Part shown: one piece after another, positions 1-64,000 of the stretch | How positions within the stretch are numbered: the first letter of the stretch is position 1 | Layout: each line of letters starts with the position of its first letter | Source of the DNA: a virus | Length of the DNA stretch: 64,000 bases | IMG/VR virus record: IMGVR_UViG_3300013119_001061 | Strand: one strand, 5' to 3' | The notes under the pieces: generated by a model | The model's input: only the letters and a program-made list of their open reading frames with translations | Told to the model about the DNA's origin: nothing | Databases searched by the model: none | Position numbers and translations under genes: made by a program

Positions 1-366
1 GAGCAAAATGACGCATTACGTGAAAAGCTAGACAAGTATGAAGAGGCAGTAACAGAGCTTAAAGCTCAACTTGCTGAAATGAACTTGTTTAATGCGAAGC
101 TGCTCTACACCAATAAGCTGCTAATGAATAGTGAACTAAACCAAGGCCAGCGTGCCCAGGCGATAGAGACACTCGACGATGCTGCAAGCTTGCGAGAGGT
201 AAAGCTTCTATTTAAGACTCTTACAGAGTCATTTAGTAGACGCGCTGAGGATAAAACTTCCTCTCGCAATATCGGCGGCGCAAGTCGTCCAACCAAGTCT
301 GCATCAATGAACCTTAACGAATCCAAAGAAGCTGGACGTTGGGCATTGCTCGCAGGCATAAAGTAA
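1..366 (+). CDS. Prohead scaffold/core protein, C-terminal part (ORF runs in from upstream of the window)
   Basis: Frame is open from base 1 (EQNDALREKLDKYEEAVTELKAQLAEMNLFNAKLLYTNKL...); coiled coil ending RWALLAGIK directly upstream of the MCP. Confidence 0.7.
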   Translation, partial: EQNDALREKLDKYEEAVTELKAQLAEMNLFNAKLLYTNKLLMNSELNQGQRAQAIETLDDAASLREVKLLFKTLTESFSRRAEDKTSSRNIGGASRPTKSASMNLNESKEAGRWALLAGIK

Positions 367-396
367 AGAAAACTTTAAAACTATAAGGAGACAAAA

Positions 397-2352
397 ATGT
401 CTAAGTTTTCACTAGACGTGCTAGCAGAAGGAATTCGCTCACGTCATATGGGTGAGGAAAATTCCCGATTGGTCGAGAAGTGGTCACGCACAGGACTCCT
501 ACGTGGGCTGGAAGCAACAAAGCGAGAGAACATGGCTCGCTTGCTTGAGAACCAGACTGCAGAGCTACTAAGAGAGCAAAGCTCTGTTGGTACAGGTGGC
601 GGTGCAGGATCAGCTTCAGGTGATCTTCGCGGTTTTTCTAACATCGCATTCCCAATCGTTCGTCGTGTATTCGGTGGACTAGTCGCAAACGAGCTGGTAT
701 CAATCCAGCCAATGAGCCTTCCTTCTGGACTGCTCTTCTATCTTGATTATACCTACGGTTCAAACGTCGGTGGTGACTCTTCACTTTCAACAGGTGATGC
801 AGGATCAACCAATGACGCTCAAACATTTAAGCGTGGACAATCAATTTATAACAACCCAACAGGTAAGGGTGTACGTTCAGGATCTACAGCCGCCGGCGGA
901 CAATATGACTTGGTAGGTGCTTCCTACTCTAAGGTCCACAGTTCTTCAGCAGTTGCTCCTGCACTTGTTCTTTTCTCTGGATCATTCGGATCAAATGCTT
1001 CACTAACTGATGCAACAACTGCAGCACCTGCTCTTTGTCACGCAACAGGTTCAGATGCCAAGCTTCTACAGTTTGACCCGCAGGTTCTTTCAAAGATCGA
1101 GGGTGATGCAGCGGGCATTAACGACGGACGTTTCCAGTTTGTTGTTCTTGATATTACAAACAGCATTTGGGACAAAGCTGACCTTACTAACGTAAAGGAT
1201 ATTTCACTATTCTCTGCTCAGCGCGATGGTCACGGCTCCGGCAAGACCGGTCTCAAGTCATTCGGTGACGAGTGGCAGGGCGGCGGAAACATCCTCAACC
1301 TTCGTCGTTTGAACCAGATTGGTACATTCGATAACTCTAACAACACATGGACATCTAATCCGCTTGTAACAACTTCAACTACTAATGCAGCATTGCTAGT
1401 CGTCGTTTCAGGTGCATATCAAGGTGGTAGCGCAGCCGGCGCAGCAAATAACTTCTTGACAATGTCATGTGCAGTTGGTGACTCTTTAGATGTAGAGAGC
1501 GGTTCTGGTTCAACCCTTACCATTCCTTCATTTGAGTCTGACTTCGGTTCAACTCCTTCCCCAGTCATCCCAGAGATCGACATCAAGGTTGAGTCAATCG
1601 CAGTTACAGCCGCAACACGTAAGCTACGTGCTCGCTGGTCACCAGAGCTCGCACAGGATCTTAACGCTTATCACTCACTCGATGCTGAGGTTGAGCTAAC
1701 ACAGATCCTCTCTGAGCAGGTTGCCCTAGAGATTGACCGTGAGATTCTAAACGACCTCCTTACAGAGGCTCGTGGTGCAAACCTCTACTGGTCACGTGCT
1801 CCAGGTAAGTTCCTCAACAAGGAAACAGGCCTTGAAGTTAAGCTTAGCGATTCACTCGCAGCAGGCCCACGCTTCACAGGTACAGTTCGCGAATGGTATG
1901 AGACTCTCTCTGAGACAATCATCGACGTTGCAAACACCATCCACCGCAAGACACTCCGTGGTTCTGCTAACTTCATCGTAACATCACCTGATGTCTGCAC
2001 AATGCTTGAGGCTTCTGTTCTCTATCGTGCATCAATCAGCCTTGATGGCGACGGTCAGGTTAAGACACCATTTAGTCTTGGCGCTGAGAAGGTCGGTACA
2101 TTGAGCAACCGCTTCACAGTCTACAAGGACCCCTACTTCCCACGCAACAAGATTCTTGTTGGCTATAAGGGCGGCAGCTACCTTGAGACTGGCTACGTAT
2201 ATGCTCCTTACGTACCTCTCATCGTTACTCCTACAATCTTCGCACCAGAGGATTTCACCCCGCGCAAGGGTGTTATGACTCGCTACGGTAAGAAAATGGT
2301 TCGAGCTGACTTCTACGGAACGGTGACGGTTGCAGATCTAAACGTAATCTAA
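397..2352 (+). CDS. gp23: Major capsid protein, T4 gp23-like, with a large internal insertion
   Basis: Motifs FPIVRRVF, VSIQPMSLPSGLLFY, TRKLRARWSPELAQDLNAYHSLDAEVEL, EIDREI, YAPYVPL, FTPRKGVMTRYG; SD AAGGAG. Confidence 0.97.
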   Translation: MSKFSLDVLAEGIRSRHMGEENSRLVEKWSRTGLLRGLEATKRENMARLLENQTAELLREQSSVGTGGGAGSASGDLRGFSNIAFPIVRRVFGGLVANELVSIQPMSLPSGLLFYLDYTYGSNVGGDSSLSTGDAGSTNDAQTFKRGQSIYNNPTGKGVRSGSTAAGGQYDLVGASYSKVHSSSAVAPALVLFSGSFGSNASLTDATTAAPALCHATGSDAKLLQFDPQVLSKIEGDAAGINDGRFQFVVLDITNSIWDKADLTNVKDISLFSAQRDGHGSGKTGLKSFGDEWQGGGNILNLRRLNQIGTFDNSNNTWTSNPLVTTSTTNAALLVVVSGAYQGGSAAGAANNFLTMSCAVGDSLDVESGSGSTLTIPSFESDFGSTPSPVIPEIDIKVESIAVTAATRKLRARWSPELAQDLNAYHSLDAEVELTQILSEQVALEIDREILNDLLTEARGANLYWSRAPGKFLNKETGLEVKLSDSLAAGPRFTGTVREWYETLSETIIDVANTIHRKTLRGSANFIVTSPDVCTMLEASVLYRASISLDGDGQVKTPFSLGAEKVGTLSNRFTVYKDPYFPRNKILVGYKGGSYLETGYVYAPYVPLIVTPTIFAPEDFTPRKGVMTRYGKKMVRADFYGTVTVADLNVI

Positions 2353-2385
2353 GATTATTAAGATCTAAAACGGTTTCAAAACCTT

Positions 2386-2422
2386 GGGAAAGGGACCTCT
2401 TCGGGGTCCCTTTTCTTTTGTT
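2386..2422 (+). terminator. Rho-independent terminator after the MCP
   Basis: Hairpin aagggacctc-TTCG-gggtccctt followed by a T-rich tract. Confidence 0.9.
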
Positions 2423-2462
2423 TGTTCCTATACCACTAGCCCGTTAAAGGGTATAATGATAC

Positions 2463-3875
2463 ATGATATGTCAAATATGTAGTCACGAAGCCGAAGGCAA
2501 AAAGTTTTCCAATCATGTTCGAAAAGAGCATAAGATGAATTCTAGACAATACACAATCAATTATTTCTACAATGGATCTCAACCTCAATGCGAAAATTGC
2601 GGAGAAGAAACCAGATACGTAGCTTATAGATTCAAAAGATTCTGCAAGAACTGTTCAAAAGTTGCCTCGTCAATCGCCGGAAAAGAAGGCGGAAAAGCCC
2701 AGGCGTGGAACAAAGGAAAGACAAAAGAAACAGATAGTAGAATACAAGAACAATCCGTCAAAATGTCTGGCAAAGGTAATCCATTCTTTGGAAAAAGACA
2801 CACAGATGAATCAATAAATAAAATGCGATTCACAAAGATTGTTTCACGGTTTGAGTTTGAGAACAGAATAAAAGATAGAGAAGAAGAATTTGAGCTACTA
2901 ACAAGCTATGATGACTATTTCTCTCGTCAAAGTCAGTATTTAGAATTTAAATGCAAGAAATGCAACGAAGTATCCAAAAAAACATTACAAGCATTTGAAA
3001 GAGGATCACTCTGCCCGGCTTGTAATCCGGTAGGAACCTCGCAAGCTGAAAAAGAAATTGGTAAATTCATAGAATCACTCGGAGAAAATGTAGAATACAA
3101 TGACCGATCTGTTCTTTCACCAAAAGAAATTGACGTATTTGTCCCATCCAAAAATCTTGCCATTGAGCACAACGGTCTATACTTTCACGGAATTCTAAAC
3201 GATGGAATCAAAAATAGAAGATACTATCTAAATAAAAAGCTTGACGCCAAGAAAAAAGGAATAAACTTAATTCATATTTTCAGCGATGAGTGGATTCATA
3301 AAAAAGAAATTTGCAAGTCAATGATTAAAAATCGATTAGGCTTAATTGATCAAAAGATATTTGCAAGAAAATGTGAAATCAGAGAAGTAAAAGTAAAAGA
3401 AGCTAAAGAGTTCTTCGAAAGAAATCACATTTCTGGGTATGTTCCGTCAACAATAAGATTCGGATTATTTTATAGAAGTGAACTGGTTCTCTGTCTGTCA
3501 CTGAGACGCCCTCGACACGGGAAGTATAAAGGTATGACAGAGATCTCCAGATTTGCGTCTAAGATCAATACAAACGTGACAGGTGGGTTAACTAGGCTTC
3601 TTAAGAAAGCATCAATCTGGGCCAAGTCTGAGAACTACACAGGTATTGTAACTTATGCCGACCTAAGATTTGGAAATGGCGACGGATATCTCACCGCCGG
3701 ATTTGAGTTCAAAAAAGATACCGGCCCTGATTATTGGTACACAGACGGAAAAGTTCGATATGACAGGTTCCAGTTTAGGGCAAAAAATGGCAAGTCTGAA
3801 AAAGAAATAGCCAAAGAAAGAAAAGTCTTTAAAATAAATGGTTGTGGAAGTAATATTTTTACTTTGATTCTATAG
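2463..3875 (+). CDS. Free-standing Hef-like homing endonuclease (Zn fingers, NUMOD3, PD-(D/E)xK/Vsr-like domain, GNAT-like C-terminus)
   Basis: CxxC pairs, SGKGNPFFGKRHT, EIDVFVP..LAIEHNGLYFH, IHIFSDEW, C-terminal EISRFA..GG..RLL..VTYAD. Confidence 0.8.
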   Translation: MICQICSHEAEGKKFSNHVRKEHKMNSRQYTINYFYNGSQPQCENCGEETRYVAYRFKRFCKNCSKVASSIAGKEGGKAQAWNKGKTKETDSRIQEQSVKMSGKGNPFFGKRHTDESINKMRFTKIVSRFEFENRIKDREEEFELLTSYDDYFSRQSQYLEFKCKKCNEVSKKTLQAFERGSLCPACNPVGTSQAEKEIGKFIESLGENVEYNDRSVLSPKEIDVFVPSKNLAIEHNGLYFHGILNDGIKNRRYYLNKKLDAKKKGINLIHIFSDEWIHKKEICKSMIKNRLGLIDQKIFARKCEIREVKVKEAKEFFERNHISGYVPSTIRFGLFYRSELVLCLSLRRPRHGKYKGMTEISRFASKINTNVTGGLTRLLKKASIWAKSENYTGIVTYADLRFGNGDGYLTAGFEFKKDTGPDYWYTDGKVRYDRFQFRAKNGKSEKEIAKERKVFKINGCGSNIFTLIL

Positions 3876-3956
3876 TTAGTGATAGGCCCGGTGCATAGCA
3901 TATAGGTGACCCTGCCACCGCATCGGAATCATGCAGACAAAAAAAGGAGAATAATT

Positions 3957-4343
3957 ATGCCAAAGGTAACATATACGGCCGCCAAAGGTCTCGTTCAAGA
4001 ATCCGGATCTGGATTCGCAAATGGCTTTTATGTAAAGCCCGGTTCAACAACAAAAGCCGCAGCAACGCTACCTGTCCCACTAACTCATGCGGTTTGTGCA
4101 ATGACAACAAGCGGCGCCGAAGCCCTTACTCTTGCAAACGGAACACCCGGGCAGGTAATTCATATTCATCTTGCATCAGACGGCGGAGACGGAACACTCA
4201 CACCGACCACTGCGTCTGGCTGGGCAACTATTGTTTTTGCCGATGCAGGCGATAGAGCAACATTGCAATTCGTTGACGGCTCCATTGGCTGGATAATCCT
4301 AGGCCTATCAGGAGTAGCAGGTCCTCCCGTAACAACAGTATAA
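3957..4343 (+). CDS. Probable head decoration or fibre protein
   Basis: ATG 3957 follows AAGGAG (preferred over GTG 3906); small Ala/Gly/Thr-rich beta protein with its own terminator; TLANGT-GQV domain shared with 44674..46092. Confidence 0.55.
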   Translation: MPKVTYTAAKGLVQESGSGFANGFYVKPGSTTKAAATLPVPLTHAVCAMTTSGAEALTLANGTPGQVIHIHLASDGGDGTLTPTTASGWATIVFADAGDRATLQFVDGSIGWIILGLSGVAGPPVTTV

Positions 4344-4373
4344 TTCAAATAAGCTTATTTAGTTTTATTGCAG

Positions 4374-4403
4374 AAGAGGTGCCTCAATCGGGGCACCTTT
4401 TTT
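4374..4403 (+). terminator. Rho-independent terminator
   Basis: aggtgcctc-aatc-ggggcacct followed by a T-tract. Confidence 0.85.
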
Positions 4404-4472
4404 GTATTCATTTCTTTCTTATGGGACTCAACTTCTACTTCTTTATATTTACTATTGTAGAGTTTCTGGAGA

Positions 4473-5651
4473 GTGTCTGTGACAACATTTGCTAATACAA
4501 CTAATCCCACGCCTTTTGGTGCGTTTGATACCGATACAGACTTTCAATCTGACGCTGATAAGCTAGTTACTTTTGTCAAGAGAAAGCTCGGCGACGATAT
4601 CCTGTCAGTTGAATTAACAAAAAAACAAATTTTTGCATGCTTTGAAGAGTCGTTTTTTCAATATGGACAAATTGTAAATGAATACCAAGCTAGATCACAA
4701 TTATCAACATTTTTGGGAACTGCCACCGGAAGCATGTCAGGATCTGAGCAAAAGTTTCCAAGAGAGACATTACAGTTTTTAGAAAGACAAGCAGAACCCT
4801 ATTCTTTTGAAGCGGGCATTGGAGGCTCTTATAACACAACCTCCGGATCAATACAGCTTGTTAGCGGTCAACAAGACTATAATATCTACAAAGAGCTTAA
4901 AGATGAAAGCGGAAATTTACTTTATTCTTCATCGCTAAATACACAAACATCTAAAATGAAATTACAGGAAGTATTTCACTTTAATCCGCAGGCTGCATAC
5001 AGGTTCTTTGACACAACGTCAGCAATCAACTATCTCAATAATGAGTTTAGTTTTGAATCATTTACACCCGAGACAATGTTTTATGTGCTCCCAGTATTTG
5101 AGGATATCCTCCGCGCCGGCCAGATGGATATCTCCCATCGTGTTAGAAGATCTAACTATTCATATAAGATAATGGGGCAGAATATAAGGGTGTTTCCAAC
5201 GCCTACGGGAAATCAATCTAATAAAAAGCTCTGGATAAGAGTTGCATTTGCTCCAGATCCGCTCAATCCATCATATGGAGACAATACAATTTACGGCGTT
5301 TCTAATCTTTCTAATATCCCGTTTGGCGACTTGACATATGCAAACGTCAACAGCATGGGAAGACAATGGGTAAGACAGTATACATTATCACTAAGCAAAG
5401 AGCTGCTTGGTCTAGTAAGGTCTAAATTTAAAACTATTCCTATACCCAATACAGATATATCGCTAGACGGTGACAACTTAGTATCACAAGGAAGAGAAGA
5501 CAAGAAAGAGCTTGTAGCCCAACTTAAGGAAATGTTAGACTCTATGACATACGATAAGATCATAGAAGTAAATGCGACAAAATCTGAAAATATTCAAAAG
5601 CACTTAAAGACCATACCCGTTCCTAACGGTCGTGCAATTACAATGGGATAG
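4473..5651 (+). CDS. Neck / head-tail adaptor protein (gp13-like)
   Basis: KRKLGDDILSVEL; WVRQYTLSLSKELLGLVRSKF; position after the capsid genes. Confidence 0.8.
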   Translation: MSVTTFANTTNPTPFGAFDTDTDFQSDADKLVTFVKRKLGDDILSVELTKKQIFACFEESFFQYGQIVNEYQARSQLSTFLGTATGSMSGSEQKFPRETLQFLERQAEPYSFEAGIGGSYNTTSGSIQLVSGQQDYNIYKELKDESGNLLYSSSLNTQTSKMKLQEVFHFNPQAAYRFFDTTSAINYLNNEFSFESFTPETMFYVLPVFEDILRAGQMDISHRVRRSNYSYKIMGQNIRVFPTPTGNQSNKKLWIRVAFAPDPLNPSYGDNTIYGVSNLSNIPFGDLTYANVNSMGRQWVRQYTLSLSKELLGLVRSKFKTIPIPNTDISLDGDNLVSQGREDKKELVAQLKEMLDSMTYDKIIEVNATKSENIQKHLKTIPVPNGRAITMG

Positions 5652-5661
5652 GAGAAAATAA

Positions 5662-6324
5662 ATGGCGAGACTTTTTGTAACTCCTAGAGAAATCAATTTA
5701 ATTAATGACCTCACTAAAGAAATAATAAAAGATGTCGTAGGGCAGAAAATTTATTATTACTCAATCTCAGAGGCAAAAACAAAAATTAATGAGCTTTATG
5801 ATGAGTCACCTGAGAAGTTCTTTGAATCTCCCGTTGAAATTGAGTGCTTAGTTGACTATCAAGAGCCCACATTTACCACAAATAAATACGGAATTGAGAA
5901 AACACAAAATATCGAAGTCTTTATTCAATCAAAAGATCTCTCAGATAAACAAATAGAAGTAGACGCAGGTGACTTTTTTACCTACGGATCTGTTATTTTT
6001 GAAATAACATCTGTGACAGTAACAAAAAATATCTTTGGTCAGATTGAGCACAACGACGGAATTAAACTAATTGGTAAACAAAGCCGTAAACAGGTTTTCT
6101 TTACCAAAGTTTTGGGTCCAACAGATTCACAATACTCAGATCCTGATGCAGTACAAGATACATTTGTCCAGCAAAGAGGATTTAAGACAAATCAGCTTGG
6201 TGAAACGGGTGATGTCAGAGAGTTACAAAAAAATGGTGTTCTTGATAAGCCGATATCTAAACCTAAGGAAGTTTCTAAAAAAGGTGAGCCTGGAAAAAGC
6301 GGTTCTTCTTTTTATGATGAATAA
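5662..6324 (+). CDS. Neck / head closure protein (gp14-like)
   Basis: E.I..VVGQKIYYY, ELYDES, GDFFTYG..FEI; synteny. Confidence 0.7.
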   Translation: MARLFVTPREINLINDLTKEIIKDVVGQKIYYYSISEAKTKINELYDESPEKFFESPVEIECLVDYQEPTFTTNKYGIEKTQNIEVFIQSKDLSDKQIEVDAGDFFTYGSVIFEITSVTVTKNIFGQIEHNDGIKLIGKQSRKQVFFTKVLGPTDSQYSDPDAVQDTFVQQRGFKTNQLGETGDVRELQKNGVLDKPISKPKEVSKKGEPGKSGSSFYDE

Positions 6325-6329
6325 ATAAA

Positions 6330-7541
6330 ATGACAACTCGACAATCTATCAATGATCCATCAAAAAATCCAACTTCTAAGCAAGAACGATTACCCTCTGG
6401 TCTAGAAGGACAAAATATTCCTGATGACTTCTATCTTCCTCCATGCGGGCTGGAGGATATCGATAAAGCATTGTTTGATTTGTTTGACAAAGAAATACAG
6501 TTTTCAATTTCTCAAAAAAGTGAATCTCGGAAGGTGCCTGTTGTATTTGCTACGGGAGAAAGATTTGCGCTAATTAAAAGAAAGAAACCATTAAAAGATG
6601 AAAACGGCGCACTTATTTTACCTTTGATTTCAATAAGGCGAACATCAATTGAGCAATCTTCTTCTGTAGAAAAATTAGCTGACGTTGGAGATCTTGTTAT
6701 AAAAAGAAGATTAAGTGCCAGAGATCCAGTTTATCAAAATTTAATTAATCGTCAAGATTTAAGGCACCAAGAAAATGTAAGATCATCTGATAATAATGCA
6801 ACAAGCGCAGATCCAATATCATCAAAGCCAGGAACAGTCAACTCTAGAAGACTTCCAGTACAAACGGCGTCCGGCGGCCCAGTAATTTCTAACAATGCAG
6901 GATCTCATCATATTTATGAAGTAATTACAATTCCTTTCCCACATTTTATCGATGTATCATATGAAATTACATTCTGGACATCATATACGTCGCATATGAA
7001 TCAAATGATTGAAAAGTTTGTAGGTTCGTATACAGGAACAAGAAATCAATTCAAAATTGAATCAGAAAAAGGGTATTGGTTTGTTGCCTACCCAGATGTT
7101 TCAGTTTCAAATCAAGATAATTTTGACGACTTTACTAATGATGAAAGAATCATAAGATATACCTTCAATATGAAAGTTCCCGGGTATATTGTTGCTTCTC
7201 AAAATCCAGGTAATATGAGCCCGTTTAGAAAATTTGTTTCTGCACCTGATATTCATTTTGATATGTTTACGTCCAATGCACCAATAGTTAATCATCCAAG
7301 AGGGCTTCCAGATCCCACAGGAGATCTAAATAAGTTTGTTCTTAGTGACGTAAATGAATTAAACGAGGCGGGAAACGTAGTTGAAAATGATCGATATGTA
7401 TATCTGAAAGCACAAACAAAAGTTAGAAATCCTTTTACTAAAGAGGATAAAATAGAATACTTAAAAGTACTAACTCGCAATCAACGTCAGGGTGAAACTG
7501 TAGTAAGTTCACGTATCATCACAAAGATCGATGAGCTTTAA
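6330..7541 (+). CDS. Tail terminator / sheath stabiliser (gp15-like)
   Basis: KVPVVFATGER, LPLISI.R, YEITFWT...MNQMIE; precedes the sheath genes. Confidence 0.7.
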   Translation: MTTRQSINDPSKNPTSKQERLPSGLEGQNIPDDFYLPPCGLEDIDKALFDLFDKEIQFSISQKSESRKVPVVFATGERFALIKRKKPLKDENGALILPLISIRRTSIEQSSSVEKLADVGDLVIKRRLSARDPVYQNLINRQDLRHQENVRSSDNNATSADPISSKPGTVNSRRLPVQTASGGPVISNNAGSHHIYEVITIPFPHFIDVSYEITFWTSYTSHMNQMIEKFVGSYTGTRNQFKIESEKGYWFVAYPDVSVSNQDNFDDFTNDERIIRYTFNMKVPGYIVASQNPGNMSPFRKFVSAPDIHFDMFTSNAPIVNHPRGLPDPTGDLNKFVLSDVNELNEAGNVVENDRYVYLKAQTKVRNPFTKEDKIEYLKVLTRNQRQGETVVSSRIITKIDEL

Positions 7542-7564
7542 TTAGACATTTGGGCTATTTTTGC

Positions 7565-7571
7565 ATATTTA
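7565..7571 (+). promoter_or_regulatory. Putative late-promoter motif ATATTTA (also at 4445, 10807, 13970, 15621, 26307, 42969, 47075, 56971, 59762)
   Basis: The same heptamer occurs just upstream of ten gene starts, mostly structural genes. Confidence 0.7.
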
Positions 7572-7608
7572 TAAGTGACGTTAGTGAGTCCAGTAGGAGA
7601 CTAATCAT

Positions 7609-10600
7609 ATGGCTGAGCAAACTTTTAGATCCCCCGGGTTTTTTGAACAAGAAGTTGACTTAACACAACGAGTTCAATCTCCCTTGGGAACACCCGCAGG
7701 TATTATAGGCACTTCTGATAAAGGCCCAGCCTTTGTACCGGTATCTGTAGGGTCCTTCGCAGATTTTAAAACTAAATTTGGAGATCTTAATTCTAAGAAA
7801 TTTGGTCCTTATGCGGTAAATGAATTTTTAAAACACAGAGATGCAGTAACCTATGTAAGAGTTTTGGGTGCAGGAGCAAATGAAACAACTACAGATTTTA
7901 ATACAACTTCAACACAGGGTTCTGTTAAAAATGCAGGTTTTAAAATAACGCCCGTAACTTCAAATGCACAACATTCAGTAGGGGCTGTCCATTTTCTCGC
8001 TGCAAAACATTATGTTTCTGCATCAGAAGCTTATGGATATCCGGTCTTTACTCATAATGATTCATTTGGTGGAACAAAATTTGTTAATCTAGTTCGAGGC
8101 ATTATTTTTACAACAAATGATACTCGAGTTGGCGTTTTAAGTGCATCACTTTATGCATCTGCATTTAATGCAGGTGATCGATTAGCACTTGAGGGTGGAG
8201 ACAATATTGCTACACCGTATTCTGCAAGTAATGCTTCGGGAATGGGCGAAAAATTCAAGCTAATTATTTCCTCATCAGATACAGGTTTCGGAGGAGAAGC
8301 TCCTGATGCTGCTAATGGAATTCGTGTTTTAACCGCGTCTCTAAACCCAAGAGACAAAGATTACATTAGAAATATTCTTAACACGAATCCTGATAAGTTT
8401 TCACAAGAAAAACACTTGCTTTATGCAGCATTTGATGTTGAGCCAGAAATTGCTGCAATGGCAATCGCAGACAAGTCTGTTGTAATGATGTCAGGATCAT
8501 CGATTACTTCTCCAAATAATAATGGTGGAGAAAACTTCCTTACATCATTTGGTCGATTTGATACAAGATATACAACTCCAAGAACAACCAGCTTTATTTC
8601 ACAACCTTTTGGTCGAACAGAATATGATTTATTCTATTTTGAAACGCTAAGTGACGGCGCATATGGAACTGGAAAATACAAGATTTCTATAGCTAATGTC
8701 CGCGGATCTACAGATGAAAACAACCCGTACGGAACGTTTACAGTTCAAGTAAGAAGTTACGATGATAACGACAAGTCAAGAGAAGTTCTCGAAGAATTCC
8801 CAAATTGTGACTTAAATCCTAGCTCTGAAAACTTTATCGGAAGAATGATCGGCGATAAAAAAGTTACATTTAACTTTGACGCTGAACAAGAATCAGAAAG
8901 AAAAGTTATTGTTTCCGGAAAATATGCCAACAAATCCAACATTATAAGAGTTGTTCTTTTAGATGATTTGGTAAGCAAAAGCGCCCCAAAAGAATCTCTT
9001 CCATTTGGATTTAGAGGAATACCTACACTTAAAACTAGTAATAACTTAGCAGATTCACTTCCTGGAACATCTACATCGACTGCACTTAAATCAACACGAT
9101 CTAGGCTTGGAATTCATGCAGCACGCACGCTTCCATCTAGTTCACAAGGTGGAAACTTAACGGGATCAATTGTTCCGCCTGTCCCACTTAGATTTAAAGT
9201 AACAAATGGTGCAGTAAAATCAGGAACTGCTCCCTTTGTTGGATTCCCAGGAGATCAAGAAACAGTTGATAATCGATTCTACTGGGGCGTTAAGACGACA
9301 ATGATACCAGGTGATAGCTCAATTCAAGATTCCGGAATTTCAAATGCTGCATTAAAATCAAATGCTTCATCTGAGGTCAACAAGGGGTTGATTGATCAAA
9401 CTAAGTTTTTGGGCATTCAAAAAATGGATGTTCTTGCAACTGGTTCGCAAATAATACCTGCAAAGGCTGGCGACTTCAAGACATTCAATAACAATAAGTT
9501 TACTTTAGCAAGGGTTGCATTATCACGCCGAGCTGGCGGAACTGCCACAGGAACCTATAATGATACAGAGATTACAGGCGCAATTGGCCCGTTTATGAGA
9601 GAGGCAGTCTATATAAGAGACGGACTAGTAAATCCGTCATCTTATACAATAAATGATAGCCAAACTGAGGGCGCAAATAGAATTACCTTTGCAACGATGC
9701 TAAATCAAACTTCTTCGCTTACATTTAATAAGTTTACAGAGTATACAAAGTTTACAAACATATTTTATGGCGGATATGACGGTTTTAATATTTTAGATAA
9801 AAATGCTGCAAGAATGAATGACAAGTCTACATCTCTAGATACGTCTGGCGGAGCTAATATATCGTTTACATCACCGGGTATGTCATCTAATATGGCAGGA
9901 ACAGGTAAAGATAATAATGCAGTAAGATCATATCGTGCAGCAATTGATATCATGACAGATCCGTATGCAGTCAATACAAACATCTTAGCAATTCCAGGAA
10001 TTAGAGAGACATTTGTTACTGACCACGCGTTGGATAAAAACAAAGATTATGGAAAATCTATCTATCTAATGGATATGCCAGAGTACGATGGAGATGGAAA
10101 CAGGCTCTATGATGACTCTACTGGAAAACCAAGCGTCACAAAAACAATTTCAGAGTTTGAAAGAAGAACACTTGATAATAATGCCGCGGCCGCCTACTTT
10201 CCAAACGTAGTTATTAGCGATGATAAAACAGGAGCAAATATCGAGGTGCCAGCCTCAGTTGCAGCTATAGCAGCGCTAGCCTATAATGATAAAATAGCTT
10301 ATCCTTGGTTTGCTCCAGCTGGATTCAATAGAGGCGCTTTAGACTTTGTTCAAAATGTAGGGGTAAGACTAACAGCGGGCGACAGAGATTCGCTATATAG
10401 CGCAAGAATTAATCCAATTGCAACATTCCCACAGCAAGGGTATGTAATATTCGGACAAAAAACACTACAACAAGCCAAGTCGGCCCTTGATAGAGTCAAC
10501 GTAAGAAGAATGCTCCTTGAGGTTAAGAGAATTGTTTCGCAAGTAGCTAATGGATTCGTATTTGAACAAAATACGCCCGCGCTACGATCAAAATTTGTTG

Positions 10601-10803
10601 CTCAAGTTACACCTTTGCTGGCCGTTGTCCAAGCGCAAAGTGGAATTGAACAATTTAAGGTTGTCATGGACGACTCTAATAATAGCCAAGAGGATATCGA
10701 GGCTAACAAGCTAAATGGTCGAATTGTAATTGTTCCGACTAGAAGCATTGAATTCATATCAATTGATTTCATTGTCACAAATGCGGGCGTAAGCTTTGCA
10801 TAA
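7609..10803 (+). CDS. gp18: Tail sheath protein 1
   Basis: SPGFFEQEVD N-terminus, KGPAFVP, PWFAPAGFNRG, INPI, FGQKTL, LDRVNVRR, FEQN, PTRSIEFI. Confidence 0.95.
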   Translation: MAEQTFRSPGFFEQEVDLTQRVQSPLGTPAGIIGTSDKGPAFVPVSVGSFADFKTKFGDLNSKKFGPYAVNEFLKHRDAVTYVRVLGAGANETTTDFNTTSTQGSVKNAGFKITPVTSNAQHSVGAVHFLAAKHYVSASEAYGYPVFTHNDSFGGTKFVNLVRGIIFTTNDTRVGVLSASLYASAFNAGDRLALEGGDNIATPYSASNASGMGEKFKLIISSSDTGFGGEAPDAANGIRVLTASLNPRDKDYIRNILNTNPDKFSQEKHLLYAAFDVEPEIAAMAIADKSVVMMSGSSITSPNNNGGENFLTSFGRFDTRYTTPRTTSFISQPFGRTEYDLFYFETLSDGAYGTGKYKISIANVRGSTDENNPYGTFTVQVRSYDDNDKSREVLEEFPNCDLNPSSENFIGRMIGDKKVTFNFDAEQESERKVIVSGKYANKSNIIRVVLLDDLVSKSAPKESLPFGFRGIPTLKTSNNLADSLPGTSTSTALKSTRSRLGIHAARTLPSSSQGGNLTGSIVPPVPLRFKVTNGAVKSGTAPFVGFPGDQETVDNRFYWGVKTTMIPGDSSIQDSGISNAALKSNASSEVNKGLIDQTKFLGIQKMDVLATGSQIIPAKAGDFKTFNNNKFTLARVALSRRAGGTATGTYNDTEITGAIGPFMREAVYIRDGLVNPSSYTINDSQTEGANRITFATMLNQTSSLTFNKFTEYTKFTNIFYGGYDGFNILDKNAARMNDKSTSLDTSGGANISFTSPGMSSNMAGTGKDNNAVRSYRAAIDIMTDPYAVNTNILAIPGIRETFVTDHALDKNKDYGKSIYLMDMPEYDGDGNRLYDDSTGKPSVTKTISEFERRTLDNNAAAAYFPNVVISDDKTGANIEVPASVAAIAALAYNDKIAYPWFAPAGFNRGALDFVQNVGVRLTAGDRDSLYSARINPIATFPQQGYVIFGQKTLQQAKSALDRVNVRRMLLEVKRIVSQVANGFVFEQNTPALRSKFVAQVTPLLAVVQAQSGIEQFKVVMDDSNNSQEDIEANKLNGRIVIVPTRSIEFISIDFIVTNAGVSFA

Positions 10804-10839
10804 GGTATATTTAAGAATGATATCTTGGAGATTTAAGTA

Positions 10840-13800
10840 ATGGGTGAACGTACTTTTAAAAGCCCGGGAGTAAGAGCTTTTGAGATTGATAGATCAGGAC
10901 CAACTCCTTCTGGGCCTACCGGTGTTCCAGCAGGTGTTATAGGAACCTCACAAGAGGGGCCAGCTTTTGTCCCGGTTACAGTATCAAACTTTTCCGAATT
11001 TGAAACAAAGTTTGGTTTTATAGATGGATCACAATTTGGTCCGTTAGCTGCTCAAGAATGGCTTAAGAATGCAGGAGCTTTGACATATGTTAGGGTTCTT
11101 GGAGCAGGTGATGGAAAAAGAAGATCAACATCTGATGGAACTGTAACGCGAGCAGGATTTGTTGTCGGTGATCAACAACCTTTGGCAACACAATACCTCG
11201 GAGATAATCCGAGTGCCAACACAGGCGGCCCCGGAGGCCAGCTAGGTAGAACATATTTTCTAGGCTGTTATATGTCAGAATCTGCAGGGAGTACAATCTT
11301 GCAAGATTCAGGGATAGAAAGAGCGGCCGATACCGATACTGTTCGAGGAGCATCATCAATACTTCGAGGAGTTCTAATGGCCGCCTCGGGCGTTGCTCTA
11401 AGATTATCTTCCTCGAACGGCGTTGTTAATAGCACGACCCCCGCCTCGTCAGATGATTCTTCAACAGTCAGAGGATTTCTTACGGGTACTGTTAACTTTG
11501 TTAATACATCTCCAAAATTCACTATGCTTCTTCCGGGTCACAAAGGAAGTGATTATCCAAGAGTTCTAACTGCGTCTTTTGACCCTACAGATAAAGATTA
11601 TTTTGCTAATACATTCAATAAGGACCCGCAAAAGATTCAAGATCATGGCTACGTTCTCTATACGCACTACGATGTTTATCCTAGCTTTGCTGTAGTAACA
11701 GGATCAGGAATCACAGCTAAGGGTAGATCTATGATCAATAGCGCAGTTTCACCCGCAGGCCTCTATTCAGGAAGTGCAGATGTCGCATTCTTGCTCACGG
11801 GTGCCTTAGGAAGAGATGCAGGCGCAACAGCCACACCTAATTTTGAAAACTTTAGAGAAAGATTTAGAGCAGCAAGAACACCATTTATTGTATCACAAAA
11901 ATTTGGTGGATCTGCAAAAGATCTATTTAGAGTTCATATGCTTAGCGACGGAGTTCTTAAAGGAAAATCGTCAGATTCAGTAGGGTCTAATACAAAGTAT
12001 AAGCTTTCAATTGAAAACGTCGCTAAGTCATCAGATGCTTTGAATAAATACGGAACATTCGATCTTGTCCTTAGAGACTTCTATGATAATGATGAAAATG
12101 TATTTGTATATGAGTCGCATAGAGGTCTTACCTTAGATCCTACATCGACAAATTATATTGCAAGAAGAATCGGCGATTTAAACACGTATTACGACTTTGA
12201 TCAAGCAGCAGGATCGCAAAAACTTGTTGTAGAAGGAAAATATCCCAATGTTTCAAGTAGAATTCGAGTTGAAGTATCGTCCGATGTAGATGAAGACGAG
12301 ATAGATGATGAAGCACTTCCCGTTGGATTTAGAGGCTTAGATCACCTTCTAACCTCAGGTTCTAATGCATTAGCAGCACCACCCGATTCATCAGGTGGTG
12401 CACATCAAATTCAAAAAAATCCATCGCTTGTTCTAAAATCAGCTGTCCAACCCCCGGTGCCTTTAAGAGAAAATATTGCAATGGGTCTTGCTCCCAAGAA
12501 GATTCCAAACAAATCTCTTTATTGGGGTGTTCAATTTGAAAAGAAAATACTTTTAAATGAGCCAAATAAAAGCTCAGTTATTGATCCCACTATTGCCAGC
12601 TTTACAAAATTCTTTCCAGATTTTGCAGTTTCAAATCTTAATGTTATGACTGGATCAAATGCTGGAGAAGCAGATTCTAGTGGGTTTGTATTAGATTGTG
12701 ATAAGTTTAACAACAATGGCTTTACACTTGAAAATGTTAGAGTTGCAACTGGTTCGAACGGCTTAGCAACAACGGTAGATAGTTATCTTGTTAATAGCTG
12801 GTCCTACGTAAGAGATGGTGATATCTCAATTAGCGATGCAAATAAAACAAGAGCATTCAATGTGTCAGATACAGCAAGCCCAGCTGTTAGAAGACTTGCT
12901 AAATTCACAATGCCATTCCAGCAAGGATTTGATGGATCTAATATATTTGATAAAAATGCTGCAAGCCTATCTAATCTCTCTGCTAAGGGAGAAATGGATG
13001 ACTCTAATAGAGGATTAACAGCAGGAAATACTGTTGCGGCATTTAAAAAAGCGCTAGACGTTATGGGAGAAAAAGCAGATGTTAATATCCAGCTTCTAGC
13101 TCTTCCCGGAATGAGAGTTTCAACTATAACTGATGATGCAATTTCAACTGTTGAAAATAGATTTGATGCACTATACTTGATGGACATTGAAGAAAGAGAT
13201 ACAGTAAACTCTGTAGTTACATCTTCTATTCAAAACGTAAGTGTAACAAATACAGTTTCGTCATTTAATGATAGATCTTTAGACAGTTCATTTGCTGCAG
13301 CATACTTCCCAGACTTGAACGTAGATGTTCAGGTTAAAACACTAAATACAGCAACAAAAACAGTCGTTGCCAATACTGCGACTGTTCAAGTACCGCCTTC
13401 GGTTTCTGTTCTCGGAGCATTTGCATTTAATGATGCTGTAGCATTCCCGTGGTTTGCTCCTGCGGGCTTTGCAAGAGGCTCTATGGGTGCACAATCAATT
13501 GCAGTAAGATTGAATGAAGATAATATCGATGATCTAAACGACAAGAGCATTAATCCAATTATTAGCTTCCCAAATAGTCAAGGCCCGGTCATATTCGGAC
13601 AAAGAACATTGCAATCAGCAGCATCTGCTTTAGACCGCGTAAATGTTAGACGACTCTTGATTGACTTGAGAAGATCTGTAAAACAAGTCGCCCAACAATT
13701 AATTTTTGAACCAAACAGAGAATCAACATTGCAAAGATTTACTGCACTCGTCACTCCGATCATGAAGCGCGTCCAGCAAAATCAGGGCATCGATCGATTC

Positions 13801-13947
13801 CGTGTTATTATTGATTCTAGCACTACAACACAAGTAGATATCGAAAATAATACAGTTAGAGGCAAAATCTTTTTACAGCCTACACGAACAGCAGAGTTTA
13901 TTTCTCTAGATTTTGTTGTAACAAATTCAGGAGTAGAAGGACTTTGA
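10840..13947 (+). CDS. gp18: Tail sheath protein 2 (paralog)
   Basis: SPGVRAFEID, EGPAFVP, PWFAPAGFARG, FGQRTL, LDRVNVRR, FEPN, PTRTAEFI. Confidence 0.95.
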   Translation: MGERTFKSPGVRAFEIDRSGPTPSGPTGVPAGVIGTSQEGPAFVPVTVSNFSEFETKFGFIDGSQFGPLAAQEWLKNAGALTYVRVLGAGDGKRRSTSDGTVTRAGFVVGDQQPLATQYLGDNPSANTGGPGGQLGRTYFLGCYMSESAGSTILQDSGIERAADTDTVRGASSILRGVLMAASGVALRLSSSNGVVNSTTPASSDDSSTVRGFLTGTVNFVNTSPKFTMLLPGHKGSDYPRVLTASFDPTDKDYFANTFNKDPQKIQDHGYVLYTHYDVYPSFAVVTGSGITAKGRSMINSAVSPAGLYSGSADVAFLLTGALGRDAGATATPNFENFRERFRAARTPFIVSQKFGGSAKDLFRVHMLSDGVLKGKSSDSVGSNTKYKLSIENVAKSSDALNKYGTFDLVLRDFYDNDENVFVYESHRGLTLDPTSTNYIARRIGDLNTYYDFDQAAGSQKLVVEGKYPNVSSRIRVEVSSDVDEDEIDDEALPVGFRGLDHLLTSGSNALAAPPDSSGGAHQIQKNPSLVLKSAVQPPVPLRENIAMGLAPKKIPNKSLYWGVQFEKKILLNEPNKSSVIDPTIASFTKFFPDFAVSNLNVMTGSNAGEADSSGFVLDCDKFNNNGFTLENVRVATGSNGLATTVDSYLVNSWSYVRDGDISISDANKTRAFNVSDTASPAVRRLAKFTMPFQQGFDGSNIFDKNAASLSNLSAKGEMDDSNRGLTAGNTVAAFKKALDVMGEKADVNIQLLALPGMRVSTITDDAISTVENRFDALYLMDIEERDTVNSVVTSSIQNVSVTNTVSSFNDRSLDSSFAAAYFPDLNVDVQVKTLNTATKTVVANTATVQVPPSVSVLGAFAFNDAVAFPWFAPAGFARGSMGAQSIAVRLNEDNIDDLNDKSINPIISFPNSQGPVIFGQRTLQSAASALDRVNVRRLLIDLRRSVKQVAQQLIFEPNRESTLQRFTALVTPIMKRVQQNQGIDRFRVIIDSSTTTQVDIENNTVRGKIFLQPTRTAEFISLDFVVTNSGVEGL

Positions 13948-14000
13948 TGGACGTTTTTGTCGCAACTCCATATTTAATAACGTCTGATTAGGAGATCGTA

Positions 14001-14489
14001 ATGGCTGAAACTCTTTCCGTTTCTGAAATGCTTCCAAATAAGTTTGAACCGAAACGCAATTTTCGGTGGGTTTTTTCTATTGAAGGTATTGATGCCTTCT
14101 TAATGAAAGAGGCTGCACGCCCACAAATACAAACTCCAGACAAGGCTATTCCATTTATTAATCACACGCGCTATGTTGCAGGACGAACAACCTTTAGCAC
14201 TCTTGGTGTAACACTTTATGATCCAATTGCACCATCGGGTGCACAACAAGTTATGGAGTGGATTCGCACGCATTTTGAATCAGTCTCAGGGCGATCTGGC
14301 TATGCTGACTTTTATAAACGTGATTGCCAAATTAAAATGCTAGATCCAATCGGAACTGTTGTAGAATTGTGGGACATTAAAGGTGCATTTATTACAGATG
14401 CTAACTATGGAACTCTAAGCTATGACAGTGATGATCCATCAAATATTACACTCACGCTAAGATTTGACAATTGCGTTCTTCAATACTGA
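14001..14489 (+). CDS. gp19: Tail tube protein (gp19-like)
   Basis: 162 aa after the sheaths; FEPKR.FRW, YVAGR, EW, YKRD, L.Y..DD...ITLTLRFD. Confidence 0.9.
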   Translation: MAETLSVSEMLPNKFEPKRNFRWVFSIEGIDAFLMKEAARPQIQTPDKAIPFINHTRYVAGRTTFSTLGVTLYDPIAPSGAQQVMEWIRTHFESVSGRSGYADFYKRDCQIKMLDPIGTVVELWDIKGAFITDANYGTLSYDSDDPSNITLTLRFDNCVLQY

Positions 14490-14566
14490 TCTTTCTTAAA
14501 TAATTTGTCAATTTAGAGTTTAACAGTTTTTGTGCCTGTAATACAATTACAGCGTAGGGAGACTTT

Positions 14567-15415
14567 ATGTCTAGAAATGAAATTTTTAATAAGGCTGGAG
14601 GCACACCGCCAGTTCCTTCAATGATGAAAGAAACACAGTCACAACTTTCTCAAGAATTGGGATTTGATATTCCGGTCGAGACTGTTCCTTTGCCTTCTCT
14701 TGGGAAGGTTTATCCTGAGAATCATCCACTTCATATGTCACAAACTGTTGATATCAGAGCAATGACAGCCAGGGAAGAAGATATCCTTACGTCAAGAGCA
14801 TTATTAAAAAACGGTAGTATGATTACACGCTTAATTGGATCTTGTCTGACTGATAAAAATATTGACCCGAATACACTTCTATCAGGTGATAGAAATGCAA
14901 TTTTAACTGCTATTAGAATTACCGGATATGGGTCTGACTATAATTCTAATATTACATGCCCATCTTGTGAAGTAGGACAAGTTCATATTTGCAATCTAAC
15001 AGACTTGCCAATCAAGTCACTTGATATTGACCCAATAGCACAAGGCCAGAATGAATTTGAAATGGTTTTGCCTATGACCGGTAAAAGAATAACTCTGAAG
15101 TTCACTACAGGCTATGATGAAAAAGAGTCACAAACAATAGAAGAAAGAAAAAAGAAGCAAGGTCTTGTGTCAGAATCTTCTGTTACAGATAACCTATTCA
15201 GGGCAATTCTTTCAATTGAAGGAAATTCTGATAGGACGTTTATCAACAAGTTTGTTCGTAATATGCCTGCAAAAGATTCTTTAGCAGCAAGATCATATAT
15301 AAAGCTTAATGAACCAACCGTAATGATGTCTTCACATTTTACATGCAAGAATTGCGCGCACGAGGAGGTGCTTCCCCTTCCAATAGGGGCTACCTTTCTT
15401 TGGCCTGAATCCTGA
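14567..15415 (+). CDS. Tail/baseplate assembly chaperone (gp26-like) with two CxxC pairs
   Basis: VPLPSLGKVY, MTAREEDILTS, GDRNAIL..IRITGYG, CPSC, CKNC, FLWP end; lies between tube and tape measure. Confidence 0.8.
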   Translation: MSRNEIFNKAGGTPPVPSMMKETQSQLSQELGFDIPVETVPLPSLGKVYPENHPLHMSQTVDIRAMTAREEDILTSRALLKNGSMITRLIGSCLTDKNIDPNTLLSGDRNAILTAIRITGYGSDYNSNITCPSCEVGQVHICNLTDLPIKSLDIDPIAQGQNEFEMVLPMTGKRITLKFTTGYDEKESQTIEERKKKQGLVSESSVTDNLFRAILSIEGNSDRTFINKFVRNMPAKDSLAARSYIKLNEPTVMMSSHFTCKNCAHEEVLPLPIGATFLWPES

Positions 15416-15617
15416 AGATAGAGAAATATTTCTTGAAAGTGCTTTTTTATTAATGCGCTATGGAGGATTCTCATATTCTGAGTGTTATAAACTGCCTGTG
15501 CAATATAGAACATGGTTTATCGACAGAATAGTAAAAGAAGTTAGTAAGGAAAAAAATGCTAATAGAAGCGCAAGAAATACTAGAAATAATTCTAATATGA
15601 CAAGAAGATTCACTTAG
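15399..15617 (+). CDS. +1-frame extension of the tail chaperone (G/GT-like); an independent ATG start at 15453 is also possible
   Basis: Not in the ORF track; FGLNPEDREIFLESAFLLMRYGGFSYSECYKLPVQYRTWFIDRIVKE... overlaps the end of 14567..15415 at TTT CTT TGG. Confidence 0.7.
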   Translation, partial: FGLNPEDREIFLESAFLLMRYGGFSYSECYKLPVQYRTWFIDRIVKEVSKEKNANRSARNTRNNSNMTRRFT

Positions 15618-15649
15618 CGCATATTTAGCCATAAGGATCTATAAAACTC

Positions 15650-17713
15650 ATGGCAGACTCTAAAAAACCCGAGCAGACTACCAAGTCAGTTGAAGAATTG
15701 ACTGCAGCCTTAGAGCGTTTGCAGTCTGTTTTAAGTAACTTTAATTCTGGAGCAACAGGCCTAACAGATCTTAAAAAATCTCTAGAAAAGCACCAGGAAC
15801 TAGTTGCGCAAGTTGCAGAATCACAAAACAAGTCAACACGTGCATTTTTAGAAAACAGTAAAAAACATAAAGCAGTTCAAATTGAAGCTTCTCGAGCTAT
15901 GAATCTTCATAATCAAACACTTCAAAGCAATAAAATATCTATAGACAAATATAACGACGCACTTAAGGCAGTAGGCATTACTATTGGTGCAAAATTACTT
16001 GCAAAAAAACTTCACTTAGAAAAGCTGGGAAATGCATTTAATAGTCTGGGCAAACCTTTGCTCGACATTGAGCAAAGATCAATAAAGACGTTTGGAACTA
16101 TTGAAACAGGCGCCGGCCGCCTAGCGTCTGAGGGCGGCAAGGCACTAAGATCATTTCTTTCTGAGCAAAATACAGGTCTAGCTGCTTCTAGCGCTTCTTT
16201 GCAAACTTTTTCATTCAGTATTGAAAAAGCAAGAGAACAAGCTGTTGAAGAGCTTGAAGGATTAACAAAGGCAGCAGGTGCTAATGCAGAAAGATTTGCA
16301 GCAGAACTCTCTGATCCAAAAGCTCTAATAGGAATAAGGGCAATGAGAGAAGCCCTTGGTCTTGCCACAGAAGATGTGGGCACTTATATAGACAGAGCAG
16401 CTGCCTTTGGAACATCTGTCTCAGCACAACTCGCATCAGCTGTAAGAGCAACTAAAAAATATGCTAAAGAAACAGGTGTTTCTTTTGGACAAGTTAAGAA
16501 AGGCCAGGATGTACTAAGAAAAAATACAAAATCATTTGCAACATTTTCAGAACAACAACTGGCAAGAGTAGCAGCCGCCTCTGCAAAAACAGGGGTCTCA
16601 TTAGCAACAATGGGAGGTGGCCTCATTGATAGCTTTGATAGTTTTGATCAAGCTGCTGAAAAAGCTGCAATGCTTGGGCAGTCATTTGGAATGAGCATCG
16701 ATGCCTTCGATCTATTTGCTGCAGAGTCTCCCGAAGAAAGATTGCAATTAATTCAAAAGTCAGCTGAACAAGCGGGTATTGATATTGCTAATATGGGCCG
16801 CCGGGAACTCAATTACTTGTCTGAGCTTACAGGTATGGGTGTTGAAGATACAATGAAAGCATTAGGTCAAGGAGGCTTAGAAGTAGCTGCTGAAGTATCA
16901 AGTATGTCAGGAGCTGAAGATTTACAAGCTTCTCTTGTAGCGGCTCAAGGAGAAAACTCTAGAACAGTCAAAGAATTGACAACTGCGATAAGGGCACACA
17001 TTCCTACATTTGTTGATTCTGGTGAAGATATTTTGGCAGGAAGCATTGATAGACTTATTAGAAATGCAACCGGTTTAAGGGGCGCCGCCGAAGAACAAGT
17101 AGGTGTTAGTGTCAGGGGCGCAATATCAGGAAAAGTACTTCCAGAATCTGGACAATCTCCGGGTGGCATCATGGGCCAAATTGCAAAAATTACATCAGAC
17201 CCCAAATGGGCTAAAGCACAACAAGAAATGATGACGGTATTTTTGCATGAGGGCGAAGCCGGCGCAACCAGACTATCAGAAGTTTTTGTAAAACATGCAG
17301 AAAAAATAACACAAACATCATCAACTTCGGCAGGAATAAAACAGCTAGCATCAGAAATAACAGAGTACGGCAAAGAAAAAATCCAAAAAATCAAAGATGC
17401 GGGAGGAAAAATCCTGCAATCAAACTTAGCAAAAAATGCTAAAAGAATGTTGCCAGGATCTGATCAGGGCGGCACAACCGAAAGATCAGAAATGCTTTCT
17501 GCTACTGCAGAGACAGAAACAAATGCGGCAATGAGAAAAGGTTTGGCTCCGTCTTCGTCAAGCGGCCCAATAAATCTTGTTGTCAATGTTTCTCTTCCTG
17601 TTGACGGCGATGCAATTGCAACTGCTGCATACAAAGGAAGTATTCGTCCTGATGTAACGGGTGAGCAGGCACTTCAAGCAGCCGCCGCCGGCGAAAACGT
17701 GGCAGATCAATAA
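15650..17713 (+). CDS. Probable tape measure protein
   Basis: Ala/Gly/Lys-rich helical 687-aa protein directly after the chaperone. Confidence 0.7.
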   Translation: MADSKKPEQTTKSVEELTAALERLQSVLSNFNSGATGLTDLKKSLEKHQELVAQVAESQNKSTRAFLENSKKHKAVQIEASRAMNLHNQTLQSNKISIDKYNDALKAVGITIGAKLLAKKLHLEKLGNAFNSLGKPLLDIEQRSIKTFGTIETGAGRLASEGGKALRSFLSEQNTGLAASSASLQTFSFSIEKAREQAVEELEGLTKAAGANAERFAAELSDPKALIGIRAMREALGLATEDVGTYIDRAAAFGTSVSAQLASAVRATKKYAKETGVSFGQVKKGQDVLRKNTKSFATFSEQQLARVAAASAKTGVSLATMGGGLIDSFDSFDQAAEKAAMLGQSFGMSIDAFDLFAAESPEERLQLIQKSAEQAGIDIANMGRRELNYLSELTGMGVEDTMKALGQGGLEVAAEVSSMSGAEDLQASLVAAQGENSRTVKELTTAIRAHIPTFVDSGEDILAGSIDRLIRNATGLRGAAEEQVGVSVRGAISGKVLPESGQSPGGIMGQIAKITSDPKWAKAQQEMMTVFLHEGEAGATRLSEVFVKHAEKITQTSSTSAGIKQLASEITEYGKEKIQKIKDAGGKILQSNLAKNAKRMLPGSDQGGTTERSEMLSATAETETNAAMRKGLAPSSSSGPINLVVNVSLPVDGDAIATAAYKGSIRPDVTGEQALQAAAAGENVADQ

Positions 17714-17714
17714 A

Positions 17715-17891
17715 ATGAGTAAAAAAATACATAGTAATAATATAAGCACTCCTGCTATTAATAAAGTACTTGAGATTCTTCCTGAGGAAAGTCAAAATCG
17801 AGTTAGAGAAGAATTAAAAATTTATACAGATACTTTGGCAAAAGCATTAAAGGCAATCAAGATTCTTAGCGGAGACAAGAATGGCAAATGA
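17715..17891 (+). CDS. Small hypothetical protein
   Basis: ATG 17715 just after the tape measure stop; fills the gap to the next gene. Confidence 0.5.
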   Translation: MSKKIHSNNISTPAINKVLEILPEESQNRVREELKIYTDTLAKALKAIKILSGDKNGK

Positions 17892-20800
17892 AACAAAAAA
17901 AATTCTTGTCCCAAAAGATAAAAATGGTAATGGAAAACTTGGCAATGATTTTACAGCAGCAAATGCTAATTATGAAAATCTTCCCGATGTTCAAAGAGCA
18001 GGAATGGATGATTTGCCGTATAATGCTCAACCTATCGTAGATAACGTCGAAGCTGCAAGTATTAGTTCTATTCAAGATAAGGTAAAAGCGGATACACAGA
18101 TTAATTCTCGTCAACCTGGCGATATAAATAGCTTGGAATCTTCAACACAATTTTTACCAGGATCCCGCCGACCAGGAACAATTGATCGACCAAGTCAAAC
18201 TGCAACTTTGGGTCAATTCTTAAAGCAAGGTCGCCCAGGAAGAAGAATACAAAATAGTGACCAGATTGGCATTGATCATAATGGGAACGAAGTAAGTAGA
18301 AAGTTAGGTGGTGATATCCTAAGAGATATCAATACACAAACGCAGGGACGATTTTCAACTAGCCCACACGGAAGATCAGTTGCTGGCACCCCCGGTCCAG
18401 CATATGGAACCCCAGAAGTTCAAAGTGGCGCTGGCCCAGTTGTAAAAAGTTCAGTATCTGCTGTCTTGGGTATAAATCGATTTGCAGCTATTGGTGAAAA
18501 ATCTTTTGCCACTGCAGAAACAAATCCTGATAAACAAGTAGTAGGATCCTTCCAGCCAGAAGTGGGGTCATATAATCCTAATACAGGAGATGATCCGACA
18601 CAATTTGGTCAATCATTCAATATTGAAAAGCTGAAGTCTATTGGAATCGACATGCTCCGCGCCGCCGCTGGAATTCATGAAGAAAATGCTGTTAACAAAG
18701 ATGTTCAAATGGGAAGATCTAGTTTGAGCGCAGATTCATTGCGCCCAAGAAATTTATCATCTGGAGAGATCAATAAAGAGTCATTTGATGTATCAAAAGC
18801 TTCCACAGGAGAATTCAATCAACCGGAAGATGGAAAACCAAATTTATCATATGGACAACTCAACACGCCGGGTTCACCATTTGCTAGTTTGACTCCGAAT
18901 GAAATGAAAGCACTTTCAAGTGCAATCATTGCTATAACTGTAGAAGCAATACATTCTAATTCTCTAGTTAATACATTAGTTGCTGGGGCATCTAACAGTT
19001 CGTCTCATGGAAGCGCTCCATATACTAAAGGCAGTTTTGTAGAAAAGCCCAAAAATGGCGGAGCTTTTGGAAGATCAGCAGTAATTTCACAATCAGATCT
19101 TGGATTTATTAATACAGAAATTGAATTTTCATTGGCTGTTGATGCTGGATTAGCAATTCTTTTAGGCGATAATAGCACAGGAATAGTTGAAAAATTCTCT
19201 GGAAATTTAAATTTACAAAATAGCATTAATCAAGCAAAACAAAACATTGACGCTGCCCCCGGGTTTTATGTTAATTTTTGTAGAGCTATTTTAAAAGACT
19301 CACAAAATCTTAGTGAAAAATTTGCAGAAGTAGGAAATATGGGCACAGGTTCTACTGAGGGAGTTGCTGCCGCAATTGGAATTATAGATGTATTTAGATC
19401 ATCTAAACTAGTTGCTTGCATTAATACGCTAGCCACTATTGGAGACTCTGCATCCAGAGCTTCATCTAGCCCATATTCAATTGATCAAATTTCTCCTTCG
19501 GGCGATATTGGAATTCTTAATGATGGTGCAATTGGAGTGTCATATAATCCAGCATCACACGCAATGAAAAGTCGAGATGGTAATAAAGTTGCAGGAGGTG
19601 TTGATTCACTTCGTCTTGCATGGAGAAGTTCCTCGACTCCAAGCATGTATCTCCTCCCAGCAGAAATTGAATATGGTAGTGTAATAAATGGTGCTAAAGG
19701 AACTACACCCGGAACTGAATCACCTATGGCTGCGCATGCAAACATGGAAGGGATCACAAAATCAGATTCAAGCGGTAGACTTCCGCAGGAGTTTGTTGAA
19801 AAGCATGAAGAAATTTTAGATGCTGAATATGTTCCATTCTATTTTCATGATCTTCGAACAAATGAAATAATTTCATTTCATGCATTCTTAGAAAGTCTAA
19901 GTGATGGATTCGCTGCCCAATATACACCTTCGCAAGGAATCGGAAGAGCAGAGCCAATAAAGCTATACAAGGGGACAACAAGATCTATTGGATTTAATTT
20001 TATTGTTGCTGCAACTAGTAGAGACGACTTCAATGAAATGTGGTTCAAGATCAATAAGCTTGTTACAATGCTCTACCCGCAGTATACACAAGGCCGCGAA
20101 GCAGGAAACCCCACAGAAATATTTGGCCAGCCTATTTTTGGCCAAAACTTTATAATGCCCTTTTCTCAAGTAATGTCTGCTTCTCCAATGATTCGTCTTA
20201 GAATTGGTGATGTTGTTAAGTCAAACTTTTCAAAATTCAATCTATCTAGATTGTTTGGCTTGGGAACACCTCAATTAGATCCAATGTCCGCCGGCCTAGG
20301 CGTCCCAGCGGCATCATTGGTAGTGTATAGATTGTTATTTCAGGGTCTGGGAATTGTAAACAATCTTCCCATCCCTGGCATAGCAAAAACAGCAATTTTA
20401 AATTCAGCAACAGTTCAATCAAATATTCTTGAGGCTTCACGCTTAATAAAAGAAAATGCCAGAAAACTTCCGGTTAGCAATTCTAATGATGCATATGGCT
20501 ACAAAGTCGGAGACATAGTTAGATTAGGATTTCCAGACATTAGAAAGCTTAAACTAGCATCTGGGAATGGATCCCCAGAGCTCTTTTTAAATTATAGAAA
20601 TGCATTTGCAAAAATAGTTTCATTGCCAATTTTTGACGAACAAGGATCTGCAAAGTCTGTTAGATATCGTGTTCAACTATCAACTACATTTGAAAATGCA
20701 AGAACTGGAATCACAGATATATCTGGTCCGACAAATACATATTTTATAAGTCATCATGATGTTTCTCTCGTACCCGGTGGACTAATGAAAGAAAGGCTGG

Positions 20801-21234
20801 TTATTGACGGTTTAAGAAAGGCAACTGGAAAAGCTAACGTTCTTTATAGCACATCTGTTCTTACGTTCTTATCAAGCTTTCAAAATGCAGTTGTTCGATC
20901 ATTTGAGCACTCTGGCGGAAAAGGCCTCCCGGGATTTGTTAAAAACTTAAGCTTTCAATGGATAGGGCAAGATTCAACATGGGAAGTTGATCGTGGATCT
21001 AGAGCGCCAAAGTTTTGCAAAATTCAAGTTAGTTTTGATCCTGTTCACGACATTGCGCCAGGACTTGATCATACCGGCTATAATAGAGCACCAGTTTATC
21101 CTGTCGGCGATGTTGTTAACAATATTGCAGGTAAGTCAAATGATTGGGCTGATGAAGCTGTTAGTAGTTCCGGAGAATATCTCGATAATGCAGTTTCATG
21201 GGTATCTAATAAGACTGAGGATATATTTGAATAA
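17881..21234 (+). CDS. Baseplate / tail-tube-initiator-like structural protein
   Basis: YVPFYFHDLRT..ISFHAFLESLSD, GRAEPIKLYKGTTRSIGFNF, PMIRLRIGD, WEV..G.RAPK. Confidence 0.65.
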   Translation: MANETKKILVPKDKNGNGKLGNDFTAANANYENLPDVQRAGMDDLPYNAQPIVDNVEAASISSIQDKVKADTQINSRQPGDINSLESSTQFLPGSRRPGTIDRPSQTATLGQFLKQGRPGRRIQNSDQIGIDHNGNEVSRKLGGDILRDINTQTQGRFSTSPHGRSVAGTPGPAYGTPEVQSGAGPVVKSSVSAVLGINRFAAIGEKSFATAETNPDKQVVGSFQPEVGSYNPNTGDDPTQFGQSFNIEKLKSIGIDMLRAAAGIHEENAVNKDVQMGRSSLSADSLRPRNLSSGEINKESFDVSKASTGEFNQPEDGKPNLSYGQLNTPGSPFASLTPNEMKALSSAIIAITVEAIHSNSLVNTLVAGASNSSSHGSAPYTKGSFVEKPKNGGAFGRSAVISQSDLGFINTEIEFSLAVDAGLAILLGDNSTGIVEKFSGNLNLQNSINQAKQNIDAAPGFYVNFCRAILKDSQNLSEKFAEVGNMGTGSTEGVAAAIGIIDVFRSSKLVACINTLATIGDSASRASSSPYSIDQISPSGDIGILNDGAIGVSYNPASHAMKSRDGNKVAGGVDSLRLAWRSSSTPSMYLLPAEIEYGSVINGAKGTTPGTESPMAAHANMEGITKSDSSGRLPQEFVEKHEEILDAEYVPFYFHDLRTNEIISFHAFLESLSDGFAAQYTPSQGIGRAEPIKLYKGTTRSIGFNFIVAATSRDDFNEMWFKINKLVTMLYPQYTQGREAGNPTEIFGQPIFGQNFIMPFSQVMSASPMIRLRIGDVVKSNFSKFNLSRLFGLGTPQLDPMSAGLGVPAASLVVYRLLFQGLGIVNNLPIPGIAKTAILNSATVQSNILEASRLIKENARKLPVSNSNDAYGYKVGDIVRLGFPDIRKLKLASGNGSPELFLNYRNAFAKIVSLPIFDEQGSAKSVRYRVQLSTTFENARTGITDISGPTNTYFISHHDVSLVPGGLMKERLVIDGLRKATGKANVLYSTSVLTFLSSFQNAVVRSFEHSGGKGLPGFVKNLSFQWIGQDSTWEVDRGSRAPKFCKIQVSFDPVHDIAPGLDHTGYNRAPVYPVGDVVNNIAGKSNDWADEAVSSSGEYLDNAVSWVSNKTEDIFE

Positions 21235-21530
21235 TGACAATATCAAGATACGATAGAGATTCACTAGCTAATAATGGACGATCTTTTGGGTCGTCGCAGT
21301 CTATAGTTTTAATAAGAAAAGCCATAAGAATGAATAAGATTAGCTTAAAAGAAACAATATCAGCAGAAAATGAAAGATTAGATATAATTGCTGGGCAACA
21401 ATATCAAGATGCATCTTTGTGGTGGGTTATAGCAGCAGCTAGCAATATTGGCTGGGGATTACAAATACCTGCAGGAACTCGACTTCGAATACCCACAGAT
21501 ATCTCCCAAATAATGGAGATAATATCTTGA
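21234..21530 (+). CDS. LysM-like baseplate wedge protein (gp53 / tail X-like)
   Basis: ERLDIIAGQQYQDASLWWVIAAAS...GTRLRIP. Confidence 0.8.
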   Translation: MTISRYDRDSLANNGRSFGSSQSIVLIRKAIRMNKISLKETISAENERLDIIAGQQYQDASLWWVIAAASNIGWGLQIPAGTRLRIPTDISQIMEIIS

Positions 21531-24463
21531 GTAGCAGTTTTATCAATAATAATAGAGCTTTAAGAAAATCAGGAGATAGAATTAGAAAAAGCACGGGCTA
21601 CGGCGGGATTGGAAGAATACTGTCAGTAACACCACAAGGCTCAGTTTCAAAATTTGACTCTAAAAAAAATAAACATGTAAAAATAATTGCAGATTCAATT
21701 TTAGATAATGTCGATGGTGCTATTCTAGGTGAAGATTTTAAAAAAGCAATTTTTGTAGGAGATTTAGCGGCGCTAACTAATTTGTCGATCCCCGGCGTAG
21801 GAACAACATTTAATGCTGCCTTTAATTTATATACAGAGACAAGTCTGGGCTCCGTCCCGGGAAATATTGGCTCGACCCCGGGTATAGGTTTTACTACTAA
21901 AGAGTTTGCCCCAGTCCTAAAAACGTCATCTTTGAAAAAGGGCGGAATTGTTCAACAAGGTCTTTCTGCAGTCCGCGGAGGAATAGCAGCTGTAAATAAC
22001 AGCATGTTTGGAACAGATTTAACAGTACTTACATGTAAACATTTTGATTTTACACCCTCGACATCTTATGTTTCTGAGATTGAAGTTTTTGCAAATTCAA
22101 TTCCAACATATGAGTTTTCTAGATGTGTTCCGCATTTAGACTTTACGTTTTTTACTGCTACAAAACCTTTAAACAATAGAGGAAAACCTTTATCTATAAG
22201 TCTTTCAAAGGCCGCAGTAGGATCAGAAGGCGCCGGAAGATTTGAAATAGGCACAAGAATGATGGCACAAGGTGCAGAGAGTATTTTAAAAAAGCAAAAT
22301 TCTCAATTTGGTATTGAGATGTTTACTATGCCACAAACATTCGTCCCTATAAATAGTAAAAATAGATCAACTCCAATTTTAGATCCCTTCAAGCCGTTTA
22401 TGTCAATAAAGTCTTTTGATATCTCTGTTGTTCCCGCAGCTGGTCTAATGGAAAAGAAAAAAGCATCTTTGAAAATAGTTTTGCATGATAGATCTAGGCT
22501 TCATGAAATAGCAGAAATAATTCGCCCAGAAAACTTTGGCACAAATGAAATTTTAGTAGAGTATGGATGGAGTCATCCAGATAAGTCAGGAAGAAATGAA
22601 TATGCAAACTTTTTAAATTCAATGAAAAATAAAGAAAAATATGCTGTTTATAATTCGTCTTTTTCTCTCAATGCTGAGGGCGGGGTTGATATTGATTTAA
22701 CATTATTTGCCAAGGGTAATCTCACTGTAGAAAATACAACAATAATCGATAATCCTGCAATGAAAGATATTGGGAAAGTCATTGGAGAAATTGAGTCAAA
22801 AATAAATAAGATTTTAAGTGAAAATCCAAGAACAGATAAAAAAAGAAAGAATATATCTGCAACACAGATTATTGATGGATACGTTGATGGAAATGTTAAT
22901 GTAGAGGGTTCACAAATTTTTCTTAATATGGAAAATGGAAAAAATGAAATTTTATCAAATCTAACCGAGCCAAGCCATCTAAGTCTAATGAAAGAATTGC
23001 AAAAAATTAAATCACAAAAGAGCGAGCTAAAATCAACAAAAGTCGAAATATTAGATGCAATAAAAGAACAACTATTCAACGATACCGCAGATCCTTTTTA
23101 CCCGTCAGAAACTGCTACTAATGATATTGCAGGTCCCTTAAAGCCACTGCCAGGAGTACCAAAAAACGAGTATATCTCGGTTGGTAAGCTTTTTTCAATG
23201 TTTGTCGGCCGCCCGCTATGCTCATCTAATAAGTACGCAGAAGTTCAATTATTCTTTTACGGATTTAGCGATGATTCAGGCTTTCATGATTCTTCAATTG
23301 TCAAGAATCCTTTGTCAAAATATTCAATAGATCAATTTCTTATTAGAAAAGATGATTTTATTGATATGCTCGACAAAATGATCGAATCCAAAGGCACAGC
23401 GAATATACCAATTCAAACATTTATTACAAGAGTTATTAATAATTTTATAAAGCATCCATTTTCTACCCTTTCAAATGTTGTAACTCCAGGAATGATCTAT
23501 AGAAAAATTATGAAACTTTCGGAGACTAGTGGTGTCTCGCCCGCAGCTATTGCTGGGGCACAAATTTCAACAGCATCACCCGCTGAATCGTATAAGGATC
23601 TTGCAAAAAAATATAGATCTCCCAATATTCAAATAAGATTTGATGCATTGCCAGTTGCGTCAGCACTTGGCTTAGATTCTTCTGCTAGAAAATCTGTTTT
23701 GAGAGTGCATATATTCGATAGTCACAATGGAAGAATGACGCCTTACGTTAATGCCATAAAAGCGGGCTCAAATACTATGGAGACGCTTAAATTATCCTCA
23801 GCAAAATTATCAGATGCTCTAAAATTAGACCCGTCAGAAGCAGATAGAAAAAAAGCAGCTAATGATGCGTTAGCTGAAATAATTGAATCTGATCTTTTTG
23901 GTATTAAGATTTTACCAGGTATAACTCCCGAGTTTAAGCTTGACATACCTTTTAAAAAATTAAAAAAAATAATTAGTCAAGGCTACCCTACACTTACATA
24001 CGGATCTGACGGTTCTATATTAACATCTGCAAAATTTTCCACAATTCAAAACAAGAAGTTTGCAGATGTTCAGTTGACTAGATACGGAAAAAATCCTAAC
24101 AAGACTGCAGCAGGAACTGATCCCCGAGGATTACCAATGAAAATTTTGCCAACAGAGGCACAGGTCACAATGATGGGCTGCCCGCTAATAAAATATGCGC
24201 AGCATTTCTTCATAGACTTCGGGACGAATACGTCAGCAGATGATTTATATTATGTAAAAACTATTAGTCATAGTTTTAAACCTGGTAGTTTTACAACCTC
24301 TCTATCTATGATGGCAAGAGATGCAGATGGTGCATATGAAAGCTTATTTGGCCTACTTGATAAAGCGACTAAAGTTTTATCTAGAGAGAAAGAAGCCTCT
24401 ATTGCTGATAAGATCGCAACAGCTGGCGAAACCGCACTCGATCTTCTTAATACTGGAAACTAA
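21527..24463 (+). CDS. Baseplate hub-like structural protein
   Basis: ILVEYGWSHP; C-terminal TMMGCP..F.T...DDLYYV..ISHSF..G.FTT; position after the LysM wedge gene. Confidence 0.6.
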   Translation: MSSSFINNNRALRKSGDRIRKSTGYGGIGRILSVTPQGSVSKFDSKKNKHVKIIADSILDNVDGAILGEDFKKAIFVGDLAALTNLSIPGVGTTFNAAFNLYTETSLGSVPGNIGSTPGIGFTTKEFAPVLKTSSLKKGGIVQQGLSAVRGGIAAVNNSMFGTDLTVLTCKHFDFTPSTSYVSEIEVFANSIPTYEFSRCVPHLDFTFFTATKPLNNRGKPLSISLSKAAVGSEGAGRFEIGTRMMAQGAESILKKQNSQFGIEMFTMPQTFVPINSKNRSTPILDPFKPFMSIKSFDISVVPAAGLMEKKKASLKIVLHDRSRLHEIAEIIRPENFGTNEILVEYGWSHPDKSGRNEYANFLNSMKNKEKYAVYNSSFSLNAEGGVDIDLTLFAKGNLTVENTTIIDNPAMKDIGKVIGEIESKINKILSENPRTDKKRKNISATQIIDGYVDGNVNVEGSQIFLNMENGKNEILSNLTEPSHLSLMKELQKIKSQKSELKSTKVEILDAIKEQLFNDTADPFYPSETATNDIAGPLKPLPGVPKNEYISVGKLFSMFVGRPLCSSNKYAEVQLFFYGFSDDSGFHDSSIVKNPLSKYSIDQFLIRKDDFIDMLDKMIESKGTANIPIQTFITRVINNFIKHPFSTLSNVVTPGMIYRKIMKLSETSGVSPAAIAGAQISTASPAESYKDLAKKYRSPNIQIRFDALPVASALGLDSSARKSVLRVHIFDSHNGRMTPYVNAIKAGSNTMETLKLSSAKLSDALKLDPSEADRKKAANDALAEIIESDLFGIKILPGITPEFKLDIPFKKLKKIISQGYPTLTYGSDGSILTSAKFSTIQNKKFADVQLTRYGKNPNKTAAGTDPRGLPMKILPTEAQVTMMGCPLIKYAQHFFIDFGTNTSADDLYYVKTISHSFKPGSFTTSLSMMARDADGAYESLFGLLDKATKVLSREKEASIADKIATAGETALDLLNTGN

Positions 24464-24470
24464 TTTATTA

Positions 24471-24499
24471 GTGTAGATTTTTGATAATGTATCTATAAT
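24471..24499 (+). promoter_or_regulatory. Sigma70-like promoter; probably a leaderless mRNA for the family A polymerase
   Basis: GTGTAG-N17-TATAAT with ATG 6 nt downstream. Confidence 0.6.
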
Positions 24500-24505
24500 A
24501 GATAT

Positions 24506-25696
24506 ATGAATATTTGCATTCACAAAAGAATCTTGGGAACAACCCAGCATTTGTCGACTAATTTTGAGTCAAAATCTTCATGGGTAGAAGATCCAGATAG
24601 TGAAGATCTAACAATTGGATTCAAAAATAACGAGACTATTAATATTGTTTCCTTCCTTTTGAATAAGAAAATTCCTGATTCACCTGATAAGAAGTTTGCT
24701 CTGCCGTTTCGTCATTCAAGCTTAGAAAATATCTTGTGGTCTCATGTGTTGCCCAAGAAGGAATATAGAAAGTATTTCCAGAGTATCCAGAATGCAATTG
24801 GCGAAACTTTAAAGTCTGATCAATACGAATACTTTAATAATCGTATCTCTATTCAACAGAAGCTTATCTCCTTTCTTGAGCCATCTAAAATTGATGAAAA
24901 AGTTTTTGGAAAATATTGCGCAGATCCAGAGTTAGTCAACAAGTCTGTTTTGACAACATTTGCGCCAAAAAAAGGGTTTGCAAAAAATGTTGACTATAAT
25001 CTAGTAGGGACAAATACAGGAAGGCTCACGATATTAGCTGGTCCACAAATCCTTACTCTTAAAAAAGAACTAAGAAATATTTTGACGTCTCGATTTGAAG
25101 GCGGAAAGATAATCCAGTTTGACTATACTAGCCTTGAGCCAAGAGTTGCATTGATGTTATCAGGCAAGAATCCGGAAAGAGATATCTACACCAGTCTATG
25201 CAAGCAAGTTTTGGGAGGCAAATACGGCCGCCAAACTGCTAAGCTTCTTACTATCGCAACTCTCTATGGCATGGGAATCAATCGTGTCAAAGACTTGCTC
25301 GGTGTAAGTAAGATCACTGCACGAGAAGTTTTAGACCAGCTTGAAGATTTCTTTGGTGTTGAAGATATCAAAAAACAATTAGAAAAAGAGGCAGAATCCG
25401 GATTTATTAAAAACTACTTTGGTAGAAACATTCGAGTTAGAAACAATGCTTCACATGTCTTATATAATAACTATATTCAATCAACAGCAATGGATGCAGC
25501 GCTTGAAGGATTCTTTAAAGTAGTTCAAAACATAAAGAGGGAAAAATACCAGTGCATTCCGATCTTTGTTTTGCATGATGCTATTATTTTTGATTGTCAT
25601 CCTGAGTGCTTTGACAAATTAGAAGTTATAATGAATCCAGGACAAAATTTATCTAGTTTTGAATCACAACTTTATATGGAGGCTGAAGAAGTATAA
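24506..25696 (+). CDS. Family A DNA polymerase, polymerase domain only
   Basis: TGRL, motif A DYTSLEPR, motif B R..AK....LYG, NYFGR, NNYIQSTA, motif C LHDA. Confidence 0.85.
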   Translation: MNICIHKRILGTTQHLSTNFESKSSWVEDPDSEDLTIGFKNNETINIVSFLLNKKIPDSPDKKFALPFRHSSLENILWSHVLPKKEYRKYFQSIQNAIGETLKSDQYEYFNNRISIQQKLISFLEPSKIDEKVFGKYCADPELVNKSVLTTFAPKKGFAKNVDYNLVGTNTGRLTILAGPQILTLKKELRNILTSRFEGGKIIQFDYTSLEPRVALMLSGKNPERDIYTSLCKQVLGGKYGRQTAKLLTIATLYGMGINRVKDLLGVSKITAREVLDQLEDFFGVEDIKKQLEKEAESGFIKNYFGRNIRVRNNASHVLYNNYIQSTAMDAALEGFFKVVQNIKREKYQCIPIFVLHDAIIFDCHPECFDKLEVIMNPGQNLSSFESQLYMEAEEV

Positions 25697-26298
25697 TGGA
25701 TTTAGATATCGAGAAAATGCAGGAAGATTATGAGAAATTTCAAGCTCTGACTAAAAAGACGGGACCAAGAGCTAAGAAGTTACAAAAGCTAGTTGATAAG
25801 CTCGGAGAAAGACTAGTAATGGCACCCTCGTCAGAGAGAGATGAGTATTTCAATGCCTTCTCCGGCGGCCTTCTTGATCATTCTCTAAAGATCCTTGAAA
25901 CCAGCTACAAAGTCGCCAAGGGTTGTGGAATTGAAGTTTCAAATGAATCTATCATCCTATGCTCGCTCTTTTGTCTTATTGGAAAAGTCGGTGATGAAAA
26001 TCAAGACCTCTATATTCCTCAAGATAATTCGTGGAGAAAAGAAAATCTAGGTGAAAATTATAAATTCAATAATGATTTGCCTCACATGAGAACAACGCAT
26101 AGAAGTCTTCTCCTTTTGCAAAAGTTTGGAATTGAGCTTTCACACGATGAGTGGCTAGCAATTTTACTTGCGGATGGTTTAACAGATGATACGCGCCTTT
26201 ATTCAATGAGAGAGCCGTCACTAGCGCTCGTAATATCCTCATCGAATAAGCTTGTTCAGAGCAAGTCAAGAGAAGAAGATAATCCTGTTTCTTTCTAG
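25696..26298 (+). CDS. HD-domain-like protein with degenerate metal ligands
   Basis: APSS...NAFSGGLLDHSL present, but the expected HDxGK reads CLIGK and the later HDG reads ADG. Confidence 0.65.
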   Translation: MDLDIEKMQEDYEKFQALTKKTGPRAKKLQKLVDKLGERLVMAPSSERDEYFNAFSGGLLDHSLKILETSYKVAKGCGIEVSNESIILCSLFCLIGKVGDENQDLYIPQDNSWRKENLGENYKFNNDLPHMRTTHRSLLLLQKFGIELSHDEWLAILLADGLTDDTRLYSMREPSLALVISSSNKLVQSKSREEDNPVSF

Positions 26299-26318
26299 CT
26301 TCGTCCATATTTAAATAT

Positions 26319-27011
26319 ATGAGAAAAGAAATCAAAAGATTTAAACCTAAATTTATCAAGCGTGCAAATGACAGCACCACCGGCGCCGGCACCCGCGGAG
26401 CAATCTCTAATTCTACTCGACAAAACCCGCCAGATATCCACAGGCTTGGTTGGGCTCCTCGACCATTTCCTCGATCTGGTATGACAGGAGAGCCCAATAG
26501 CTCAATTATGGGCCGAATGGGAACAGGTTCATTGTCAGCCTATACTGATGTCGACCGCGAAGAATTCGAAGACCAGTCAGGAATGCCAGGAAAAGGCGGA
26601 AACTATAAGTTTGGAATGTCAAGACATTACAAGAACAAGGGCGGAGGAAAAGCTATGATGGGAACTGGATCCGGACCAATTGGTGAAGAAGTATTAAGAA
26701 AGATAATCAGGCAAGAGCTTGTAGAGGCTCTCGGAGACAAGTCTGGTAAAAAAGCATTTGCATATGAGCTTATGATGAGCCAAGAAGGCGACGATGAAAT
26801 CGACGAGGAAGAGGATGAGCTTGATGAATTCTCCGGCGCCACCGCCGTTGCAGGTGTATCATTACCTCTCGGAGCCTCAACCCCGGGCAAGAAAGCAAAG
26901 CCATCATGGGGAATAACAGCTAGAACATTGAATGGAACAGCTGTAAAGCCTGACAGTTCTAGCACAAGAATTCTAAAAATAAGAAGAATGAAAAAATCTG
27001 AATTATATTGA
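26319..27011 (+). CDS. Hypothetical Gly- and Glu-rich protein, possibly an internal head protein
   Basis: ATATTTA motif upstream; EEVLRKIIRQELVE; acidic tract ending LDE. Confidence 0.5.
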   Translation: MRKEIKRFKPKFIKRANDSTTGAGTRGAISNSTRQNPPDIHRLGWAPRPFPRSGMTGEPNSSIMGRMGTGSLSAYTDVDREEFEDQSGMPGKGGNYKFGMSRHYKNKGGGKAMMGTGSGPIGEEVLRKIIRQELVEALGDKSGKKAFAYELMMSQEGDDEIDEEEDELDEFSGATAVAGVSLPLGASTPGKKAKPSWGITARTLNGTAVKPDSSSTRILKIRRMKKSELY

Positions 27012-27036
27012 ACATTCTATGTGGGTTGATTACAAT
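27008..27036 (+). promoter_or_regulatory. Sigma70-like promoter for the SSB/recA operon
   Basis: TTGAAC-N17-TACAAT. Confidence 0.7.
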
Positions 27037-27074
27037 AACATTGATCAATAAAACGCCAACATAGGAGAAACATT

Positions 27075-27878
27075 ATGGCACTTGATTTTGATGCGATTCG
27101 TCGCAAGGTAGCACAACTTTCCGGCAACAAGCGAGGTTCATCATTTTGGCGCCCCGAGGAGGGTGAGCATACTGTTCGACTCGTGCCATTCTCTGATAAT
27201 GATGGGCAGCCATTTAAGGAGAGGTGGTTCTACTATAACGTAGGTGAGAACCGAGGTATTCTCGCTCCTAAGCAATTTGGTAAGCCCGATCCAATTCAGG
27301 AGCTTATTAACAAGCTTCGTGATGATGGCTCTCCTGAGTCACTTGAGCTTTGCAAGCGCTTATATCCCAAGATGCGTGGCTATGCTCCGGTCATCGTTCG
27401 CGGCGAGGAGTCAAAAGGAGTCCAGCTTTGGTCGTTTGGCAAGATGGTTTATCAAGATATTCTTAATATCATGCTCGATCCTGACTATGGTGATATCACT
27501 GACCCAGTCGAGGGCAGAGATATTAAAGTCACCCTTTCAAAGCAGCCAGGACAAAACTGGGCCAAGACTTCTGTGATGCCTCGAGGCAAGGTTACTGAGC
27601 TATCTGATGATACAGCAAAGATTAAAACGTATCTTGAAAATATTCCAAACCTTGATGAGATTTATTCGCTCGAGCCTTACGAAGAGATTGAGAAGAAAGT
27701 CAATGATTGGTTAAATGGATCAGCAGATTCTGACGAGGGAACTACTCGAGGAACTACGTCTACAACTACTGTATCATCACCTCCCAAGCCAGAGTCTACG
27801 AAATCAAAGACACCAAACGCAGAGACAAAGTCATATAACTCACTAGATGACGCATTTGCAGACTTGCTCGGAGACTGA
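27075..27878 (+). CDS. Single-stranded DNA-binding protein (gp32-like)
   Basis: FWRP..G...VRLVP, PF.E.WFYY, GVQLWSFGK, DYGDITDP..GRDI, acidic tail LDDAFADLLGD. Confidence 0.85.
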   Translation: MALDFDAIRRKVAQLSGNKRGSSFWRPEEGEHTVRLVPFSDNDGQPFKERWFYYNVGENRGILAPKQFGKPDPIQELINKLRDDGSPESLELCKRLYPKMRGYAPVIVRGEESKGVQLWSFGKMVYQDILNIMLDPDYGDITDPVEGRDIKVTLSKQPGQNWAKTSVMPRGKVTELSDDTAKIKTYLENIPNLDEIYSLEPYEEIEKKVNDWLNGSADSDEGTTRGTTSTTTVSSPPKPESTKSKTPNAETKSYNSLDDAFADLLGD

Positions 27879-27884
27879 TCATAA

Positions 27885-28640
27885 ATGGCTAAGGCAAAAA
27901 AGCCTGCAAAGACTGCAAAGAAAAAGTCAAAAGTATCTGACGATTTTACGGCAGACTTAATCAGGTCTCTTAATAAGGATCACGGAGGACGAATCGCATA
28001 CAATCTCAGTGTAGATGAGTCACCGACCCACGTGAAAGCGTGGGTCGGCACTGGGATTAGGCAGCTCGATCTACTGGTATCTAATCGAAAAAACGGCGGG
28101 CTACCCTGTGGCAGAATTGTCGAGATCTTTGGGCCACCATCAATCGGTAAGTCACATATCGCTTTGCAGATTGCGCGAAACACGCAATCAATGGGTGGCA
28201 TCGTTGTCTATATTGACACAGAGAACGGTACATCAGTAGAGAATCTGGCACTCCTCGGTGTTGATGTATCAAAGCGGTTTGTGTTTATCGAGACTGCCTG
28301 CACTGAGGAAGTGTTTGAAGTCGCAGAGTCAACGATCATGAAAGCCCGCGGCCTCAATAAAGATATTCCTATTACGATTATTTGGGATTCTGTGGCAGCA
28401 TCTTCTCCCAGGGCAGAGCTAACAGGCGATTATGATCAAAACTCTATCGGTCTTCAAGCAAGAACGATCTCAAAGGGCATGAGAAAGATCACCCAGGTCT
28501 TTGGTAGCACGAATACACTGTTCATCTGTCTAAATCAGACACGAACAAAGATTGGTGTTATGTACGGGGATCCCATGTGCGTCGACCCGTTTACGACTAA
28601 AATCAAAGTCAGGTATGATAACTCTAATTTCGGCCTATAG
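27885..28640 (+). CDS. recA: RecA/UvsX N-terminal half plus 20-aa split-intein N-fragment
   Basis: GGLPCGRIVEIFGPPSIGKS, YIDTE, WDSVAA, LNQTRTKIGVMYGDPM, then CVDPFTTKIKVRYDNSNFGL*. Confidence 0.95.
   Translation: MAKAKKPAKTAKKKSKVSDDFTADLIRSLNKDHGGRIAYNLSVDESPTHVKAWVGTGIRQLDLLVSNRKNGGLPCGRIVEIFGPPSIGKSHIALQIARNTQSMGGIVVYIDTENGTSVENLALLGVDVSKRFVFIETACTEEVFEVAESTIMKARGLNKDIPITIIWDSVAASSPRAELTGDYDQNSIGLQARTISKGMRKITQVFGSTNTLFICLNQTRTKIGVMYGDPMCVDPFTTKIKVRYDNSNFGL
28578..28637 (+). mobile_element. Atypical split intein, IntN (20 aa)
   Basis: Cys1 block A-like CVDPFTTKIKVR begins exactly where RecA similarity stops. Confidence 0.85.
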
Positions 28641-28685
28641 TTATATATGGAACTAAAACCTCGTTAAAACTATAGGTGGAATATT

Positions 28686-29696
28686 ATGATAGATTATTTT
28701 GATTTTGATTTTAAAATAAAAGATAATAAACCAATAACTAAAATATCTTTAAAGGCTAAGTTTAAAAAAGAAAAGCCAGCAATGAGAGAATCTGGTTATC
28801 CATTTAGTGGAGTAGAGCTGGGTTATTATATTCATCATATTGATGATAAAAATCTGGCTAACAATGTTTGGAAATTTAGAAAGAAGCTAGCAAATAAAAA
28901 CTATTTAATTGACTTCCTATTTGAAAACAACGTTATTTCATTGAAGGAATATGAGATATCAAATCTGTGGAAACTCAGGACGAGAAAAAAGTTTGTCAAA
29001 AACCATTCCATCGCTATGTCGTCTGAAGCTGCCAGGAAAAACATGTCAGATAGCTATGACAGGGAATTGCATTCAAAGATTCATAAAGAGTTGTGGAAAA
29101 ATAATCGTGAAAAGTATATAAAAGCAACACAGTCACCCAAAGTAAAAAAAAGAAGAATTGCATCATTTAAAAAGCACCTTGAAGATCCTGCTAACAAGAA
29201 AAAATATGATGAAGCAATGCAAAATCCTGAAAGAATTGAAAAAATAAGTAAAGCTGCTAAAAAGATGTGGGAAAACGCATCTAATGAGAAAAGAAATAAA
29301 ATGAGATCAAATTGGTCAAAAAAGCTTTCTTATAAAGGCAAGAAAATGAATTCAATAGAATTTAAAATTGCTAACTTGTTAGACGAAAAAAATATAAACT
29401 GGGAATATGAACCAGTAATTGAGTTTGAAAATTCATTTGTCCAGCCAGATTTTATAGTAAATAGTAGTATAGTAATTGAATGTTTCGGCGACTTTTGGCA
29501 TGCCAACCCATCGAAGTACGAAGATGATTTCGTCTTATATGCTGCAAAAACTGCAAAAGCTCAGAGAGCGTTTGATAAAAATAGACTAGGTTTGTTAAGT
29601 GAAAAATTTGAACATATTGTAATTTTGTGGGAAAATGAAATCAATAGTTCTGATATAGAAACAATATTAAAAGAGAGGGTTTTATGCCTATTGTAG
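28686..29696 (+). CDS. Free-standing endonuclease between the recA halves (Vsr/DUF559-like PD-(D/E)xK)
   Basis: Lys-rich helical repeats, NSIE..I..LL, QPDF, IECFGDFWHANP, ILWENE. Confidence 0.85.
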   Translation: MIDYFDFDFKIKDNKPITKISLKAKFKKEKPAMRESGYPFSGVELGYYIHHIDDKNLANNVWKFRKKLANKNYLIDFLFENNVISLKEYEISNLWKLRTRKKFVKNHSIAMSSEAARKNMSDSYDRELHSKIHKELWKNNREKYIKATQSPKVKKRRIASFKKHLEDPANKKKYDEAMQNPERIEKISKAAKKMWENASNEKRNKMRSNWSKKLSYKGKKMNSIEFKIANLLDEKNINWEYEPVIEFENSFVQPDFIVNSSIVIECFGDFWHANPSKYEDDFVLYAAKTAKAQRAFDKNRLGLLSEKFEHIVILWENEINSSDIETILKERVLCLL

Positions 29697-30049
29697 AAGA
29701 AGAATTGACGTTTTTCGAATTCGCTGAAAAGTTTTTAAATCTAAATGATATGAAAACACCGACAAACCTAGACATATCTAGTCTGGGCATAGAGATTGAA
29801 ACTCTGCTAAATGATGGAACTGCTGGTTTTCGGCCAATGAATTCGTTTATCGTGAAAGATCAAGTCGACTCCTACTGCAGGATTGATGAGCTAAGAGGAA
29901 CTAGCAATCACAGAGTTTTGTTCGGTAATGAGTACATACCTCTGTCTGAGCACCCAGAATCTATGATTATTGAAGAGCCAATGTGTGTCGTAGATACATC
30001 TGTTGAAGAGACAGAAAATTACATAGCAAATGGCCAGGTAAATCACAAT
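29684..30049 (+). mobile_element. Atypical split intein, IntC (carries blocks B, F and G)
   Basis: Block B TSNH, block F VVDTSV..TENYIANG, terminal HN, Thr as +1 residue. Confidence 0.88.
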
Positions 30050-30559
30050 ACGACTCCCGGCGGCGCCGCAATACCATTTCACTCCTCAGTTCGAATTAAA
30101 CTCGGCGCCGGCTCTCAAATCAAGAACAAAGAGGGCGATATCATAGGGATTAATGTCTCGGCGAAGACAATCAAGAACAAAGTGGCGCACCCATTCAGAA
30201 CTTGTCATTTTGAGATTCACTTTGGTGTCGGTGTCAAAGAGCATGAGCAAATCACAGATCTTCTTAGATCGTCTGACGACGTAGAGTTCGAAGGAAAGAC
30301 ATACTCTGTCGAAGGTGCAGGAGCTTGGAAGACACTATCAGTTATTGATTCAAAAACCGGTGAACTTATAGTAGAAAAGAAGTTCACCAAAAGTGGAATG
30401 GAAGATTTGTTAAACAGTGATGAGTATTTGCCTTATATTGAGACGATGCTAGAGAAGACTCTTATTAAGAATTTTTCCGGCAATCTAGATATTAATGCAG
30501 ATTCTTATGAAGAGGTCCGAGCAGTAGCAATGGACCTCGCGGAGGCAGAGTTAAAATGA
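29684..30559 (+). CDS. recA: Split-intein C-fragment (122 aa) plus RecA C-terminal half
   Basis: ...NYIANGQVNHN then TTPGGAAIPFHSSVRIKL, KNKVAHPFR. Confidence 0.95.
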   Translation: MPIVEEELTFFEFAEKFLNLNDMKTPTNLDISSLGIEIETLLNDGTAGFRPMNSFIVKDQVDSYCRIDELRGTSNHRVLFGNEYIPLSEHPESMIIEEPMCVVDTSVEETENYIANGQVNHNTTPGGAAIPFHSSVRIKLGAGSQIKNKEGDIIGINVSAKTIKNKVAHPFRTCHFEIHFGVGVKEHEQITDLLRSSDDVEFEGKTYSVEGAGAWKTLSVIDSKTGELIVEKKFTKSGMEDLLNSDEYLPYIETMLEKTLIKNFSGNLDINADSYEEVRAVAMDLAEAELK

Positions 30560-31020
30560 GCATGTTCGTTAAAGTAAAGCTAACACATCCCGATGCAAAG
30601 CTACCATCTCAAAAGATAGGTGATGTAGGCTGGGATCTAACATCAGTCGAGTCAGGAAATATTCCTGCCGGAAAAGTAACGTCAGTTTCTACCGGTGTTG
30701 TCTTAGCAGAATCACCATTCACGACTGATATTCATAAGTCTGTTATTATAAAAGTAGAAGGAAGATCAGGTTTAGCATTTAGACACGCCGTTTTTCCAGT
30801 GGGTGGTATCATTGACCCAGGATATCGAGGCGAGATATCTGTAATGCTCTATAATGGCGGTGACAAAGATTACCGGTTTGAAAAGGGCGATCGAATAGCA
30901 CAGCTGGTAATCTATGATGTGCATGCGAAGACTAGTAGTAACAAAACACAGTTCCTAGAAGTTGATACTGTTCATCCATCTCATCGAGGAGACAAGGGCT
31001 TTGGATCGTCAGGCAGATAG
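30556..31020 (+). CDS. dut: Trimeric dUTPase
   Basis: GDVGWDL, GRSGLA, GIIDPGYRGEI, GDRIAQL, RGDKGFGSSG. Confidence 0.95.
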   Translation: MSMFVKVKLTHPDAKLPSQKIGDVGWDLTSVESGNIPAGKVTSVSTGVVLAESPFTTDIHKSVIIKVEGRSGLAFRHAVFPVGGIIDPGYRGEISVMLYNGGDKDYRFEKGDRIAQLVIYDVHAKTSSNKTQFLEVDTVHPSHRGDKGFGSSGR

Positions 31021-31957
31021 ACCCGTCCTAATCTTCGATGCGATGAATTTATTTCTTCGTGTCTATTCTGCAAACCCAACAATAAGCCAGTATGGACATC
31101 ATGTCGGAGGTGTAGTCGGCTTTCTTAAGTCAATGAGAAATATCATTGATAAGTTCGCACCCTCCCAGATCTTTGTTGTCTGGGAGGGTGGCGGTAGTCA
31201 AAGACGCCGCGCCATCTATCCTGAATACAAGCATGGACGCAAGCCCAAGCGGATGAATAAGTTCTTTGATCAAGAGATCCCAGACACAATTCAAAGTAGA
31301 AATAACCAGATTGCATCGCTGATTAGCATACTAAAGAACACACCCATATGCCAGCTTTATGTAGGCGACTGCGAAGCTGATGATGTTATCGGATATCTCT
31401 GCAAGTATAAGCTAAGAGACAGTGACAAGATTATCGTGTCGTCTGATCAGGATTATTATCAACTGCTCAATGAGTCTACACAGATCTTTCGCCTAGGCAA
31501 AAAAGAAATTGTAAAAGCTTCGGATGTTCTGACTCTAACAGGTGTAACTGCTTCAAATTATTGTGTCGCCAAAGCAGCCGCCGGAGATTCGTCAGATAAC
31601 ATCTCTGGCATCAAGGGCGCCGGATACAAGACGATGTCCAAGAGATTTCCATTTTTACGAAACGAAGAAGAAGCAGATATTAAAAATATTTTTGACCATG
31701 CTTTAGCGAACATAGATAAGAAAATAAAGGTCTACAGAACGATCATAGATAATTTTGATATTCTGGAACGTAACTGGAAGCTTACATACTTAGATTCGAA
31801 CAATTTAGCTGCAAATCAGGTGAATCAAATAGAGGATATCGTAGATACATTTGTGCCCTGCAAGAATAAGATAGGCATGATGAGGAAATTGATTCATGAG
31901 GGAATTCAAAACTTCGATGTCGAATCCTTGTTTCTTAGCTTTACTTATCTAGATTAA
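31001..31957 (+). CDS. 5'-3' flap exonuclease / T4 RNase H-like
   Basis: IFDAMN, RR.IYPEYK..R, EADDVIG, SSDQDYYQL, GDSSDNISGIKGAG; likely TTG start at 31001 after GAGGAG. Confidence 0.92.
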   Translation: MDRQADRPVLIFDAMNLFLRVYSANPTISQYGHHVGGVVGFLKSMRNIIDKFAPSQIFVVWEGGGSQRRRAIYPEYKHGRKPKRMNKFFDQEIPDTIQSRNNQIASLISILKNTPICQLYVGDCEADDVIGYLCKYKLRDSDKIIVSSDQDYYQLLNESTQIFRLGKKEIVKASDVLTLTGVTASNYCVAKAAAGDSSDNISGIKGAGYKTMSKRFPFLRNEEEADIKNIFDHALANIDKKIKVYRTIIDNFDILERNWKLTYLDSNNLAANQVNQIEDIVDTFVPCKNKIGMMRKLIHEGIQNFDVESLFLSFTYLD

Positions 31958-31971
31958 AAAAGAGGTTATTA

Positions 31972-33396
31972 GTGACACACGAGCATAGTATTACGTTTGC
32001 ATCTTACGGAAAAGACTTTCAAGAAAAAATCGTTCAGAGCTTGCTCACAGACAGAATGTGGGCAGAACAAATGGCAGAGGTCATTAACATTGAATTCTTC
32101 GATCTTAAATATCTAAAGTTCTTAGCTGATCGATATTTTTCATACCACGAGAAGTATAAAGATTTCCCGACTCTGCCTTTGCTTGTTTCAATTATTCGAG
32201 ATGATCTAAAGACGGGCAACGATATCATTCTTCGTGATCAGATTGTTGATTACCTCCAGAGAATCAGGCACAATCCAAGTATGGGTGACCTTGAATATGT
32301 CAAGGATAAGGCACTTGATTTCTGTCGCAAGCAGGCATTTCGCGGCGCGCTTGAAGAGGCAGTTGATCTAATCCAGGTTGATAAGTTTGACGCAGTAATG
32401 GATCTCATGCGAACAGCAATGTCAGTAGGAACAACACCCTCAGTTGGACATGATTTCTTTGAGGACATGGAGGCACGATTCGTTCGAATTTCTCGCCACC
32501 CGATTCCGACAGGGATTCCAAAGCTCGATGAGAAATCAATCCTTGGCGGAGGCCTAGGTAAAGGAGAGATCGGTGTAGTTGCAGCCCCGACCGGAGTTGG
32601 TAAATCACATATGCTTGTTAGTCTTGGGTGCGCAGCGCTTCAGGCAGGATTCAATGTAATTCACTATACGTTCGAATTAACTGAGACTCGAACTGGCCTC
32701 CGCTACGACTCTAATCTCTGCGATATTCCAAGCAATGATATTCCAGAAAGAAAAGAAGAGGTCATAGCCTATTATGAAGAGAACAAAAATTCTCTCGGAA
32801 AGCTAATGATCAAAGAGTATCCCACCGGAACAGCAACCGTCCAGACACTTCGATCTCATATTGAAAAATTAAGCCTCAAAGGATTTATTCCGCACATACT
32901 GATTGTTGACTATGCAGATATCATGCGATCCTCACGACAATATGACTCAATGAGACACGAGCTCAAAAAGGTATATGAGGACCTTCGAAACCTAGCAATG
33001 GAAAAGAACCTCCCAGTATGGACTGCATCACAAAGTAATAGAGATGCAGCAAACTCAGACGTTATTGGCCTTGAAAGCATGGCTGAGTCATACGGAAAGG
33101 CACAGGTTGCTGACCTTGTTTTGTCAATCTCGAGAAAAGCAGAAGAGAAATCTACAGGCCTAGGGCGTCTATTTGTTGCAAAGAATCGAGCTGGCCGAGA
33201 CGGAATCTTATTCCCGATTACAATCGATACTGCCAAGAGCAAGATTGCTGTTATTGAAGGAGCTGGTGAAATGTCGTTCTCTGATGCAAAGAACCAAAAT
33301 GAGGGCGATCTCAAAAAACTGCTGCAACAAAAATGGAAACAAGTTAGTAAAATTGATGTAAAAACTACAGATAAAGAAATCAGCGAGGAAAAATGA
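31972..33396 (+). CDS. dnaB: Replicative DnaB/gp41-like helicase
   Basis: APTGVGKS, IKEYP, IVDYADIM, WTASQSNR, KNRAG. Confidence 0.93.
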   Translation: MTHEHSITFASYGKDFQEKIVQSLLTDRMWAEQMAEVINIEFFDLKYLKFLADRYFSYHEKYKDFPTLPLLVSIIRDDLKTGNDIILRDQIVDYLQRIRHNPSMGDLEYVKDKALDFCRKQAFRGALEEAVDLIQVDKFDAVMDLMRTAMSVGTTPSVGHDFFEDMEARFVRISRHPIPTGIPKLDEKSILGGGLGKGEIGVVAAPTGVGKSHMLVSLGCAALQAGFNVIHYTFELTETRTGLRYDSNLCDIPSNDIPERKEEVIAYYEENKNSLGKLMIKEYPTGTATVQTLRSHIEKLSLKGFIPHILIVDYADIMRSSRQYDSMRHELKKVYEDLRNLAMEKNLPVWTASQSNRDAANSDVIGLESMAESYGKAQVADLVLSISRKAEEKSTGLGRLFVAKNRAGRDGILFPITIDTAKSKIAVIEGAGEMSFSDAKNQNEGDLKKLLQQKWKQVSKIDVKTTDKEISEEK

Positions 33397-35864
33397 CATT
33401 TACATATGATGATGCTTATGCAGGCGCCCTAAAATATTTTAACGGTGATGAACTTGCTGCTGGTGTATGGGCTGGCAAGTATGCACTGCAAGATAATGGC
33501 GAATTTTTTGAAACATCGCCAGATCAGATGCATCGTAGGTTAGCAAAAGAATTTGCGCGAATCGAAGCGAAATTTGATAACCCAATGTCAGAAGAAGAAA
33601 TTTTTGACTCAATGGACCGGTTCAAGTATATCGTCCCTCAAGGCTCACCAATGTCAGCTGTCGGAAACGATATTCAAATGCAGTCGGTCGGAAACTGCTT
33701 TGTCATTGAGGCACCTCACGACTCATACGGCGGGATTCTAAAGACAGATCAAGAGCAAGTTCAGATCATGAAGCGCCGAGGAGGTGTAGGATTTGATATC
33801 TCTACAATTCGACCGCAGGGAATGCATACGTCAAATGCTGCAAAGACAACTGACGGCATCGGCGTCTTTATGGAACGATTTTCAAACTCCTGTCGTGAAG
33901 TTGCTCAAGGCGGCCGCCGCGGCGCCCTAATGATGTCAATCTCAGTCCACCACCCAGATATCATGACATTTATTAATATCAAGCGAGATCAAAGCAAGGT
34001 AACTGGAGCCAATATCTCAATCAGGCTCTCAGACGAATTCTTGACTGCTGTTGAGAATGATGAAAACTATGAAACCCGATGGCCGGTAGATTCAACAGGT
34101 AATAACAGAGAACTCACAGCTAGAATGCCCGCTAAGGCTGTATGGGATGCAATCGTAGACTCAGCACATCAAACAGCTGAACCGGGCATCTTCTTTTGGG
34201 ATAACGTTCTAAATACAACACCTTCTCAAATCTACAAAGATGAAGGATTTGAGACAGTGAGCTCAAATCCCTGCGGGGAAATTGTAATGTCAGCATTTGA
34301 CAGCTGTCGGCTCCTCCTCCTCAATACGACATCATTCGTTGATGATCCATTCACTTCACGAGCCAGATTTAACTTCAAGCTATTCAATACAATGAGCCGA
34401 AAGGCCCAAAGAATGATGGATGACTTGGTTGAAATTGAAACTGAGAAGATTGATAAAATTCTGGCAAAGATTGAAGCAGACCCAGAACCAATTGAAGTAA
34501 AAAGGACAGAACTTGATCTTTGGAATAATGTCCGACAAATCGCTCTCTCTGGACGCCGAACAGGCTTGGGACAAACAGGGTTGGGCGACACGCTTGCAAT
34601 GCTTGGCTTGAAATATGACTCAGAAGACGGAATTGCAATGACTGGAGAAATCTATCGTGCATTAGTTCTTGCTTCATACACAGAGTCTTGCTACCTTGCG
34701 AAAGAGCGAGGCCAATTCCCAATCTACAACTTCGAGAAGGAAGAGGGAAATCAATATATCGAACGATTATTTGATACCTCACCAGAGTTACGAGAATTGC
34801 ATCGTAAGTACGGCCGAAGAAATATTGCATTAACCACCACGGCGCCGTGCGGAAGTGTCTCATGTCTCACCCAGACAACCTCAGGTATCGAACCAGTGTT
34901 CATGCTCGAATATACCCGAAGGAAAAAGATCAACTCAAACGACCCAAATGTTGAAGCTGACTTCGTAGATGACCTCGGTGATCGATGGCAACACTTCACG
35001 GTATACCACCACAACCTAAAGAAGTGGATGGATATCACGGGCGAAACAGACATTACAAAGTCACCATATTGTGGTGCTACAGCTAATGAGATCGACTGGG
35101 AACATGCTGTAGATGTTCAAGCAGTAGCACAAAAGTGGATTGATCACTCAATCAGCAAGACATTGAATCTACCCGAATCAGCAACAAGAGAAGACGTAGC
35201 CAAAGTATACTGGCGTGGGTGGAAAGCCGGACTCAAGGGCGCAACTGTATATCGAGACGGATCCCGCGCCGGTGTCCTTGTTTCCAATGATACAGCAAAT
35301 GAATCGGATGAAACATTCCAGCAACATCAAGCACCGCAGCGCCCGCACGAGCTTCCTTGCGAAATTCACCGAGCTTCAATCAAAGGAGAGAAATGGACGA
35401 TTCTTGTTGGGCTAATGGATGGAAAGCCATACGAGATCTTCGGTGGGCTATCAAAATATATTGAGATACCGCGTGTATATGAAAAAGGCGTTATCATCAA
35501 GCACCCACGCAAAACAAAGAATTCTGTGTATGATCTCAAGTTCGGGTTCAAGGGCGATGAGTTTGCTGTCAAGGATGTCGTCGAGGTATTCGACAATCCC
35601 AACCATTCAGCGTTCACTCGAACAATCTCTCTGGCTATGCGCCACGGCGCCCCCGTATCATTTATGGTTGAACAGCTTCAAAAAGATAAGGACACTGACT
35701 TTACGTCATTCTCGCGTGTAGTTGCCCGAGTTCTCAAGAAATACATTGAAGATGGAACGAAGTCAAGTGAGAAGAAGTGTGACAACTGCAACGAAGAAGG
35801 TAGCCTGGTGTTTCAAGAGGGGTGTGTTACGTGCCTGGCTTGTGGAGGTTCAAAATGCGGGTGA
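33393..35864 (+). CDS. nrdJ: Ribonucleotide reductase, class II (adenosylcobalamin-dependent)
   Basis: GNCFV, RRGGVG, GRRGA, EPG, SNPCGE, TAPCGS, TSGIEP, SISKT.N, YRDGSR, C-terminal Zn ribbon; no ATP cone and no small subunit in the window. Confidence 0.9.
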   Translation: MTFTYDDAYAGALKYFNGDELAAGVWAGKYALQDNGEFFETSPDQMHRRLAKEFARIEAKFDNPMSEEEIFDSMDRFKYIVPQGSPMSAVGNDIQMQSVGNCFVIEAPHDSYGGILKTDQEQVQIMKRRGGVGFDISTIRPQGMHTSNAAKTTDGIGVFMERFSNSCREVAQGGRRGALMMSISVHHPDIMTFINIKRDQSKVTGANISIRLSDEFLTAVENDENYETRWPVDSTGNNRELTARMPAKAVWDAIVDSAHQTAEPGIFFWDNVLNTTPSQIYKDEGFETVSSNPCGEIVMSAFDSCRLLLLNTTSFVDDPFTSRARFNFKLFNTMSRKAQRMMDDLVEIETEKIDKILAKIEADPEPIEVKRTELDLWNNVRQIALSGRRTGLGQTGLGDTLAMLGLKYDSEDGIAMTGEIYRALVLASYTESCYLAKERGQFPIYNFEKEEGNQYIERLFDTSPELRELHRKYGRRNIALTTTAPCGSVSCLTQTTSGIEPVFMLEYTRRKKINSNDPNVEADFVDDLGDRWQHFTVYHHNLKKWMDITGETDITKSPYCGATANEIDWEHAVDVQAVAQKWIDHSISKTLNLPESATREDVAKVYWRGWKAGLKGATVYRDGSRAGVLVSNDTANESDETFQQHQAPQRPHELPCEIHRASIKGEKWTILVGLMDGKPYEIFGGLSKYIEIPRVYEKGVIIKHPRKTKNSVYDLKFGFKGDEFAVKDVVEVFDNPNHSAFTRTISLAMRHGAPVSFMVEQLQKDKDTDFTSFSRVVARVLKKYIEDGTKSSEKKCDNCNEEGSLVFQEGCVTCLACGGSKCG

Positions 35865-35926
35865 GTTCCTGAAGTCATGTGTAAGTCATAATTCGCTAAC
35901 TATAATAACGCTGAATACGGAGACGC

Positions 35927-37765
35927 ATGAAATCAATTGAGCAAAAATATAAGAAGCTTGATGATATCGAGCACTGCTTGCTCCGTCCAGGAATGTATGT
36001 AGGGTCGACAAAAACACGCAAAGAAGTCATGAATCTCATTGACGAGGACGATGTTTTCTCTGAAAGAGAAGTAAGTGTCAATCCTGCCTTTATTAAGATA
36101 TTTGATGAGATTATTTCAAATGCAGCAGATGAACACCGACGAAACAAAAAGCTTGACTTAATTGAGGTCATCACTGACGCAGAGACTGGTGAAATTACTG
36201 TTAGTGACAATGGCGGAATTCCAGTAATTCTTCATTCTGAGCACAATGAATACATTCCAGAGATGATTTTCTCAAACCTAAAGGCTGGCTCAAATTTTGA
36301 CGACACTGAGAATAGAATCGTCGCCGGAACCAACGGCGTCGGAGCAACTCTGACCAACATATTTTCTTCAAAGTTTGCAATCGAAACGTGTGACAAAAAG
36401 AAGCTCTACACTCAAGAGTTCAGAAACAACATGCGCGCCAGGTCTGAACCTAAAGTCATCAAGTCGAAAAGCAGCAAGGGCTATACAAAGATATCGTATA
36501 TTGCGGACTTCAATCAGTTTGGATTGAGCGGCCTAGATGATGATCACATTGAGATCATGAGAAAGAGGTGTATTGACCTCGCAGCTTGCAATCCTTGTTT
36601 GACTGTAAGATTCAATGGGACAAAATACAGATACTCAACTTTCAATTCATACTGTCGCCTCTATATTGATGATATTGTCTATGAAGCCTCTGATCGTTGG
36701 CGAATTGGCGTAGGGTCATCTAGCGGAAGCCTAAAGCAAATATCATTCGTCAACAGTGTCGAGACAAAAGATGGCGGCACACATGTCGACGCAGTCTTGA
36801 GTCAAATTATTGCAGAGGTTCGAAAGAAACTCAAGAAGAAGCACAAAGTAGATCTGAAGCCAGCAGAGATCAAGAACCACATCTTTGTATTTGTAAGTGC
36901 AGATATTGTTAACTCATCATTCTCATCTCAGACCAAAGAGAAACTAATCACTGACCCACGTGACTTCGGGTCAAAGCACACACTCTCGGATAAGTTTCTA
37001 AAGTCTGTTTGTGAATCAGAGATGATCCAGAACATCTTAGACTGGGCAATTCAAAAGAAGGATGCAGATGAGAGAAAAGAGCTCAGAAAACTCAACAAGA
37101 AGCTCGGCAAAGAAAAGGTCCAGAATCTGATTGACGCCAAGGGAAAAGACAGGGAATCTTGCACGCTAGCTTTGTTCGAGGGGAAGTCAGCCCTGGCAGC
37201 TTTTAGAAAGTTTAGAAATCCAATGATTCAAGGGTCTTTCCCGCTTAGAGGTAAATTTCTAAACATCGCAGATATGCCGTCCTCCAAGATTATCAAGAAC
37301 AAAGAGGTCTTATCTCTTCTTAAGGCTACCGGCCTTCGTCTTGGAGAGGATGCAGAGAATCTTAGATATGGAAAAATCTTGATCTATTCAGATGCTGATC
37401 CTGATGGAGATTCAATTGCCGGCCTGCTAACAAACTTCTTTGGGAGGTTCTGGCCCGACCTGCTAAAAGACAACAAACTTTTCCGAGTAATGACACCACT
37501 TGTTGTTGTCAAGAAAAAAGACAAAAAGCTGTTGTTCTACACAGATGAAGAATTTGTCGAATGGAAATCCGCAGAGGACAATATTAAATCCTGGGATATA
37601 TCATACAAAAAAGGCCTCGCATCCCTCGCAGATGAAGAATACGAAGAGATTATTAGAAATCCAGAAATGTTTGCCCTTATTCCGGGTGATAACCTAAGGC
37701 AATCGTTGGACAATTGGTTCGGCTCAGATCCTGCAGTTAGAAAACAAAAGATTTTAAATAAGTAA
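35927..37765 (+). CDS. Type IIA topoisomerase large subunit (gp39+gp60-like, ATPase + TOPRIM)
   Basis: EHCLLRPGMYVGS, DEIISNA.D, DNGGIP, GTNGVG, EGKSA, PLRGK, DADPDG, YKKGL. Confidence 0.93.
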   Translation: MKSIEQKYKKLDDIEHCLLRPGMYVGSTKTRKEVMNLIDEDDVFSEREVSVNPAFIKIFDEIISNAADEHRRNKKLDLIEVITDAETGEITVSDNGGIPVILHSEHNEYIPEMIFSNLKAGSNFDDTENRIVAGTNGVGATLTNIFSSKFAIETCDKKKLYTQEFRNNMRARSEPKVIKSKSSKGYTKISYIADFNQFGLSGLDDDHIEIMRKRCIDLAACNPCLTVRFNGTKYRYSTFNSYCRLYIDDIVYEASDRWRIGVGSSSGSLKQISFVNSVETKDGGTHVDAVLSQIIAEVRKKLKKKHKVDLKPAEIKNHIFVFVSADIVNSSFSSQTKEKLITDPRDFGSKHTLSDKFLKSVCESEMIQNILDWAIQKKDADERKELRKLNKKLGKEKVQNLIDAKGKDRESCTLALFEGKSALAAFRKFRNPMIQGSFPLRGKFLNIADMPSSKIIKNKEVLSLLKATGLRLGEDAENLRYGKILIYSDADPDGDSIAGLLTNFFGRFWPDLLKDNKLFRVMTPLVVVKKKDKKLLFYTDEEFVEWKSAEDNIKSWDISYKKGLASLADEEYEEIIRNPEMFALIPGDNLRQSLDNWFGSDPAVRKQKILNK

Positions 37766-37775
37766 AAATAATCAT

Positions 37776-38312
37776 ATGACATTATTATTAGCTATGCTTT
37801 TGTCGACAAACAATACTGTGTGTTTTGCCCCTATTGATATTTCTAAATCTCATATTTCTTCTCGTTATGGAAAAAGGACATTTAAAAAAGGAAAAGTAAT
37901 AAATGGTCATATGATAATGCTTAATCATGATCATCATAGTTTCCACCTTGGCGTAGATATTGTAGCAAAAAAAGGTACCCACGTGAAAAATCAATTCCGC
38001 GGAAGGGTAATCAAAACTTACAAAAGCGATCGCAACGGATCTTACGTTCGGATTGAACACAGTGACAAAGAGCATGATACGGTTCAAGTTCTTTACCACC
38101 ATCTTGATAAAATCTTTGTAAAAGAGGATAGCTGGATCTACCCAGGAGAATTGATCGGAACAGTAGGGGATACGGGTACAGATCACTACCCACATTTACA
38201 TCTCAGTGCTCGATATTTCTCTTATTCAACGAGACAAAAGAAGGATATTAACATTGAAGAAGTTTTTAAGTTCTGTAACTATGAATATAGACATCACGAT
38301 TATGCCCGCTAA
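37776..38312 (+). CDS. M23 family peptidase
   Basis: HLGVD, YHHL, G..G.TG...PHLH. Confidence 0.85.
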   Translation: MTLLLAMLLSTNNTVCFAPIDISKSHISSRYGKRTFKKGKVINGHMIMLNHDHHSFHLGVDIVAKKGTHVKNQFRGRVIKTYKSDRNGSYVRIEHSDKEHDTVQVLYHHLDKIFVKEDSWIYPGELIGTVGDTGTDHYPHLHLSARYFSYSTRQKKDINIEEVFKFCNYEYRHHDYAR

Positions 38313-38324
38313 GGAGAGCTTAAT

Positions 38325-39686
38325 ATGTTATTGAAAGATAAAAAGAGTACTTTTGTTGGTAGAACAGTAGAAAACTTCTTTGATAATGAGCTCAGAAGCT
38401 ACGCGCTTTACACTATCACGAATCGAGCAATCCCGTCAGTGATCGACGGATTCAAGCCGTCACAGCGAAAGATTGCATATGCTGCAAAGCTAGTCTGGAA
38501 GACAGGCAAAGAAAAGCCAATGAAGGTGTTTCAGCTTGGGGGCTACGCAGCGTCTGCAACAATGTTCCACCACGGATCACTTGATGGCACAATCATCACG
38601 ATGACACAGGATTTCAAGAACTCAATGTCTATCTTCGAGGGGATAGGTCAGTTTGGGTCTCTTCGATCTCCAGAGGCCGGAGCCCCGAGATACGTCGGTG
38701 TAAGGTTCAATAAAAACTTTAACCTGCTTTATAAAGACTTTGATCTCCTTGATCACAAATACGAAGAGGGCGAGAAGATCGAGCCAAAGTACTTCCTGCC
38801 CATCATACCGACTGTCTTGCTAAACGGCGGCTCAGGTATCGCTGTGGGATTCTCAACCAACATTCTGAATCGGAACCCGAAGGATTTAATCAAGGCATGT
38901 CTGAAGGTGTTAGCAGGAGAAAAATGCCCACCAGTCAGCCCGTGGATCAATGGCTTCACTGGTGAGTTCAGGCAGGTACCTGACGCGCCAAAGTCATGGG
39001 AGATTTACGGTAAGTACGAAGTAAAGAATACGACTAAGGTAGAGGTTACAGAACTTCCGCCGTCATTTACATACGAAAAGTACGAGGCTCATCTTGATTC
39101 ATTAATTGAAACGGGCGCATTGTCATCATATGAAGACCATTCAGCTGAAACCCCGCACTATATTCTAAAGTTCAAAAGGTCAGAGCTTGCAAAACTAACA
39201 AAGAGAGGTAGGCTTGAAAGCGTTCTCAAAATGAGAGAGCGAGTAGGTGAAAACTATACAACGTTAGACGAAAACGGAGATCTAAAAGTATTTGAATCAC
39301 CCGAGGAGATAATCCGATACTTTATCAAGTTCAGGCTCAAGTACTATACAATTAGAAAGAACCACCTGATATCAAAGCTCACAAAAGAGCTGTGGATCCT
39401 GGAGAATAGAAAACGGTTCATTGAGGAGATACTAGGCGGCAATCTCAAGATTAACAACCGTCCCAAAAGTGATATTATTTCAAGCTTGAAAAAGATGAAT
39501 TTCAAAAATCAAAATGGATCATACAACTATTTGCTGGATATGCCGATTCATAGCCTGACAAAGGAAAAAGCTGAAGAACTAAGGGCTTTGTATGACACTA
39601 GAAAAGAAGAGCTGGAAGAGGTTGGCAAAAAAACAACTAAAACAATGTTTGAGAAAGACTTGCGTGATCTTTATAAAAAGATCTAA
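38325..39686 (+). CDS. Type IIA topoisomerase breakage-reunion subunit (gp52-like)
   Basis: RAIPSVIDGFKPSQRK, FHHG, GAPRY (catalytic Tyr), EP.YFLPIIP.VL.NG..GIA.GF. Confidence 0.93.
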   Translation: MLLKDKKSTFVGRTVENFFDNELRSYALYTITNRAIPSVIDGFKPSQRKIAYAAKLVWKTGKEKPMKVFQLGGYAASATMFHHGSLDGTIITMTQDFKNSMSIFEGIGQFGSLRSPEAGAPRYVGVRFNKNFNLLYKDFDLLDHKYEEGEKIEPKYFLPIIPTVLLNGGSGIAVGFSTNILNRNPKDLIKACLKVLAGEKCPPVSPWINGFTGEFRQVPDAPKSWEIYGKYEVKNTTKVEVTELPPSFTYEKYEAHLDSLIETGALSSYEDHSAETPHYILKFKRSELAKLTKRGRLESVLKMRERVGENYTTLDENGDLKVFESPEEIIRYFIKFRLKYYTIRKNHLISKLTKELWILENRKRFIEEILGGNLKINNRPKSDIISSLKKMNFKNQNGSYNYLLDMPIHSLTKEKAEELRALYDTRKEELEEVGKKTTKTMFEKDLRDLYKKI

Positions 39687-39727
39687 TTTATAATAGAATA
39701 TCTAATAACAAAAGAAGGAAATCAATA

Positions 39728-40330
39728 TTGATTAAGAATGTTAACATTGACGGTCGAATTAGCGAAGCAAAGCTTATGTACAACCCAATTGTCGTCAGGG
39801 TCGAGAAATTTACACCAGATGGTGCCAAGAAGTTCACATCAGATATGTCAGCAGCACACAATTCCGGCCAAGATATCATCCCGATTGTGATTGACTCATA
39901 TGGTGGACAAGTTTATAGCCTTATGTCAATGATTAGTGATATCAAAAACTCAAAGCTACCAGTGGCTACTATTGTTGAATCAAAGGCTATGTCTTGCGGA
40001 GCTGTTTTATTCACATTCGGAGAGGATGGACATCGCTATATGGCACCCGATGCCACAGTTATGATTCACGATGTAAGCTCCGGAGGATTTGGAAAAATTG
40101 AGGAGCTTAAAGCAGACGTTAAAGAGGCTGAAAGGCTTGATACAAAGATTTACAAGATGATGGCGCAAAACTGCGGGAAGAAGGATGATCACTTTAAAAA
40201 GATTGTTCACAAAAAAGGACATGCAGATTGGTTTCTTGATGCAGATGAGTGCAAGAAGAACAATGTATGTAATCATATACGAATACCCGCGTTTAATGTT
40301 AGTATTGATGTAACGATGGAGCTAGAATGA
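39728..40330 (+). CDS. clpP: ClpP-like protease
   Basis: IDSYGG, AMSCGA, MIHDVS, DWFLDADE. Confidence 0.88.
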   Translation: MIKNVNIDGRISEAKLMYNPIVVRVEKFTPDGAKKFTSDMSAAHNSGQDIIPIVIDSYGGQVYSLMSMISDIKNSKLPVATIVESKAMSCGAVLFTFGEDGHRYMAPDATVMIHDVSSGGFGKIEELKADVKEAERLDTKIYKMMAQNCGKKDDHFKKIVHKKGHADWFLDADECKKNNVCNHIRIPAFNVSIDVTMELE

Positions 40331-40947
40331 AACGATATCTCATAATTGGTTCAATACTCTGCATGCTAGGTGGGGCATGCCCAGAAGATGAAAAATATAA
40401 AGTGCCTGAATATGATATGATTCGAGGCCCAGTTCGCATTGAGCCAAGAGATACAGCGGGAATTGCAGATCTACTCGAAGTTCAGTCATATCAAGTTTCA
40501 TTTGTCAGAGATCGACTCTCCAGCCGCCAGACTGATAATGTACTAGAAGTGATGAATGCTGCCAAGCTTTACAAGTATGATGTGCATGATCTTCTAGCGA
40601 TTGCATTCAAGGAGTCTTCATTTCACAATGATGTAATATCAGATACCGGAGACGTCGGACTATTCCAGGTAAACTATCACTGGTGGGGAAAGAAACTTGG
40701 ATACAAAGACTTTAGACACTTTTACCAGGCTAATATAGTTCCCAAAAGAAATGCCCGACATGCAATCGAAATACTCAGAACATTTTCTCCCAAAAAGGCA
40801 TGCAAGGGAAATAATCTGTTTGCATGTTACAATGGCGGCCCCGGGTGGAAAATGTCCAAAAATGTTAGATACATCAAGCATTATCGTGACAACGTAGTAA
40901 AAACTCGTGACAACATAAAAAGGAATTACCCAGAATGGGCAAAGTAA
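40327..40947 (+). CDS. Lytic transglycosylase (SLT) with a possible lipoprotein signal
   Basis: AIAFKESSF, GLFQVN, ACYNGG; N-terminal hydrophobic stretch ending LGGAC. Confidence 0.8.
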   Translation: MKRYLIIGSILCMLGGACPEDEKYKVPEYDMIRGPVRIEPRDTAGIADLLEVQSYQVSFVRDRLSSRQTDNVLEVMNAAKLYKYDVHDLLAIAFKESSFHNDVISDTGDVGLFQVNYHWWGKKLGYKDFRHFYQANIVPKRNARHAIEILRTFSPKKACKGNNLFACYNGGPGWKMSKNVRYIKHYRDNVVKTRDNIKRNYPEWAK

Positions 40948-41651
40948 AGAATAAGTCAATTGAACTGTATGGTGACGGAATTGGCAAAGTCGACTACATT
41001 CAGCATATGGGGTCTGATCTAACGATTGCTAACTCTGCCCGCGTAAGCTTCGGGGCACAAAAGAAAAGGCTAGACAATAAAGACAAAAAGCTAATCAAGT
41101 ATTTGCTTAAACACAAGCATACAAGCGTTCTTGAGCACAACACAGTCACGTTCAGATTCAAGGTTCCGCTCTACATCAGATCGCAGCATCACAGACATCG
41201 AACCTGGAGCTACAATGAAATCTCGAGAAGATACACGTCTGTTGATCTTAGGTTTTATGAGCCTGAATCGTTTAGGACTCAACACGCATCAAATCGTCAA
41301 TCAAGCAATAGCGATAACGTAAATCCAGAAATTGAATGGTCGGATGCAACTCACTACGGCAAAAAAGCGTCTGAAGTTGTTAAAAAGCATCACAAATATT
41401 GCATGAAGCTATTCGAAGATCTGATGGAAGCTGGCGTCTGCAGGGAACAAGCACGAGGTGTTCTCCCGCAAAATGCATATACAGAATACTATGGAACTGT
41501 CAACCTCGGAAACTTGCTAAAATTTGTTGAGCTTAGAACACATGATGGGGCTCAATGGGAAATCCAGCAAGTTGCAAATGCATGTTTAAAAATCGCTGAA
41601 GAATTATGGCCAGAAACAATCAAGGCTTATAAACAAATCCGTGAGCTATAG
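40935..41651 (+). CDS. thyX: Flavin-dependent thymidylate synthase (canonical)
   Basis: ARVS, H.S..EH, RHRTWSYNEISRRY, EQARGVLP, AQWEI. Confidence 0.95.
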   Translation: MGKVKNKSIELYGDGIGKVDYIQHMGSDLTIANSARVSFGAQKKRLDNKDKKLIKYLLKHKHTSVLEHNTVTFRFKVPLYIRSQHHRHRTWSYNEISRRYTSVDLRFYEPESFRTQHASNRQSSNSDNVNPEIEWSDATHYGKKASEVVKKHHKYCMKLFEDLMEAGVCREQARGVLPQNAYTEYYGTVNLGNLLKFVELRTHDGAQWEIQQVANACLKIAEELWPETIKAYKQIREL

Positions 41652-41662
41652 GTAGAATATTA

Positions 41663-41869
41663 ATGTCAAATGAAAAGGTTGATCATCCAAGCCACTACAA
41701 TCAAGGCAAAATAGAAGTTATTGATGCTATTGATGATTGGGAATTAGGTTTTTATGAGGGCAATATAATAAAATATGTTGCAAGATATCAGCACAAAGAA
41801 GATCCAGTTGCAGATCTTAAAAAAGCAGCGTGGTATTTGAATAGATTGATTGAATTAAAGGAGAAGTAA
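41663..41869 (+). CDS. DUF3310 protein (T7 gp1.7 nucleotide-kinase-like domain)
   Basis: VDHPSHY, IEVIDAI, GNIIKY, DLKKA.WYL. Confidence 0.85.
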   Translation: MSNEKVDHPSHYNQGKIEVIDAIDDWELGFYEGNIIKYVARYQHKEDPVADLKKAAWYLNRLIELKEK

Positions 41870-41870
41870 A

Positions 41871-42179
41871 TTGGTAGAAGTTCTTACAGAGAAAAACTTT
41901 AAAGAGAGAACGTCAGATGGTTTAGTCTTGGTAAAGTTTGGAGCACCCTGGTGTGGCCCATGCAAGATGATTACTCCCACGCTGACAGAGATTTCAAGAA
42001 ATCGAAATGATGTTGCAATTCTTGAGGTTGACACAGACGAGTCTCCTGCTCTTGCATCACAATTCCAGATTCGAGGAATTCCAGCAATATTTGTCATGAA
42101 AGACGGGCAAGTACTTGAGCAAACATCTGGAATGACGAACAAAGACAAGATCAATGAAATGATTGATCGGTACATTTAA
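41871..42179 (+). CDS. trxA: Thioredoxin
   Basis: WCGPC, IRGIP. Confidence 0.95.
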   Translation: MVEVLTEKNFKERTSDGLVLVKFGAPWCGPCKMITPTLTEISRNRNDVAILEVDTDESPALASQFQIRGIPAIFVMKDGQVLEQTSGMTNKDKINEMIDRYI

Positions 42180-42337
42180 TGACATCGAACAATAAAGAGA
42201 TGATTCGATTTGCAGGCATATGCTTTATTATCGGATCATTTTTTACATCAAGCACAGCAATACATACATTAGCTGATGTGTCAATGGTTGGCATTTTAGC
42301 AGAGTGGGCTTACAGCTCATACAAAAGAATTAGATAG
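42179..42337 (+). CDS. Small membrane protein (52 aa, below the ORF-track cut-off)
   Basis: TAATG coupling to thioredoxin; MTSNNKEMIRFAGICFIIGSFF... Confidence 0.5.
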   Translation: MTSNNKEMIRFAGICFIIGSFFTSSTAIHTLADVSMVGILAEWAYSSYKRIR

Positions 42338-42345
42338 GAACTAAC

Positions 42346-42576
42346 ATGGCAAAGAAAATTTATAGACTTGATGATGAGGTAGTTGCAGAGGTCGCCCGGT
42401 CACTCCAGCGCGCCCTTTTAACCGGAACTGACATTGTCGATCACATTCGTGCAATTGAGCTCAATGTAGCCCGAGGAACGGGAGCAATCCAGCTTAGTGC
42501 TGAGTATCTAGCTCGAACACAAGAGAATGACAATCGAATGGTCGACGAAGCCCAAGAGCTTACACTCGAGAACTAA
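42346..42576 (+). CDS. Hypothetical protein
   Basis: SD AGGA; LQRALLTGTDIVDHIR. Confidence 0.6.
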   Translation: MAKKIYRLDDEVVAEVARSLQRALLTGTDIVDHIRAIELNVARGTGAIQLSAEYLARTQENDNRMVDEAQELTLEN

Positions 42577-42580
42577 TACA

Positions 42581-42958
42581 GTGACATATACAGACAGATT
42601 AGACTGTATCTTCCATTTGCAAGAAGCATTTATGAAGGATCTGTCTGATAAAAAAGAAAAGCTGCCAGAATGGCCCGTAGATCCAAGCGATAAAAAAGCC
42701 CAGCAGTTCATCAGGGATATCATTCATCGAGGCACAGAGGAATCGTATGAAGCTCTGGCGCACCTTAAGAACTGGAAGCCTCACAAACACACTGAAACTA
42801 AAGAGTTCAATAGGGCCGAGTTCCTAGAGGAAATGGTAGATGACTTTACCTATAAGCTCGAGGCTCTGATTCTAATGGGATATGACCCGCAAGAGTTCTT
42901 CGATGCGTTCTGCGACAAGAACCGAAAGAATTTAGATAGGGTAAACGGCGATTATTGA
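42581..42958 (+). CDS. All-alpha (dimeric dUTPase / T4 gp56 / MazG-like) dNTP pyrophosphatase
   Basis: EESYEAL.HLKNWKPH, EFLEEMVD, KN..N..R; likely GTG start at 42581. Confidence 0.75.
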   Translation: MTYTDRLDCIFHLQEAFMKDLSDKKEKLPEWPVDPSDKKAQQFIRDIIHRGTEESYEALAHLKNWKPHKHTETKEFNRAEFLEEMVDDFTYKLEALILMGYDPQEFFDAFCDKNRKNLDRVNGDY

Positions 42959-42991
42959 TCTGATCTCGATATTTAATAATGTGAGATTATA

Positions 42992-44671
42992 ATGCCGCTT
43001 ACTAAAATACACACTGATGACATATTGTCAGGCTCTATATCCGCAGGATCAATTGGGCCTGACATAGTCACAGGACAATCTGCTTCTACTAGCGCTGATG
43101 ACAATGATCTAATTTTAATATATGATGATACTACATCTGCATTACGCAAGATGACACGCGCCAATTTCACATCAGGCCTAGGCGGATCTTTAGACGTAGC
43201 TTATAATGCTGGAAGCGTTATAACAGCTGATACAGGGCCAGTCGAAATACAAGATACCAGCAATACAAATGCTGTAACAACCCTTTTGAAATTAGCGGTC
43301 TCCGGCTCAGTCACAGGAGGCGGCGCCGCCGGCCCCGAGATACAGTTTACAATACCGGTTAGCGGCGGCTCAAAAATAGGATCTGCAATAAGAGGTGTTA
43401 AGTTTGCTTCAAGCACATCTGACTCAACTGGAGAAATGCAATTTCTTTGCTCAGACAATGATGAGACGCTCGATCTAAGATTGAAAATGGATGGGACTGG
43501 GATAGCCGTTCAGGGTGCAGGGTCAACTCTAGCATATCCTAGTAGCGGCGACTCTTTTATTGTGGCATCCTCTGGGAATGACTATTCGATAGCAGTAACA
43601 AATTCAAATGGCAATGTAGGCATTGGCAATAGAAGTGCTGCAGAGTTGTTAGAGGTAGAAGACGGTACCGGCGCCACTACAATTCAGATTAACAATACTG
43701 CTACTAGCGGTGATCCACAATTAGCTTTTGCTCTTAGTGGAACTAAGAAGTTCACAATGGGTGTTGATGACTCTGATTCTGACAAGTTTAAAATTGGAAC
43801 AACAGCAGTTGCTACAAGCACAAGGTTGACAATAGATTCCTCTGGTAATGTCGGTATAGGTGAAACAAGTCCATCATATAATCTTCATATATCTTCTACG
43901 GGTGATGCCGCGCTCTATCTTGAAGCAGATACAAACAATACACCTGAAGATGATAATGCATTTATAAAATTATCCCAGGACAATACAGCAGTTCAATCAA
44001 TCATAGGGTTGTGCGGAGCAACAAATAAGGATCCGGAGAACGTTACATACACGGGTGTCGTTAATAATAACATGCTTATTGGTACAACAACAAACTATGG
44101 TTTGCAGCTAGGTACAAACGATAACGTTAGAATGACGATTGAAAATTCGGGATACGTTGGAATAGGGGACACTTCCCCGTCATATCCCCTGTCTTTGTCA
44201 AATAGCAACTCCGCCGGTTATGTTGCGCAGTTTTATAACAGCTATAACGGCAGCGCCGGCGGACTATGGGTCAAAGCAGGTAATACATCATCAACAGGCT
44301 CTCCTCATCCACTCATAGTGCAGTCTTACAGTGGCACAAATCAATTCTACGTGCGTCAGGATGGCAAATACTATCACAGAGGATCGTCGGTGTCAACGGC
44401 AGACAGCAAGCGAGATATTATAGCATTGTCAGAAAATGCTGTTAATATGCTGAAGAATATCCGAGTAGTTACATACAACTACATAGAAGACACAAATGAC
44501 AGAGTTGCAAGAATTGGATTTATTGCAGATGACACTGACAACCAGCTGGCAATTGATAGTCGACTTACCGACGGCGGAACAGGGTTTGATGTCCAAACAA
44601 TTGTAGGAACATTAATAAAAGCAATTCAAGAACTAAATCAAAGAATCGAAACTTTAGAAAGCGGGAGCTAA
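42992..44671 (+). CDS. Tail fibre / spike with C-terminal S74 intramolecular chaperone
   Basis: GNVGIG repeats; STADSKRDI, IGFIA, LIKAIQEL...IETLE. Confidence 0.8.
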   Translation: MPLTKIHTDDILSGSISAGSIGPDIVTGQSASTSADDNDLILIYDDTTSALRKMTRANFTSGLGGSLDVAYNAGSVITADTGPVEIQDTSNTNAVTTLLKLAVSGSVTGGGAAGPEIQFTIPVSGGSKIGSAIRGVKFASSTSDSTGEMQFLCSDNDETLDLRLKMDGTGIAVQGAGSTLAYPSSGDSFIVASSGNDYSIAVTNSNGNVGIGNRSAAELLEVEDGTGATTIQINNTATSGDPQLAFALSGTKKFTMGVDDSDSDKFKIGTTAVATSTRLTIDSSGNVGIGETSPSYNLHISSTGDAALYLEADTNNTPEDDNAFIKLSQDNTAVQSIIGLCGATNKDPENVTYTGVVNNNMLIGTTTNYGLQLGTNDNVRMTIENSGYVGIGDTSPSYPLSLSNSNSAGYVAQFYNSYNGSAGGLWVKAGNTSSTGSPHPLIVQSYSGTNQFYVRQDGKYYHRGSSVSTADSKRDIIALSENAVNMLKNIRVVTYNYIEDTNDRVARIGFIADDTDNQLAIDSRLTDGGTGFDVQTIVGTLIKAIQELNQRIETLESGS

Positions 44672-44673
44672 TA

Positions 44674-46092
44674 ATGGGAACAACAGGAATACGCGGAACA
44701 CAAATCAAAGATGAGACAGTCGAGTCAGTTGATATAGCATCAGGCTCAATCAAAATGGGTGAACTCAGCACTGATATCATAACAAGTCAGACAGCTGAAA
44801 CGTCTGTAGCTGACGGCGATCTAGTCTTGATTTATGATACATCAGCGTCAGCATTTAGAAAGATGACAAAGTCGAATTTCACGTCCGGAGTTACTGCAGA
44901 TCCTGCGGGTTCTGACGGCCAGATTCAATATAATAACGGAGGATCCGCAGGGGGTGCTTCAGGGCTGTATTACGACGACGTCAATAATCGACTAGGCGTA
45001 GGGACCTCATCACCCGCAGCATTGCTCCACATAACCTCCTCTGCAGACGGAGATGTGCTATTTCGTGCAACGCCATATAACCAGTCAAATGATGGTCTTG
45101 TTGTAACTGATAGAGACGGTGCAACATATGTCACCCTTAACAAAGCAGGACAATCAACATATCCGCTTGACGTAAACGGAAATATAAGAGGCATAGCATT
45201 TATTTCCACCGTTGATAGCACGAGTTACGGATTCAGGGTCGGACAATCCCAACACACTCTATACGGAGTAGCAGAAGGAAACACAGATCAAGGAGCTGTC
45301 TTCCTGATGAAGAATAACGGGGGCTTAGTTATCAGCGGCAGTGATACATCTAGCCCTCTCCGCGTCCAATCACCAAGCAGTTCAAATATTTTAGTAGCAT
45401 CAGGTTCTGGCAAGGTGGGAATAGGAACTGACTCCCCTGATAGAGCCCTTGATATTCTTGACGCATCAAATCCCCAGCTTCGATTAACACATACAGACAA
45501 TACTGAGTATACAGATTTTCAAACTGACTCTTCTGGAAACCTAGCAATCGGATCGTCGGGTGATACTGTAGAGATCCAATATGGGGGATCGACTGCTGCG
45601 CTAGACATATTCAGTAAATCAACTGACGTTTATATTCGAGGAAAACAACAAGATATTGATGTTAACTTTCAAGTTAACGACGGCGGATCAACAACGACAG
45701 TTTTAAATCTTGATGCTGCAAATTCTATGGCAAATATAGCTAAGTTCTTGTCATACCAGTCAGTGACATACGATTTAGGCTCCGGAACAACATCAACAAT
45801 TACTCCTACTGCCTCATGCCATTTATTGACTGCTACAACCATAACGGGTGATATGGGAGTGCATACAATTACATTAGCAAATGGAACTGTATCAGGTCAA
45901 GTTTTGCAATTAATTATGAATTCAACTACTAATAGCATAAACATTCAATTTGATGCAACAACGAATATCCAGGGAACGTGGTCGGGCGGAATAGGAATTC
46001 CAGCAGATGCAATCGGAGCTGCCCTGACGTTTATCTGGAATGGGTCATCATGGACGCTAATGAATAGCAACGGCTTAACAATGGCATCATAA
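44674..46092 (+). CDS. Fibre-like virion protein
   Basis: N-terminus paralogous to the previous gene; QIQYN, LGVGT/VGIGT repeats. Confidence 0.7.
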   Translation: MGTTGIRGTQIKDETVESVDIASGSIKMGELSTDIITSQTAETSVADGDLVLIYDTSASAFRKMTKSNFTSGVTADPAGSDGQIQYNNGGSAGGASGLYYDDVNNRLGVGTSSPAALLHITSSADGDVLFRATPYNQSNDGLVVTDRDGATYVTLNKAGQSTYPLDVNGNIRGIAFISTVDSTSYGFRVGQSQHTLYGVAEGNTDQGAVFLMKNNGGLVISGSDTSSPLRVQSPSSSNILVASGSGKVGIGTDSPDRALDILDASNPQLRLTHTDNTEYTDFQTDSSGNLAIGSSGDTVEIQYGGSTAALDIFSKSTDVYIRGKQQDIDVNFQVNDGGSTTTVLNLDAANSMANIAKFLSYQSVTYDLGSGTTSTITPTASCHLLTATTITGDMGVHTITLANGTVSGQVLQLIMNSTTNSINIQFDATTNIQGTWSGGIGIPADAIGAALTFIWNGSSWTLMNSNGLTMAS

Positions 46093-46123
46093 ACATTTTT
46101 TAGACACATAATATAATCTTTAT

Positions 46124-47089
46124 ATGATAGACAAACTAAACCTACAGCGGCTCTTCGAGGTCCAGAATGAATTTTCTGAACTGTTCAATAAAAGAAATGA
46201 CCTAACCATAGGAGAAAGAGAAAAGCTCACACAGGAGTTCTCTCTGGCACTTCACAGTGAAATCTCGTCACTAATCAGCGAGATCAATTTCAAGAGTCAC
46301 TCCCGAGACAAGAAGCAGGTTGTTGAAAACAGCATTCTATTTGAAGGTGTTGATATCTTCCGCTATCTTCTGGCAATCTTAAATCTATGGGGGTTCTCGG
46401 CCGAGGACTTTGCACAAGCATTTGACGATAAAGAGAACTACCTCCAAGTCAAGTATGTCAAGAATGCTCAAAAGTGGGAAGGTCAACCTGTAATTCTGGT
46501 TGATGCTGATGATGTTATTGTAGAGTTCAGAAAAGGATACAGTGATTATCTCAATTCACATGAAGGAATTACTGTTGATCCTGCCTCATCGGAATACTAC
46601 TTTACCAGTGGTATTCCAAAAGAGTTGTATAATCCTGAGCAGCTATTCCAGGATTTTATTGACCAGCGCCGCCTAAAAAACCTCGAGGCTACAACATCAA
46701 CAATTGAGGCTTTAAATGAACTATATGATCAAGGTTACTGGATTCAGATTCTAACTGCACGACCTTCCGCCAACAAGACATGTCAATATGACACCTACAG
46801 CTGGCTCGAGAATAGCGGACTCAAGTTTCACAAAGTTGACTTCTCGCCTGAAAAAATGATCTGGGCAGCTCACAGCCCATACTACGATGAAGGAAAGATT
46901 GTCTGTGCAATTGACGATTCAGCCAAACATGCAATGGAATATGCAAAGCACGGAATCAAGGTTGCAGCACCAGTTCAGCCCTATAATGGTGAGCTAGAAG
47001 GCGTTGACAATATTGTCATGTTCAAAACAGGTGAAGAATTAAGAGAAGTAGTGAAACAATTCTCTCATTCACGAATATTTAGTATATGA
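46124..47089 (+). CDS. Fusion of all-alpha dNTP pyrophosphatase and HAD 5'(3')-deoxyribonucleotidase
   Basis: N-part: EISSLISEINFK.H...EGVDIFRY; C-part: VDADDVI, ILTAR, IDDS. Confidence 0.75.
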   Translation: MIDKLNLQRLFEVQNEFSELFNKRNDLTIGEREKLTQEFSLALHSEISSLISEINFKSHSRDKKQVVENSILFEGVDIFRYLLAILNLWGFSAEDFAQAFDDKENYLQVKYVKNAQKWEGQPVILVDADDVIVEFRKGYSDYLNSHEGITVDPASSEYYFTSGIPKELYNPEQLFQDFIDQRRLKNLEATTSTIEALNELYDQGYWIQILTARPSANKTCQYDTYSWLENSGLKFHKVDFSPEKMIWAAHSPYYDEGKIVCAIDDSAKHAMEYAKHGIKVAAPVQPYNGELEGVDNIVMFKTGEELREVVKQFSHSRIFSI

Positions 47090-47766
47090 TCAAAATTACA
47101 GTAAAAGAGTTACGAAGCTTAATCAGGGAATCTATGATGGATTTAAATCCTGATCTAAAACCAGATTGCGATACTTTTGCAGTCTTTGACTTTGATGAAA
47201 CACTTGCTTTGACAAATTCAAGCGTTCTCGTTAAAAACAAAGAAGGCAAGACAATCAAGGAATTGTCTCCCGCAGAATATGCAATTTACAAAGAAGAGCC
47301 AGGTGAGGTATTCGACTTTAGTGAGTTTGATATTGTTAAAGATGGTCGTCCTACTCCTCTTATGAATATTTTGAGAGACGTTGCATCATGCGGCACTACA
47401 GCTGCTGCAATCCTTACAGCCCGAGGTCCCGCAGCGAAAGGTCCTATTAGAGACTTTCTTAAGACAATGGGCATAAAGCTGCAGATTATCGATACTGTAA
47501 ATACATCAAATCCTCAAGCTAAGGCTGACAAGATTCGAGGATATGTAACGTCATTTACACCACGAGTTCTTCACTTTTTTGAGGATTCACCCAAAAATAT
47601 CGAAGCAGTTCGGCAGTTAGCAAAGAAAAATCCTGCAATGTCAAATGTTCAAATTGTGCTCCATCACATTGTTGATCCCGAGGGCGACATGAAGATCAAT
47701 ATTGAAGAGGTCGAGAACGAAGGAATGGAAGCAGTGACTGCCATAATTGATTCAAACCACGTTTGA
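47086..47766 (+). CDS. HAD-family phosphatase with an N-terminal ELRSLIRE leader
   Basis: FDFDETL, ILTARG, FFEDS.KN. Confidence 0.75.
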   Translation: MIKITVKELRSLIRESMMDLNPDLKPDCDTFAVFDFDETLALTNSSVLVKNKEGKTIKELSPAEYAIYKEEPGEVFDFSEFDIVKDGRPTPLMNILRDVASCGTTAAAILTARGPAAKGPIRDFLKTMGIKLQIIDTVNTSNPQAKADKIRGYVTSFTPRVLHFFEDSPKNIEAVRQLAKKNPAMSNVQIVLHHIVDPEGDMKINIEEVENEGMEAVTAIIDSNHV

Positions 47767-47791
47767 ACATTACCTCCTGATAGCATATAAT
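47763..47791 (+). promoter_or_regulatory. Sigma70-like promoter for the ThyX2 cluster
   Basis: TTGAAC-N17-TATAAT. Confidence 0.75.
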
Positions 47792-47820
47792 CATTTATAA
47801 TAATTCATAAGGAGGCTACT

Positions 47821-48804
47821 TTGCCACAAAATCTAGACCTGACGCCTGTGACTCTTCCAATGCCATTACGATTTGGGGAGACTCCACAAACAGAATTCGT
47901 TAACGATCTTGACGCACTTAAAGTTGAGCTTGTTGATCATCCAACCGCAGAACAAATTAGAAACGTTGCATATCGATATGTTAAAGCAACCTGGGCAGAT
48001 TCACCTGAGGAAACAAACCCCTTGAATGCCACCCAGCGCGAGCTAAGTGAGACGCTTGAAGAAGTTCTCCAGTTTCGTGCTCTTCCCGCCGGAATGGAGG
48101 CTATGAGCTTCACATTCCTCGTCTCAGGTATTGATCTCCAGACTGTAACACATTTGATTCGTCATCGTGCAGGAACCTATGCAGCACAATGCACGGGCGA
48201 CCGCTGGCAGTCACATTCTCGGGTTTTGGTACCGGCTGCTGTACAAAACACCCCAGAGCTTTATGAGCGCTGGCAGAAGAATGTTCAAGAAAGCAAGCAG
48301 CTATATGCTGATATGATTGACACACGAAAGATTTCAATTATGGATGCACGTACAATCTTGCCCCGCGCCGTTGAGACCTTCTATTACGCCAGGTTCAATC
48401 TAAAAGATCTAATGGGCTTCATTCGTCAGCGGTGTGATAAGCAGATCCAGCCGGCTGCCGACAATATTATGGCAGCACAAATGGCCTTGGCAGTATGTAG
48501 GGTAATTCCTGAGGCAGCTATGTCTATCGGAACGCGTACTCTTACAGGCCCGGCAATGCATTATGTTCGAAACATGAGATCAGGAACCGGAACTAATCTT
48601 TATTGGCCTGATGCAGACACTGATGCCAAGATCGAATATCATCCTGAGGATACGATCTATCAGGCAGAACGTGACAACGTTAATGGAACTAATCCTCCGG
48701 CAAATGAGACAGGTGAGAATAGCAAGTTCCGTCAGCATTGGAATGGATTACTATCACAGATTCGTGATATTGAGACTGAGTACAAGGATAAGATGGGGCG
48801 ATAA
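47821..48804 (+). CDS. Divergent second ThyX-fold flavoprotein
   Basis: E..SFTF...GI, THLIRHRAGTYAAQCTGDR, DARTILP, FIRQRC; TTG start after AAGGAGG. Confidence 0.8.
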   Translation: MPQNLDLTPVTLPMPLRFGETPQTEFVNDLDALKVELVDHPTAEQIRNVAYRYVKATWADSPEETNPLNATQRELSETLEEVLQFRALPAGMEAMSFTFLVSGIDLQTVTHLIRHRAGTYAAQCTGDRWQSHSRVLVPAAVQNTPELYERWQKNVQESKQLYADMIDTRKISIMDARTILPRAVETFYYARFNLKDLMGFIRQRCDKQIQPAADNIMAAQMALAVCRVIPEAAMSIGTRTLTGPAMHYVRNMRSGTGTNLYWPDADTDAKIEYHPEDTIYQAERDNVNGTNPPANETGENSKFRQHWNGLLSQIRDIETEYKDKMGR

Positions 48805-49076
48805 TGCCGTTCGCCAATAAAGATACACATCGAAGGCGAAAGCTAATATTTGATCTAATCGATGAGGGTTTGTCTACGGGTGAGGTAAATGATAAGCTCA
48901 AAGATCAGAACCATCATCCTTTAGACAAAAGTGAAGAAAGTGTCTGGTTCCAGTTTTTGCATCCGGTATCAAAGAGAGATGAGATAATCTATAGAGGCGT
49001 GGTTGCTGATGGGAAAGATCTTGCCTGGGTAGGAAGAACGCTTAAGCATAGACATAATAAGCAAACAATATCATGA
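48804..49076 (+). CDS. Hypothetical protein
   Basis: Translationally coupled ORF. Confidence 0.5.
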   Translation: MPFANKDTHRRRKLIFDLIDEGLSTGEVNDKLKDQNHHPLDKSEESVWFQFLHPVSKRDEIIYRGVVADGKDLAWVGRTLKHRHNKQTIS

Positions 49077-49291
49077 GTCTTGACGAAATTGATCTTCATG
49101 GTTTGAGTCATGATTACGCAAAAAAGGTTCTTATGAGTTGGGCAAAGAAACATCATGTCCCATTTCGAGTCATTACAGGAAATAGTAATACGATGGAAAA
49201 AATTGTTCGAGAAGCATTTGATAACAAAAAATACAGATGTGAATATGAGAGTTACCATAATTTAGGAGCATTAATTGTCACAAAACGATAA
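49073..49291 (+). CDS. Stand-alone Smr domain protein
   Basis: IDLHG...VITG...NLGAL. Confidence 0.75.
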   Translation: MSLDEIDLHGLSHDYAKKVLMSWAKKHHVPFRVITGNSNTMEKIVREAFDNKKYRCEYESYHNLGALIVTKR

Positions 49292-49502
49292 TGATGACTA
49301 CGATGAAGAAGAGATAGTCGAGGAGATAATCTTTGATATATCTGCAGACGATGAAGAAGCGGCAGGAAAGATGATTATCTTGTCACTCTTTAAATCAATT
49401 CAAGATGAACAACGAAGAAGCCAGTTTTATTTTACACTTATACCCTTAGCATTTTCCTTCGGGTTGTTGCTGGGTTATTATATTTCATTCACGAATCTTT
49501 GA
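49275..49502 (+). CDS. Small acidic membrane protein
   Basis: Acidic N-terminus and C-terminal hydrophobic helix. Confidence 0.5.
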   Translation: MSQNDNDDYDEEEIVEEIIFDISADDEEAAGKMIILSLFKSIQDEQRRSQFYFTLIPLAFSFGLLLGYYISFTNL

Positions 49503-49518
49503 AAGGATCAATACAAAA

Positions 49519-49956
49519 ATGAAGGTTTATATCGCATCACCGTTTTTCAACCCAAAGCAAGTTGAGCAAGTCGAGTTTATGAAGACTGCATTGTCTGAGA
49601 CCGGCCATGAGTATTTTAGCCCCAAGGACTTTTTTGTCCTCAAGCCTAATGCAACGCAAGAAGATCGAACACGAATCTTTGATGTCAATTGCGAGAAGAT
49701 CCAGTGGGCTGACTTTGTTCTTTGCAATACTGAGGCAAAAGATCTGGGAACGATTTGGGAAGCCGGATACGCATACGGAATCGATAAACCAGTAGCATTC
49801 TTTGCTGAGGGTTTGCCAGAGGGTAAATTTAACGTAATGCTTAGTGAGGGCGGAATGTCAGTCAACACGACCCGCGAAGGTCTTACTGAGTACTTACAAA
49901 AATGCACTGACACAAATGAGCTTGTCTTCGAGCAGTATTCAGGCAATACTCAATAG
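49519..49956 (+). CDS. Nucleoside 2'-deoxyribosyltransferase / dNMP N-glycosidase family protein
   Basis: VYIASPFF, FSP, DLGTIWEAGYA, NVML. Confidence 0.88.
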   Translation: MKVYIASPFFNPKQVEQVEFMKTALSETGHEYFSPKDFFVLKPNATQEDRTRIFDVNCEKIQWADFVLCNTEAKDLGTIWEAGYAYGIDKPVAFFAEGLPEGKFNVMLSEGGMSVNTTREGLTEYLQKCTDTNELVFEQYSGNTQ

Positions 49957-49958
49957 AG

Positions 49959-50090
49959 ATGAGAAAAATCATTTTATTCTTTGCAATGTCTTTGTTGATA
50001 TCGTGTGTTCACAAACAACACCCAGCTGATACGTTCTGGGCCAAGACACTTGATTGCGACCCAAACGAGGCAGCATGTGAAGAATTCTAG
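49959..50090 (+). CDS. Small lipoprotein (43 aa, below the ORF-track cut-off)
   Basis: MRKIILFFAMSLLISC lipobox. Confidence 0.6.
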   Translation: MRKIILFFAMSLLISCVHKQHPADTFWAKTLDCDPNEAACEEF

Positions 50091-50112
50091 CTTTAACTTA
50101 AAGGAGAAAACA

Positions 50113-50643
50113 ATGATTAAAGCACTATCAATCGCTGCAGTACTTCTATTGACTGCAAATACTGCACAAGCAGATGAACAACGAATCGGTTTTGTAGCAG
50201 GCTCAACTTATGGTGTAGGTCTAGCTTACTCTAAACAATACGAAAGCGGGCATGGCTGGCAAATCTCAGCATTACCAATTGTTGAAGACAACCTAGACTC
50301 AACAATCTTTTTGGGAGCTACTAAGTTTAAGACACTTAATTCCTCAAGCTGGGGAAGAGCATATTGGTCACTAGGAATCGCAACCCTATATCGCAGAGAT
50401 ACTGGGCTTTCATTCGAAGAAGTATGCGACGATAACGGATGTGAAGAAACAGAAGTCCAGGGCGAAAAAGAAGAATTTCTTTTGATGTCGTTTGGTCCAG
50501 GTGTTGGCCTCGAACGAAGATGGAAGCAGTTTGCAATATCTCTTGAGCTTCCACTTGCAATTCAGGTAGGTAGATCTAACAACCAGTTCGGTTTTGCTGG
50601 CATGAGACCAATCCCTAATTTCTCACTAATGTATTTCTGGTAG
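50113..50643 (+). CDS. Secreted outer-membrane beta-barrel-like protein
   Basis: ATG 50113 after AAGGAG; signal peptide ending AQA; alternating beta strands; C-terminal YFW. Confidence 0.65.
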   Translation: MIKALSIAAVLLLTANTAQADEQRIGFVAGSTYGVGLAYSKQYESGHGWQISALPIVEDNLDSTIFLGATKFKTLNSSSWGRAYWSLGIATLYRRDTGLSFEEVCDDNGCEETEVQGEKEEFLLMSFGPGVGLERRWKQFAISLELPLAIQVGRSNNQFGFAGMRPIPNFSLMYFW

Positions 50644-50649
50644 ACAATA

Positions 50650-51618
50650 ATGAGAATTGCAATTACAGGCGAAGCTGGGTTTATCGGTAGAAACTTACCT
50701 GTCTCCATTGAAGGTTTGGGGCATACATTTGTTCCACTTTTAAATCACGAGAAAATGGTTTGTCTTTCAACCGGTGAACCCTGCGTTCATCAAAATGATT
50801 CCGATCTTTGGGCAGAGGTCTTTGAAGAAGAAGATATCGATGTTGTCATTCATAACGCTGCTGTAGTCGGAACAGATGTAGTTGCGCTCAGCCCAAACGA
50901 AGCATCGCTTACAAACGTTTCTGGAACTCATGTGATTTGTCAGGCTGCAAAGAAAGCAGATGTTGCTGTATCATATATGGGCACAACGGTAATCTATGAC
51001 ACTGGTGCATATCAACATCAGCTTATACACGAGAACTCTGAGAGAATGCCAACCACGCTGTATGGCGCCCAAAAACTAGCATCAGAATATATTGTCATGT
51101 CTTCGAAGATTAAGTTTAATGTCATCCGCCCGCTTTTTGCTTACGGCGGAGTTGGTGATATGAACTCACTGATATCAAAGACTCTGTATGCTGTCAAAGC
51201 GGGAAGGGAAAATATTGATATGTTCCTCGACCCAAAGAAGATTAAAGACTACATGCACGTAACAGATTATTGTGATGCAGTAGCTTTATCAATCCATAGA
51301 GGTATGTGGGGGACTGACTACAACGTTTCCGCCGAGAATCCATATAATACGTGGGAGATTGCTAAGATGATATCAGATACAGCAGGAAAAGATCTGGAAA
51401 ATATCATTAACTGGCATCCCGAAACAGATTATCTGGGAAATCATAGACTTACGTCAGACAAGTTCAGAAATGAAACAAGTTGGAAACCTAAATTCGATCT
51501 TAAGGCAGGTATCGAATTATCGTGGGAGTCAATAAGCAAAGATGAGTCTGGGTATGACCCGCTGATTTATCTAGACGAAGCGTCTGAAAGAGGATTAGAT
51601 CTCACACAGTTTTATTAG
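50650..51618 (+). CDS. NAD-dependent (NDP-sugar) epimerase/dehydratase, extended SDR
   Basis: TGEAGFIG, HNAA, YGAQK, DYMHV.D. Confidence 0.9.
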   Translation: MRIAITGEAGFIGRNLPVSIEGLGHTFVPLLNHEKMVCLSTGEPCVHQNDSDLWAEVFEEEDIDVVIHNAAVVGTDVVALSPNEASLTNVSGTHVICQAAKKADVAVSYMGTTVIYDTGAYQHQLIHENSERMPTTLYGAQKLASEYIVMSSKIKFNVIRPLFAYGGVGDMNSLISKTLYAVKAGRENIDMFLDPKKIKDYMHVTDYCDAVALSIHRGMWGTDYNVSAENPYNTWEIAKMISDTAGKDLENIINWHPETDYLGNHRLTSDKFRNETSWKPKFDLKAGIELSWESISKDESGYDPLIYLDEASERGLDLTQFY

Positions 51619-51622
51619 CATT

Positions 51623-51651
51623 GTGTAAATTTAGCATTACTACGTTATAAT
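51623..51651 (+). promoter_or_regulatory. Sigma70-like promoter upstream of the dinG relic
   Basis: GTGTAA-N17-TATAAT. Confidence 0.65.
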
Positions 51652-51672
51652 ATTTGTGTTAGGGGATTATCT

Positions 51673-51747
51673 TTGTCTTTAAAAAATGCGTTTCCTTTTG
51701 ATGAGCCTCGACAATCACAAATTGATGCCATTGCATTTGCAGTTTAA
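51673..51747 (+). pseudogene. Orphan 24-codon copy of the DinG N-terminus
   Basis: LSLKNAFPFDEPRQSQIDAIAFAV* versus WKKYFPFENPRDPQIQAINFAL of 52652; has its own promoter and SD. Confidence 0.75.
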
Positions 51748-51808
51748 TTTCTAGATAGATTCTGCACTTAATAATACTTGCGTATAGAAGCCAGAACAGG
51801 GGATAGTC

Positions 51809-52635
51809 GTGGGAAGACCAAAGTGCAGAATAAAGAAAAAGTGTGTTATTTGTAATGAAGAGTTTGAAGTTGTTCCGTCTAGTAAAAAGAAGACATGTAA
51901 CAAGACATGCTCAAACAAGTTGGCATACAAAAACGGCCGAAAAGTCATTAGAAACAGAGAGTATAATTATGACAGATGGATCCGGCTTTATGGAAAAAAT
52001 GAGGCTGATCGTCGACAAGAAATTGCTTTGTCAAATATATCAAAAGGACTTTTGGCAAACCCAAGGGAAAAACAGCGAGCTAGCGCCCGAAAAACTATAG
52101 TAGAATGGAATAAAAAACAAAAGGAAAAACATTAGAAGAAATACACGGAGACAAGAAAGCAAAAGAGATTAAAAGAAAGCTGTCTAAAAGATCGTCCGGA
52201 AAGAATAATCCATCATATGGAAAAGTATATGAACAAGGAGGAAAGTCTGTTTCCGGGCGCTACAAAGGAAGATGGTTTAGAAGTATTCTTGAACTATCAT
52301 TTATGGTTCATTTAGAGAAAGAGATGGACCTAGACAACATAATGGGTGAAGTGTGGAAAGTCCCGTACAGGAATTCGTCAGGAGTCGATCGAACTTACAC
52401 ACCTGACTTTTATGATCCAGCCAGCTCTACTGTCTATGAGTGCAAAATGTCCTGGTGTACTAACAGCAAAGACAATCAAGAAAAGTTCAAGGCTGCAGAG
52501 GAATTCTTTGAAAAAAAGAATATAAAGTTTAGAGTTGTTACAGAAAATGACTTTCACAAGCTTTCGTTTAAAGAAGCTGAAAAGATGGAAAATGTAAATC
52601 TTAACAAAGGCTCGTTAAAATATTTTAGAAAATAA
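51809..52635 (+). pseudogene. Free-standing homing endonuclease (Zn finger, NUMOD3-like, TnsA-like) broken by a one-base frameshift at 52114-52132
   Basis: 51809..52135 continues in the -1 frame as TKGKTLEEIHG...SGKNNPSYGK...FRSILELSF...RTYTPDF..VYECK. Confidence 0.75.
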
Positions 52636-52651
52636 AAAGGAATTTATAGAA

Positions 52652-54286
52652 ATGCCTCACAACTGGAAGAAATACTTTCCGTTTGAAAATCCTAGAGACC
52701 CACAAATCCAGGCAATTAATTTTGCTCTAAATGCACTTGTAGTGAACAGTAAAAAATTTACAATTTTAGAGTGTGGGACTGGAGTAGGAAAGTCAGCCAT
52801 TGGCCTCACAGCCGCGCGCGTTCTTAATTTAATGTATAACCCAGAGGATGACGGCGAACCTCTCAAGGCATCATATTTTGTGACCACCCAGAAAATCCTA
52901 CAAGAACAATACATTAAAGATTTTGGTGAACCCGCAGGACAAATGAAGTCAATCAAATCATCTTCAAACTATGGTTGTAGATTCCACAAAGGAAACACTT
53001 GTGCGGAATCACGTCAACTACTCAGAACAGAAGACAGAGGGACAAAGTTCTTTAAGACATGCACAATGAACTGTGTATACAAAAAGGCTAAAGAGGCATT
53101 CCTTGGGTCACCCGAGTCAGTTGTCAACTTTCCTTACTTCTTGACTGAGGCAACCTACAGTGGCGGAATCACCCCAAGACATGTGCTAGTGCTAGATGAG
53201 GCACACAACATCGAACAAGAACTCAGTCGATTTATTGAGATTTCTGTGTCTGAGTGGTTCTCAAAGAAGACGCTAAAAGCAGGCTGGACATCCTCTGAGA
53301 CACAATTCCAGGCATATAAATGGGTTAGAGATATATACTTCGAAAAAGTAGAAGCCCGGCTCAAGCACATCGAAGGAATGATGAGCAAATACGGTGGCCT
53401 CCAAGACAAACTTGATGAGATGATGAACTTTGCAACACAAATGGAGATGCTTAAGTCTCATGTTGATAAGATCAAGGTGTTCCTCAAGCACTATGATAAA
53501 GACAACTGGATTGTAGAGTTCGATAACTTCAAGGGACGAGGCAAACGCCGCATCACATTCAAGCCCGTAGATGTATCCAAGTTTGCGTCTGACTACCTGT
53601 TTCGTCTCGGGAACAAGGTATTAATGATGTCAGCGACGATCCTTGACAGAGACTCATTCTGTCAATCTCTGGGTATCCCTGCGAATGATGTTGAGTTTAT
53701 CTCTATTCCGTCTCCGTTCCCTGTTGACAATCGACCAATTGTTGAGCTTCCCGTCGGCCCAATGAACATGAAGAACATTGAAAACACACTTCCCAAGATG
53801 GCCAAGGTCATTCAAGAGCTACTTGACTCCCACCCAGATGAGTCTGGGATCATCCACACACACACTTATAAAGTCGCGAAGCACCTAAAGGAAAACATCA
53901 AGACAGATCGATTCTTGCTGCATGATTCTGATAATCGCGATGAGATCCTAAAAGAACACATCAAGTCAGGCAAACCGACAGTCTTGCTTAGTCCATCAAT
54001 GTCAGAAGGCGTAGATCTCAGAGACGACTGTTCAAGATTCCAGATCATTTGCAAGATTCCGTATCCGTATCTAGGAGACAAAGTTGTGAAAAAGAGAATG
54101 AATAAGTGGCCCGGGTGGTATCCGCTGCAGACTGCGAAAACAATCGTCCAGTCAGTAGGCCGAAGCATCAGATCTGAAGATGACTACGCTGTGACATACA
54201 TTCTAGATTCGCAGTGGGGCTACTTCTACAAGCGTAACAAGAAGTTCTTCCCTGCTGATTTCCAAAACTGCTTGAGGAGGACATAA
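52652..54286 (+). CDS. DinG/Rad3-like Fe-S helicase
   Basis: CGTGVGKS, four-Cys cluster, LDEAH, MSAT, SEGVD, QSVGRSIRS..D. Confidence 0.92.
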   Translation: MPHNWKKYFPFENPRDPQIQAINFALNALVVNSKKFTILECGTGVGKSAIGLTAARVLNLMYNPEDDGEPLKASYFVTTQKILQEQYIKDFGEPAGQMKSIKSSSNYGCRFHKGNTCAESRQLLRTEDRGTKFFKTCTMNCVYKKAKEAFLGSPESVVNFPYFLTEATYSGGITPRHVLVLDEAHNIEQELSRFIEISVSEWFSKKTLKAGWTSSETQFQAYKWVRDIYFEKVEARLKHIEGMMSKYGGLQDKLDEMMNFATQMEMLKSHVDKIKVFLKHYDKDNWIVEFDNFKGRGKRRITFKPVDVSKFASDYLFRLGNKVLMMSATILDRDSFCQSLGIPANDVEFISIPSPFPVDNRPIVELPVGPMNMKNIENTLPKMAKVIQELLDSHPDESGIIHTHTYKVAKHLKENIKTDRFLLHDSDNRDEILKEHIKSGKPTVLLSPSMSEGVDLRDDCSRFQIICKIPYPYLGDKVVKKRMNKWPGWYPLQTAKTIVQSVGRSIRSEDDYAVTYILDSQWGYFYKRNKKFFPADFQNCLRRT

Positions 54287-55047
54287 TGCCAGACGATGAT
54301 GATATGGGAAAAATCATTGAGTTTCCAATGCACAGGGTTCAAAGACGTCAAGCAGAATTCAATGATGATATTTATGATGGAGGAATTCAAGACTTTAATC
54401 CTGAAGTTATGTCTGATCCACAGCTGGGCAGAACTGTCTTATCGTGTCCCCCATATGTAATCGGTGATATCTTTGACACAATCTTTTGGGCACGCAGACT
54501 ATCATGGATGTTTAAGGTAGGGATTGCAGTCGAGCATCCTGTCATCGAGGAAGTCAGCCCTGAGATCGTATCTGCTACTGATGTTAAATTTAAAGATAGA
54601 TCATTTGATATTATGTGGTTTGATGAGGATAAATGCATTAGTGTGTTCAAGATTAAGATAGATAAGCCGTTAAAAAAAGGCGAGCTAGATAAGGCAAATA
54701 AAATTCTCAAAGGCAAGGGTTTAGGAAATATACCTCGAAGACTAATATCACTTTTTGAGCCAAACCCAGACTTTATTGAGCCTGAATGGACAGTAATCCC
54801 ATTAGCTGATTTTATTAACCCGATGTATGATATTTCAGGGATTATTGCTGGAAATGAAGATTTGTCACGATCAATTGCAAATTGTTCATCATTCGTTTAT
54901 TTAGTTGATGAGATTATTACACGCTTCTATGAATCTCAAGCAAATAATAACAAAGAAACACAGGTAGCAATGAAATATTTTGCGCAGCAAATGGGCATAT
55001 ATGGGATAATGTGTAAATCATTAAAATCAGGAACTGGACTTTTCTAA
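54286..55047 (+). CDS. Hypothetical protein
   Basis: Coupled 253-aa ORF; no confident motif. Confidence 0.55.
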   Translation: MPDDDDMGKIIEFPMHRVQRRQAEFNDDIYDGGIQDFNPEVMSDPQLGRTVLSCPPYVIGDIFDTIFWARRLSWMFKVGIAVEHPVIEEVSPEIVSATDVKFKDRSFDIMWFDEDKCISVFKIKIDKPLKKGELDKANKILKGKGLGNIPRRLISLFEPNPDFIEPEWTVIPLADFINPMYDISGIIAGNEDLSRSIANCSSFVYLVDEIITRFYESQANNNKETQVAMKYFAQQMGIYGIMCKSLKSGTGLF

Positions 55048-55101
55048 ATTGTGCAAACCAAAATAAGCATCATATAATACAGACATAAAAGGAGCTACTT
55101 T

Positions 55102-56970
55102 ATGGGCGGTCTATACGGGCACATGAGTCATATTCACGAGGATCTTGATCTTTCGTTTAATAATATCATTGATATTCTTCAAAACCTTTCTGAGTTTCGA
55201 ATCGAGCCATTTGAAAAAATGGATGGTCAAAATATTAATTTCACGGTTGACTCCGATGACAACATTCGACTAGCTCGAAACAAAGGAAACATCCAGGCAG
55301 GCGGCTTAAGCACAGCTGAATATTCTGCAATGTGGAAAGATCATCCAGCACAAGAGTCATTTATGCGAGGATTCGAGGCAATCCAAGCAGTGCTCAGAGT
55401 CTTGTCAAGCGAAGAGAAGCAATCTTTATTCGCCACCGGCAATAGATATCAAAACGCGGAGATCGTCTATCCCGAGGGAAAAAATATCATCAAGTACGAT
55501 GCACCAATGATCCGTCTTCATGAGGCTGCAATCCTATTTGATCGTGAATCTGGATTGCAGGTTGAAAACGACCGCGAGGCTTTTGCAGTAGCAAAGAAGC
55601 TGGGTGATATCATCGGTCATCTTAAAGTGGCAGTTCGAGGAGAAGAATGGCAAATCAGGAAGCCCAACAATGTAGTTCTTAACGTAATCAATCGGACTCA
55701 TTTTGAGACTGCTGCAAGCCGCTTAGAAACGCTAGCCGGCTACTACGTTACTCGCCCAATCTCTGACTGGGTTGAAAGCAAGATCAGGCCCGATCTTTTG
55801 CAGCAAGGGCTAAATGAAAATGTCATCAATCATGTAGTCAATGCCATGCTGCGCAAGCAAGGTGCAATGACAGCTGTTCAAATCAAGAAGTTAGTTCCAA
55901 AAGATCAAAAGTCAATTGTGTCTCAATACGCAACAAAGTTGACTGCAGCTAAAAGAATCAAAGAGAAGACTGCAGATATCGAGATGATCATTAACGATTT
56001 CGCAATGGAGCTGCTAAGAGACATTCCCTCTGAGTTCGTTAATAATCACAACATCGAAGTTCAGAGAATACAAAGAGAATTACAGCAGTCAATTACGACA
56101 CTACAACATGCAGCATCAGCCGGTGACATGTCTGCCAGGGACTTGCTAAGCAAACAAATGCCAAAGCTGGGAAGTGTATCAAAATTAACTTCATCGCTTG
56201 AAGGCATTGTATTTCAATATCCGAAAAACTCAGGCAGAATCTATAAGCTCACCGGTGCCTTTGCAATGACCAACCAGCTAATTGGGCGCGCAACCAGGAT
56301 GAATGTGCCGTCTGGCCCACTGGACAAAACAAAAGCTGCTTCTCAAAAGATTGCACTAATCCCAATGTCGGCCAAGCCCTATCACAAAGGTCATCATATG
56401 CAGGTTCGGCATGCATCGGCAACTTGTGATCATGTATATGTCTATGTTTCCCCTACAGACAGACAAAGAAAAGGAGAGCTCCCCGTCTTTGCCTCAAGCT
56501 TGAAGACATACTGGAGAGATCATATTATTCCAAGCTTGCCCGATAATGTAACTGCAATCACTACGGGATATTCTATGTTTGGCCTGAACCATCACCCGTT
56601 AGCATCACCCGTGTCAGCTGTATACGCCCACCTTGAGTCTGCAGAATCTGCGGGAAGCAACAATACTTTCTACATATACTCAGATGAAAAAGATACAGGC
56701 AATGCATTCCCAGAAAAAAGCGTAATCAAAAGCGCATCATCATTGCATGCAAATAAGCAAATCAAGTTCCCGGGAGTCGAAGACAAAAATAGCTTGCCCA
56801 GAGTTGCCAGCGGTACAGAAGTCAGAAAAGCAGTGTCAGATAACAACTTTGATACATTCAGAAGCTTAATTCCCGATTTTATGTCAACCAAAGACAAACG
56901 AAGTCTGTTCACGATCCTCAGAATGCCAGAATCAAAAATGGGAAATCTAATGCCAATTTCAATGGGATAG
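55102..56970 (+). CDS. Ligase-fold nucleotidyltransferase domain fused to a HIGH-motif (cytidylyltransferase-like) domain
   Basis: GHMSH, EKMDG, EGIVF, YKLTG; then PMSAKPYHKGH ... SGTEVR. Confidence 0.65.
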   Translation: MGGLYGHMSHIHEDLDLSFNNIIDILQNLSEFRIEPFEKMDGQNINFTVDSDDNIRLARNKGNIQAGGLSTAEYSAMWKDHPAQESFMRGFEAIQAVLRVLSSEEKQSLFATGNRYQNAEIVYPEGKNIIKYDAPMIRLHEAAILFDRESGLQVENDREAFAVAKKLGDIIGHLKVAVRGEEWQIRKPNNVVLNVINRTHFETAASRLETLAGYYVTRPISDWVESKIRPDLLQQGLNENVINHVVNAMLRKQGAMTAVQIKKLVPKDQKSIVSQYATKLTAAKRIKEKTADIEMIINDFAMELLRDIPSEFVNNHNIEVQRIQRELQQSITTLQHAASAGDMSARDLLSKQMPKLGSVSKLTSSLEGIVFQYPKNSGRIYKLTGAFAMTNQLIGRATRMNVPSGPLDKTKAASQKIALIPMSAKPYHKGHHMQVRHASATCDHVYVYVSPTDRQRKGELPVFASSLKTYWRDHIIPSLPDNVTAITTGYSMFGLNHHPLASPVSAVYAHLESAESAGSNNTFYIYSDEKDTGNAFPEKSVIKSASSLHANKQIKFPGVEDKNSLPRVASGTEVRKAVSDNNFDTFRSLIPDFMSTKDKRSLFTILRMPESKMGNLMPISMG

Positions 56971-56998
56971 ATATTTATCTTCAGAGGCGGAGATAGAT

Positions 56999-57502
56999 AT
57001 GTACGATTTTTTAGAATCCCATATGTGGGTTACATACTCACTAACAATGACAATGCTATTCCTTGGATTGCTTAAGACAAAGCTGCTTCACGGGCTCAAG
57101 CCCATCATTATTGAGGGCAGCAAAATCCCAGCAATACTTTCATATATTGCTCCGCTCACAATCGGAGCCATCTCAATATTCCCATTCGTAATTGCGAGAG
57201 CCCCAAAAGGCACAATGTCTGAGACAACTCGACGACATGAGACAATACACTTCCACCAGACGATGGAGCTATTAATAGTCGGAATGCTAGCAATCTATTT
57301 GTATGACTATTTTGTCGGGCTAATCAAATATAGAAACGATTGGGAAGGACAAAACAACTCCAGAGGTTGGCCGTATTTATCTGCAGGAAATAAGGCATAT
57401 CATAGAACCCGCGCAGAGCAAGAAGCATATGAGTCAGAAGACATTGAGGATTACCTCGTTAATCGCAAACGCTGGGCATGGATCAAAAAATACAAGGTGT
57501 AA
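56999..57502 (+). CDS. Membrane protein with HExxH motif
   Basis: Hydrophobic helices; RHETIH..Q, EQEAY. Confidence 0.65.
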   Translation: MYDFLESHMWVTYSLTMTMLFLGLLKTKLLHGLKPIIIEGSKIPAILSYIAPLTIGAISIFPFVIARAPKGTMSETTRRHETIHFHQTMELLIVGMLAIYLYDYFVGLIKYRNDWEGQNNSRGWPYLSAGNKAYHRTRAEQEAYESEDIEDYLVNRKRWAWIKKYKV

Positions 57503-57525
57503 ATCGCACCAAGCTGCTGTATAAT
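57497..57525 (+). promoter_or_regulatory. Sigma70-like promoter for the deaminase
   Basis: GTGTAA-N17-TATAAT. Confidence 0.65.
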
Positions 57526-57574
57526 ATAAATGATTCAATAAAGGGGTCAGAATACGGAGTCGACGTTATGTCGA

Positions 57575-57982
57575 GTGTACTATAAATTAAAAGCCATTGC
57601 TCAGAATTATTCTGAAAATGCACACAATTACAACATCTCAGCATGCGTCACAGTAGGCAAGACGAGGTTCTACGGCTGGAACAGCTATGACACTCATCCA
57701 TTTGCCAAGCGTGAGCTCAAGTGTTCATCTACTGGCGAGAGCGTGGTAAGTTATTGCTACCATGCTGAGGTTCATGCACTTCAAAAGGCACTGAGGTTCA
57801 CGCAGAAAATGAAATCCGCTGATATTGCGGTAGCAAGAGTTCTGGCAGATGGAAGCTTTACAATGGCAAAGCCCTGTGAACACTGCCAGGGTAAAATGAG
57901 AGATATTGGCATCAATCCATCAAAGATCAAGTATACGAATTGGGATGGAAACTTTGTTACGCTTAATTCGTATGAGTGTTGA
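57575..57982 (+). CDS. Zn-dependent cytidine/dCMP deaminase-like protein
   Basis: HAE ... KPCEHC. Confidence 0.85.
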   Translation: MYYKLKAIAQNYSENAHNYNISACVTVGKTRFYGWNSYDTHPFAKRELKCSSTGESVVSYCYHAEVHALQKALRFTQKMKSADIAVARVLADGSFTMAKPCEHCQGKMRDIGINPSKIKYTNWDGNFVTLNSYEC

Positions 57983-58008
57983 AAATCTACAAATCTCCTG
58001 GTTATAAT
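57979..58008 (+). promoter_or_regulatory. Sigma70-like promoter for dnaE
   Basis: TTGAAA-N18-TATAAT. Confidence 0.65.
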
Positions 58009-58046
58009 CAAATACAAATCACTTATAAAGTGGGAAGGTAAATAAT

Positions 58047-59762
58047 TTGTCACATTCAGATACGAAAGGAGACTTCGGAAGCTTTGTGCGCCCCAATCGA
58101 TTCGTCGGTTTACACGGGCACTCAGGCTTCTCGTAGTCGACTTACGACGGACTCGGCTATCCAGCTCAGCATATTGACTTCGTTCTTGACAACGAAATGG
58201 ATGCATGGGCACTAACTGACCACGGTCACGGCTCTGGCTTAGCACATGCTCACAAGCACTTCGACAAAATGAAGAAGGCCGGCCGCAAGTATCGGCAGGT
58301 ATACGGTGTTGAGTTCTACTTCGTCGAGGATCTCGATGTTTGGAAGCAAAACTACCTGGGTCACAAAGAAAAAGTCAAGGCTGAGAGAGATGCAAAGAAA
58401 GCTGAGAAGCTTGCAACAACCGATCTAAGCTCTGACAATGAAGATGATCTCAAATCTGAAGGACACACCATTGAGAATGAGGAGGAGTCAAAAGGCGGAG
58501 GTAAGGGGAAACCCGAATGGATGCGCCGCTATCACCTCGTAATCACTGCAAGAAACGCAGCAGGCCTAGCCAATCTTTTCACGCTAGTAAAGAGAGGATA
58601 CACCGACGGCTTCTATCGGTTCCCACGAATTGACTTCAAGCTTCTCAAGCAATACAGCGAAGGTCTAACTGTAAGCTCAGCATGCATTGGCGGAATTACC
58701 GCAGGACGAACATTCCAGCAATTCCCGGGCGTTGATTTCATGGATCTTAAGCCTGATTTGCTAGATGACCCGTCAAAGATGAAGAATCTGATGGGTGTGC
58801 TCGGAAACATAACAGATCGGTTTGTCGATGCAGTAGGACAAGACAACTTCTTCTATGAGCTGCAGTTCAATAAGCTCCCAGCCCAGCATCTATCTAACCG
58901 TGCGCTTCTCGAACTACACGATCAGACGGGAATCGGGCTTATCACCACATGTGACTCCCACTATCCCGGCAAAGAATTATGGGAAGCCCGGGAGCTATAT
59001 AAGAAGCTAGGCTGGATGGGAAATGATCCGTCACCTTTGCCGAAGTTCGACGAGCTAAAGTGTGAGCTTTATCCAAAAAATGCCTCAGAGGTGTGGGATG
59101 AGTTCGACCGCGACTGGCATGCCTATGACTTTTACAAAGGCAGGGAAGAGCTTATTAGAGATAGTGTAGAGAGGACACACGATATTGTCTGGGATCGTTA
59201 TGAAGATGTATGGGTCGACTCTAAGGCTAAGCTACCAAACTATGCTGTGCCTCAAAAGGGACATGCATGCTATCCTGAGGCACCCAAAGATACACCCTTT
59301 CAGCAGCTTGGAAAGCTTGTAAAAGCAGCAATGATCAGTCATGATATGGCCGAAAAACCTGAGTATGTTGCGAGGATCAAAGAAGAGCTAGCTGACATTA
59401 AGTTCCTCGGATTTGAAAACTACTTCCTGACAATGTATGATGTTTTCCACTTGGCCGAGAAGAAAACTCTCTTTGGGCCTGGCCGCGGCTGCTTTTTACC
59501 TGATACACGTGTAAAAATGTCCGACGGATTAATGAACACAATTGAAGCAATTTCTCCCGGTGATCACGTAATTGACGCATACGGAGAAAGTCAAGAGGTT
59601 ATAAAGAAGTTTGTATATGATATCGAGGAAGATATTGTTGAGCTTGAATTTGATGATGGTATCGTAATTAAGTGCACAGTAGATCATAAGTTCTTGACGT
59701 CAAATCGAGGATGGGTTGAGGCTCAAAACTTAAGCGACGAAGATGTTATTGTTGATGTTTGA
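58047..59762 (+). CDS. dnaE: DNA polymerase III alpha N-terminal half (PHP domain) plus split-intein N-fragment; in-frame TAG at 58134-58136
   Basis: FVGLHGHSGFS*STYDG lies upstream of the tracked ORF (58197); ALTDHG, YGVEFY, SACIGG, DSHY, YFL, GPGRG|CFL. Start (TTG 58047 or GTG 58086) is uncertain. Confidence 0.9.
59490..59759 (+). mobile_element. Split intein IntN (90 aa)
   Basis: CFLPDTRV, GDHV, CTVDHKFLT..RGWVEA..L. Confidence 0.93.
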
Positions 59763-59808
59763 TATTTATAAATAGTTTAGTTATTCGACCCGGCCCGATA
59801 TACTTATA

Positions 59809-60771
59809 TTGAGAGGGCAAAATATGAAAACTCGAAAAACACTTTCAAAAGAAAACAAAAAATATATTGACAAACTTCTAGCAGGCAATGACCAGATGTT
59901 TATTAGTCAAGAGATGCTCGAAGTCATTAAGAAAGAAACTGGCCTGACAAGAATGGCGATAAAGCACCAGATATATGATCTTGAATTTGATTATAATTTT
60001 GGGTATTCATGGGGTGAGTTTGATAACAAGACACCCGGAAAGGCACGAGTTTATTTTAGATGCAAGACGTGTAATTGCAAATACAGCATGTTAGCGATCA
60101 AGCTTAGAGGACGAACGTATAGCAACGACCCGATATGCCCAGATCACTATGCTAAGATTGTGACTTCGTCAAAAGTGTGGCGAGAAAAGAATAGAAGTGC
60201 ACAGCTTGTTTCGCAAAATTTACCAGAGGCAAAAGAGAAGCAACGAGTTTCACAACTTCGACGACATGCACAGCCCGGAATGAAAGAAAAATATCGCCAG
60301 ATCGGCTTAACACTGTGGAAAGATCCGGAGTATGCAAAAAGAGTATCAAGCTCACTTCGAGAAAAATGGAAAGATCCGGAGTATGCAAACAAGGTGATGA
60401 ATAACTCAAAGCAACAATATCATGGTAGCTACAGCGGAATGAGGTATCAAAGCTTAATTGAACTATCTTTTATTCTGTGGATGGTTAGTGTAAAAAGAAA
60501 TATTGGGCGTTATAATCTAGAGGGAATAAAATGGGATGGAAACAGAAGCTATTATCCTGATTTTATTGTTGATGGAAATCTAATAGTTGAAGTCAAGGGG
60601 ACCTTAAAGGGATTTATGTATCAAAGAGAAGACGAGATAAAGAGAAAGCAATCTGCTTTAATAGAGTGGTGCAAAGACAGAAAATATGAGCAAAGAATTG
60701 TTGTAAAGAAAGACATACCGAAAGAATTCTACGAGAAGGCAAGGAAAGTGCATGACAAAATTAATCTCTAA
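59809..60771 (+). CDS. Free-standing endonuclease between the dnaE halves (PD-(D/E)xK, TnsA-like)
   Basis: YQSLIELSF, YYPDF, VEVKG; WKDPEYA repeats; ATG 59824 is a possible start. Confidence 0.85.
   Translation: MRGQNMKTRKTLSKENKKYIDKLLAGNDQMFISQEMLEVIKKETGLTRMAIKHQIYDLEFDYNFGYSWGEFDNKTPGKARVYFRCKTCNCKYSMLAIKLRGRTYSNDPICPDHYAKIVTSSKVWREKNRSAQLVSQNLPEAKEKQRVSQLRRHAQPGMKEKYRQIGLTLWKDPEYAKRVSSSLREKWKDPEYANKVMNNSKQQYHGSYSGMRYQSLIELSFILWMVSVKRNIGRYNLEGIKWDGNRSYYPDFIVDGNLIVEVKGTLKGFMYQREDEIKRKQSALIEWCKDRKYEQRIVVKKDIPKEFYEKARKVHDKINL
60316..60389 (+). repeat. 23-bp direct repeat encoding WKDPEYA twice
   Basis: tggaaagatccggagtatgcaaa at 60316 and 60367. Confidence 0.85.
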
Positions 60772-60859
60772 AAAGCTTGTTCCGTATGATGGAAAAGTAA
60801 TTGACCTATGTGTTGAAAATTCACACACGTATAACGTTGAAGGAAAAGCAGTTCACAAT
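60752..60859 (+). mobile_element. Split intein IntC (36 aa)
   Basis: MTKLISKK, VIDLCVENSHTY, terminal HN, Ser as +1 residue. Confidence 0.93.
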
Positions 60860-63370
60860 TCAGGCGCCGGCAGTTTAGTCAATTACTTGCTAGGAATCAC
60901 GCAGATTGACCCGATTCCATACGGTCTACTTTGGAGTCGATTCCTCGGCAGACACAGGACATCGTGGCCGGATATCGACTCGGATGCAGGAGATCGAGAT
61001 GCACTCATTGATGCCGCCCGAGAGCTGTTTGGTAATGATGCTGTTATTCCCGTAAGCAACTTTAATACACTCAAGCTAAAGTCAATTGTCAAGGATGTTG
61101 CTAAGTTCTATGATGTTCCTTTTCAAGAGGTAAATATCGTCACAGGACCATTACAAGCTGACGTAGAGCCTCATGCTCGAGATGCTAATACTGAGAAGTC
61201 GGTATTCGTTTTGACCCACGAGGATTGCATGAAGTATTCAGAGAAATATCTTGCTTTCATGACGAAATATCCGCATGTAGAAGATCATGTGAGCACGTTG
61301 TTTATGGAGCAAAAATCAATTGGCCGTCATGCAGGCGGTGTTCTTATTGCAGATGCACGTGAGCTTGAGAAGACAATCCCACTAATCTCAGTTCGAGGTG
61401 ACTTGCAAACTCCGTGGACTGAGGGAATGAACTTCAGAAACCTCGAAGATAATGGGTTCATTAAGTTTGATTTCCTCGGACTCACACTGATGAAAGATGT
61501 GGAAAATTGTATCCGAAGAATCCTCATTAAAGACGGGCAAAAGAATCCATCGTTTATGGATATCAAGGAATTCTTTGATAAAAACTTGAATTGTCGTACT
61601 ATTAAGCAAGATGATCCAAGGGTATGGGAGAATGTATATCACCAAAAGAACTTTGCCCCAGGCATCTTTCAGTTTACTGCGCAAGGAGCTCGAAACTTCT
61701 GTATGCAAGCTAAGCCTGAAAACATTGAGGAGCTCGGTGCAATCACAGCAATTTATCGACCGGGCCCACTGAAGGCAAATGTTCATATTGATTATGTCGC
61801 AGCAAAGAACGACCGAGACAATATCGTGTATGACCACCCAGTGATTGAGAAGATCCTCGGTGCAACTTGTGGATTCATCACGTTTCAAGAGCAGTTCATG
61901 ACTTTGGCAGTGGAACTAGCAGGATTTACGCCCGGCGAATCTGATAAAATGCGTAAGACGCTGGTGAAGAAGTCGCTTGACACAATCGGCAAAAAAGGTT
62001 CAGAACGTGATGCATTGCGCAAGAAGTTTGTTGAAGGTGCTGAGAGATTACATGATCTAGATCCGAAAATCACACATGCACTCTTCGACAAGATCGAGTT
62101 CTTCAGCCTGTATGGGTTTAATAAATCACATGCTATCTCTTACGCAATTGACAGTTACTACGCAGCATGGCTCTTTACTTATCACCCCAATGAGTGGATT
62201 GCAGCTGTTCTTCAATCTGAAAATGGAAGCCCGAAAAATCTGTCAAAAGCAATCCGCGAGGCAAAGGTTCTTGACTTCAAGTTCGAACAGTCAGACATCA
62301 ACTACTCGGGCATTGAGTGGGAATTTAACTATGAAAAGAACGCATTCATTCCGCCGCTAACCTCCATCAAAGGTTTGGGAAAGACGGCGATGGCAGAACT
62401 GATTAAGCATAGACCCTATGCGTCAGTCAAAGATCTGTTCTTTAATAAGCGCGGTGAATGGCGATTCTCAAAGGCAAATAAGACAACCTTCGGAGCGCTA
62501 TGTCAAATTGAGGCATTCTCATCACTTGACGAGCTTGAAAGCGGAGATATTGAAAATCACCGACAGCTTTATCACTTGATTGTGGACAATTACGATAAAA
62601 TCAAAAAAGCAAATGATGGAAAACAAAAGTGGTTGGATAAGCTTCCTGTCCTCGCTGAAAAAAATTATGAGGAGGTCAAAAAGATTATCAAGGTATTCGA
62701 AAAATACAAGAATGAAGACACTGCATTAAAAATGAAGGCAGTTGTTGAAGATTCAAATGTCATGGATTGGAACTATATTGACAATCTTTCATCTGAGCTT
62801 AGGGTATACGAGCACAATCAGCCTCGACGACAGCTGCAAGTCGACAGATGCTTCACCCGCCTAGAAGAGAACACTGTAAAAAGAGATAAAATCTTAGATA
62901 GGCTTGATCAATATTTCGATCTCAAAGAAGCAATCAAGGATTATGAAGATATCGAAGACTGGGCAAGAGATGAAAAGATTCGGCTATATCAAGAGATCAC
63001 GTCAGCAATCAATAACGAGCTTGTATTTCCGTCTGAAGTAATGGATAGAATCACGAGGACTGATATGCCGTCAGTATGTGAAATTGAGGGCGGCCAAAAG
63101 GCTGTGGCATGGGGTTGCATCGCCGAGGTTCAAAAGAAGAAGACGAAAAAGGGAAAAGATTTCTATCGTCTCAGAATGATCGATGAGCAAAACCGAAATT
63201 GCTGGCTCAGGGTTTGGGGTAAGTTCTTTGATTGGGGCGAAGAAAGAGGGCAGAAGGTTTATTATGAACCCCCTTCATTCTCTTATTGGTTGATGGAAGT
63301 TGACGTCGATCCGAATTGGGGAGCATCTACTGCAGCATGGAAAATGAGAAGGATACCTCTTGTTGATTAA
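60752..63370 (+). CDS. dnaE: Split-intein C-fragment (36 aa) plus DnaE C-terminal half
   Basis: ...VEGKAVHN|SGAGSLVNYLLGIT, PDIDSD, GRHAGG, KFDFLGL, GIFQF, YRPGP, QEQ, YGFNKSHA. Confidence 0.95.
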   Translation: MTKLISKKLVPYDGKVIDLCVENSHTYNVEGKAVHNSGAGSLVNYLLGITQIDPIPYGLLWSRFLGRHRTSWPDIDSDAGDRDALIDAARELFGNDAVIPVSNFNTLKLKSIVKDVAKFYDVPFQEVNIVTGPLQADVEPHARDANTEKSVFVLTHEDCMKYSEKYLAFMTKYPHVEDHVSTLFMEQKSIGRHAGGVLIADARELEKTIPLISVRGDLQTPWTEGMNFRNLEDNGFIKFDFLGLTLMKDVENCIRRILIKDGQKNPSFMDIKEFFDKNLNCRTIKQDDPRVWENVYHQKNFAPGIFQFTAQGARNFCMQAKPENIEELGAITAIYRPGPLKANVHIDYVAAKNDRDNIVYDHPVIEKILGATCGFITFQEQFMTLAVELAGFTPGESDKMRKTLVKKSLDTIGKKGSERDALRKKFVEGAERLHDLDPKITHALFDKIEFFSLYGFNKSHAISYAIDSYYAAWLFTYHPNEWIAAVLQSENGSPKNLSKAIREAKVLDFKFEQSDINYSGIEWEFNYEKNAFIPPLTSIKGLGKTAMAELIKHRPYASVKDLFFNKRGEWRFSKANKTTFGALCQIEAFSSLDELESGDIENHRQLYHLIVDNYDKIKKANDGKQKWLDKLPVLAEKNYEEVKKIIKVFEKYKNEDTALKMKAVVEDSNVMDWNYIDNLSSELRVYEHNQPRRQLQVDRCFTRLEENTVKRDKILDRLDQYFDLKEAIKDYEDIEDWARDEKIRLYQEITSAINNELVFPSEVMDRITRTDMPSVCEIEGGQKAVAWGCIAEVQKKKTKKGKDFYRLRMIDEQNRNCWLRVWGKFFDWGEERGQKVYYEPPSFSYWLMEVDVDPNWGASTAAWKMRRIPLVD

Positions 63371-63551
63371 AGTTGGTGACTTGGTAAAAATTATAAAAGT
63401 ATCAACAGTTGATGATACTCATCTAGGAAAAATAGGAGTATTGATAGTGAATAAGGGCGTTGACAATAGTGGGTATCCACTGGATAAGATTCTTGTTAAT
63501 GGTGAAAAGATAAGTATATACCCAGATGGTTACGAGGTAATAGATGATTAA
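63360..63551 (+). CDS. Small KOW/SH3-like hypothetical protein
   Basis: KVGDLVKI...GKIGV. Confidence 0.5.
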   Translation: MLIKVGDLVKIIKVSTVDDTHLGKIGVLIVNKGVDNSGYPLDKILVNGEKISIYPDGYEVIDD

Positions 63552-64000
63552 GTTTCCGATAAACAAGATCTTCATCGAAGGCCCAGACCTTTCTGGTAAG
63601 TCATCATTATATAGGTCAATTCATGAGAAATCAAAGTTCAAATGGAACATCGATGACAGATCAACGTTATCAATGTGTGTGTATGCAAACCAGTATGACC
63701 GAGATGACTTCTATCTCCGCCAGAATCTAAGTTTAGAGCTTTCAAACCTGAACAATCACCTCGTGTTACTACTGCCAGATCTCGGCGTCATTCATGATAG
63801 ATTTCTGGATCGCGGCGACGAGTTTCAAGATGCTGATTCATTAGTCGATCTTCACCATAGGTTTGCTAAAGAGTTTGAAAAGGTTTGCATGTTGCCAAAC
63901 GTTCATGCATTCACTTCCGGGACTGCTGAAGAGCAAGCATCAAAAGTCATTGAAAATCTTTGTGAGTGGGAAGCAAGAACACCCAGGCAGATCGGAAAGC
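63544..64000 (+). CDS. dNMP/thymidylate kinase-like P-loop protein (runs off the window)
   Basis: Not in the track; MIKFPINKIFIEGPDLSGKSS...DDRS.LS..VY...RGDE. Confidence 0.75.
   Translation, partial: MIKFPINKIFIEGPDLSGKSSLYRSIHEKSKFKWNIDDRSTLSMCVYANQYDRDDFYLRQNLSLELSNLNNHLVLLLPDLGVIHDRFLDRGDEFQDADSLVDLHHRFAKEFEKVCMLPNVHAFTSGTAEEQASKVIENLCEWEARTPRQIGK

Follow-up and report, generated by a model that had tools for sequence, protein, structure and literature searches.

A fractured phage recA gene very probably rejoined through an atypically split intein in the L2 loop

Within the 64,000-nucleotide viral window analysed here (the whole stretch examined, from IMG/VR record IMGVR_UViG_3300013119_001061; all features on the + strand), the only recA/uvsX-type gene is broken in two by an endonuclease gene, which raises the question of how a complete recombinase is made from it. 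It is highly likely that a class 1 mini-intein in the L2 loop of RecA was split by the gene of a free-standing Vsr-like endonuclease, and that RecA is rejoined by trans-splicing. A preliminary description had read the locus as an atypically split intein in a fractured recA, and this reading is supported by the predicted HINT fold, the co-fold of the two intein pieces, the lack of an intron match and the junction of an unsplit homologue.

The cassette comprises three open reading frames (ORFs). The first (27885-28640, 251 aa) encodes the RecA/UvsX-like N-extein (residues 1-231, 27885-28577), which ends in ...KIGVMYGDPM and is followed by the 20 codons of IntN, CVDPFTTKIKVRYDNSNFGL, and a TAG stop at 28638-28640 (IntN with its stop, 28578-28640). 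Block A, including the Cys1 nucleophile, lies in this short segment, which corresponds to strands beta1-beta2. A predicted RNA hairpin (28623-28689) lies in the 45-nt spacer, and the 336-aa free-standing homing endonuclease gene follows at 28686-29696; its ORF overlaps the third by 13 nt in a different frame. The third ORF (29684-30559, 291 aa) has its own ATG at 29684, preceded by GAGAGGG; the Shine-Dalgarno-like sequence read there, AAAGAGAGGG (29670-29679), is located 4 nt upstream of the ATG and within the 3' end of the endonuclease gene. IntC (29684-30049, 122 aa) contains helix alpha1 and blocks B (GTSNH; G72-T73-S74-N75-H76), F (in VVDTSVE; V103-D104...V107) and G (in NYIANGQVNHN; N120-H121-N122). 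The C-extein (30050-30559, 169 aa and a stop) starts at Thr+1 of TTPGGAAIPFHSS, in the L2 loop. No terminator-like site was seen within the cassette. The preliminary description of this layout, with RecA ending in GVMYGDPM before CVDPFTTKIKVRYDNSNFGL and a stop, a 336-aa endonuclease gene between the halves, and a 122-aa IntC whose TSNH, block F and HN lead into TTPGG, is correct in each of these parts. IntN and IntC reside on separate ORFs, and the element is a split intein in that sense.

The two outer ORFs encode parts of one protein. The Pfam RecA profile matches the first ORF over profile positions 10-200 (E 1.7e-37) and the third over positions 198-261 (E 5.7e-13), which indicates one RecA cut at a single point; the N-extein also matches the UvsX-like phrog_97 (E 8.5e-54). 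A tblastn search of the window with the unsplit homologue P0012 found two recA pieces only, the N-extein at 89.2% and the C-extein at 88.8% identity, both full length and without frameshifts. When joined, the exteins are colinear with the uninterrupted allele L064 (1203 vs 1200 nt, 82.5% nucleotide identity), the empty site of this type reading ...GGAGATCCTACT before the junction and ACGACACCCGGA... after it. Because uninterrupted homologues (89% identical) carry GDP(T/M)TTPGG at this site, the insertion is exact. The GDPM-TTPGG sequence that splicing had been proposed to restore, as in the RecA L2 loop, occurs naturally in the unsplit homologue P0158.

Structure prediction supports the assignment of the inserted pieces. 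The AF2 model of IntC alone is a HINT domain (pLDDT 94.2), and its best PDB matches by Foldseek are almost all inteins or HINT domains, with a Foldseek probability of 1.00 to the Pho RadA, Mtu RecA, Npu DnaE, Ssp DnaB and other inteins; TMq against the Pho RadA intein is 0.68-0.73, and the atypically split Cat and VidaL inteins are also among the fold matches. Similarity at the sequence level is lower. In a profile search of PDB sequences, matches to solved inteins were weak (best E 0.0075), and the Pfam Intein_splicing profile (PF14890) matched residues 97-122 only, at 16.4 bits against a gathering score of 35.8; the split leaves the query without block A, and this intein family is divergent. 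To model the complex, residues 212-251 of the N protein were co-folded with IntC residues 1-135, using custom alignments and three controls. The predicted complex scored an ipSAE of 0.82, against 0.03 for the best of the three controls, a value to which memory of solved split-intein complexes may contribute. Of 80 solved complexes, 58 attained that mark, as did 2 of 110 mismatched pairs; across runs, contact agreement was at least 76% and partner pLDDT at least 57. The predicted interface on the N protein covers residues 229-248, and IntN is placed in contact with IntC residues 1-11 and 34-39, with block B at 75-77 and with the terminal residues 120-122. The HINT fold and the docking of the two pieces, both expected from the preliminary description, are thus obtained as predictions. 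Its observation that IntN is basic and that IntC starts acidic was also confirmed by computed charges (IntN net +1; IntC net -16, of which -4 in the first 25 residues). This polarity is opposite to that of the DnaE pair in the same window (58197-59762 and 60752-63370), where the 90-aa IntN is acidic and the 36-aa IntC basic.

Multiple features of a class 1 intein are present, namely Cys1, a block B TxxH, a block F Asp, His-Asn, Thr+1 and the predicted HINT fold. Cys1 is Cys232 of the N protein, directly after the last RecA residue, and is invariant in 13 N-halves, and the IntN core CV(D/S)P(F/Y)TTKI.(V/I)(R/K) is kept among relatives. In IntC, H76, D104, N120, H121 and N122 are invariant in 23 sequences and G72 is conserved, while all of 27 sequences have Thr+1 (Thr123). 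At the block F position often occupied by His, this intein has a Glu, and relatives vary. These residues bear on the strongest alternative, that the intein halves are catalytically dead or act as a non-covalent dimerisation device and yield a two-chain RecA without a peptide bond. Such assembly without splicing has a precedent, in outline, in the endonuclease-fractured NrdA of phage Aeh1 (PMC3045599), and the predicted docking of IntN on IntC would also fit mere association. We nevertheless consider it improbable, since dozens of diverged relatives keep Cys1, H76, D104, H121, N122 and Thr+1 with little or no variation, which would be unexpected if the chemistry were dispensable, and since a 142-residue domain that stayed in the DNA-binding loop L2 would probably prevent RecA from binding DNA.

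The same relatives weigh against the view that endonuclease insertion killed the gene and that the pieces are pseudogene remnants. A second recA, which would favour this view, may lie elsewhere in the genome, beyond the window; the intact, highly identical exteins and the separate Shine-Dalgarno sequence and ATG of IntC speak against decay. The three-gene layout is also shared by distant phage contigs, and across relatives conservation of the intein pieces matches that of the exteins (IntC identities of 82/61/51/42% vs 69/50/47/43% for the C-extein). A decaying recA is accordingly a very unlikely explanation.

The intervening 1 kb might instead be bypassed by readthrough or frameshifting, or removed as a group I or II intron, the contiguous intein then splicing in cis. 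The endonuclease ORF does share the frame of the RecA-N ORF (28686-27885 = 801 nt), recA genes with group I introns bearing Vsr-like endonucleases are known (PMC2677866), and in the relative L007 a group I intron lies five codons downstream of the insertion site. An Rfam scan of positions 27000-31500 gave no match to a group I or II intron at E<=1, while the same scan recovered RF00028 in L007 (71 bits) as a positive control, and an intron at this locus, the alternative left by the preliminary description, was rejected. With two in-frame stops (TAG 28638, TAA 28662) between the RecA-N and endonuclease ORFs, different frames for endonuclease and IntC, and an IntN stop and IntC start that persist in relatives even where no endonuclease gene intervenes, this route is considered the least likely of the explanations.

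Trans-splicing of a split intein is therefore the preferred reading, and the following sequence of events is suggested. The mini-intein would have come to sit among the codons of the L2 DNA-binding loop, at the GDPM/TTPGG boundary, and an endonuclease gene would then have cut it in two at the beta2-alpha1 loop (S1). Two polypeptides would be made, RecA(1-231)-IntN(20 aa) and IntC(122 aa)-RecA(169 aa), and the basic IntN is predicted to dock as the absent beta1-beta2 strands on the acidic, otherwise complete HINT domain of IntC. By analogy with class 1 intein chemistry, a thioester at Cys1 would be attacked by Thr+1 and resolved by cyclisation of Asn122, giving a 400-aa RecA of sequence ...GVMYGDPM-TTPGGAAIPF.... 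The endonuclease presumably cuts intein-less recA alleles of co-infecting phages and would in this way spread the whole cassette.

The position of the break can be placed directly after strand beta2 and before helix alpha1, the S1 site. The IntC model starts with a helix at residues 10-18, the predicted co-fold pairs IntN with the IntC strands at 1-11 and 34-39, and contiguous relatives read CV.P.T.K...R, a variable linker, and then an E(L/I)(T/S)F.E.A helix. The 20-aa IntN falls inside the published range of natural S1-type IntN (15-37 aa; PMC13014065), with blocks B, F and G all in the 122-aa IntC. For some relatives with a 32-36-aa IntN (…DENSLFAERFREYN…), a split after helix alpha1 (S2) was considered and is refuted by the contiguous relative L052: there the corresponding stretch is additional sequence inserted into the beta2-alpha1 linker, and the usual helix comes after it. 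Every break is thus at S1.

The endonuclease is predicted to have two parts. The N-terminal part is a beta-hairpin followed by a helical-repeat region and presumably binds DNA, while the C-terminal part (about residues 214-336) is a Vsr-like/EDxHD nuclease domain. A profile built on 30 homologues matches E. coli Vsr (1cw0/1vsr) at E 7e-5, and the AF2 model (pLDDT 91.5) matches both Vsr and the catalytic domain of I-Bth0305I (3r3p) with TMt of 0.69-0.72; the profile search itself did not return 3r3p among its PDB sequence matches. D269, H272 and D297 are invariant, and at least 90% of sequences have E265; these four residues would correspond to the EDxHD positions. The gene also differs in composition, with a GC content of 0.30 vs 0.43-0.46 for the exteins. 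Upstream, the 10-bp core stem of the hairpin pairs 28633-28642 with 28668-28677, the stem spanning the IntN stop codon, and both the endonuclease Shine-Dalgarno sequence (AGGUGG) and its AUG are paired. The predicted fold has an energy of -19 kcal/mol (z -3.23), and none of 200 shuffled sequences folded equally well. Such hairpins have been described upstream of endonuclease genes, 15 of 16 in fractured genes (PMC2677866), and the present one probably limits endonuclease translation.

Metagenomic relatives carry the same intein in several states: in one contiguous piece, split around a nuclease gene of the Vsr-like or HNH type, or split without any such gene. Their IntN lengths are 14-36 aa, with L037, L042 and P0129 at the short end (14-15 aa). 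A 523-aa gene call in L004 that seemed to fuse RecA-N and endonuclease is no real fusion and contains an internal stop under table 11. Among GenBank phages, blastn and tblastn found none that carries the IntC, and the matches were to the RecA C-extein only, from residue 120 onward.

The closest parallel to this arrangement is the fractured genes that Dassa 2009 described from marine phage metagenomes (PMC2677866), which likewise place host-N plus IntN, a free-standing endonuclease and IntC plus host-C on one strand, and whose endonucleases include the same Vsr-like family. The 45-nt spacer, the hairpin over the endonuclease start and the overlap of the endonuclease and IntC ORFs also resemble those genes, in which the non-coding spacer is 27-51 nt (PMC2677866). 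Stages of the model proposed there, a contiguous mini-intein, a split with endonuclease and a split after endonuclease loss, are present in this family. The present locus differs in its host, recA, and in being split near the N-terminus (20/122 aa vs the canonical ~100/35).

In the place of its split, the intein resembles two S1-type inteins, VidaL (PDB 6vgv; 16-aa IntN) and PolB16 OarG (15-aa IntN) (PMC13014065, PMC10189870), whose natural break directly follows beta2 and leaves a very short IntN, with blocks B, F and G all in the long IntC. VidaL is cysteine-dependent, as is predicted for the RecA intein, but the resemblance is one of fold only (18% identity, Foldseek E 0.039, TMq 0.50), and the profile search against PDB sequences did not recover 6vgv at E<=10. 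PolB16 uses Ser1/Ser+1 rather than the Cys1/Thr+1 found here, a combination known in class 1 inteins (PMC10189870). Both differ from the present intein in host site, here the RecA L2 loop, and in IntN length, here 20 aa. Both S1-type atypically split inteins and fractured genes that contain a free-standing endonuclease of the Vsr-like type have thus already been published, and the type is not new (PMC13014065, PMC10189870, PMC2677866).

The L2 loop has also been entered by other elements. The codons for this loop in phage recA are a crowded landing site, where three or more intein positions and one of a group I intron fall within ~12 codons. The intein of M. leprae RecA sits a few residues upstream of the present site and has Ser+1. 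The M. leprae and Mtu RecA inteins likewise lie within the RecA gene, and the latter is among the top fold matches of IntC, but they are contiguous and bacterial; in M. leprae the insertion site is again the L2 loop (PMC3239194). I-Bth0305I, an intron-encoded EDxHD homing endonuclease from recA of Bacillus phage 0305phi8-36, targets the L2-loop FGDP codons (PMC3239194). It shares with the present endonuclease an N-terminal DNA-binding region before a C-terminal Vsr-like catalytic domain, and its 3r3p structure is among the best fold matches, but its gene lies in a group I intron and not inside a split intein.

Split inteins with a short IntN are in demand for protein semisynthesis, as chemical synthesis gives access to their N piece, and only a handful have been characterised (AceL/GOS TerL, VidaL and PolB16; PMC13014065). 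The locus leaves the current understanding of inteins unchanged; with its relatives, it adds an S1-type family unrelated in sequence, whose IntN is 14-36 aa long and whose +1 residue is Thr, and contiguous forms of this intein can serve for comparison. Tentatively, and at somewhat less than an even chance, the RecA L2-loop intein may be an undescribed allele in which one family still represents all stages of gene fracture (the contiguous mini-intein, the intein split by a Vsr-like or by an HNH endonuclease gene, a fusion of endonuclease and IntC, and a split form that has lost the endonuclease), with natural Cys1/Thr+1 IntN down to 14 residues; the shortest IntN on record so far is that of PolB16, at 15 aa (PMC13014065, PMC10189870). 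If so, it would serve as a model for the origin of split sites and as a source of new short-peptide trans-splicing tools. For the phage itself, the predicted consequence is that its recombinase would need a post-translational ligation within its own DNA-binding loop.

The recA locus of the window is divided among three plus-strand ORFs, and every coordinate and feature that the preliminary description had listed for them is present in the sequence. The first (27885-28640) encodes 251 aa that cover positions 10-200 of the Pfam RecA profile (E 1.7e-37) and also hit the UvsX-like family of PHROG (E 8.5e-54); the 3' end of this ORF reads ...KIGVMYGDPM, then CVDPFTTKIKVRYDNSNFGL, then TAG. The last (29684-30559, 291 aa) begins with 122 non-RecA residues ending ...NYIANGQVNHN, after which the RecA profile picks up again at positions 198-261, starting TTPGGAAIPFHSS. 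Between them lies a 336-aa ORF (28686-29696), for whose product a Pfam search returned no match. With an unsplit homologue as query, tblastn detects no RecA piece in the window other than those of the first and last ORFs (89.2% and 88.8% identity).

The insertion into recA is exact. Many uninterrupted RecA homologues (∼395-399 aa, up to 89% identity to the C-extein) carry the junction sequence GVMYGDP-T-TTPGG, and GDPMTTPGG, the ligation product predicted earlier, occurs naturally in the uninterrupted RecA P0158. The joined exteins are colinear with an uninterrupted allele, L064 (1203 versus 1200 nt, 82.5% DNA identity), with 77 of 90 nt identical in the junction region. GC content declines from the exteins (0.46 and 0.43) to the intein pieces (0.41 and 0.38) and the middle gene (0.30), a gradient that fits a nested mobile element.

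Structural modeling and residue conservation identify the intervening protein pieces as a probable intein. Modeled alone with 23 homologues, IntC reached a pLDDT of 94.2, and the proposed HINT fold was recovered: nearly all PDB fold matches are inteins or HINT domains, including the Pho RadA (TMq 0.68-0.73), Mtu RecA, Npu DnaE and Ssp DnaB inteins as well as the atypically split Cat (6dsl) and VidaL (6vgv). Support at the sequence level is weak; in the suggested intein HMM search, the Pfam Intein_splicing score (16.4 bits) fell under the cut-off, and the top PDB match of the IntC profile was the Spl DnaX mini-intein (E 0.0075), with blocks B and F/G correctly aligned. No catalytic residue is missing: Cys1 is invariant in 13 N-halves, T73xxH76, D104 and H121-N122 in 23 IntC sequences, and Thr+1 in 27 sequences. 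Across four relatives, IntC is conserved to the same degree as the C-extein (82, 61, 51 and 42% versus 69, 50, 47 and 43%), and the IntN core is retained. Non-covalent assembly of the RecA halves without splicing, for which there is a phage precedent (PMC3045599), leaves these invariant catalytic residues unexplained. Removal of the segment by RNA splicing, an alternative raised in the preliminary description, is disfavored by an Rfam scan of 27000-31500 at E≤1 that gave no match; the scan works on such DNA, since it found a group I intron in a relative. Pseudogene decay of recA conflicts with exteins that are both intact and conserved and with a layout that recurs widely. Readthrough from the RecA-N ORF is compatible with the shared frame of the endonuclease ORF but not with the two intervening stops or the different frame of IntC.

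Co-folding supports binding between the predicted intein fragments. Three controls gave at most 0.03, whereas the three runs with N-protein residues 212-251 and IntC 1-135 scored 0.82, 0.80 and 0.83; that mark is attained by 58 of the 80 solved complexes, as well as by 2 of the 110 mismatched pairs. Contact agreement between runs was at least 76% and partner pLDDT at least 57, and the predicted interface joins IntN 229-248 (N-protein numbering) to IntC 1-11, 34-39, 75-77 (block B) and 120-122 (C-terminal). The pass may partly reflect likeness, because split-intein complexes have already been solved. In contiguous relatives (L015, L017, L045 and L052 among them; 133-165 aa), a linker of variable length (few to ∼35 residues) separates CV.P.T.K.(K/R).R from a conserved E(L/I)(T/S)F.E.A helix. 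A helix at 10-18 opens the IntC model, and the break falls inside the beta2-alpha1 linker in every split relative. The split of this RecA L2-loop intein is at S1, the position following beta2 that VidaL and PolB16 exemplify (PMC13014065), and not at S2 of AceL and GOS TerL.

The middle gene probably encodes a homing endonuclease. Homologues of its product number 38, including some with Vsr or DUF559 annotations, and their profile matches E. coli Vsr (E 7e-5) over PDF...G.FWH...D...WE. The AF2 model of the product (pLDDT 91.5) has Vsr 1cw0 and the catalytic domain of I-Bth0305I, 3r3p, as its closest matches (TMt 0.69-0.72). D269, H272 and D297 never vary and E265 occurs in at least 90% of sequences, which would fit the EDxHD motif of the I-Bth0305I family; the recognition site of I-Bth0305I is the recA L2-loop FGDP codons of a phage (PMC3239194). 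The gene follows the IntN ORF by a 45-nt spacer and overlaps the IntC ORF, which has its own SD (GAGAGGG), by 13 nt; in a hairpin at 28623-28689 (-19 kcal/mol, z -3.23), the SD and AUG of the endonuclease are base-paired with the region of the IntN stop codon. No terminator-like site was found inside the cassette. In the related locus L001, the ORFs overlap and leave no spacer. The fractured genes of Dassa et al. 2009 (PMC2677866) share the layout, the Vsr-like endonuclease family, the spacer, the SD/AUG hairpin and the ORF overlap.

The IntC profile retrieved 129 representative proteins at E≤0.001 (30 of them at E≤1e-30) and 56 IMG/VR loci; by tblastn, no GenBank phage record carries the IntC. 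With further loci added, 65 were parsed in all, and both junctions were located in 46, duplicates counted. Seven carry a contiguous intein (133-165 aa); 11, including the window, are split with a Vsr-like gene in the break (IntN 15-22 aa), six with an HNH endonuclease gene (IntN 14-16 aa), 21 without an endonuclease gene (IntN 14-36 aa) and one, L063, with unclassified ORFs (IntN 24 aa). Insertions occupy two registers offset by one codon, GDPx|TTPGG and GDP|TTTPGG, and the endonuclease is fused in frame to IntC in proteins P0227, P0233, P0238 and P0243. The break of the same intein allele holds an unrelated HNH-type gene in some phages (L003:4192-4998, Pfam HNH E 0.0012) and a Vsr-like gene in others, an alternation that points to independent invasions or endonuclease replacement.

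The recA L2-loop codons are a mobile-element hotspot, an observation drawn from P0219, P0220, P0222, P0239, P0242 and P0299. In some relatives, another, distinct intein that ends SHN|T stands in tandem with the present one, only 6-7 residues farther upstream, before (T)xxGDP; in P0299, an intein separates ETT from TGG. At L007:5021-5436, in a related phage, recA carries the same split intein, with no endonuclease gene, and also a group I intron (RF00028, 71 bits, E 7.6e-18) that directly follows the TTPGG codons and lies five codons away from where the intein is inserted. In the contig of P0133, this second position is occupied by a Vsr-like gene. The window contains a second fractured gene (58197-63370), in which DnaE (Pol III alpha) is cut by a canonical split intein, with an acidic 90-aa IntN from CFLPDT and a basic 36-aa IntC to VHN|S. 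Its break contains a 320-aa gene with a 46-nt spacer and a 20-nt overlap, whose product resembles the recA endonuclease (24% identity, E 3e-7) in its helical repeats and PDF strand but has a ...VEVKG PD-(D/E)xK-like motif in place of ECFGDFWH. Further inteins occur in DnaB and RNR of relatives (L007, L005). The gene order at 24506-40000 (gp32-like SSB, recA, dUTPase, 5'-3' exonuclease, DnaB helicase, RNR, topoisomerase II subunits) is common to relatives on 150-240 kb contigs and points to a large, uncultured lineage of aquatic phages.

The recA intein shares its lopsided S1-type split with VidaL and PolB16 and differs in its host site (the RecA L2 loop), its 20-aa IntN and its Cys1/Thr+1 junctions, a combination already known among class 1 inteins (PMC10189870). 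VidaL has no detectable sequence relation to the recA IntC (18% identity) and matches by fold only. The 15-aa PolB16 IntN is the shortest characterized according to PMC10189870, whereas the natural IntN of L037, L041 and L042 has just 14 residues (e.g., CVSPETKIKVRRRV). The locus offers a source of short-IntN inteins and clearly illustrates the gene-fracture pathway.

Follow-up and report, generated by a model that had tools for sequence, protein, structure and literature searches.

A large uncultured marine phage encodes, next to a normal thymidylate synthase, a conserved nucleotide-metabolism gene set built around a second ThyX-fold enzyme whose active site has been rewired. We found this second enzyme, a Cys-type ThyX paralog that we call ThyXL, only in viruses in our searches. 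Across distinct phage lineages it travels with a nucleoside 2-deoxyribosyltransferase (NDT)-family enzyme, a 5'-deoxynucleotidase, all-alpha dNTP pyrophosphatases and a thymidylate-kinase-like kinase. In our best reading, which we hold to be about as likely as not, the module makes a C5-modified pyrimidine dNMP before replication and removes or recycles the competing canonical nucleotide. No experiment has yet shown what the enzyme makes, and no paper in the literature we searched describes the clade.

Results

A nucleotide-metabolism region with two ThyX genes

We analyzed a 64,000-nucleotide stretch of IMG/VR record IMGVR_UViG_3300013119_001061, referred to here as the window. An earlier note, made from the sequence alone, had proposed an undescribed pathway for a non-canonical nucleotide or DNA modification between positions 42,581 and 51,618. 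It listed a dNTP pyrophosphatase, a pyrophosphatase-nucleotidase fusion, a divergent ThyX, an NDT-type enzyme and an NDP-sugar epimerase in that region, with a canonical ThyX, a trimeric dUTPase, a DUF3310 protein, a deaminase and a dNMP kinase elsewhere in the window. The observation is confirmed: each of these genes is an open plus-strand frame with family support (Table 1). Three further features in the span had not been mentioned, namely two tail-fibre-like genes, a second intact HAD phosphatase and several small ORFs.

Table 1. Features of the nucleotide-metabolism region and their supporting evidence.
Position	Strand	Feature	Evidence
30556-31020	+	Trimeric dUTPase (the ordinary dUTP sanitiser, so the all-alpha pyrophosphatases are extra)	PF00692 3.5e-21
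40935-41651	+	Canonical flavin-dependent thymidylate synthase ThyX (the ordinary dTMP route)	Thy1 1.8e-48; signature RHRTWSYNEISRRY, with S-x-R-Y; T. maritima and T. thermophilus ThyX at about 1e-37
41663-41869	+	DUF3310 protein	1.7e-19
42346-42576	+	Small conserved protein of unknown function (76 aa); always precedes the MazG-like gene in the jumbo lineage	Found in 88 fetched loci; matches no family
42581-42958	+	Stand-alone MazG-like all-alpha nucleoside triphosphate pyrophosphohydrolase (125 aa)	No Pfam hit; PHROG 12184 at 4.9e-11, PHROG 173 at 5.5e-10; EExxE and EExxD motifs (EESYE, EEMVDD); conserved upstream of the paralog in the jumbo lineage
42992-46092		Two tail-fibre-like genes
46124-47089	+	Fusion of an all-alpha dNTP pyrophosphatase (residues 1-115) with a HAD 5'-deoxyribonucleotidase-like domain (residues 116-321)	dUTPase_2 1e-5 (26.3 bits, cut-off 22.9); NT5C 5.8e-4 (20.2 bits, below the 24.8 cut-off); PHROG 173 and 2643; HAD motifs VDADDV, ILTAR and IDDS
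47086-47766	+	Second, stand-alone HAD phosphatase (226 aa)	Motifs DFDET, ILTARG and EDS; weak PHROG 415 and TIGR01509 hits
47821-48804	+	Cys-type ThyX paralog, ThyXL (327 aa from the TTG start)	Thy1 3.6e-20 (73 bits, cut-off 24.8); motif RHRAGTYAAQCTGDR
49519-49956	+	NDT-family enzyme (145 aa)	PF05014 1.5e-15 (57.8 bits, cut-off 28.8); best solved relative the N-deoxyribosyltransferase 6EVS at 1.1e-14
50650-51618	+	Extended SDR (NDP-sugar epimerase/dehydratase family)	PF01370 (Epimerase) 1.6e-27 (97 bits)
57575-57982	+	dCMP/cytidine deaminase-family protein (possible dUMP supply)	PF00383 4.3e-8
63544-63999	+	Thymidylate-kinase-like P-loop kinase, cut by the end of the window	PHROG 761 "thymidylate kinase" at 3.2e-9

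The paralog has a rewired ThyX active site

The TTG start of ThyXL is supported by a conserved N-terminus, MPxNxxLxPV, in relatives. Its AF2 model has a pLDDT of 96.7, and a Foldseek search with this model returned only ThyX and PolB, with TM 0.76-0.80 on the target. A profile alignment (hhalign) against canonical ThyX gave a probability of 98.4. However, identity to solved ThyX proteins is about 20%, about 40 N-terminal and 90 C-terminal residues are added, and the protein scores 56 bits against the curated ThyX equivalog TIGR02170, below its cut-off of 87.9.

The canonical ThyX signature consists of RHRx7S followed by x-R-Y, where the last three named residues are Ser88, Arg90 and Tyr91 of T. 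maritima. In the ungapped profile alignment these positions read Cys, Gly and Asp in the paralog, and an ungapped phmmer alignment gives the same register. In addition, His53 of the LEH motif is replaced by Ala/Thr, as the window has MEA and the family consensus is LET. The RHR motif and the equivalents of Arg147 and Arg174 are kept, so a nucleoside monophosphate stacked on a flavin is the likely substrate geometry. Ser88 and Arg90 hydrogen-bond dUMP (PMC3498832), and the Tyr is the lid over dUMP C5 and flavin N5 (PMC6514825). In ThyA-fold hydroxymethylases a water-excluding hydrophobic residue is likewise replaced by Asp or Glu (PMC13326640). Conversion of dUMP to dTMP with CH2-THF, FAD and NADPH was not assayed.

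The new motif, C[TS][GA]D, is conserved across a very large family comprising 1325 clusters at 90% identity and 123 representatives at 50% identity with E<1e-10, although the Cys is replaced in some clade members. Two motif scans of 185,579 species genomes found no copy, and among 50,697 GenBank phage records we found one cultured carrier, Geobacillus phage GR1.

The paralog also sits beside a canonical thymidylate synthase in independent lineages. These are the window itself, two jumbo-phage records (G002 and G003) and two PolA-type records, one with ThyX (G007) and one with full-length ThyA (G010). Sixteen canonical copies share a fetched locus with a Cys-type copy.

Predicted functions of the neighboring enzymes

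The fused protein at 46124 has an AF2 model with a pLDDT of 93.8. The model shows four helices at residues 7-115, and human mitochondrial (mdN) and cytosolic (cdN) 5'(3')-deoxyribonucleotidases are among its best structural matches, with TM 0.72-0.81 on the target. The DxD, T and DD motifs of HAD enzymes are present. Because the Pfam NT5C score is below cut-off, membership in this family rests on fold, and the substrate was not examined. In relatives that lack the fused nucleotidase domain, a homolog of the stand-alone HAD phosphatase sits next to NDT, as in the gene order of two fetched loci (L013 and L036).

The NDT-family enzyme keeps the catalytic Glu context DLGTIWEAG, which aligns to the Glu region of 6EVS and 1S2D, as well as the motifs ASPFFN and NVM. 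We saw no DNPH1-type (GSIRGG-type) phosphate loop. The closest solved protein is a true NDT, but this comparison is of sequence alone and does not settle whether the enzyme is a transferase on nucleosides or hydrolyzes dNMPs in the manner of DNPH1 or MilB. The SDR contains a Rossmann domain with a YxxxK motif, YGAQK, that aligns with dTDP-glucose 4,6-dehydratases, the nearest solved proteins (3.5e-19). It reaches no NCBIfam equivalog cut-off.

The module is conserved across phage lineages

Co-occurrence across related genomes had been suggested beforehand as a way to check the pathway. Among 132 distinct Cys-type proteins, NDT lies within 6 kb of 111, a nucleotidase of 111, both of 100, a pyrophosphatase of 96 and a kinase like the one in the window of 50. 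A deaminase lies near the paralog in 19 of 132. In 10 canonical-only loci NDT is near 0 and the kinase near 0; adjacency of these two genes is seen for Cys-type copies but not in these loci. The partners recur in phages with DnaE, PolA and PolB replication modules, and kinase homologs occur within 6 kb of the paralog in all three lineages. The nucleotidase is HAD-type in jumbo phages but HD/YfbR-type in GR1 and in two clusters of PolA-type phages (22/22 and 20/20), a non-orthologous displacement of one activity. In the same PolA-type clusters, a pyrophosphatase lies within 6 kb of the paralog in only 4 of 22 and 4 of 20 loci, and a kinase in 2 and 0.

A sugar appendage is not supported as part of the core

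The earlier note had suggested that the modified base might carry a sugar. The SDR gene lies near the paralog only in the jumbo-phage lineage (33 of 132) and is absent from the PolA-type and PolB-type carriers, making it a lineage-specific neighbor and not a core partner. The note had reported no glycosyltransferase in the window and advised looking for one beyond it; we found none among the window's unassigned ORFs, and the GT1 and GT2 clusters in relatives lie about 100 kb from the module. No DNA glycosyltransferase or other post-replicative tailoring enzyme linked to the modifier was found in the window. Hints for sugar remain: one GT2::ThyX-like fusion, an annotated glycosyltransferase near the GR1 copy (where a nitroreductase also lies) and a GT8 gene about 5 kb from the paralog on one relative contig, with matches in three fetched loci.

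Discussion

Given these results, we conclude that the note's interpretation is only partly supported. A dedicated nucleotide pathway built on a ThyX fold is supported, whereas the sugar appendage is not supported as stated. The presence of a modified base in the DNA was not measured, and an ordinary thymidylate and salvage reading is not excluded.

We propose that ThyXL takes a pyrimidine deoxynucleoside monophosphate, more likely dUMP than dCMP, and installs a C5 group other than the methyl of dTMP, most plausibly hydroxymethyl and alternatively hydroxyl. The thymidylate-kinase-like kinase would then start phosphorylation so that the phage DnaE polymerase can incorporate the product. In this view, the two all-alpha dNTP pyrophosphatases, the mdN-like 5'-deoxynucleotidase(s) and the nucleoside-level NDT would form a drain for the competing canonical pyrimidine. 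The drain would run from dNTP to dNMP to deoxynucleoside to base exchange or hydrolysis, returning deoxyribose to the pool. Any sugar decoration would be optional and lineage-specific. While the gene identities, folds, active-site substitutions and cross-lineage co-occurrence come directly from our analysis, the substrate, the product, its incorporation into DNA and the direction of flux through the nucleotidase and NDT are inferences from them.

Several findings weigh against this proposal. There is no chemical evidence, and the paper on GR1, the only cultured carrier found, reports nothing on its DNA. Every partner family also fits ordinary dTTP synthesis and salvage. Near-complete PolA-type genomes of 43-45 kb have neither a canonical ThyX nor a ThyA, and given the scarcity of kinases near the paralog in the PolA-type clusters, host kinases would have to accept the product. 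A canonical ThyX 6 kb upstream of a thymine-excluding drain would be contradictory, so either the drain targets another nucleotide or replacement is partial. Finally, GTAC (59 against 118 expected, z -6.6) and CATG (171 against 237, z -5.4) are strongly depleted in the window, which suggests that the DNA is still exposed to some restriction enzymes.

The main alternative, which we consider unlikely but do not exclude, is that ThyXL is a divergent but genuine thymidylate synthase and that its neighbors perform ordinary pyrimidine salvage and pool rebalancing, leaving the DNA canonical. The nucleotidase plus NDT would convert surplus host-derived deoxynucleotides into the deoxynucleosides an AT-rich phage needs, while the dUTPase-like enzymes, deaminase and thymidylate kinase would feed the normal dTTP route. 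Indeed, a dUTPase-type pyrophosphatase, dCMP deaminase, thymidylate synthase and thymidylate kinase together form the textbook dTTP pathway. The paralog is the only thymidylate-synthase-like gene in two near-complete PolA-type genomes (G006 and G008) and in GR1. GR1 has 32.3% G+C (PMC10237291). Its host has about 52% G+C, so the thymidylate demand of the phage is high. Avoidance of GTAC and CATG also fits unprotected DNA. However, four residues invariant in canonical ThyX are replaced, including two dUMP ligands and the lid over the reacting atoms, and the equivalog score and the nearby canonical ThyX or ThyA in several lineages argue against this reading. A 5'-deoxynucleotidase works against dTTP synthesis, and the NDT and kinase adjacency is not seen in the canonical-only loci.

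A more doubtful possibility is that the module makes or destroys a small molecule that never enters DNA. The ThyX-like enzyme would modify a nucleotide, and the nucleotidase and NDT-family enzyme would release a modified nucleoside or free base, resembling the MilA/MilB route to free 5-hydroxymethylcytosine. Alternatively, the set might simply starve the host or a defense system of a nucleotide. A thymidylate-synthase-like enzyme paired with an NDT-family N-glycosidase is a known route to a free modified base in nucleoside-antibiotic biosynthesis (PMC4081090, PMC5175136), and the minimal conserved triad here is nucleotidase, NDT and paralog, often without a kinase. Against this, the module always sits inside the replication gene block next to the polymerase, the kinase is a frequent partner, and by sequence the NDT resembles true transferases rather than MilB-type hydrolases.

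Finally, it is very unlikely that the genes are neighbors only through synteny of one phage family's replication and nucleotide-metabolism block: although 82 of 142 distinct proteins in the fetched loci come from one jumbo-phage family with a nearly fixed gene order, the same partners flank the paralog, in differing gene orders and with a non-homologous nucleotidase, in DnaE-, PolA- and PolB-type phages whose paralogs share under 50% identity.

A bolder version of our proposal is possible, though we hold it only tentatively. Here, a Cys-bearing ThyX-fold flavoenzyme would perform C5 chemistry unknown for flavin-dependent thymidylate synthases, either hydroxymethylation by hydration of the exocyclic methylene or flavin/O2 hydroxylation. 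The resulting non-canonical pyrimidine would partly or fully replace T or C in the DNA of abundant, uncultured marine jumbo phages and many smaller phages, and the nucleotidase plus NDT would be a new way to exclude the canonical nucleotide while recycling its deoxyribose. All pre-replicative pyrimidine modifiers that we are aware of or found in the papers searched are ThyA-fold enzymes. A ThyX-fold counterpart would be an independent invention of the same strategy and would add new flavin chemistry to a drug-target family. It would also point to a DNA base that standard metagenomics cannot see, in a phage group with over a thousand sequence clusters in public marine data. The conserved nucleotidase and NDT pair suggests a new kind of pool control, and the enzymes are small and soluble-looking.

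The module shares the logic of its parts with T4-type and SPO1-type base replacement, in which a ThyA-fold dCMP or dUMP hydroxymethylase acts with a dCTPase/dUTPase or dTTPase, a dNMP kinase and DNA glucosyltransferases. In both cases a thymidylate-synthase-like modifier, an all-alpha dNTP pyrophosphatase, a dedicated kinase and a dCMP deaminase lie inside the replication block. Here, however, the modifier has the unrelated ThyX flavin fold, and the near-constant partners include a 5'-deoxynucleotidase and an NDT, neither of which we are aware of among the parts of those systems. The 5-hydroxy-dCMP synthase of RB69/DLP3, which acts with arabinosylation, provides a precedent for a thymidylate-synthase-family enzyme that uses a flavin and O2 for non-methyl C5 chemistry, followed by a dNMP kinase and NDP-sugar enzymes (PMC13326640). 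That enzyme is ThyA-fold with a loosely bound flavin, whereas here the fold is ThyX and the sugar enzymes are not core.

MilA/MilB and BcmA/BcmB, in which a thymidylate-synthase-like CMP hydroxymethylase is paired with an NDT-family N-glycosidase, represent the only known pathway type we found that combines these two kinds of enzyme. Those pairs belong to bacterial antibiotic pathways, have a ThyA fold, act on ribonucleotides and end in a free base. PolB of polyoxin biosynthesis (PDB 4P5A/4P5B), a ThyX homolog that acts as a UMP/dUMP C5-methylase and is among the top structural matches of ThyXL, shows that the ThyX fold has been recruited for an altered substrate. By its PDB title PolB is still a C5-methylase, and by sequence it groups with canonical ThyX, although its motif was not examined: the canonical copy matches 4P5A at 1.9e-25, whereas the paralog finds no PolB chain at E<=0.01.

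In PBS2 and hydroxymethyluracil Bacillus phages, thymine is excluded by a dTMP nucleotidase and a dTTPase, so that a pyrophosphatase plus a 5'-nucleotidase destroy a competing canonical nucleotide. The genes for those classical activities were not compared here. The fused HAD domain in the window is structurally closest to the dUMP/dTMP-preferring mdN and cdN enzymes, and this phage also keeps a canonical ThyX.

Genomic context of the module

All genes of the window lie on the + strand, at about 40% G+C. The first 27 kb holds T4-like structural genes, including a gp23-type capsid protein and two sheath paralogs of roughly 1,050 aa. From 27.9 kb on lies a replication and nucleotide block containing an intein-interrupted RecA, a trimeric dUTPase, a flap endonuclease, a DnaB helicase, a ribonucleotide reductase, type II topoisomerase subunits, ClpP, canonical ThyX, thioredoxin and a DnaE polymerase that is also interrupted by an intein. 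Megablast of the 9.2-kb stretch carrying the finding returned no match among GenBank phages, and the DnaE is at most about 31% identical to any phage record. Close relatives are IMG/VR contigs of up to 236 kb, and metagenome contigs reach 297 kb. A search of sequencing runs placed the stretch in marine and seawater metagenomes from two studies and listed no RNA data set, although no reads were mapped. We conclude that this is an uncultured marine jumbo myovirus.

Every gene that the earlier note listed is present and has family support. We checked the pyrophosphatase-nucleotidase fusion by fold: its predicted model (pLDDT 93.8) has a four-helix N-domain and a HAD domain, and mitochondrial and cytosolic 5'(3')-deoxyribonucleotidases are among the best structural matches of the latter. 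PDB sequence searches with the fusion, the MazG-like protein and the 303-aa kinase of the relatives gave nothing useful. The span also contains genes that the note did not mention, including a second HAD phosphatase and two tail-fibre-like genes that look like an insertion and not part of the pathway. We rejected any relationship between the 76-aa protein that precedes the MazG-like gene, DUF3310 and the DUF6378-like 105-aa neighbor, because profile-profile alignment gave a probability below 1.

Features of the window and of related loci (L, fetched loci; G, related genome records)
Sequence	Coordinates	Feature	Observation
Window	2463-3875	470-aa ORF between capsid and tail genes	NUMOD3 motif and a weak Mom-family match (24.6 bits, below the 27.1 cut-off); Mom is the phage Mu DNA adenine-modification enzyme family; no PDB relative by sequence
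Window	24506-25696	396-aa ORF	Matches family A DNA polymerase (positions 74-353 of 381), in a phage whose main polymerase is DnaE
Window	27885-30559	Split RecA	N-terminal RecA ORF, then a 336-aa ORF with no family, then an ORF with a weak intein-splicing C-terminal motif followed by the RecA C-terminus
Window	42992-46092	Two tail-fibre-like genes inside the nucleotide module	559 aa with an endosialidase-chaperone Peptidase_S74 domain, and 472 aa with a weak depolymerase C-terminal hit; homologs at this place only in the closest sublineage (L006, L010, L012)
Window	47086-47766	Second HAD phosphatase	Intact
Window	47821-48804	Cys-type ThyX paralog	ThyX fold
Window	55102-56970	622-aa protein	C-terminal cytidylyltransferase/NMN-adenylyltransferase-like domain and a 400-aa N-terminal part of unknown family; could be a nucleotide-sugar or NAD enzyme
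Window	58197-63370	Interrupted DnaE	Interrupted within the pol III alpha domain; the first ORF ends in Hint/intein-splicing motifs; a 320-aa ORF with no family follows and overlaps the start of the C-terminal DnaE ORF
Window; L013; G007	63544 to end; 19682-20593; 18071-18433	TMK-like kinase	About 300 aa in relatives, with a C-terminal piece that matches thymidylate synthase ThyA (PHROG 160; PF00303 positions 88-219, E 3.8e-16); the window's copy is cut by the window end
L013	8343-9146	Full-length Fpg/Nei-type DNA glycosylase (Fapy, H2TH and C-terminal domains)	Also in 46 other fetched loci; just upstream of the module in many jumbo-phage loci (within 6 kb of the paralog for 40 of 82 distinct copies); not found in the window
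G001; G003; G005	37-64 kb; 203-213 kb; 154-172 kb	Clusters of up to nine GT1 and GT2 glycosyltransferase genes	Far from the ThyX module; suggest phage-encoded glycan synthesis

The ThyX paralog carries substitutions at active-site positions

The AF2 model of the paralog has a pLDDT of 96.7, and all of its top PDB matches are ThyX or the ThyX-like methylase PolB, at about 20% identity. Profile-profile alignment to canonical phage ThyX (probability 98.4) is ungapped through the signature and places Cys on Ser88, Gly on Arg90, Asp on Tyr91 and Ala/Thr on His53 (T. maritima numbering). In contrast, the RHR motif and the equivalents of Arg147 and Arg174 are retained. A phmmer alignment against M. 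tuberculosis ThyX gives the same register.

In canonical enzymes, Ser88 and Arg90 hydrogen-bond dUMP (PMC3498832), and the Tyr forms a lid that shields dUMP C5 and flavin N5 from solvent (PMC6514825). Replacement of a water-excluding residue with Asp or Glu is what separates ThyA-fold hydroxymethylases from thymidylate synthases, and a ThyA-fold enzyme with a flavin hydroxylates dCMP in RB69 (PMC13326640). The substitutions therefore sit exactly where product chemistry is decided, although this is inferred and has not been demonstrated.

The paralog scores 56 bits against the 87.9-bit cut-off of the ThyX equivalog model. Its motif, C[TS][GA]D, is conserved over a very large family comprising 1325 clusters at 90% identity and 123 representatives at 50% identity with E<1e-10, but some members lack the Cys. 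Further rewired ThyX clades exist in mid-size phages (IMG/VR loci L102-L145), with the motifs QQCTGDxDxRH and a Cys-less QHGGRDNDWRH, and these are often next to pyrophosphatase::HAD fusions or TMK-like kinases. Two scans of genome contigs, limited to the motif patterns used, found no relative of the paralog, and tblastn searches of 50,697 GenBank phage records matched only Geobacillus phage GR1. The annotated thymidylate synthase of Xanthomonas phage Carpasina was rejected as a clade member because its motif is QQETSRAL and not the Cys-type motif.

The paralog and its partners recur across phage lineages

In the jumbo family the gene order is nearly fixed. Canonical ThyX in some members, and often an Fpg/Nei-type glycosylase, is followed by the 76-aa protein and the MazG-like gene; the pyrophosphatase::HAD fusion, the paralog and NDT; and often the SDR gene, then DnaE, the TMK-like kinase and a second SDR. 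That alone could be inherited synteny. The decisive point is that unrelated phages repeat the set in other orders. A PolA-type contig carries dUTPase_2, NDT, an HD/YfbR-like 5'-deoxynucleotidase, the paralog and a dCMP deaminase, while a PolB-type contig carries a pyrophosphatase, NDT, a TMK-like kinase and a GT2::paralog fusion. GR1 has NDT, thioredoxin, a YfbR-like HD protein, an annotated glycosyltransferase, a TMK-like kinase, RNase H, a nitroreductase and the paralog, with an all-alpha dUTP diphosphatase, a thymidine kinase and a second NDT elsewhere in its genome. Short contigs show paralog-kinase-NDT, or HD next to the paralog.

The earlier note had proposed co-occurrence across related genomes as a check on its pathway, and we counted partners over all fetched loci. 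Among 132 distinct Cys-type proteins, NDT lies within 6 kb of 111, a nucleotidase of 111, both of 100, an all-alpha pyrophosphatase of 96 and a TMK-like kinase of 50. In two PolA-type clusters, HD is present in 22/22 and 20/20 loci and NDT in 22/22 and 18/20. These counts are not phylogenetically independent. Our comparison set of non-Cys-type loci was not clean, as many belong to the further rewired clades described here, which also carry pyrophosphatase::HAD fusions. Only 10 truly canonical, Cys-free loci remained, a small control. These hold only a canonical S-x-R-Y/F ThyX, and none has NDT or the kinase nearby.

The nucleotidase is HAD-type in one set of lineages and HD-type in another, which argues that the activity itself is required. 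The NDT is closest to a true N-deoxyribosyltransferase (6EVS, 1.1e-14), keeps the catalytic Glu context and shows no dNMP-type phosphate loop. A nucleotidase that hands deoxynucleosides to the NDT is therefore the natural reading. No complex prediction was run.

We next asked whether the paralog is redundant with a canonical synthase. The window has canonical ThyX 6 kb upstream of the paralog, and the jumbo records G002 and G003 have both copies, whereas G001, the closest relative at 70% completeness, has only the paralog. Among PolA-type records, G010 (95% complete) has the paralog plus a full ThyA and G007 has the paralog plus canonical ThyX, but G006 (99% complete) and G008 (100% complete) have the paralog alone. 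Coexistence in several lineages argues for a distinct function, while the paralog-only genomes keep alive the possibility of an ordinary synthase.

A possible role in making a C5-modified pyrimidine

Our best reading, which we hold with only moderate confidence, is that the paralog makes a C5-modified pyrimidine dNMP. We favor a uracil-derived hydroxymethyl product because the phosphate and base-polarizing arginines are retained, the Tyr lid has become Asp, the kinase is thymidylate-kinase-like, and the fused nucleotidase resembles dUMP/dTMP-preferring enzymes. Alternatives are a cytosine substrate, in which case the Asp could read an amino group, or flavin/O2 hydroxylation. In this view, the pyrophosphatases, nucleotidase and NDT would drain or recycle the competing canonical nucleotide. 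The note's interpretation, a non-canonical nucleotide pathway built on a ThyX fold and possibly bearing a sugar, is supported only in part.

Several points weaken this reading. A canonical ThyX beside a thymine drain is contradictory unless replacement is partial or the drain has another target. In the PolA-type clusters, a kinase or pyrophosphatase is rarely near the paralog. Finally, GTAC is about two-fold depleted in the window (59 occurrences against 118 expected, z -6.6) and CATG about 1.4-fold (171 against 237 expected, z -5.4), although six-base palindromes as a class are not depleted (mean z +0.38). Of the other explanations, an ordinary divergent thymidylate synthase accompanied by salvage survives best but seems less likely. 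A small-molecule product that never enters DNA, or sabotage of the nucleotide pool, is unlikely. Mere synteny is very unlikely.

We also tested whether GR1 carries the known thymidine-hypermodification enzymes. Ten of its unassigned proteins showed only Amidoligase_2, GGACT, AAA_24, PhoH, DHH/RecJ and a weak NUDIX hit. As nothing among them resembled a 5-hmdU DNA kinase or an amino-acid:DNA transferase, we dropped that link. The GR1 paper says nothing about the phage's DNA, and literature searches for ThyX together with phage modification, deoxyribosyltransferase, or ThyX-like proteins, paralogs and homologs found no description of this clade or module. Pre-replicative pyrimidine modification is already known, and we place the finding with it; what differs here is the ThyX fold and the nucleotidase-NDT arm.

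A sugar appendage is not part of the conserved core

The note had also suggested that the modification might carry a sugar. The SDR is a genuine extended SDR, closest to dTDP-glucose 4,6-dehydratases, but it neighbors the paralog only in the jumbo lineage. We found no glycosyltransferase in the window. Atlas searches of two ORFs returned unknown viral clusters for the 212-aa protein and a PD-(D/E)XK lead for the 253-aa protein, which looks like a nuclease, and neither resembles a glycosyltransferase. A sugar appendage is possible in some lineages but is not part of the conserved core. The note had called for glycosyltransferases to be sought beyond the window, and in the relatives G001, G003 and G005 the GT1 and GT2 clusters lie about 100 kb from the module. 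GT8, however, sits about 5 kb from the paralog on the 297-kb relative contig and matches in three fetched loci.

Follow-up and report, generated by a model that had tools for sequence, protein, structure and literature searches.

Beside a canonical ThyX, the stretch of viral DNA analysed here (64,000 nucleotides of IMG/VR record IMGVR_UViG_3300013119_001061, hereafter the window) encodes a second, longer ThyX-like protein, the paralog, in which the signature serine, the loop around it and the histidine that stacks on folate or flavin in known ThyX enzymes are all replaced. The paralog belongs to a clade of viral proteins whose genes keep company with the same nucleotide-handling partners across widely diverged phages. 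The best explanation that we can offer is that these proteins carry out a flavin-dependent conversion of dUMP to a C5-altered product other than dTMP, which would then feed into phage DNA. We put this forward tentatively, with somewhat less than even confidence.

The features on which the argument draws are collected in Table 1. Translation of the paralog starts at a TTG codon, four bases 3' of the sequence AAGGAGG. This start is supported by the relatives, which have ATG (58/78 loci) or TTG (11/78) at the homologous position and share the N-terminal pattern MPQN..L.PV.LPM. The promoter and strong Shine-Dalgarno sequence that a preliminary description had assigned to the gene are both present, as consensus matches. 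The Pfam domain PF02511 (Thy1), matched at 73 bits against a gathering score of 24.8, spans only residues 37-230, so that the conserved additional segments on either side of it are real. The N- and C-terminal extensions named in the preliminary description (327 versus 238 residues) therefore stand insofar as the extra segments are conserved and confidently modelled, but part of what was called an extension may instead be an insertion, because helix 302-314 is paired with the C-terminal helix of ThyX in some structural alignments.

Table 1. Features of the window considered in this study (positions refer to the whole window)
Feature	Coordinates	Strand	Basis
Trimeric dUTPase, canonical dTMP route	30556..31020	+	PF00692, 75.8 bits
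Canonical ThyX, 238 aa, motif RHRTWSYNEISRRY	40935..41651	+	Pfam Thy1, 165 bits; TIGR02170, 171 bits
Conserved 80-aa ORF, putative cassette companion	42346..42576	+	Found with the cassette in 65/81 loci
Second MazG-like nucleotide pyrophosphohydrolase	42527..42958	+	PHROGs 12184 and 173; same cluster as N-domain of the 46124 protein
All-alpha NTP pyrophosphatase (dUTPase_2/MazG-like) fused to NT5C-type HAD 5'-deoxynucleotidase	46124..47089	+	PF08761, 26.3 bits; PF06941, 20.2 bits; PHROGs
HAD-like protein directly upstream of paralog	47086..47766	+	PHROG 415 (weak); cluster in 16 loci at about -60 bp
Promoter-like TTGAAC-17-TATAAT (47763-47791) and Shine-Dalgarno AAGGAGG (47810-47816)	47763..47816	+	Consensus matches
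ThyX-like paralog, 327 aa, long-form 'Leu88 / C-T-G-D loop' clade	47821..48804	+	Pfam Thy1, 73 bits (residues 37-230); AF2 model; VIA
Active-site loop RHRAGTYAAQCTGDR (R114-R128); Cys124 codon at 48190-48192	48160..48204	+	Translation; Cys aligned with Mtb Ser105 / Tm Ser88
Nucleoside 2-deoxyribosyltransferase-like protein (NDT family)	49519..49956	+	PF05014, 57.8 bits; PDB 6evs, E 1e-14
SDR NDP-sugar epimerase/dehydratase-like, frequent downstream neighbour	50650..51618	+	PF01370, 97 bits; 55/81 loci
dCMP deaminase-like, canonical dTMP route	57575..57982	+	PF00383, 33.4 bits

The AF2 model of the paralog, built with 76 homologues as input (mean pLDDT 95.8, pTM 0.92), predicts a ThyX-fold protein. 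In both Foldseek and VIA the top structural matches are ThyX and PolB. VIA gives Z values of 17.3 to ThyX of Mycobacterium tuberculosis (Mtb; 3gwc) and 16.2 to that of Thermotoga maritima (Tm; 1o26), with an rmsd of 2.5-3.1 Å over about 200-214 residues, and Foldseek gives E values of 1e-10 to 1e-9 to ThyX structures; its best match is PolB (E 6e-11, TM 0.76 on the target). A Pfam search found only PF02511 in the paralog, with no match to PF00303 (Thymidylat_synt).

The preliminary description had started from a cysteine in place of the signature serine, and this substitution holds. Residues 114-128 of the translated paralog, RHRAGTYAAQCTGDR, retain RHR but lack the signature RHR-x7-S, the serine position being taken by Cys124 in the multiple alignment, in the family profile against M. 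tuberculosis ThyX and in hhalign. The pattern of Arg and Tyr that follows is also altered, as had been said, although the two methods register it differently. In the family profile, Cys124 corresponds to Ser105 (Tm Ser88), Gly126 to Arg107 (Tm Arg90) and Asp127 to Tyr108 (Tm Tyr91), with Arg177 and Arg204 as the equivalents of Tm Arg147 and Arg174. In hhalign against canonical ThyX of the phage's own kind, Thr125-Gly126 form a two-residue insertion and Arg128-Trp129 come to lie opposite Arg-Tyr. From these alignments we infer where Cys124 and Asp127 would lie with respect to flavin and substrate. In the hhalign alignment, moreover, Leu88 of the paralog stands opposite the conserved GHxSxLEH histidine (Tm His53), and the equivalents of Tm Asn85/Glu86 are A-A. 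Neither alignment retains the Ser hydroxyl, the Tyr hydroxyl or the His.

These changes extend well beyond the paralog itself. Leu88 is invariant in alignment A1, and Leu stands at the position of His53 in 82 of 95 diverse representatives of the family. Across the same 95 proteins the near-universal residues are R114 (95), R116 (90), R177 (91), R204 (93) and Y162, while the His of RHR is kept in 36 and position 128 holds R or K in only 45. Against the NCBIfam thyX equivalog TIGR02170 the score of the paralog is 55.8 bits, below the cut-off of 87.9, compared with 171.1 for the window's canonical ThyX. We also considered a relocated catalytic Tyr, His or Arg in the C-terminal segment; this found no support, only Pro263 being near-universal there.

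In canonical ThyX, Ser88 and Tyr91 have been called strictly conserved and critical, the mutants S88A, R90A and Y91A consume the carbinolamine more slowly, and His53 stacks on folate or reduced flavin and is bonded to Tyr91 and Asn85 (PMC8316439, PMC11940539). Loss of this His53/Ser88/Tyr91 network suggests that the hand-over of the methylene, or the use of folate, differs from that in canonical ThyX. Judged by the alignments, then, more than one residue has changed: the whole loop and the folate/flavin-stacking His have been replaced.

The preliminary description had set the cysteine beside the nucleophile of ThyA-fold enzymes and named dCMP as a possible substrate; on this reading Cys124 would act as a Michael nucleophile and the ThyX fold would methylate or hydroxymethylate dCMP. 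The cysteine does replace a serine next to substrate and flavin, and the loop is conserved far beyond chance: every one of the 81 clustered ThyX-like ORFs (window, Geobacillus phage GR1 and IMG/VR loci) has CTGDR, as do 119 of 120 close database homologues. In addition, an all-alpha pyrophosphatase beside a TS-like enzyme recalls the dCTPase and dCMP hydroxymethylase of T4. There is a mechanistic parallel as well in TrmFO, a flavin/folate methyltransferase of another fold, which uses cysteines (PMC5954106). However, many viral contigs of 35-75 kb carry members of a subclade nested within the clade of the paralog. Of 80 loci of this subclade, 75 read RHR-x7-VHGDR (THADR in 4 and CHGDR in 1), and a tight NDT-HD-ThyX-like operon is present in 30-32 of the 32 loci of at least 12 kb. 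In the 95 diverse representatives the column holds C in a majority of 62, followed by S (13), G (9), T (7) and A (2), and the tree requires about 8-10 changes between Cys and non-Cys. Because the Val subclade has the same partners, the cysteine is not an obligatory nucleophile for the clade, whose function needs no thiol at this position, and the idea of a ThyA-style nucleophile is not borne out.

The case for dCMP fares little better. In the T. maritima enzyme R174 activates dUMP through N3-H/O4 of the uracil, with deprotonation of N3 (PMC8316439), and the conservation of its equivalent, Arg204 (93/95), favours a uracil nucleotide over dCMP as the substrate. No acidic replacement that would fit the N4 amino group of cytosine was seen at this Arg, and the dCMP deaminase of the window drains dCMP to dUMP. 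We therefore consider a cysteine nucleophile acting on dCMP very improbable. Within the paralog's own subfamily, where Cys124 is strictly constrained, it may serve to tune the environment of flavin N5/C4=O.

The clade to which the paralog belongs is very large, deep and known almost only from viruses. Its database homologues fall into 1325 clusters at 90% identity, nearly all of 315-335 residues and metagenomic, and into 549 representatives at 50% identity; the Atlas clusters of the family are 86-97% viral. Among 185,579 species genomes, scanned by exact peptides of the close family, there was one match, on a phage-like contig of a MAG; given this method, the description "virus-only" applies to the close family and not to the far clades. 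The only cultured carrier found is phage GR1, whose protein (UDY80709) is 51% identical to the paralog. In a FastTree phylogeny canonical ThyX is set apart from an 82-row "long" clade (support 96), and the paralog falls in a subclade of 45-50 rows (support 100). We found no literature on this clade, on a characterised ThyX-like hydroxymethylase or on a Cys-type ThyX. In sequencing runs (Logan contigs), the window sequence occurs in marine and seawater metagenomes from 2019 only, with no RNA runs among those listed.

The neighbourhood of the gene is conserved as well. Among 81 clustered loci, comprising 79 from IMG/VR besides the window and GR1, all-alpha pyrophosphatases of the MazG/dUTPase_2 type lie upstream of the ThyX-like gene in 78, usually in two copies, and an NDT-family protein lies a median of 320 bp downstream in 73. 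Also upstream are the 80-aa ORF (65/81, median about 1.6 kb), which in the window has no Pfam or PHROG match, and an Fpg/Nei glycosylase (52/81, about 2.4 kb); downstream are the SDR sugar epimerase (55/81, about 3.1 kb), DnaE (38/81, about 2.5 kb) and a Tmk-like kinase (28/81, about 6 kb). Because such an arrangement could reflect lineage inertia, more distant relatives were examined. The MAG contig (46% identity) has the order NDT, HD, ThyX-like, MazG, DnaE and Tmk-like, in overlapping genes. In GR1, NDT, an HD protein, a glycosyltransferase and a nitroreductase-type flavoprotein precede the ThyX-like gene and DnaE. In a far clade (about 25-30% identity, on contigs of 19-96 kb), the ThyX-like gene is directly preceded by one for a dUTPase_2-like domain protein and directly followed by one for a Tmk-like kinase, and three loci also have NDT. 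NDT-family genes occur as well in the Val subclade, in L082 and in GR1. The flanking all-alpha pyrophosphatase matches the dimeric dUTPase family (dUTPase_2) above the Pfam cut-off and the kinase matches Tmk; the phosphohydrolase slot may be filled by HD, HAD or all-alpha MazG proteins, which are not homologous to one another. The recurrence of the same partners across about 25% identity and in unrelated phage lineages indicates a unit consisting of an NDT-like protein, a phosphohydrolase, the ThyX-like protein and often a kinase, and the constancy of these nucleotide-handling partners suggests that the paralog may make an unusual pyrimidine for DNA.

It is also conceivable that the paralog is not a one-carbon transferase at all, the folate-stacking His and the carbinolamine-handling Ser/Tyr pair having been lost. 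It could be a flavoenzyme with other pyrimidine chemistry (reduction of C5=C6, for example), a ribonucleotide enzyme resembling PolB or a non-catalytic nucleotide-binding subunit. The UMP/dUMP methylase PolB is its closest structural match, 59 of the 95 diverse members have lost the His of RHR, and the NDT and 5'-nucleotidase partners act on nucleosides, all of which would fit such a role. It nevertheless seems unlikely because the nucleotide-binding arginines, and indeed the whole 327-residue chain, are strongly conserved, and because the neighbouring kinase and polymerase point to a deoxynucleotide destined for DNA. Moreover, there is no positive evidence for any particular one of these reactions.

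A further question is whether the paralog is redundant with the canonical enzyme. The phage to which the window belongs is marine, large and uncultured, and the window encodes a full canonical route to dTMP, comprising dCMP deaminase, trimeric dUTPase and a ThyX whose motif we read as RHRTW-SYNEISRRY. It further encodes RNR, gyrase/topoisomerase subunits, DnaB, a split DnaE, RecA-like and gp32-like proteins and tail fibres. The paralog is 25% identical to the canonical ThyX of the window over 73 residues, and the two occur together not only in the window but also in 6 of the 9 large marine contigs tested; ThyA was absent from the four such contigs in which it was sought. In a marine lineage of ~200-kb genomes the canonical copies are of two types, about 23-25% identical and at different positions, beside paralogs that stay 51-58% identical in the same genome pairs; the row for L076 was left out of this comparison. 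The canonical function has thus been kept or re-acquired despite the presence of the paralog, and coexistence with canonical ThyX of two unrelated types argues that the paralog has a non-redundant job. That the paralog is a stable core gene, alongside which canonical ThyX is maintained or replaced, argues further that it does not simply supply dTMP. The new substrate or chemistry proposed in the preliminary description consequently survives in part: the low identity, the score below the TIGR02170 cut-off, the lost active-site network and the coexistence with canonical ThyX make the paralog a candidate for neofunctionalisation, but not by way of a cysteine nucleophile or of dCMP.

In the smaller phages the situation differs, and here plain synthesis of dTMP is a live rival. 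Of 8 smaller genomes that are complete or nearly so, 7 (GR1, G010, G011 and G015-G018, with completeness of at least 93%) have no TS-family gene other than the ThyX-like one; G014 carries both canonical ThyX and the ThyX-like gene, and G012 adds a ThyA-like gene. The paralog could then be an ordinary flavin-dependent thymidylate synthase (dUMP to dTMP) with a different loop, namely the synthase of an old phage dTTP cassette made up of a dimeric-type dUTPase, TS and a Tmk-like kinase, in which NDT and a 5'-nucleotidase would recycle deoxyribose; the canonical ThyX of the marine phages would be a second copy. The neighbours matching dUTPase_2 and thymidylate kinase provide for just such a simple alternative, dUTP to dUMP to dTMP to dTDP. 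R204, R177 and both arginines of RHR are retained, and the residue at the Ser88 position varies within the clade (C/V/T/A/G/S) and is thus not critical there, so that a substitution there does not have to mean new chemistry. For the T. maritima mutants S88A and S88C there are crystal structures (3g4a, 3g4c), and the mutants are said to keep activity, reportedly in work by Koehn et al. from 2009.

Several observations sit less well with an ordinary thymidylate synthase. His53, Asn85, Ser88 and Tyr91, described as conserved and critical, have all been replaced, and the paralog falls under the thyX equivalog cut-off. In the marine lineage coexistence is stable, the canonical gene having been swapped between two unrelated types rather than lost. 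The adjoining 5'-deoxynucleotidase would work against the supply of dTMP, and the close family is absent from cellular genomes. We regard ordinary thymidylate synthesis as quite plausible, although probably not the right answer.

The reading that we prefer, conversion of dUMP to another C5-altered nucleotide, would work as follows. The paralog would be a flavin-binding enzyme of the ThyX fold that keeps the arginines for the cofactor and the uracil nucleotide, whereas the loop and the His that gate folate and drive transfer of the methylene from flavin N5 to dUMP in canonical ThyX would have been rebuilt throughout the clade. It would provide the pyrimidine-conversion step of a cassette that also comprises the NDT-like protein, a phosphohydrolase (MazG/dUTPase_2, HAD or HD), often a Tmk-like kinase, and neighbouring DnaE. 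The window already encodes dCMP deaminase, trimeric dUTPase and canonical ThyX; here the most likely substrate is dUMP, and the most likely product a C5-altered nucleotide other than dTMP. One candidate product is 5-hydroxymethyl-dUMP, which could arise by capture of water by the exocyclic methylene; an alternative is 5-hydroxy-dUMP, formed via a flavin hydroperoxide. After phosphorylation, either product would be incorporated into phage DNA, and competing pools would be trimmed by the NDT-like enzyme and the phosphohydrolases. Cys124, in the position from which Ser88 reaches flavin C4=O and the N5-carbinolamine, would probably tune that step rather than act as a nucleophile of the ThyA type. 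Less favourable to this explanation is that the window phage and its relatives keep canonical ThyX, and some of them TK, which is hard to reconcile with full replacement of thymine.

To our knowledge, every route to C5-modified pyrimidines in phage DNA that has been established by experiment begins with an enzyme of the ThyA fold. If a C5-altered product is indeed made here, its ThyX-fold counterpart would constitute a second, flavin-based entry point to such pyrimidines, and many uncultured phage genomes would become candidates for modified DNA, with a bearing on evasion of restriction and CRISPR, on sequencing bias and on enzyme tools. If the paralog is instead a plain thymidylate synthase, then ThyX catalysis would be possible without Ser88, Tyr91 and His53, which would bear on the debated mechanism of ThyX and on inhibitor design. 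Both outcomes are testable because phage GR1 is a cultured carrier and because natural Cys, Val and Thr variants exist. The most far-reaching version, in which the Leu88/C-T-G-D clade is the first ThyX-fold family dedicated to a non-canonical pyrimidine deoxynucleotide (5-hydroxymethyl- or 5-hydroxy-dUMP, for example) and forms with its partners a DNA-modification pathway, so far undescribed and widespread, of marine jumbo phages, smaller metagenomic phages and the Geobacillus phage, is possible but, in our judgement, rather doubtful. The operon of the Val subclade, the cassette of the far clade, the comparison of the two types of canonical ThyX and the tally of complete genomes are new here.

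Among known systems, the canonical ThyX/FDTS enzymes (EC 2.1.1.148; PF02511, TIGR02170), such as T. maritima TM0449 and M. tuberculosis ThyX, have the same fold as the paralog, which also has in common with them the RHR motif and the equivalents of Tm R147 and R174. It differs from them in being only about 19-20% identical and longer (327 versus about 220-240 residues), with extra conserved terminal segments. It differs further in the replacement of Ser88 by Cys, of His53 by Leu and of Asn85/Glu86 by Ala/Ala, in the replaced or shifted Arg90-Tyr91, and in a close family known almost only from viruses. For the role of Cys124, a possible and purely mechanistic model is offered by TrmFO and RlmFO, in which methylene transfer is mediated by flavin and cysteines lie near the flavin N5-CH2 adduct (PMC5954106); these enzymes have a different fold and act on polynucleotides.

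A precedent for a neofunctionalised second ThyX beside a normal one is PolB of polyoxin biosynthesis (PMC5954106), a UMP/dUMP C5-methylase (PDB 4p5a/4p5b). The paralog is likewise a second ThyX accompanying a canonical copy, and its structural match to PolB is as good as that to ThyX, although the family-profile match to PolB covers only the C-terminal half (residues 137-234). PolB is of canonical size and belongs to an antibiotic cluster in bacterial secondary metabolism, in contrast to the paralog, which lies in a phage replication/nucleotide module.

A further comparison is with the phage modifiers of the ThyA fold, which supply a modified pyrimidine to phage DNA through the joint work of a TS-like enzyme, a dNTP pyrophosphatase and a dNMP kinase (PMC8989533, PMC13326640). 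The cassette proposed here would share this logic of TS-like enzyme, pyrophosphatase and kinase with the T4 dCMP hydroxymethylase, the dUMP hydroxymethylases and the 5-hydroxy-dCMP synthases of RB69 and DLP3. The folds are unrelated, however, and those enzymes have an essential Cys nucleophile, whereas in the paralog's clade the Cys is dispensable. Homologues of the ThyA fold have themselves been re-tooled into flavin-using 5-hydroxy-dCMP synthases (PMC13326640). Although it concerns the other fold, this precedent shows that thymidylate synthase folds are plastic in phages.

Among the phages related to that of the window, the canonical ThyX is not a single lineage. Two unrelated types, about 23-25% identical, are represented by the window's own gene (40935-41651) and by those of L087, L088 and the cluster-24 loci, and they occupy different genome positions in these sister phages, which implies that the canonical enzyme was replaced or independently acquired. 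In the L103-L182 group, whose ThyX-like genes lie in a tight operon (see table), the complete genomes contain no ThyX or ThyA other than the ThyX-like gene; there, the signature position (Cys124 in the window's 327-aa paralog, Ser in canonical ThyX) is Val, in the motif VHGDR.

In 52 of the 81 loci the cassette is joined by a gene for an Fpg/Nei-type DNA glycosylase; a cluster HMM search detected no such gene among the window's ORFs. The window phage carries a family-A DNA polymerase domain ORF alongside its split DnaE, and the match of its second RecA-like ORF is limited to the C-terminal part of RecA. In Geobacillus phage GR1 (L001), the nitroreductase-family flavoprotein encoded close to the ThyX-like gene could be a source of reduced flavin. 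Farther upstream of the ThyX-like gene, at 2-4 kb, lie the genes for an HD protein and for a glycosyltransferase of 459 aa.

Features in the window and the compared loci (coordinates of each locus)
Feature	Location	Context
Family-A DNA polymerase domain ORF, 396 aa	window 24506-25696	
RecA-like ORFs (two)	window 27885-28640; 29684-30559	
Fpg/Nei-type DNA glycosylase gene	e.g. L033:7644-8441	upstream of ThyX-like gene by about 2.4 kb, in marine loci
dUTPase_2-like domain proteins, 400-450 aa	L097:6638-7945; L099:6430-7779; L094:2603-3817; L093:6684-7967	far clade
327-aa ORF	L089:4564-5547	directly 3' of far-clade ThyX-like gene
NDT - HD phosphohydrolase - ThyX-like operon, tight	L103-L182, e.g. 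L134:6740-8888	35-75-kb viral contigs, large set
Nitroreductase-family flavoprotein gene	L001:7286-7885	115 bp upstream of GR1 ThyX-like gene

One contig, L082 (PBHZ01000014.1, 1-16870), comes from a 'Methanobacteriota archaeon' MAG. It encodes, all in the same direction, DnaB, NDT, HD, ThyX-like, MazG-like, DnaE and Tmk-like kinase proteins, and its DnaE is 64% identical to that of a marine phage. The contig thus resembles a piece of phage genome that was assigned to the archaeal MAG during binning.

The tabulated far-clade proteins have their dUTPase_2-like domain in the C-terminal 100 aa, and their first ~320 residues matched no Pfam family. The L089 ORF has a P-loop kinase-like N terminus and also matches the uracil-DNA-glycosylase superfamily weakly, its 22.6 bits falling slightly short of the cut-off. 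Many far-clade members are among the 41 of 95 representatives (including P0156, P0168, P0188, P0197 and P0203) with a second conserved Cys two residues past the Arg174 equivalent (R-x-C), a position that is Asp in the clade of the window's paralog.

Follow-up and report, generated by a model that had tools for sequence, protein, structure and literature searches.

How a phage makes its replicative polymerase when a stop codon stands inside the first metal-binding motif of the gene is the question raised by the dnaE locus of an uncultured marine phage (IMG/VR record IMGVR_UViG_3300013119_001061), of which a stretch of 64,000 nucleotides, hereafter the window, was analysed. PHP motif I of dnaE is broken in frame by the nine bases TCG-TAG-TCG (58131-58139), as the sequence-only reading of this DNA had claimed. 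The reading frame from TTG 58047 runs for 29 codons through the motif and ends in TTC TCG, after which come the TAG, a second TCG and the codons ACT TAC GAC GGA, which continue the motif, and the first ATG past the break (58197) opens an ORF of 521 codons. From its distance of 8 nt to an upstream GGGAAGG we infer that TTG 58047 is the start codon of a new dnaE 5' exon, with GTG 58086 as a possible alternative. The read-through translation matches the Pfam PHP domain (PF02811, E 3.8e-20) over residues 22 to 273, a match that spans the stop at residue 30, and tblastn matches to phage DnaE begin at residue 19, upstream of the stop. The promoter proposed in the earlier reading upstream of the HxH segment is confirmed as a consensus match only, with 11 of 12 consensus positions, and is the best of four such sites in 57400-58400, where shuffled sequences lead to an expectation of 1.6. 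The coordinates of all features are given in Table 1.

Table 1. Features of the dnaE region of the window, with what each assignment is based on or how it is placed
Feature	Position	Strand	Basis or remark
Promoter-like site, TTGAAA - 18 nt - TATAAT	57979..58008	+	Inside nuclease relic, upstream of new dnaE start
Relic of cassette nuclease, last 20 codons, ending WEGK + stop	57983..58045	+	C-termini of relatives' nuclease ORFs compared
Shine-Dalgarno-like GGGAAGG, made by the W-E-G codons of the nuclease relic	58032..58038	+	8 nt before TTG
Cassette-derived dnaE 5' exon, new leader and duplicated PHP motif I, 29 codons	58047..58133	+	Putative start
Take-off codon TCG	58131..58133	+	End of 5' exon
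In-frame TAG stop directly 3' of take-off codon	58134..58136	+	Sequence; contigs of two studies
Landing codon TCG, taken as resident Ser of PHP motif	58137..58139	+	Match to L014 and L019
Resident dnaE N-extein, rest of PHP domain and start of polymerase core, to GPGRG	58140..59489	+	
N-terminal split-intein fragment fused to N-part of DnaE	59490..59762	+	Intein_splicing match below cut-off
Free-standing nuclease-like ORF between dnaE halves	59809..60768	+	phrog_945, 21138, 22215; Phage_endo_I weak
C-terminal split-intein fragment (to 60859), +1 Ser at 60860, DnaE C-extein	60752..63370	+	DNA_pol3_alpha profile

The TAG in the dnaE motif is real and not an assembly error, because contigs of two independent studies of marine metagenomes carry 58131-58139 unchanged: Logan contigs from X1 and X4 (study P1) and from X5 (study P2) keep all nine bases, with no indel. 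TAG is an ordinary stop in this phage, terminating 12 of the 53 long ORFs in the window, which is 94% coding under the standard code and in which no tRNA genes were found. A blastn search of the region against GenBank phages returned no match. Only one population variant was seen between the landing codon and ATG 58197 (58160 T>C), and it is synonymous. Further downstream, a co-occurring strain (contigs from X4 and X5, and a bubble in X1) shows 23 differences within the 80 bases 58195-58274, mostly at third codon positions; this strain matches the window exactly on both sides of these bases, and the stretch, some 60 nt downstream from the gap, has the appearance of a short recombination patch.

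The nearest relatives in IMG/VR (L014-L019 and L024, with 76-77% protein identity) have an uninterrupted dnaE. When 6 nt (58134-58139) are taken out of the window, what remains is exactly the motif of the intact L014 and L019, with six residues from the second His to the Asp. Across intact relatives, counting both loci and database proteins, this spacing is 6 in 140 cases, 7 in 22 and 8 in none, 8 being the spacing that a readthrough product of the window would have. The 162 intact relatives thus bear out the earlier claim that removal of 6 nt yields the correct motif spacing and that readthrough would leave two extra residues.

With respect to related phages, we observe that the break is recurrent and that its form varies. 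Of 80 related loci collected without bias, 13 have their break at the PHP motif site or, in the case of L053, three codons upstream. We distinguish 19 take-off-to-landing strings in related phages, with skips of 5, 6, 7, 8, 9, 10, 11, 12, 15 and 38 nt; the 38-nt skip is found in one locus only (L053), and the other gaps span 5-15 nt. In all 19 classes a Ser take-off codon is immediately followed by TAA, TAG or TGA (the pattern scan that added further interrupted loci demanded TAA or TAG, and the unbiased 80-locus set shows the same stop arrangement), the second and third bases of the landing codon are compatible with the take-off codon, and the consensus, two residues and then Asp-Gly, resumes directly 3' of the landing codon. 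Related dnaE 5' ends show the same pattern of codon, stop and compatible codon at this site, class after class. The short filler holds a further stop in five classes, and a second stop in the take-off frame is present in four (L057/L117, L099, L106 and L126). Take-off and landing codons are both Ser codons readable by one tRNA in 12 of the 19 classes, and in the other seven the second and third bases match; these seven, whose landing codon is off Ser at the first base, may use a +1 or +2 shift without re-pairing. The gaps fall in all three frames, with 10 of the 19 classes (skips of 5, 7, 8, 10, 11 and 38 nt) out of frame.

The window carries the smallest in-frame gap seen, consisting of the stop and the resident Ser codon. 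A second carrier of this 6-nt version was found neither in IMG/VR nor in JGI metagenomes, where three chance matches turned up, none of them in dnaE. At the other extreme, the 38-nt gap of L053 (approximately L053:1360-1450, about 80 nt upstream of the motif Asp codon) has an identical TCG at both ends, its take-off codon being the Ser right after HxH, one motif position earlier than in the other classes. This gap holds a 10-bp GC hairpin followed by TTTT; it looks like a small gene 60-like element and resembles an intrinsic terminator too.

The origin of these breaks becomes apparent from pairwise DNA comparison of interrupted loci with their intact sisters, in which the interrupted relatives prove to have the native dnaE 5' end twice, the additional copy lying upstream. 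This 5' remnant comprises the native leader and, as far as its Phe codon, the motif, after which a stop occurs; its distance upstream is about 1.1-1.2 kb, shrinking to about 260 nt in loci that have lost the nuclease. An ORF of about 300 codons, exemplified by the intact nuclease gene at L121:5027-5932, separates the remnant from the new leader in relatives, so that the cassette order is native 5' remnant, nuclease gene, new leader, duplicated motif and gap (L121, L094, L131, L097, L057, L122 and L099). Zinc-ribbon-like Cys pairs mark the N-terminus of the cassette ORF, the C-terminal domain of this ORF matches T7 endonuclease I in a profile search (PDB 1m0d, E 1e-9; a single-sequence PDB search with the cassette nuclease gave no match), and it matches PHROG endonuclease and homing-endonuclease families, with conserved residues that fit an E...PD...E-x-K nuclease core. 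The intact nuclease ORF ends in W-E-G-K, and these same codons form the ribosome-binding site of the new dnaE start; GGGAAGG likewise precedes the new-leader ATG in many interrupted relatives.

In the window, the 63 bases from the upstream deaminase gene to the start correspond to the last 20 codons of this nuclease, the end of the relic matching the nuclease C-termini of eight relatives at the same place (L057, L122, L128, L106, L108, L110, L134 and L121). The nuclease relic, leader, duplicated motif and gap are thus present, without the cassette nuclease gene and without a native dnaE 5' remnant, which was not found in the window by blastn, tblastx or a six-frame motif scan. In L088/L124 and L051/L130 (about 260 nt upstream of the motif) the nuclease ORF is nearly gone, its few remaining final codons being joined to the remnant; these cassettes are intermediates between the full element and the relic of the window. 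In L097 (IMGVR_UViG_3300028388_004678) two native 5' remnants stand one after the other, at 1170 nt and at 2026 nt from the motif on its upstream side, as though two invasions had hit this site.

When the interrupted state is mapped on a FastTree phylogeny of 99 DnaE body sequences, a minimum of 15 changes is required, well-supported branches dictating 12 of these, and interrupted genes stand as sisters of intact ones. Furthermore, pS is 0.29 in the cassette part versus 0.60-0.71 in the resident gene. Because of the number of changes on the tree, the placement of interrupted beside intact genes and the lower pS of the cassette, these sequence comparisons indicate horizontal spread of the cassette. 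In this data set the motif starts 15-26 codons after the start codon in interrupted genes versus 5-17 in intact ones, and the nascent chain at take-off is about 26-35 residues long in interrupted genes; we treat the longer leader as an observation on this set and not as a requirement for hopping.

Taken with the arrangement in relatives, the TAG of the window is probably the scar of a cassette junction in dnaE, with full-length DnaE being made by an obligatory short translational bypass. A mobile nuclease cassette would once have inserted itself into PHP motif I of dnaE, between the Phe and Ser codons, and brought along expression signals of its own, a leader that forms a new N-terminus, and another copy of the motif ending in a Ser codon and then a stop, after which the resident gene would continue from its own Ser codon. 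The nuclease gene of the window would since have been deleted down to its last 20 codons, from which the ribosome-binding site would still come. Peptidyl-tRNA(Ser) on TCG in the P site, next to an A-site TAG that is slow to be decoded, would unpair, the mRNA would slip by 6 nt, and the peptidyl-tRNA would re-pair with the second TCG; decoding would restart at ACT 58140, so that nine nucleotides specify one Ser. The idea of a minimal bypass from TCG to TCG across the TAG, which the sequence-only reading had put forward, finds strong support in the 19 stop-containing gaps, their compatible landing codons and their selected flanks, all of which argue for such a hop; what that reading had missed is the context, the junction of a nuclease cassette, which the architecture of the relatives reveals. 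Its further suggestion, that the bypass limits the level of polymerase or ties it to Ser-tRNA or RF1 status, is not supported by these comparisons.

Support for translation on both sides of the gap comes from substitution patterns in relatives. For the 9-nt class, 12 unique sequences give a pN/pS of 0.20 between the start and the take-off codon and of 0.078 (at a pS of 0.60) over 27 codons beginning with the landing codon; these values pertain to this class and not to the 6-nt version of the window. No start codon lies between the landing codon and the first downstream ATG, and in the window there is none between 58140 and ATG 58197. Judged from these ratios, both flanks of the gap are translated and under purifying selection in the 9-nt-class relatives. 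Every one of the 19 classes retains the HxH motif in its cassette copy, although synonymous changes have occurred there.

These observations bear most directly on the possibility that the polymerase begins at ATG 58197, the upstream HxH segment being a decaying, untranslated cassette relic and the enzyme working without PHP motif I. This start opens the long ORF and is the choice of gene callers, and among the 120 best database homologues 38 lack the motif, 15 of these beginning at the Met equivalent to 58197. We nevertheless consider such a start unlikely: the 19 codons from the landing codon to this ATG encode the conserved continuation of the PHP strand, the stretch before the equivalent Met in interrupted relatives is the very one with the low pN/pS, the HxH copy is retained throughout the classes, no Shine-Dalgarno-like sequence was noted before the ATG, and the lone population variant in this stretch is silent. 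With regard to annotation, the 15 of 120 best homologues that begin at this Met show that gene callers cut these polymerases short at the next Met.

If a suppressor or near-cognate tRNA decoded the TAG, the window, where the gap is in frame, would yield an unbroken protein with two extra residues in the motif. We regard this readthrough as quite improbable, however, as the resulting spacing of 8 occurs in 0 of the 162 intact relatives, TAG is in regular use as a terminator in a window with no tRNA gene, and the gaps of sister classes shift the frame or contain two stops in a row. Ten classes change the frame, and readthrough or a recoded stop is therefore not the explanation for the family. 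Termination followed by reinitiation, with a 29-residue HxH peptide and a separate body assembling non-covalently, would agree with selection on both pieces, and dnaE is already made in two pieces via a split intein; we nonetheless judge a two-piece motif very improbable, given that no ATG, GTG or TTG is found at or near the landing codon in the window and in most classes and that the break lies inside a metal-binding motif. An in-frame stop in an essential motif looks like a pseudogene, but a dead polymerase gene in a defective phage, or a sequencing error, is hardly credible in the face of nine identical bases in the contigs of two studies, a remainder with more than 1300 open codons, counted across the split intein, downstream strain differences that are mostly at third codon positions, and the recurrence of such breaks, flanked by conserved sequence, in many lineages.

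Returning to the short bypass that we favour, we find no significant hairpin and no internal Shine-Dalgarno-like stimulator. The hairpin described in the sequence-only reading does form as drawn, with the landing TCG in the loop, and at -4.2 kcal/mol it is no better than chance (p 0.56 versus shuffles); neither is it common to the 19 gap classes, which have a mean z of -0.06 and a strong hairpin only in the 38-nt class of L053. In windows of 60 nt and of about 30 nt around the gap, in all classes, folding is no better than in shuffles or in intact genes. No Shine-Dalgarno-like element lies in the gap of the window 5' of the landing codon, the gap there being the TAG only.

To our knowledge, programmed bypass has long rested on one well-studied case, T4 gene 60, plus a few candidates. 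The gene 60 bypass is said, in work by Huang from 1988 and by Bonocora from 2011, to lie within a mobA homing-endonuclease element. Stop-hops in E. coli that lack stimulation were reportedly found to be inefficient by Weiss and colleagues in 1987, and the mitochondria of Magnusiomyces capitatus reportedly hold many short mobile inserts, the 'byp' elements of Lang and colleagues from 2014, that are skipped between matched codons. The latter are 27-55 nt long, GC-rich, mitochondrial and spread across many genes, whereas the gaps described here occupy one fixed site that is linked to a nuclease gene.

The likeness to T4 extends to both the gap and its surroundings. As in gene 60, take-off and landing codons are matched and a stop follows directly after take-off; as in the mobA element, a host gene is split by a mobile nuclease cassette whose 3' end is where the gap is situated, the cassette extends the protein with a new N-terminus and duplicates a homologous stretch, and the gap often outlasts a nuclease that has decayed or disappeared, which holds for T4 itself and for the window. 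The differences are equally clear. The host sequence is the PHP motif of dnaE here and the topoisomerase (II large subunit) gene in T4, the nuclease is a T7-endonuclease-I-like PD-(D/E)xK enzyme with zinc-ribbon repeats instead of the HNH enzyme MobA, T4 has a gap of 50 nt, compared to 6 nt in the window and, for the majority of relatives, 5-15 nt, and there is neither an above-chance take-off stem-loop nor a Shine-Dalgarno-like element in the gap here. The dnaE cassette is an independent analogue of T4 gene 60/mobA, with no sequence homology; the architecture of the mobA/gene 60 element in T4-like phages has been described by Manning and Atkins (bioRxiv 10.1101/2022.08.31.505936). By analogy with T4, the gap may shield the site from the cassette nuclease.

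What defines a laboratory stop-hop is a stop placed between matched codons, and a review from 2016 states that no natural in-frame stop-hop was known (PMC5009743). The laboratory E. coli stop-hops (Weiss et al. 1987, via PMC5009743) are synthetic and of low efficiency, in contrast to a natural and recurrent arrangement in an essential gene here. Closer in setting are the terminase candidates of the Streptomyces phage phiHau3 (PMC10732093), in which bypass has likewise been proposed for a gap of about 10 nt in an essential phage gene; there, however, take-off is by a rare UUA sense codon and tied to host physiology, and no nuclease cassette is involved. Our literature searches found no published description of a dnaE bypass. 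The full picture, in which the replicative polymerase depends on an obligatory 6-nt stop-hop and the locus belongs to a second, widespread family of bypass cassettes, independent of T4 gene 60 and equipped with a T7-endonuclease-I-like homing nuclease, whose gap (5-38 nt, in any frame) both immunises the site and forces the hop, is one that we hold to be somewhat more plausible than its negation. If so, the smallest conceivable bypass would serve an essential gene, and homing-nuclease cassettes can leave recoding-dependent junctions behind. The roughly twenty natural variants in length, frame and stop number at one fixed site would constitute a ready-made mutational series for ribosome hopping.

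In addition to the break in the PHP motif, the same dnaE is also a 'fractured gene' further downstream (59490-60859), with an intein N fragment after GPGRG, a free-standing nuclease-like ORF and an intein C fragment. The C fragment is about 36 residues long and ends in HN, followed by Ser, and in the match to Pfam DNA_pol3_alpha the N-part stops at profile position 65 and the C-part resumes at position 66. This layout of split intein and free-standing nuclease is the arrangement described by Dassa et al. 2009 (PMC2677866). The free-standing ORF is related to the cassette nuclease in its core, with a common PDF...E-x-K-G. Just upstream of dnaE lies an ORF of the dCMP/cytidine deaminase family (57575-57982; Pfam PF00383), preceded by an ORF that matches a PHROG annotated as protease (56999-57499); the nearest intact relatives carry other genes where the window has these deaminase and protease-like ORFs.
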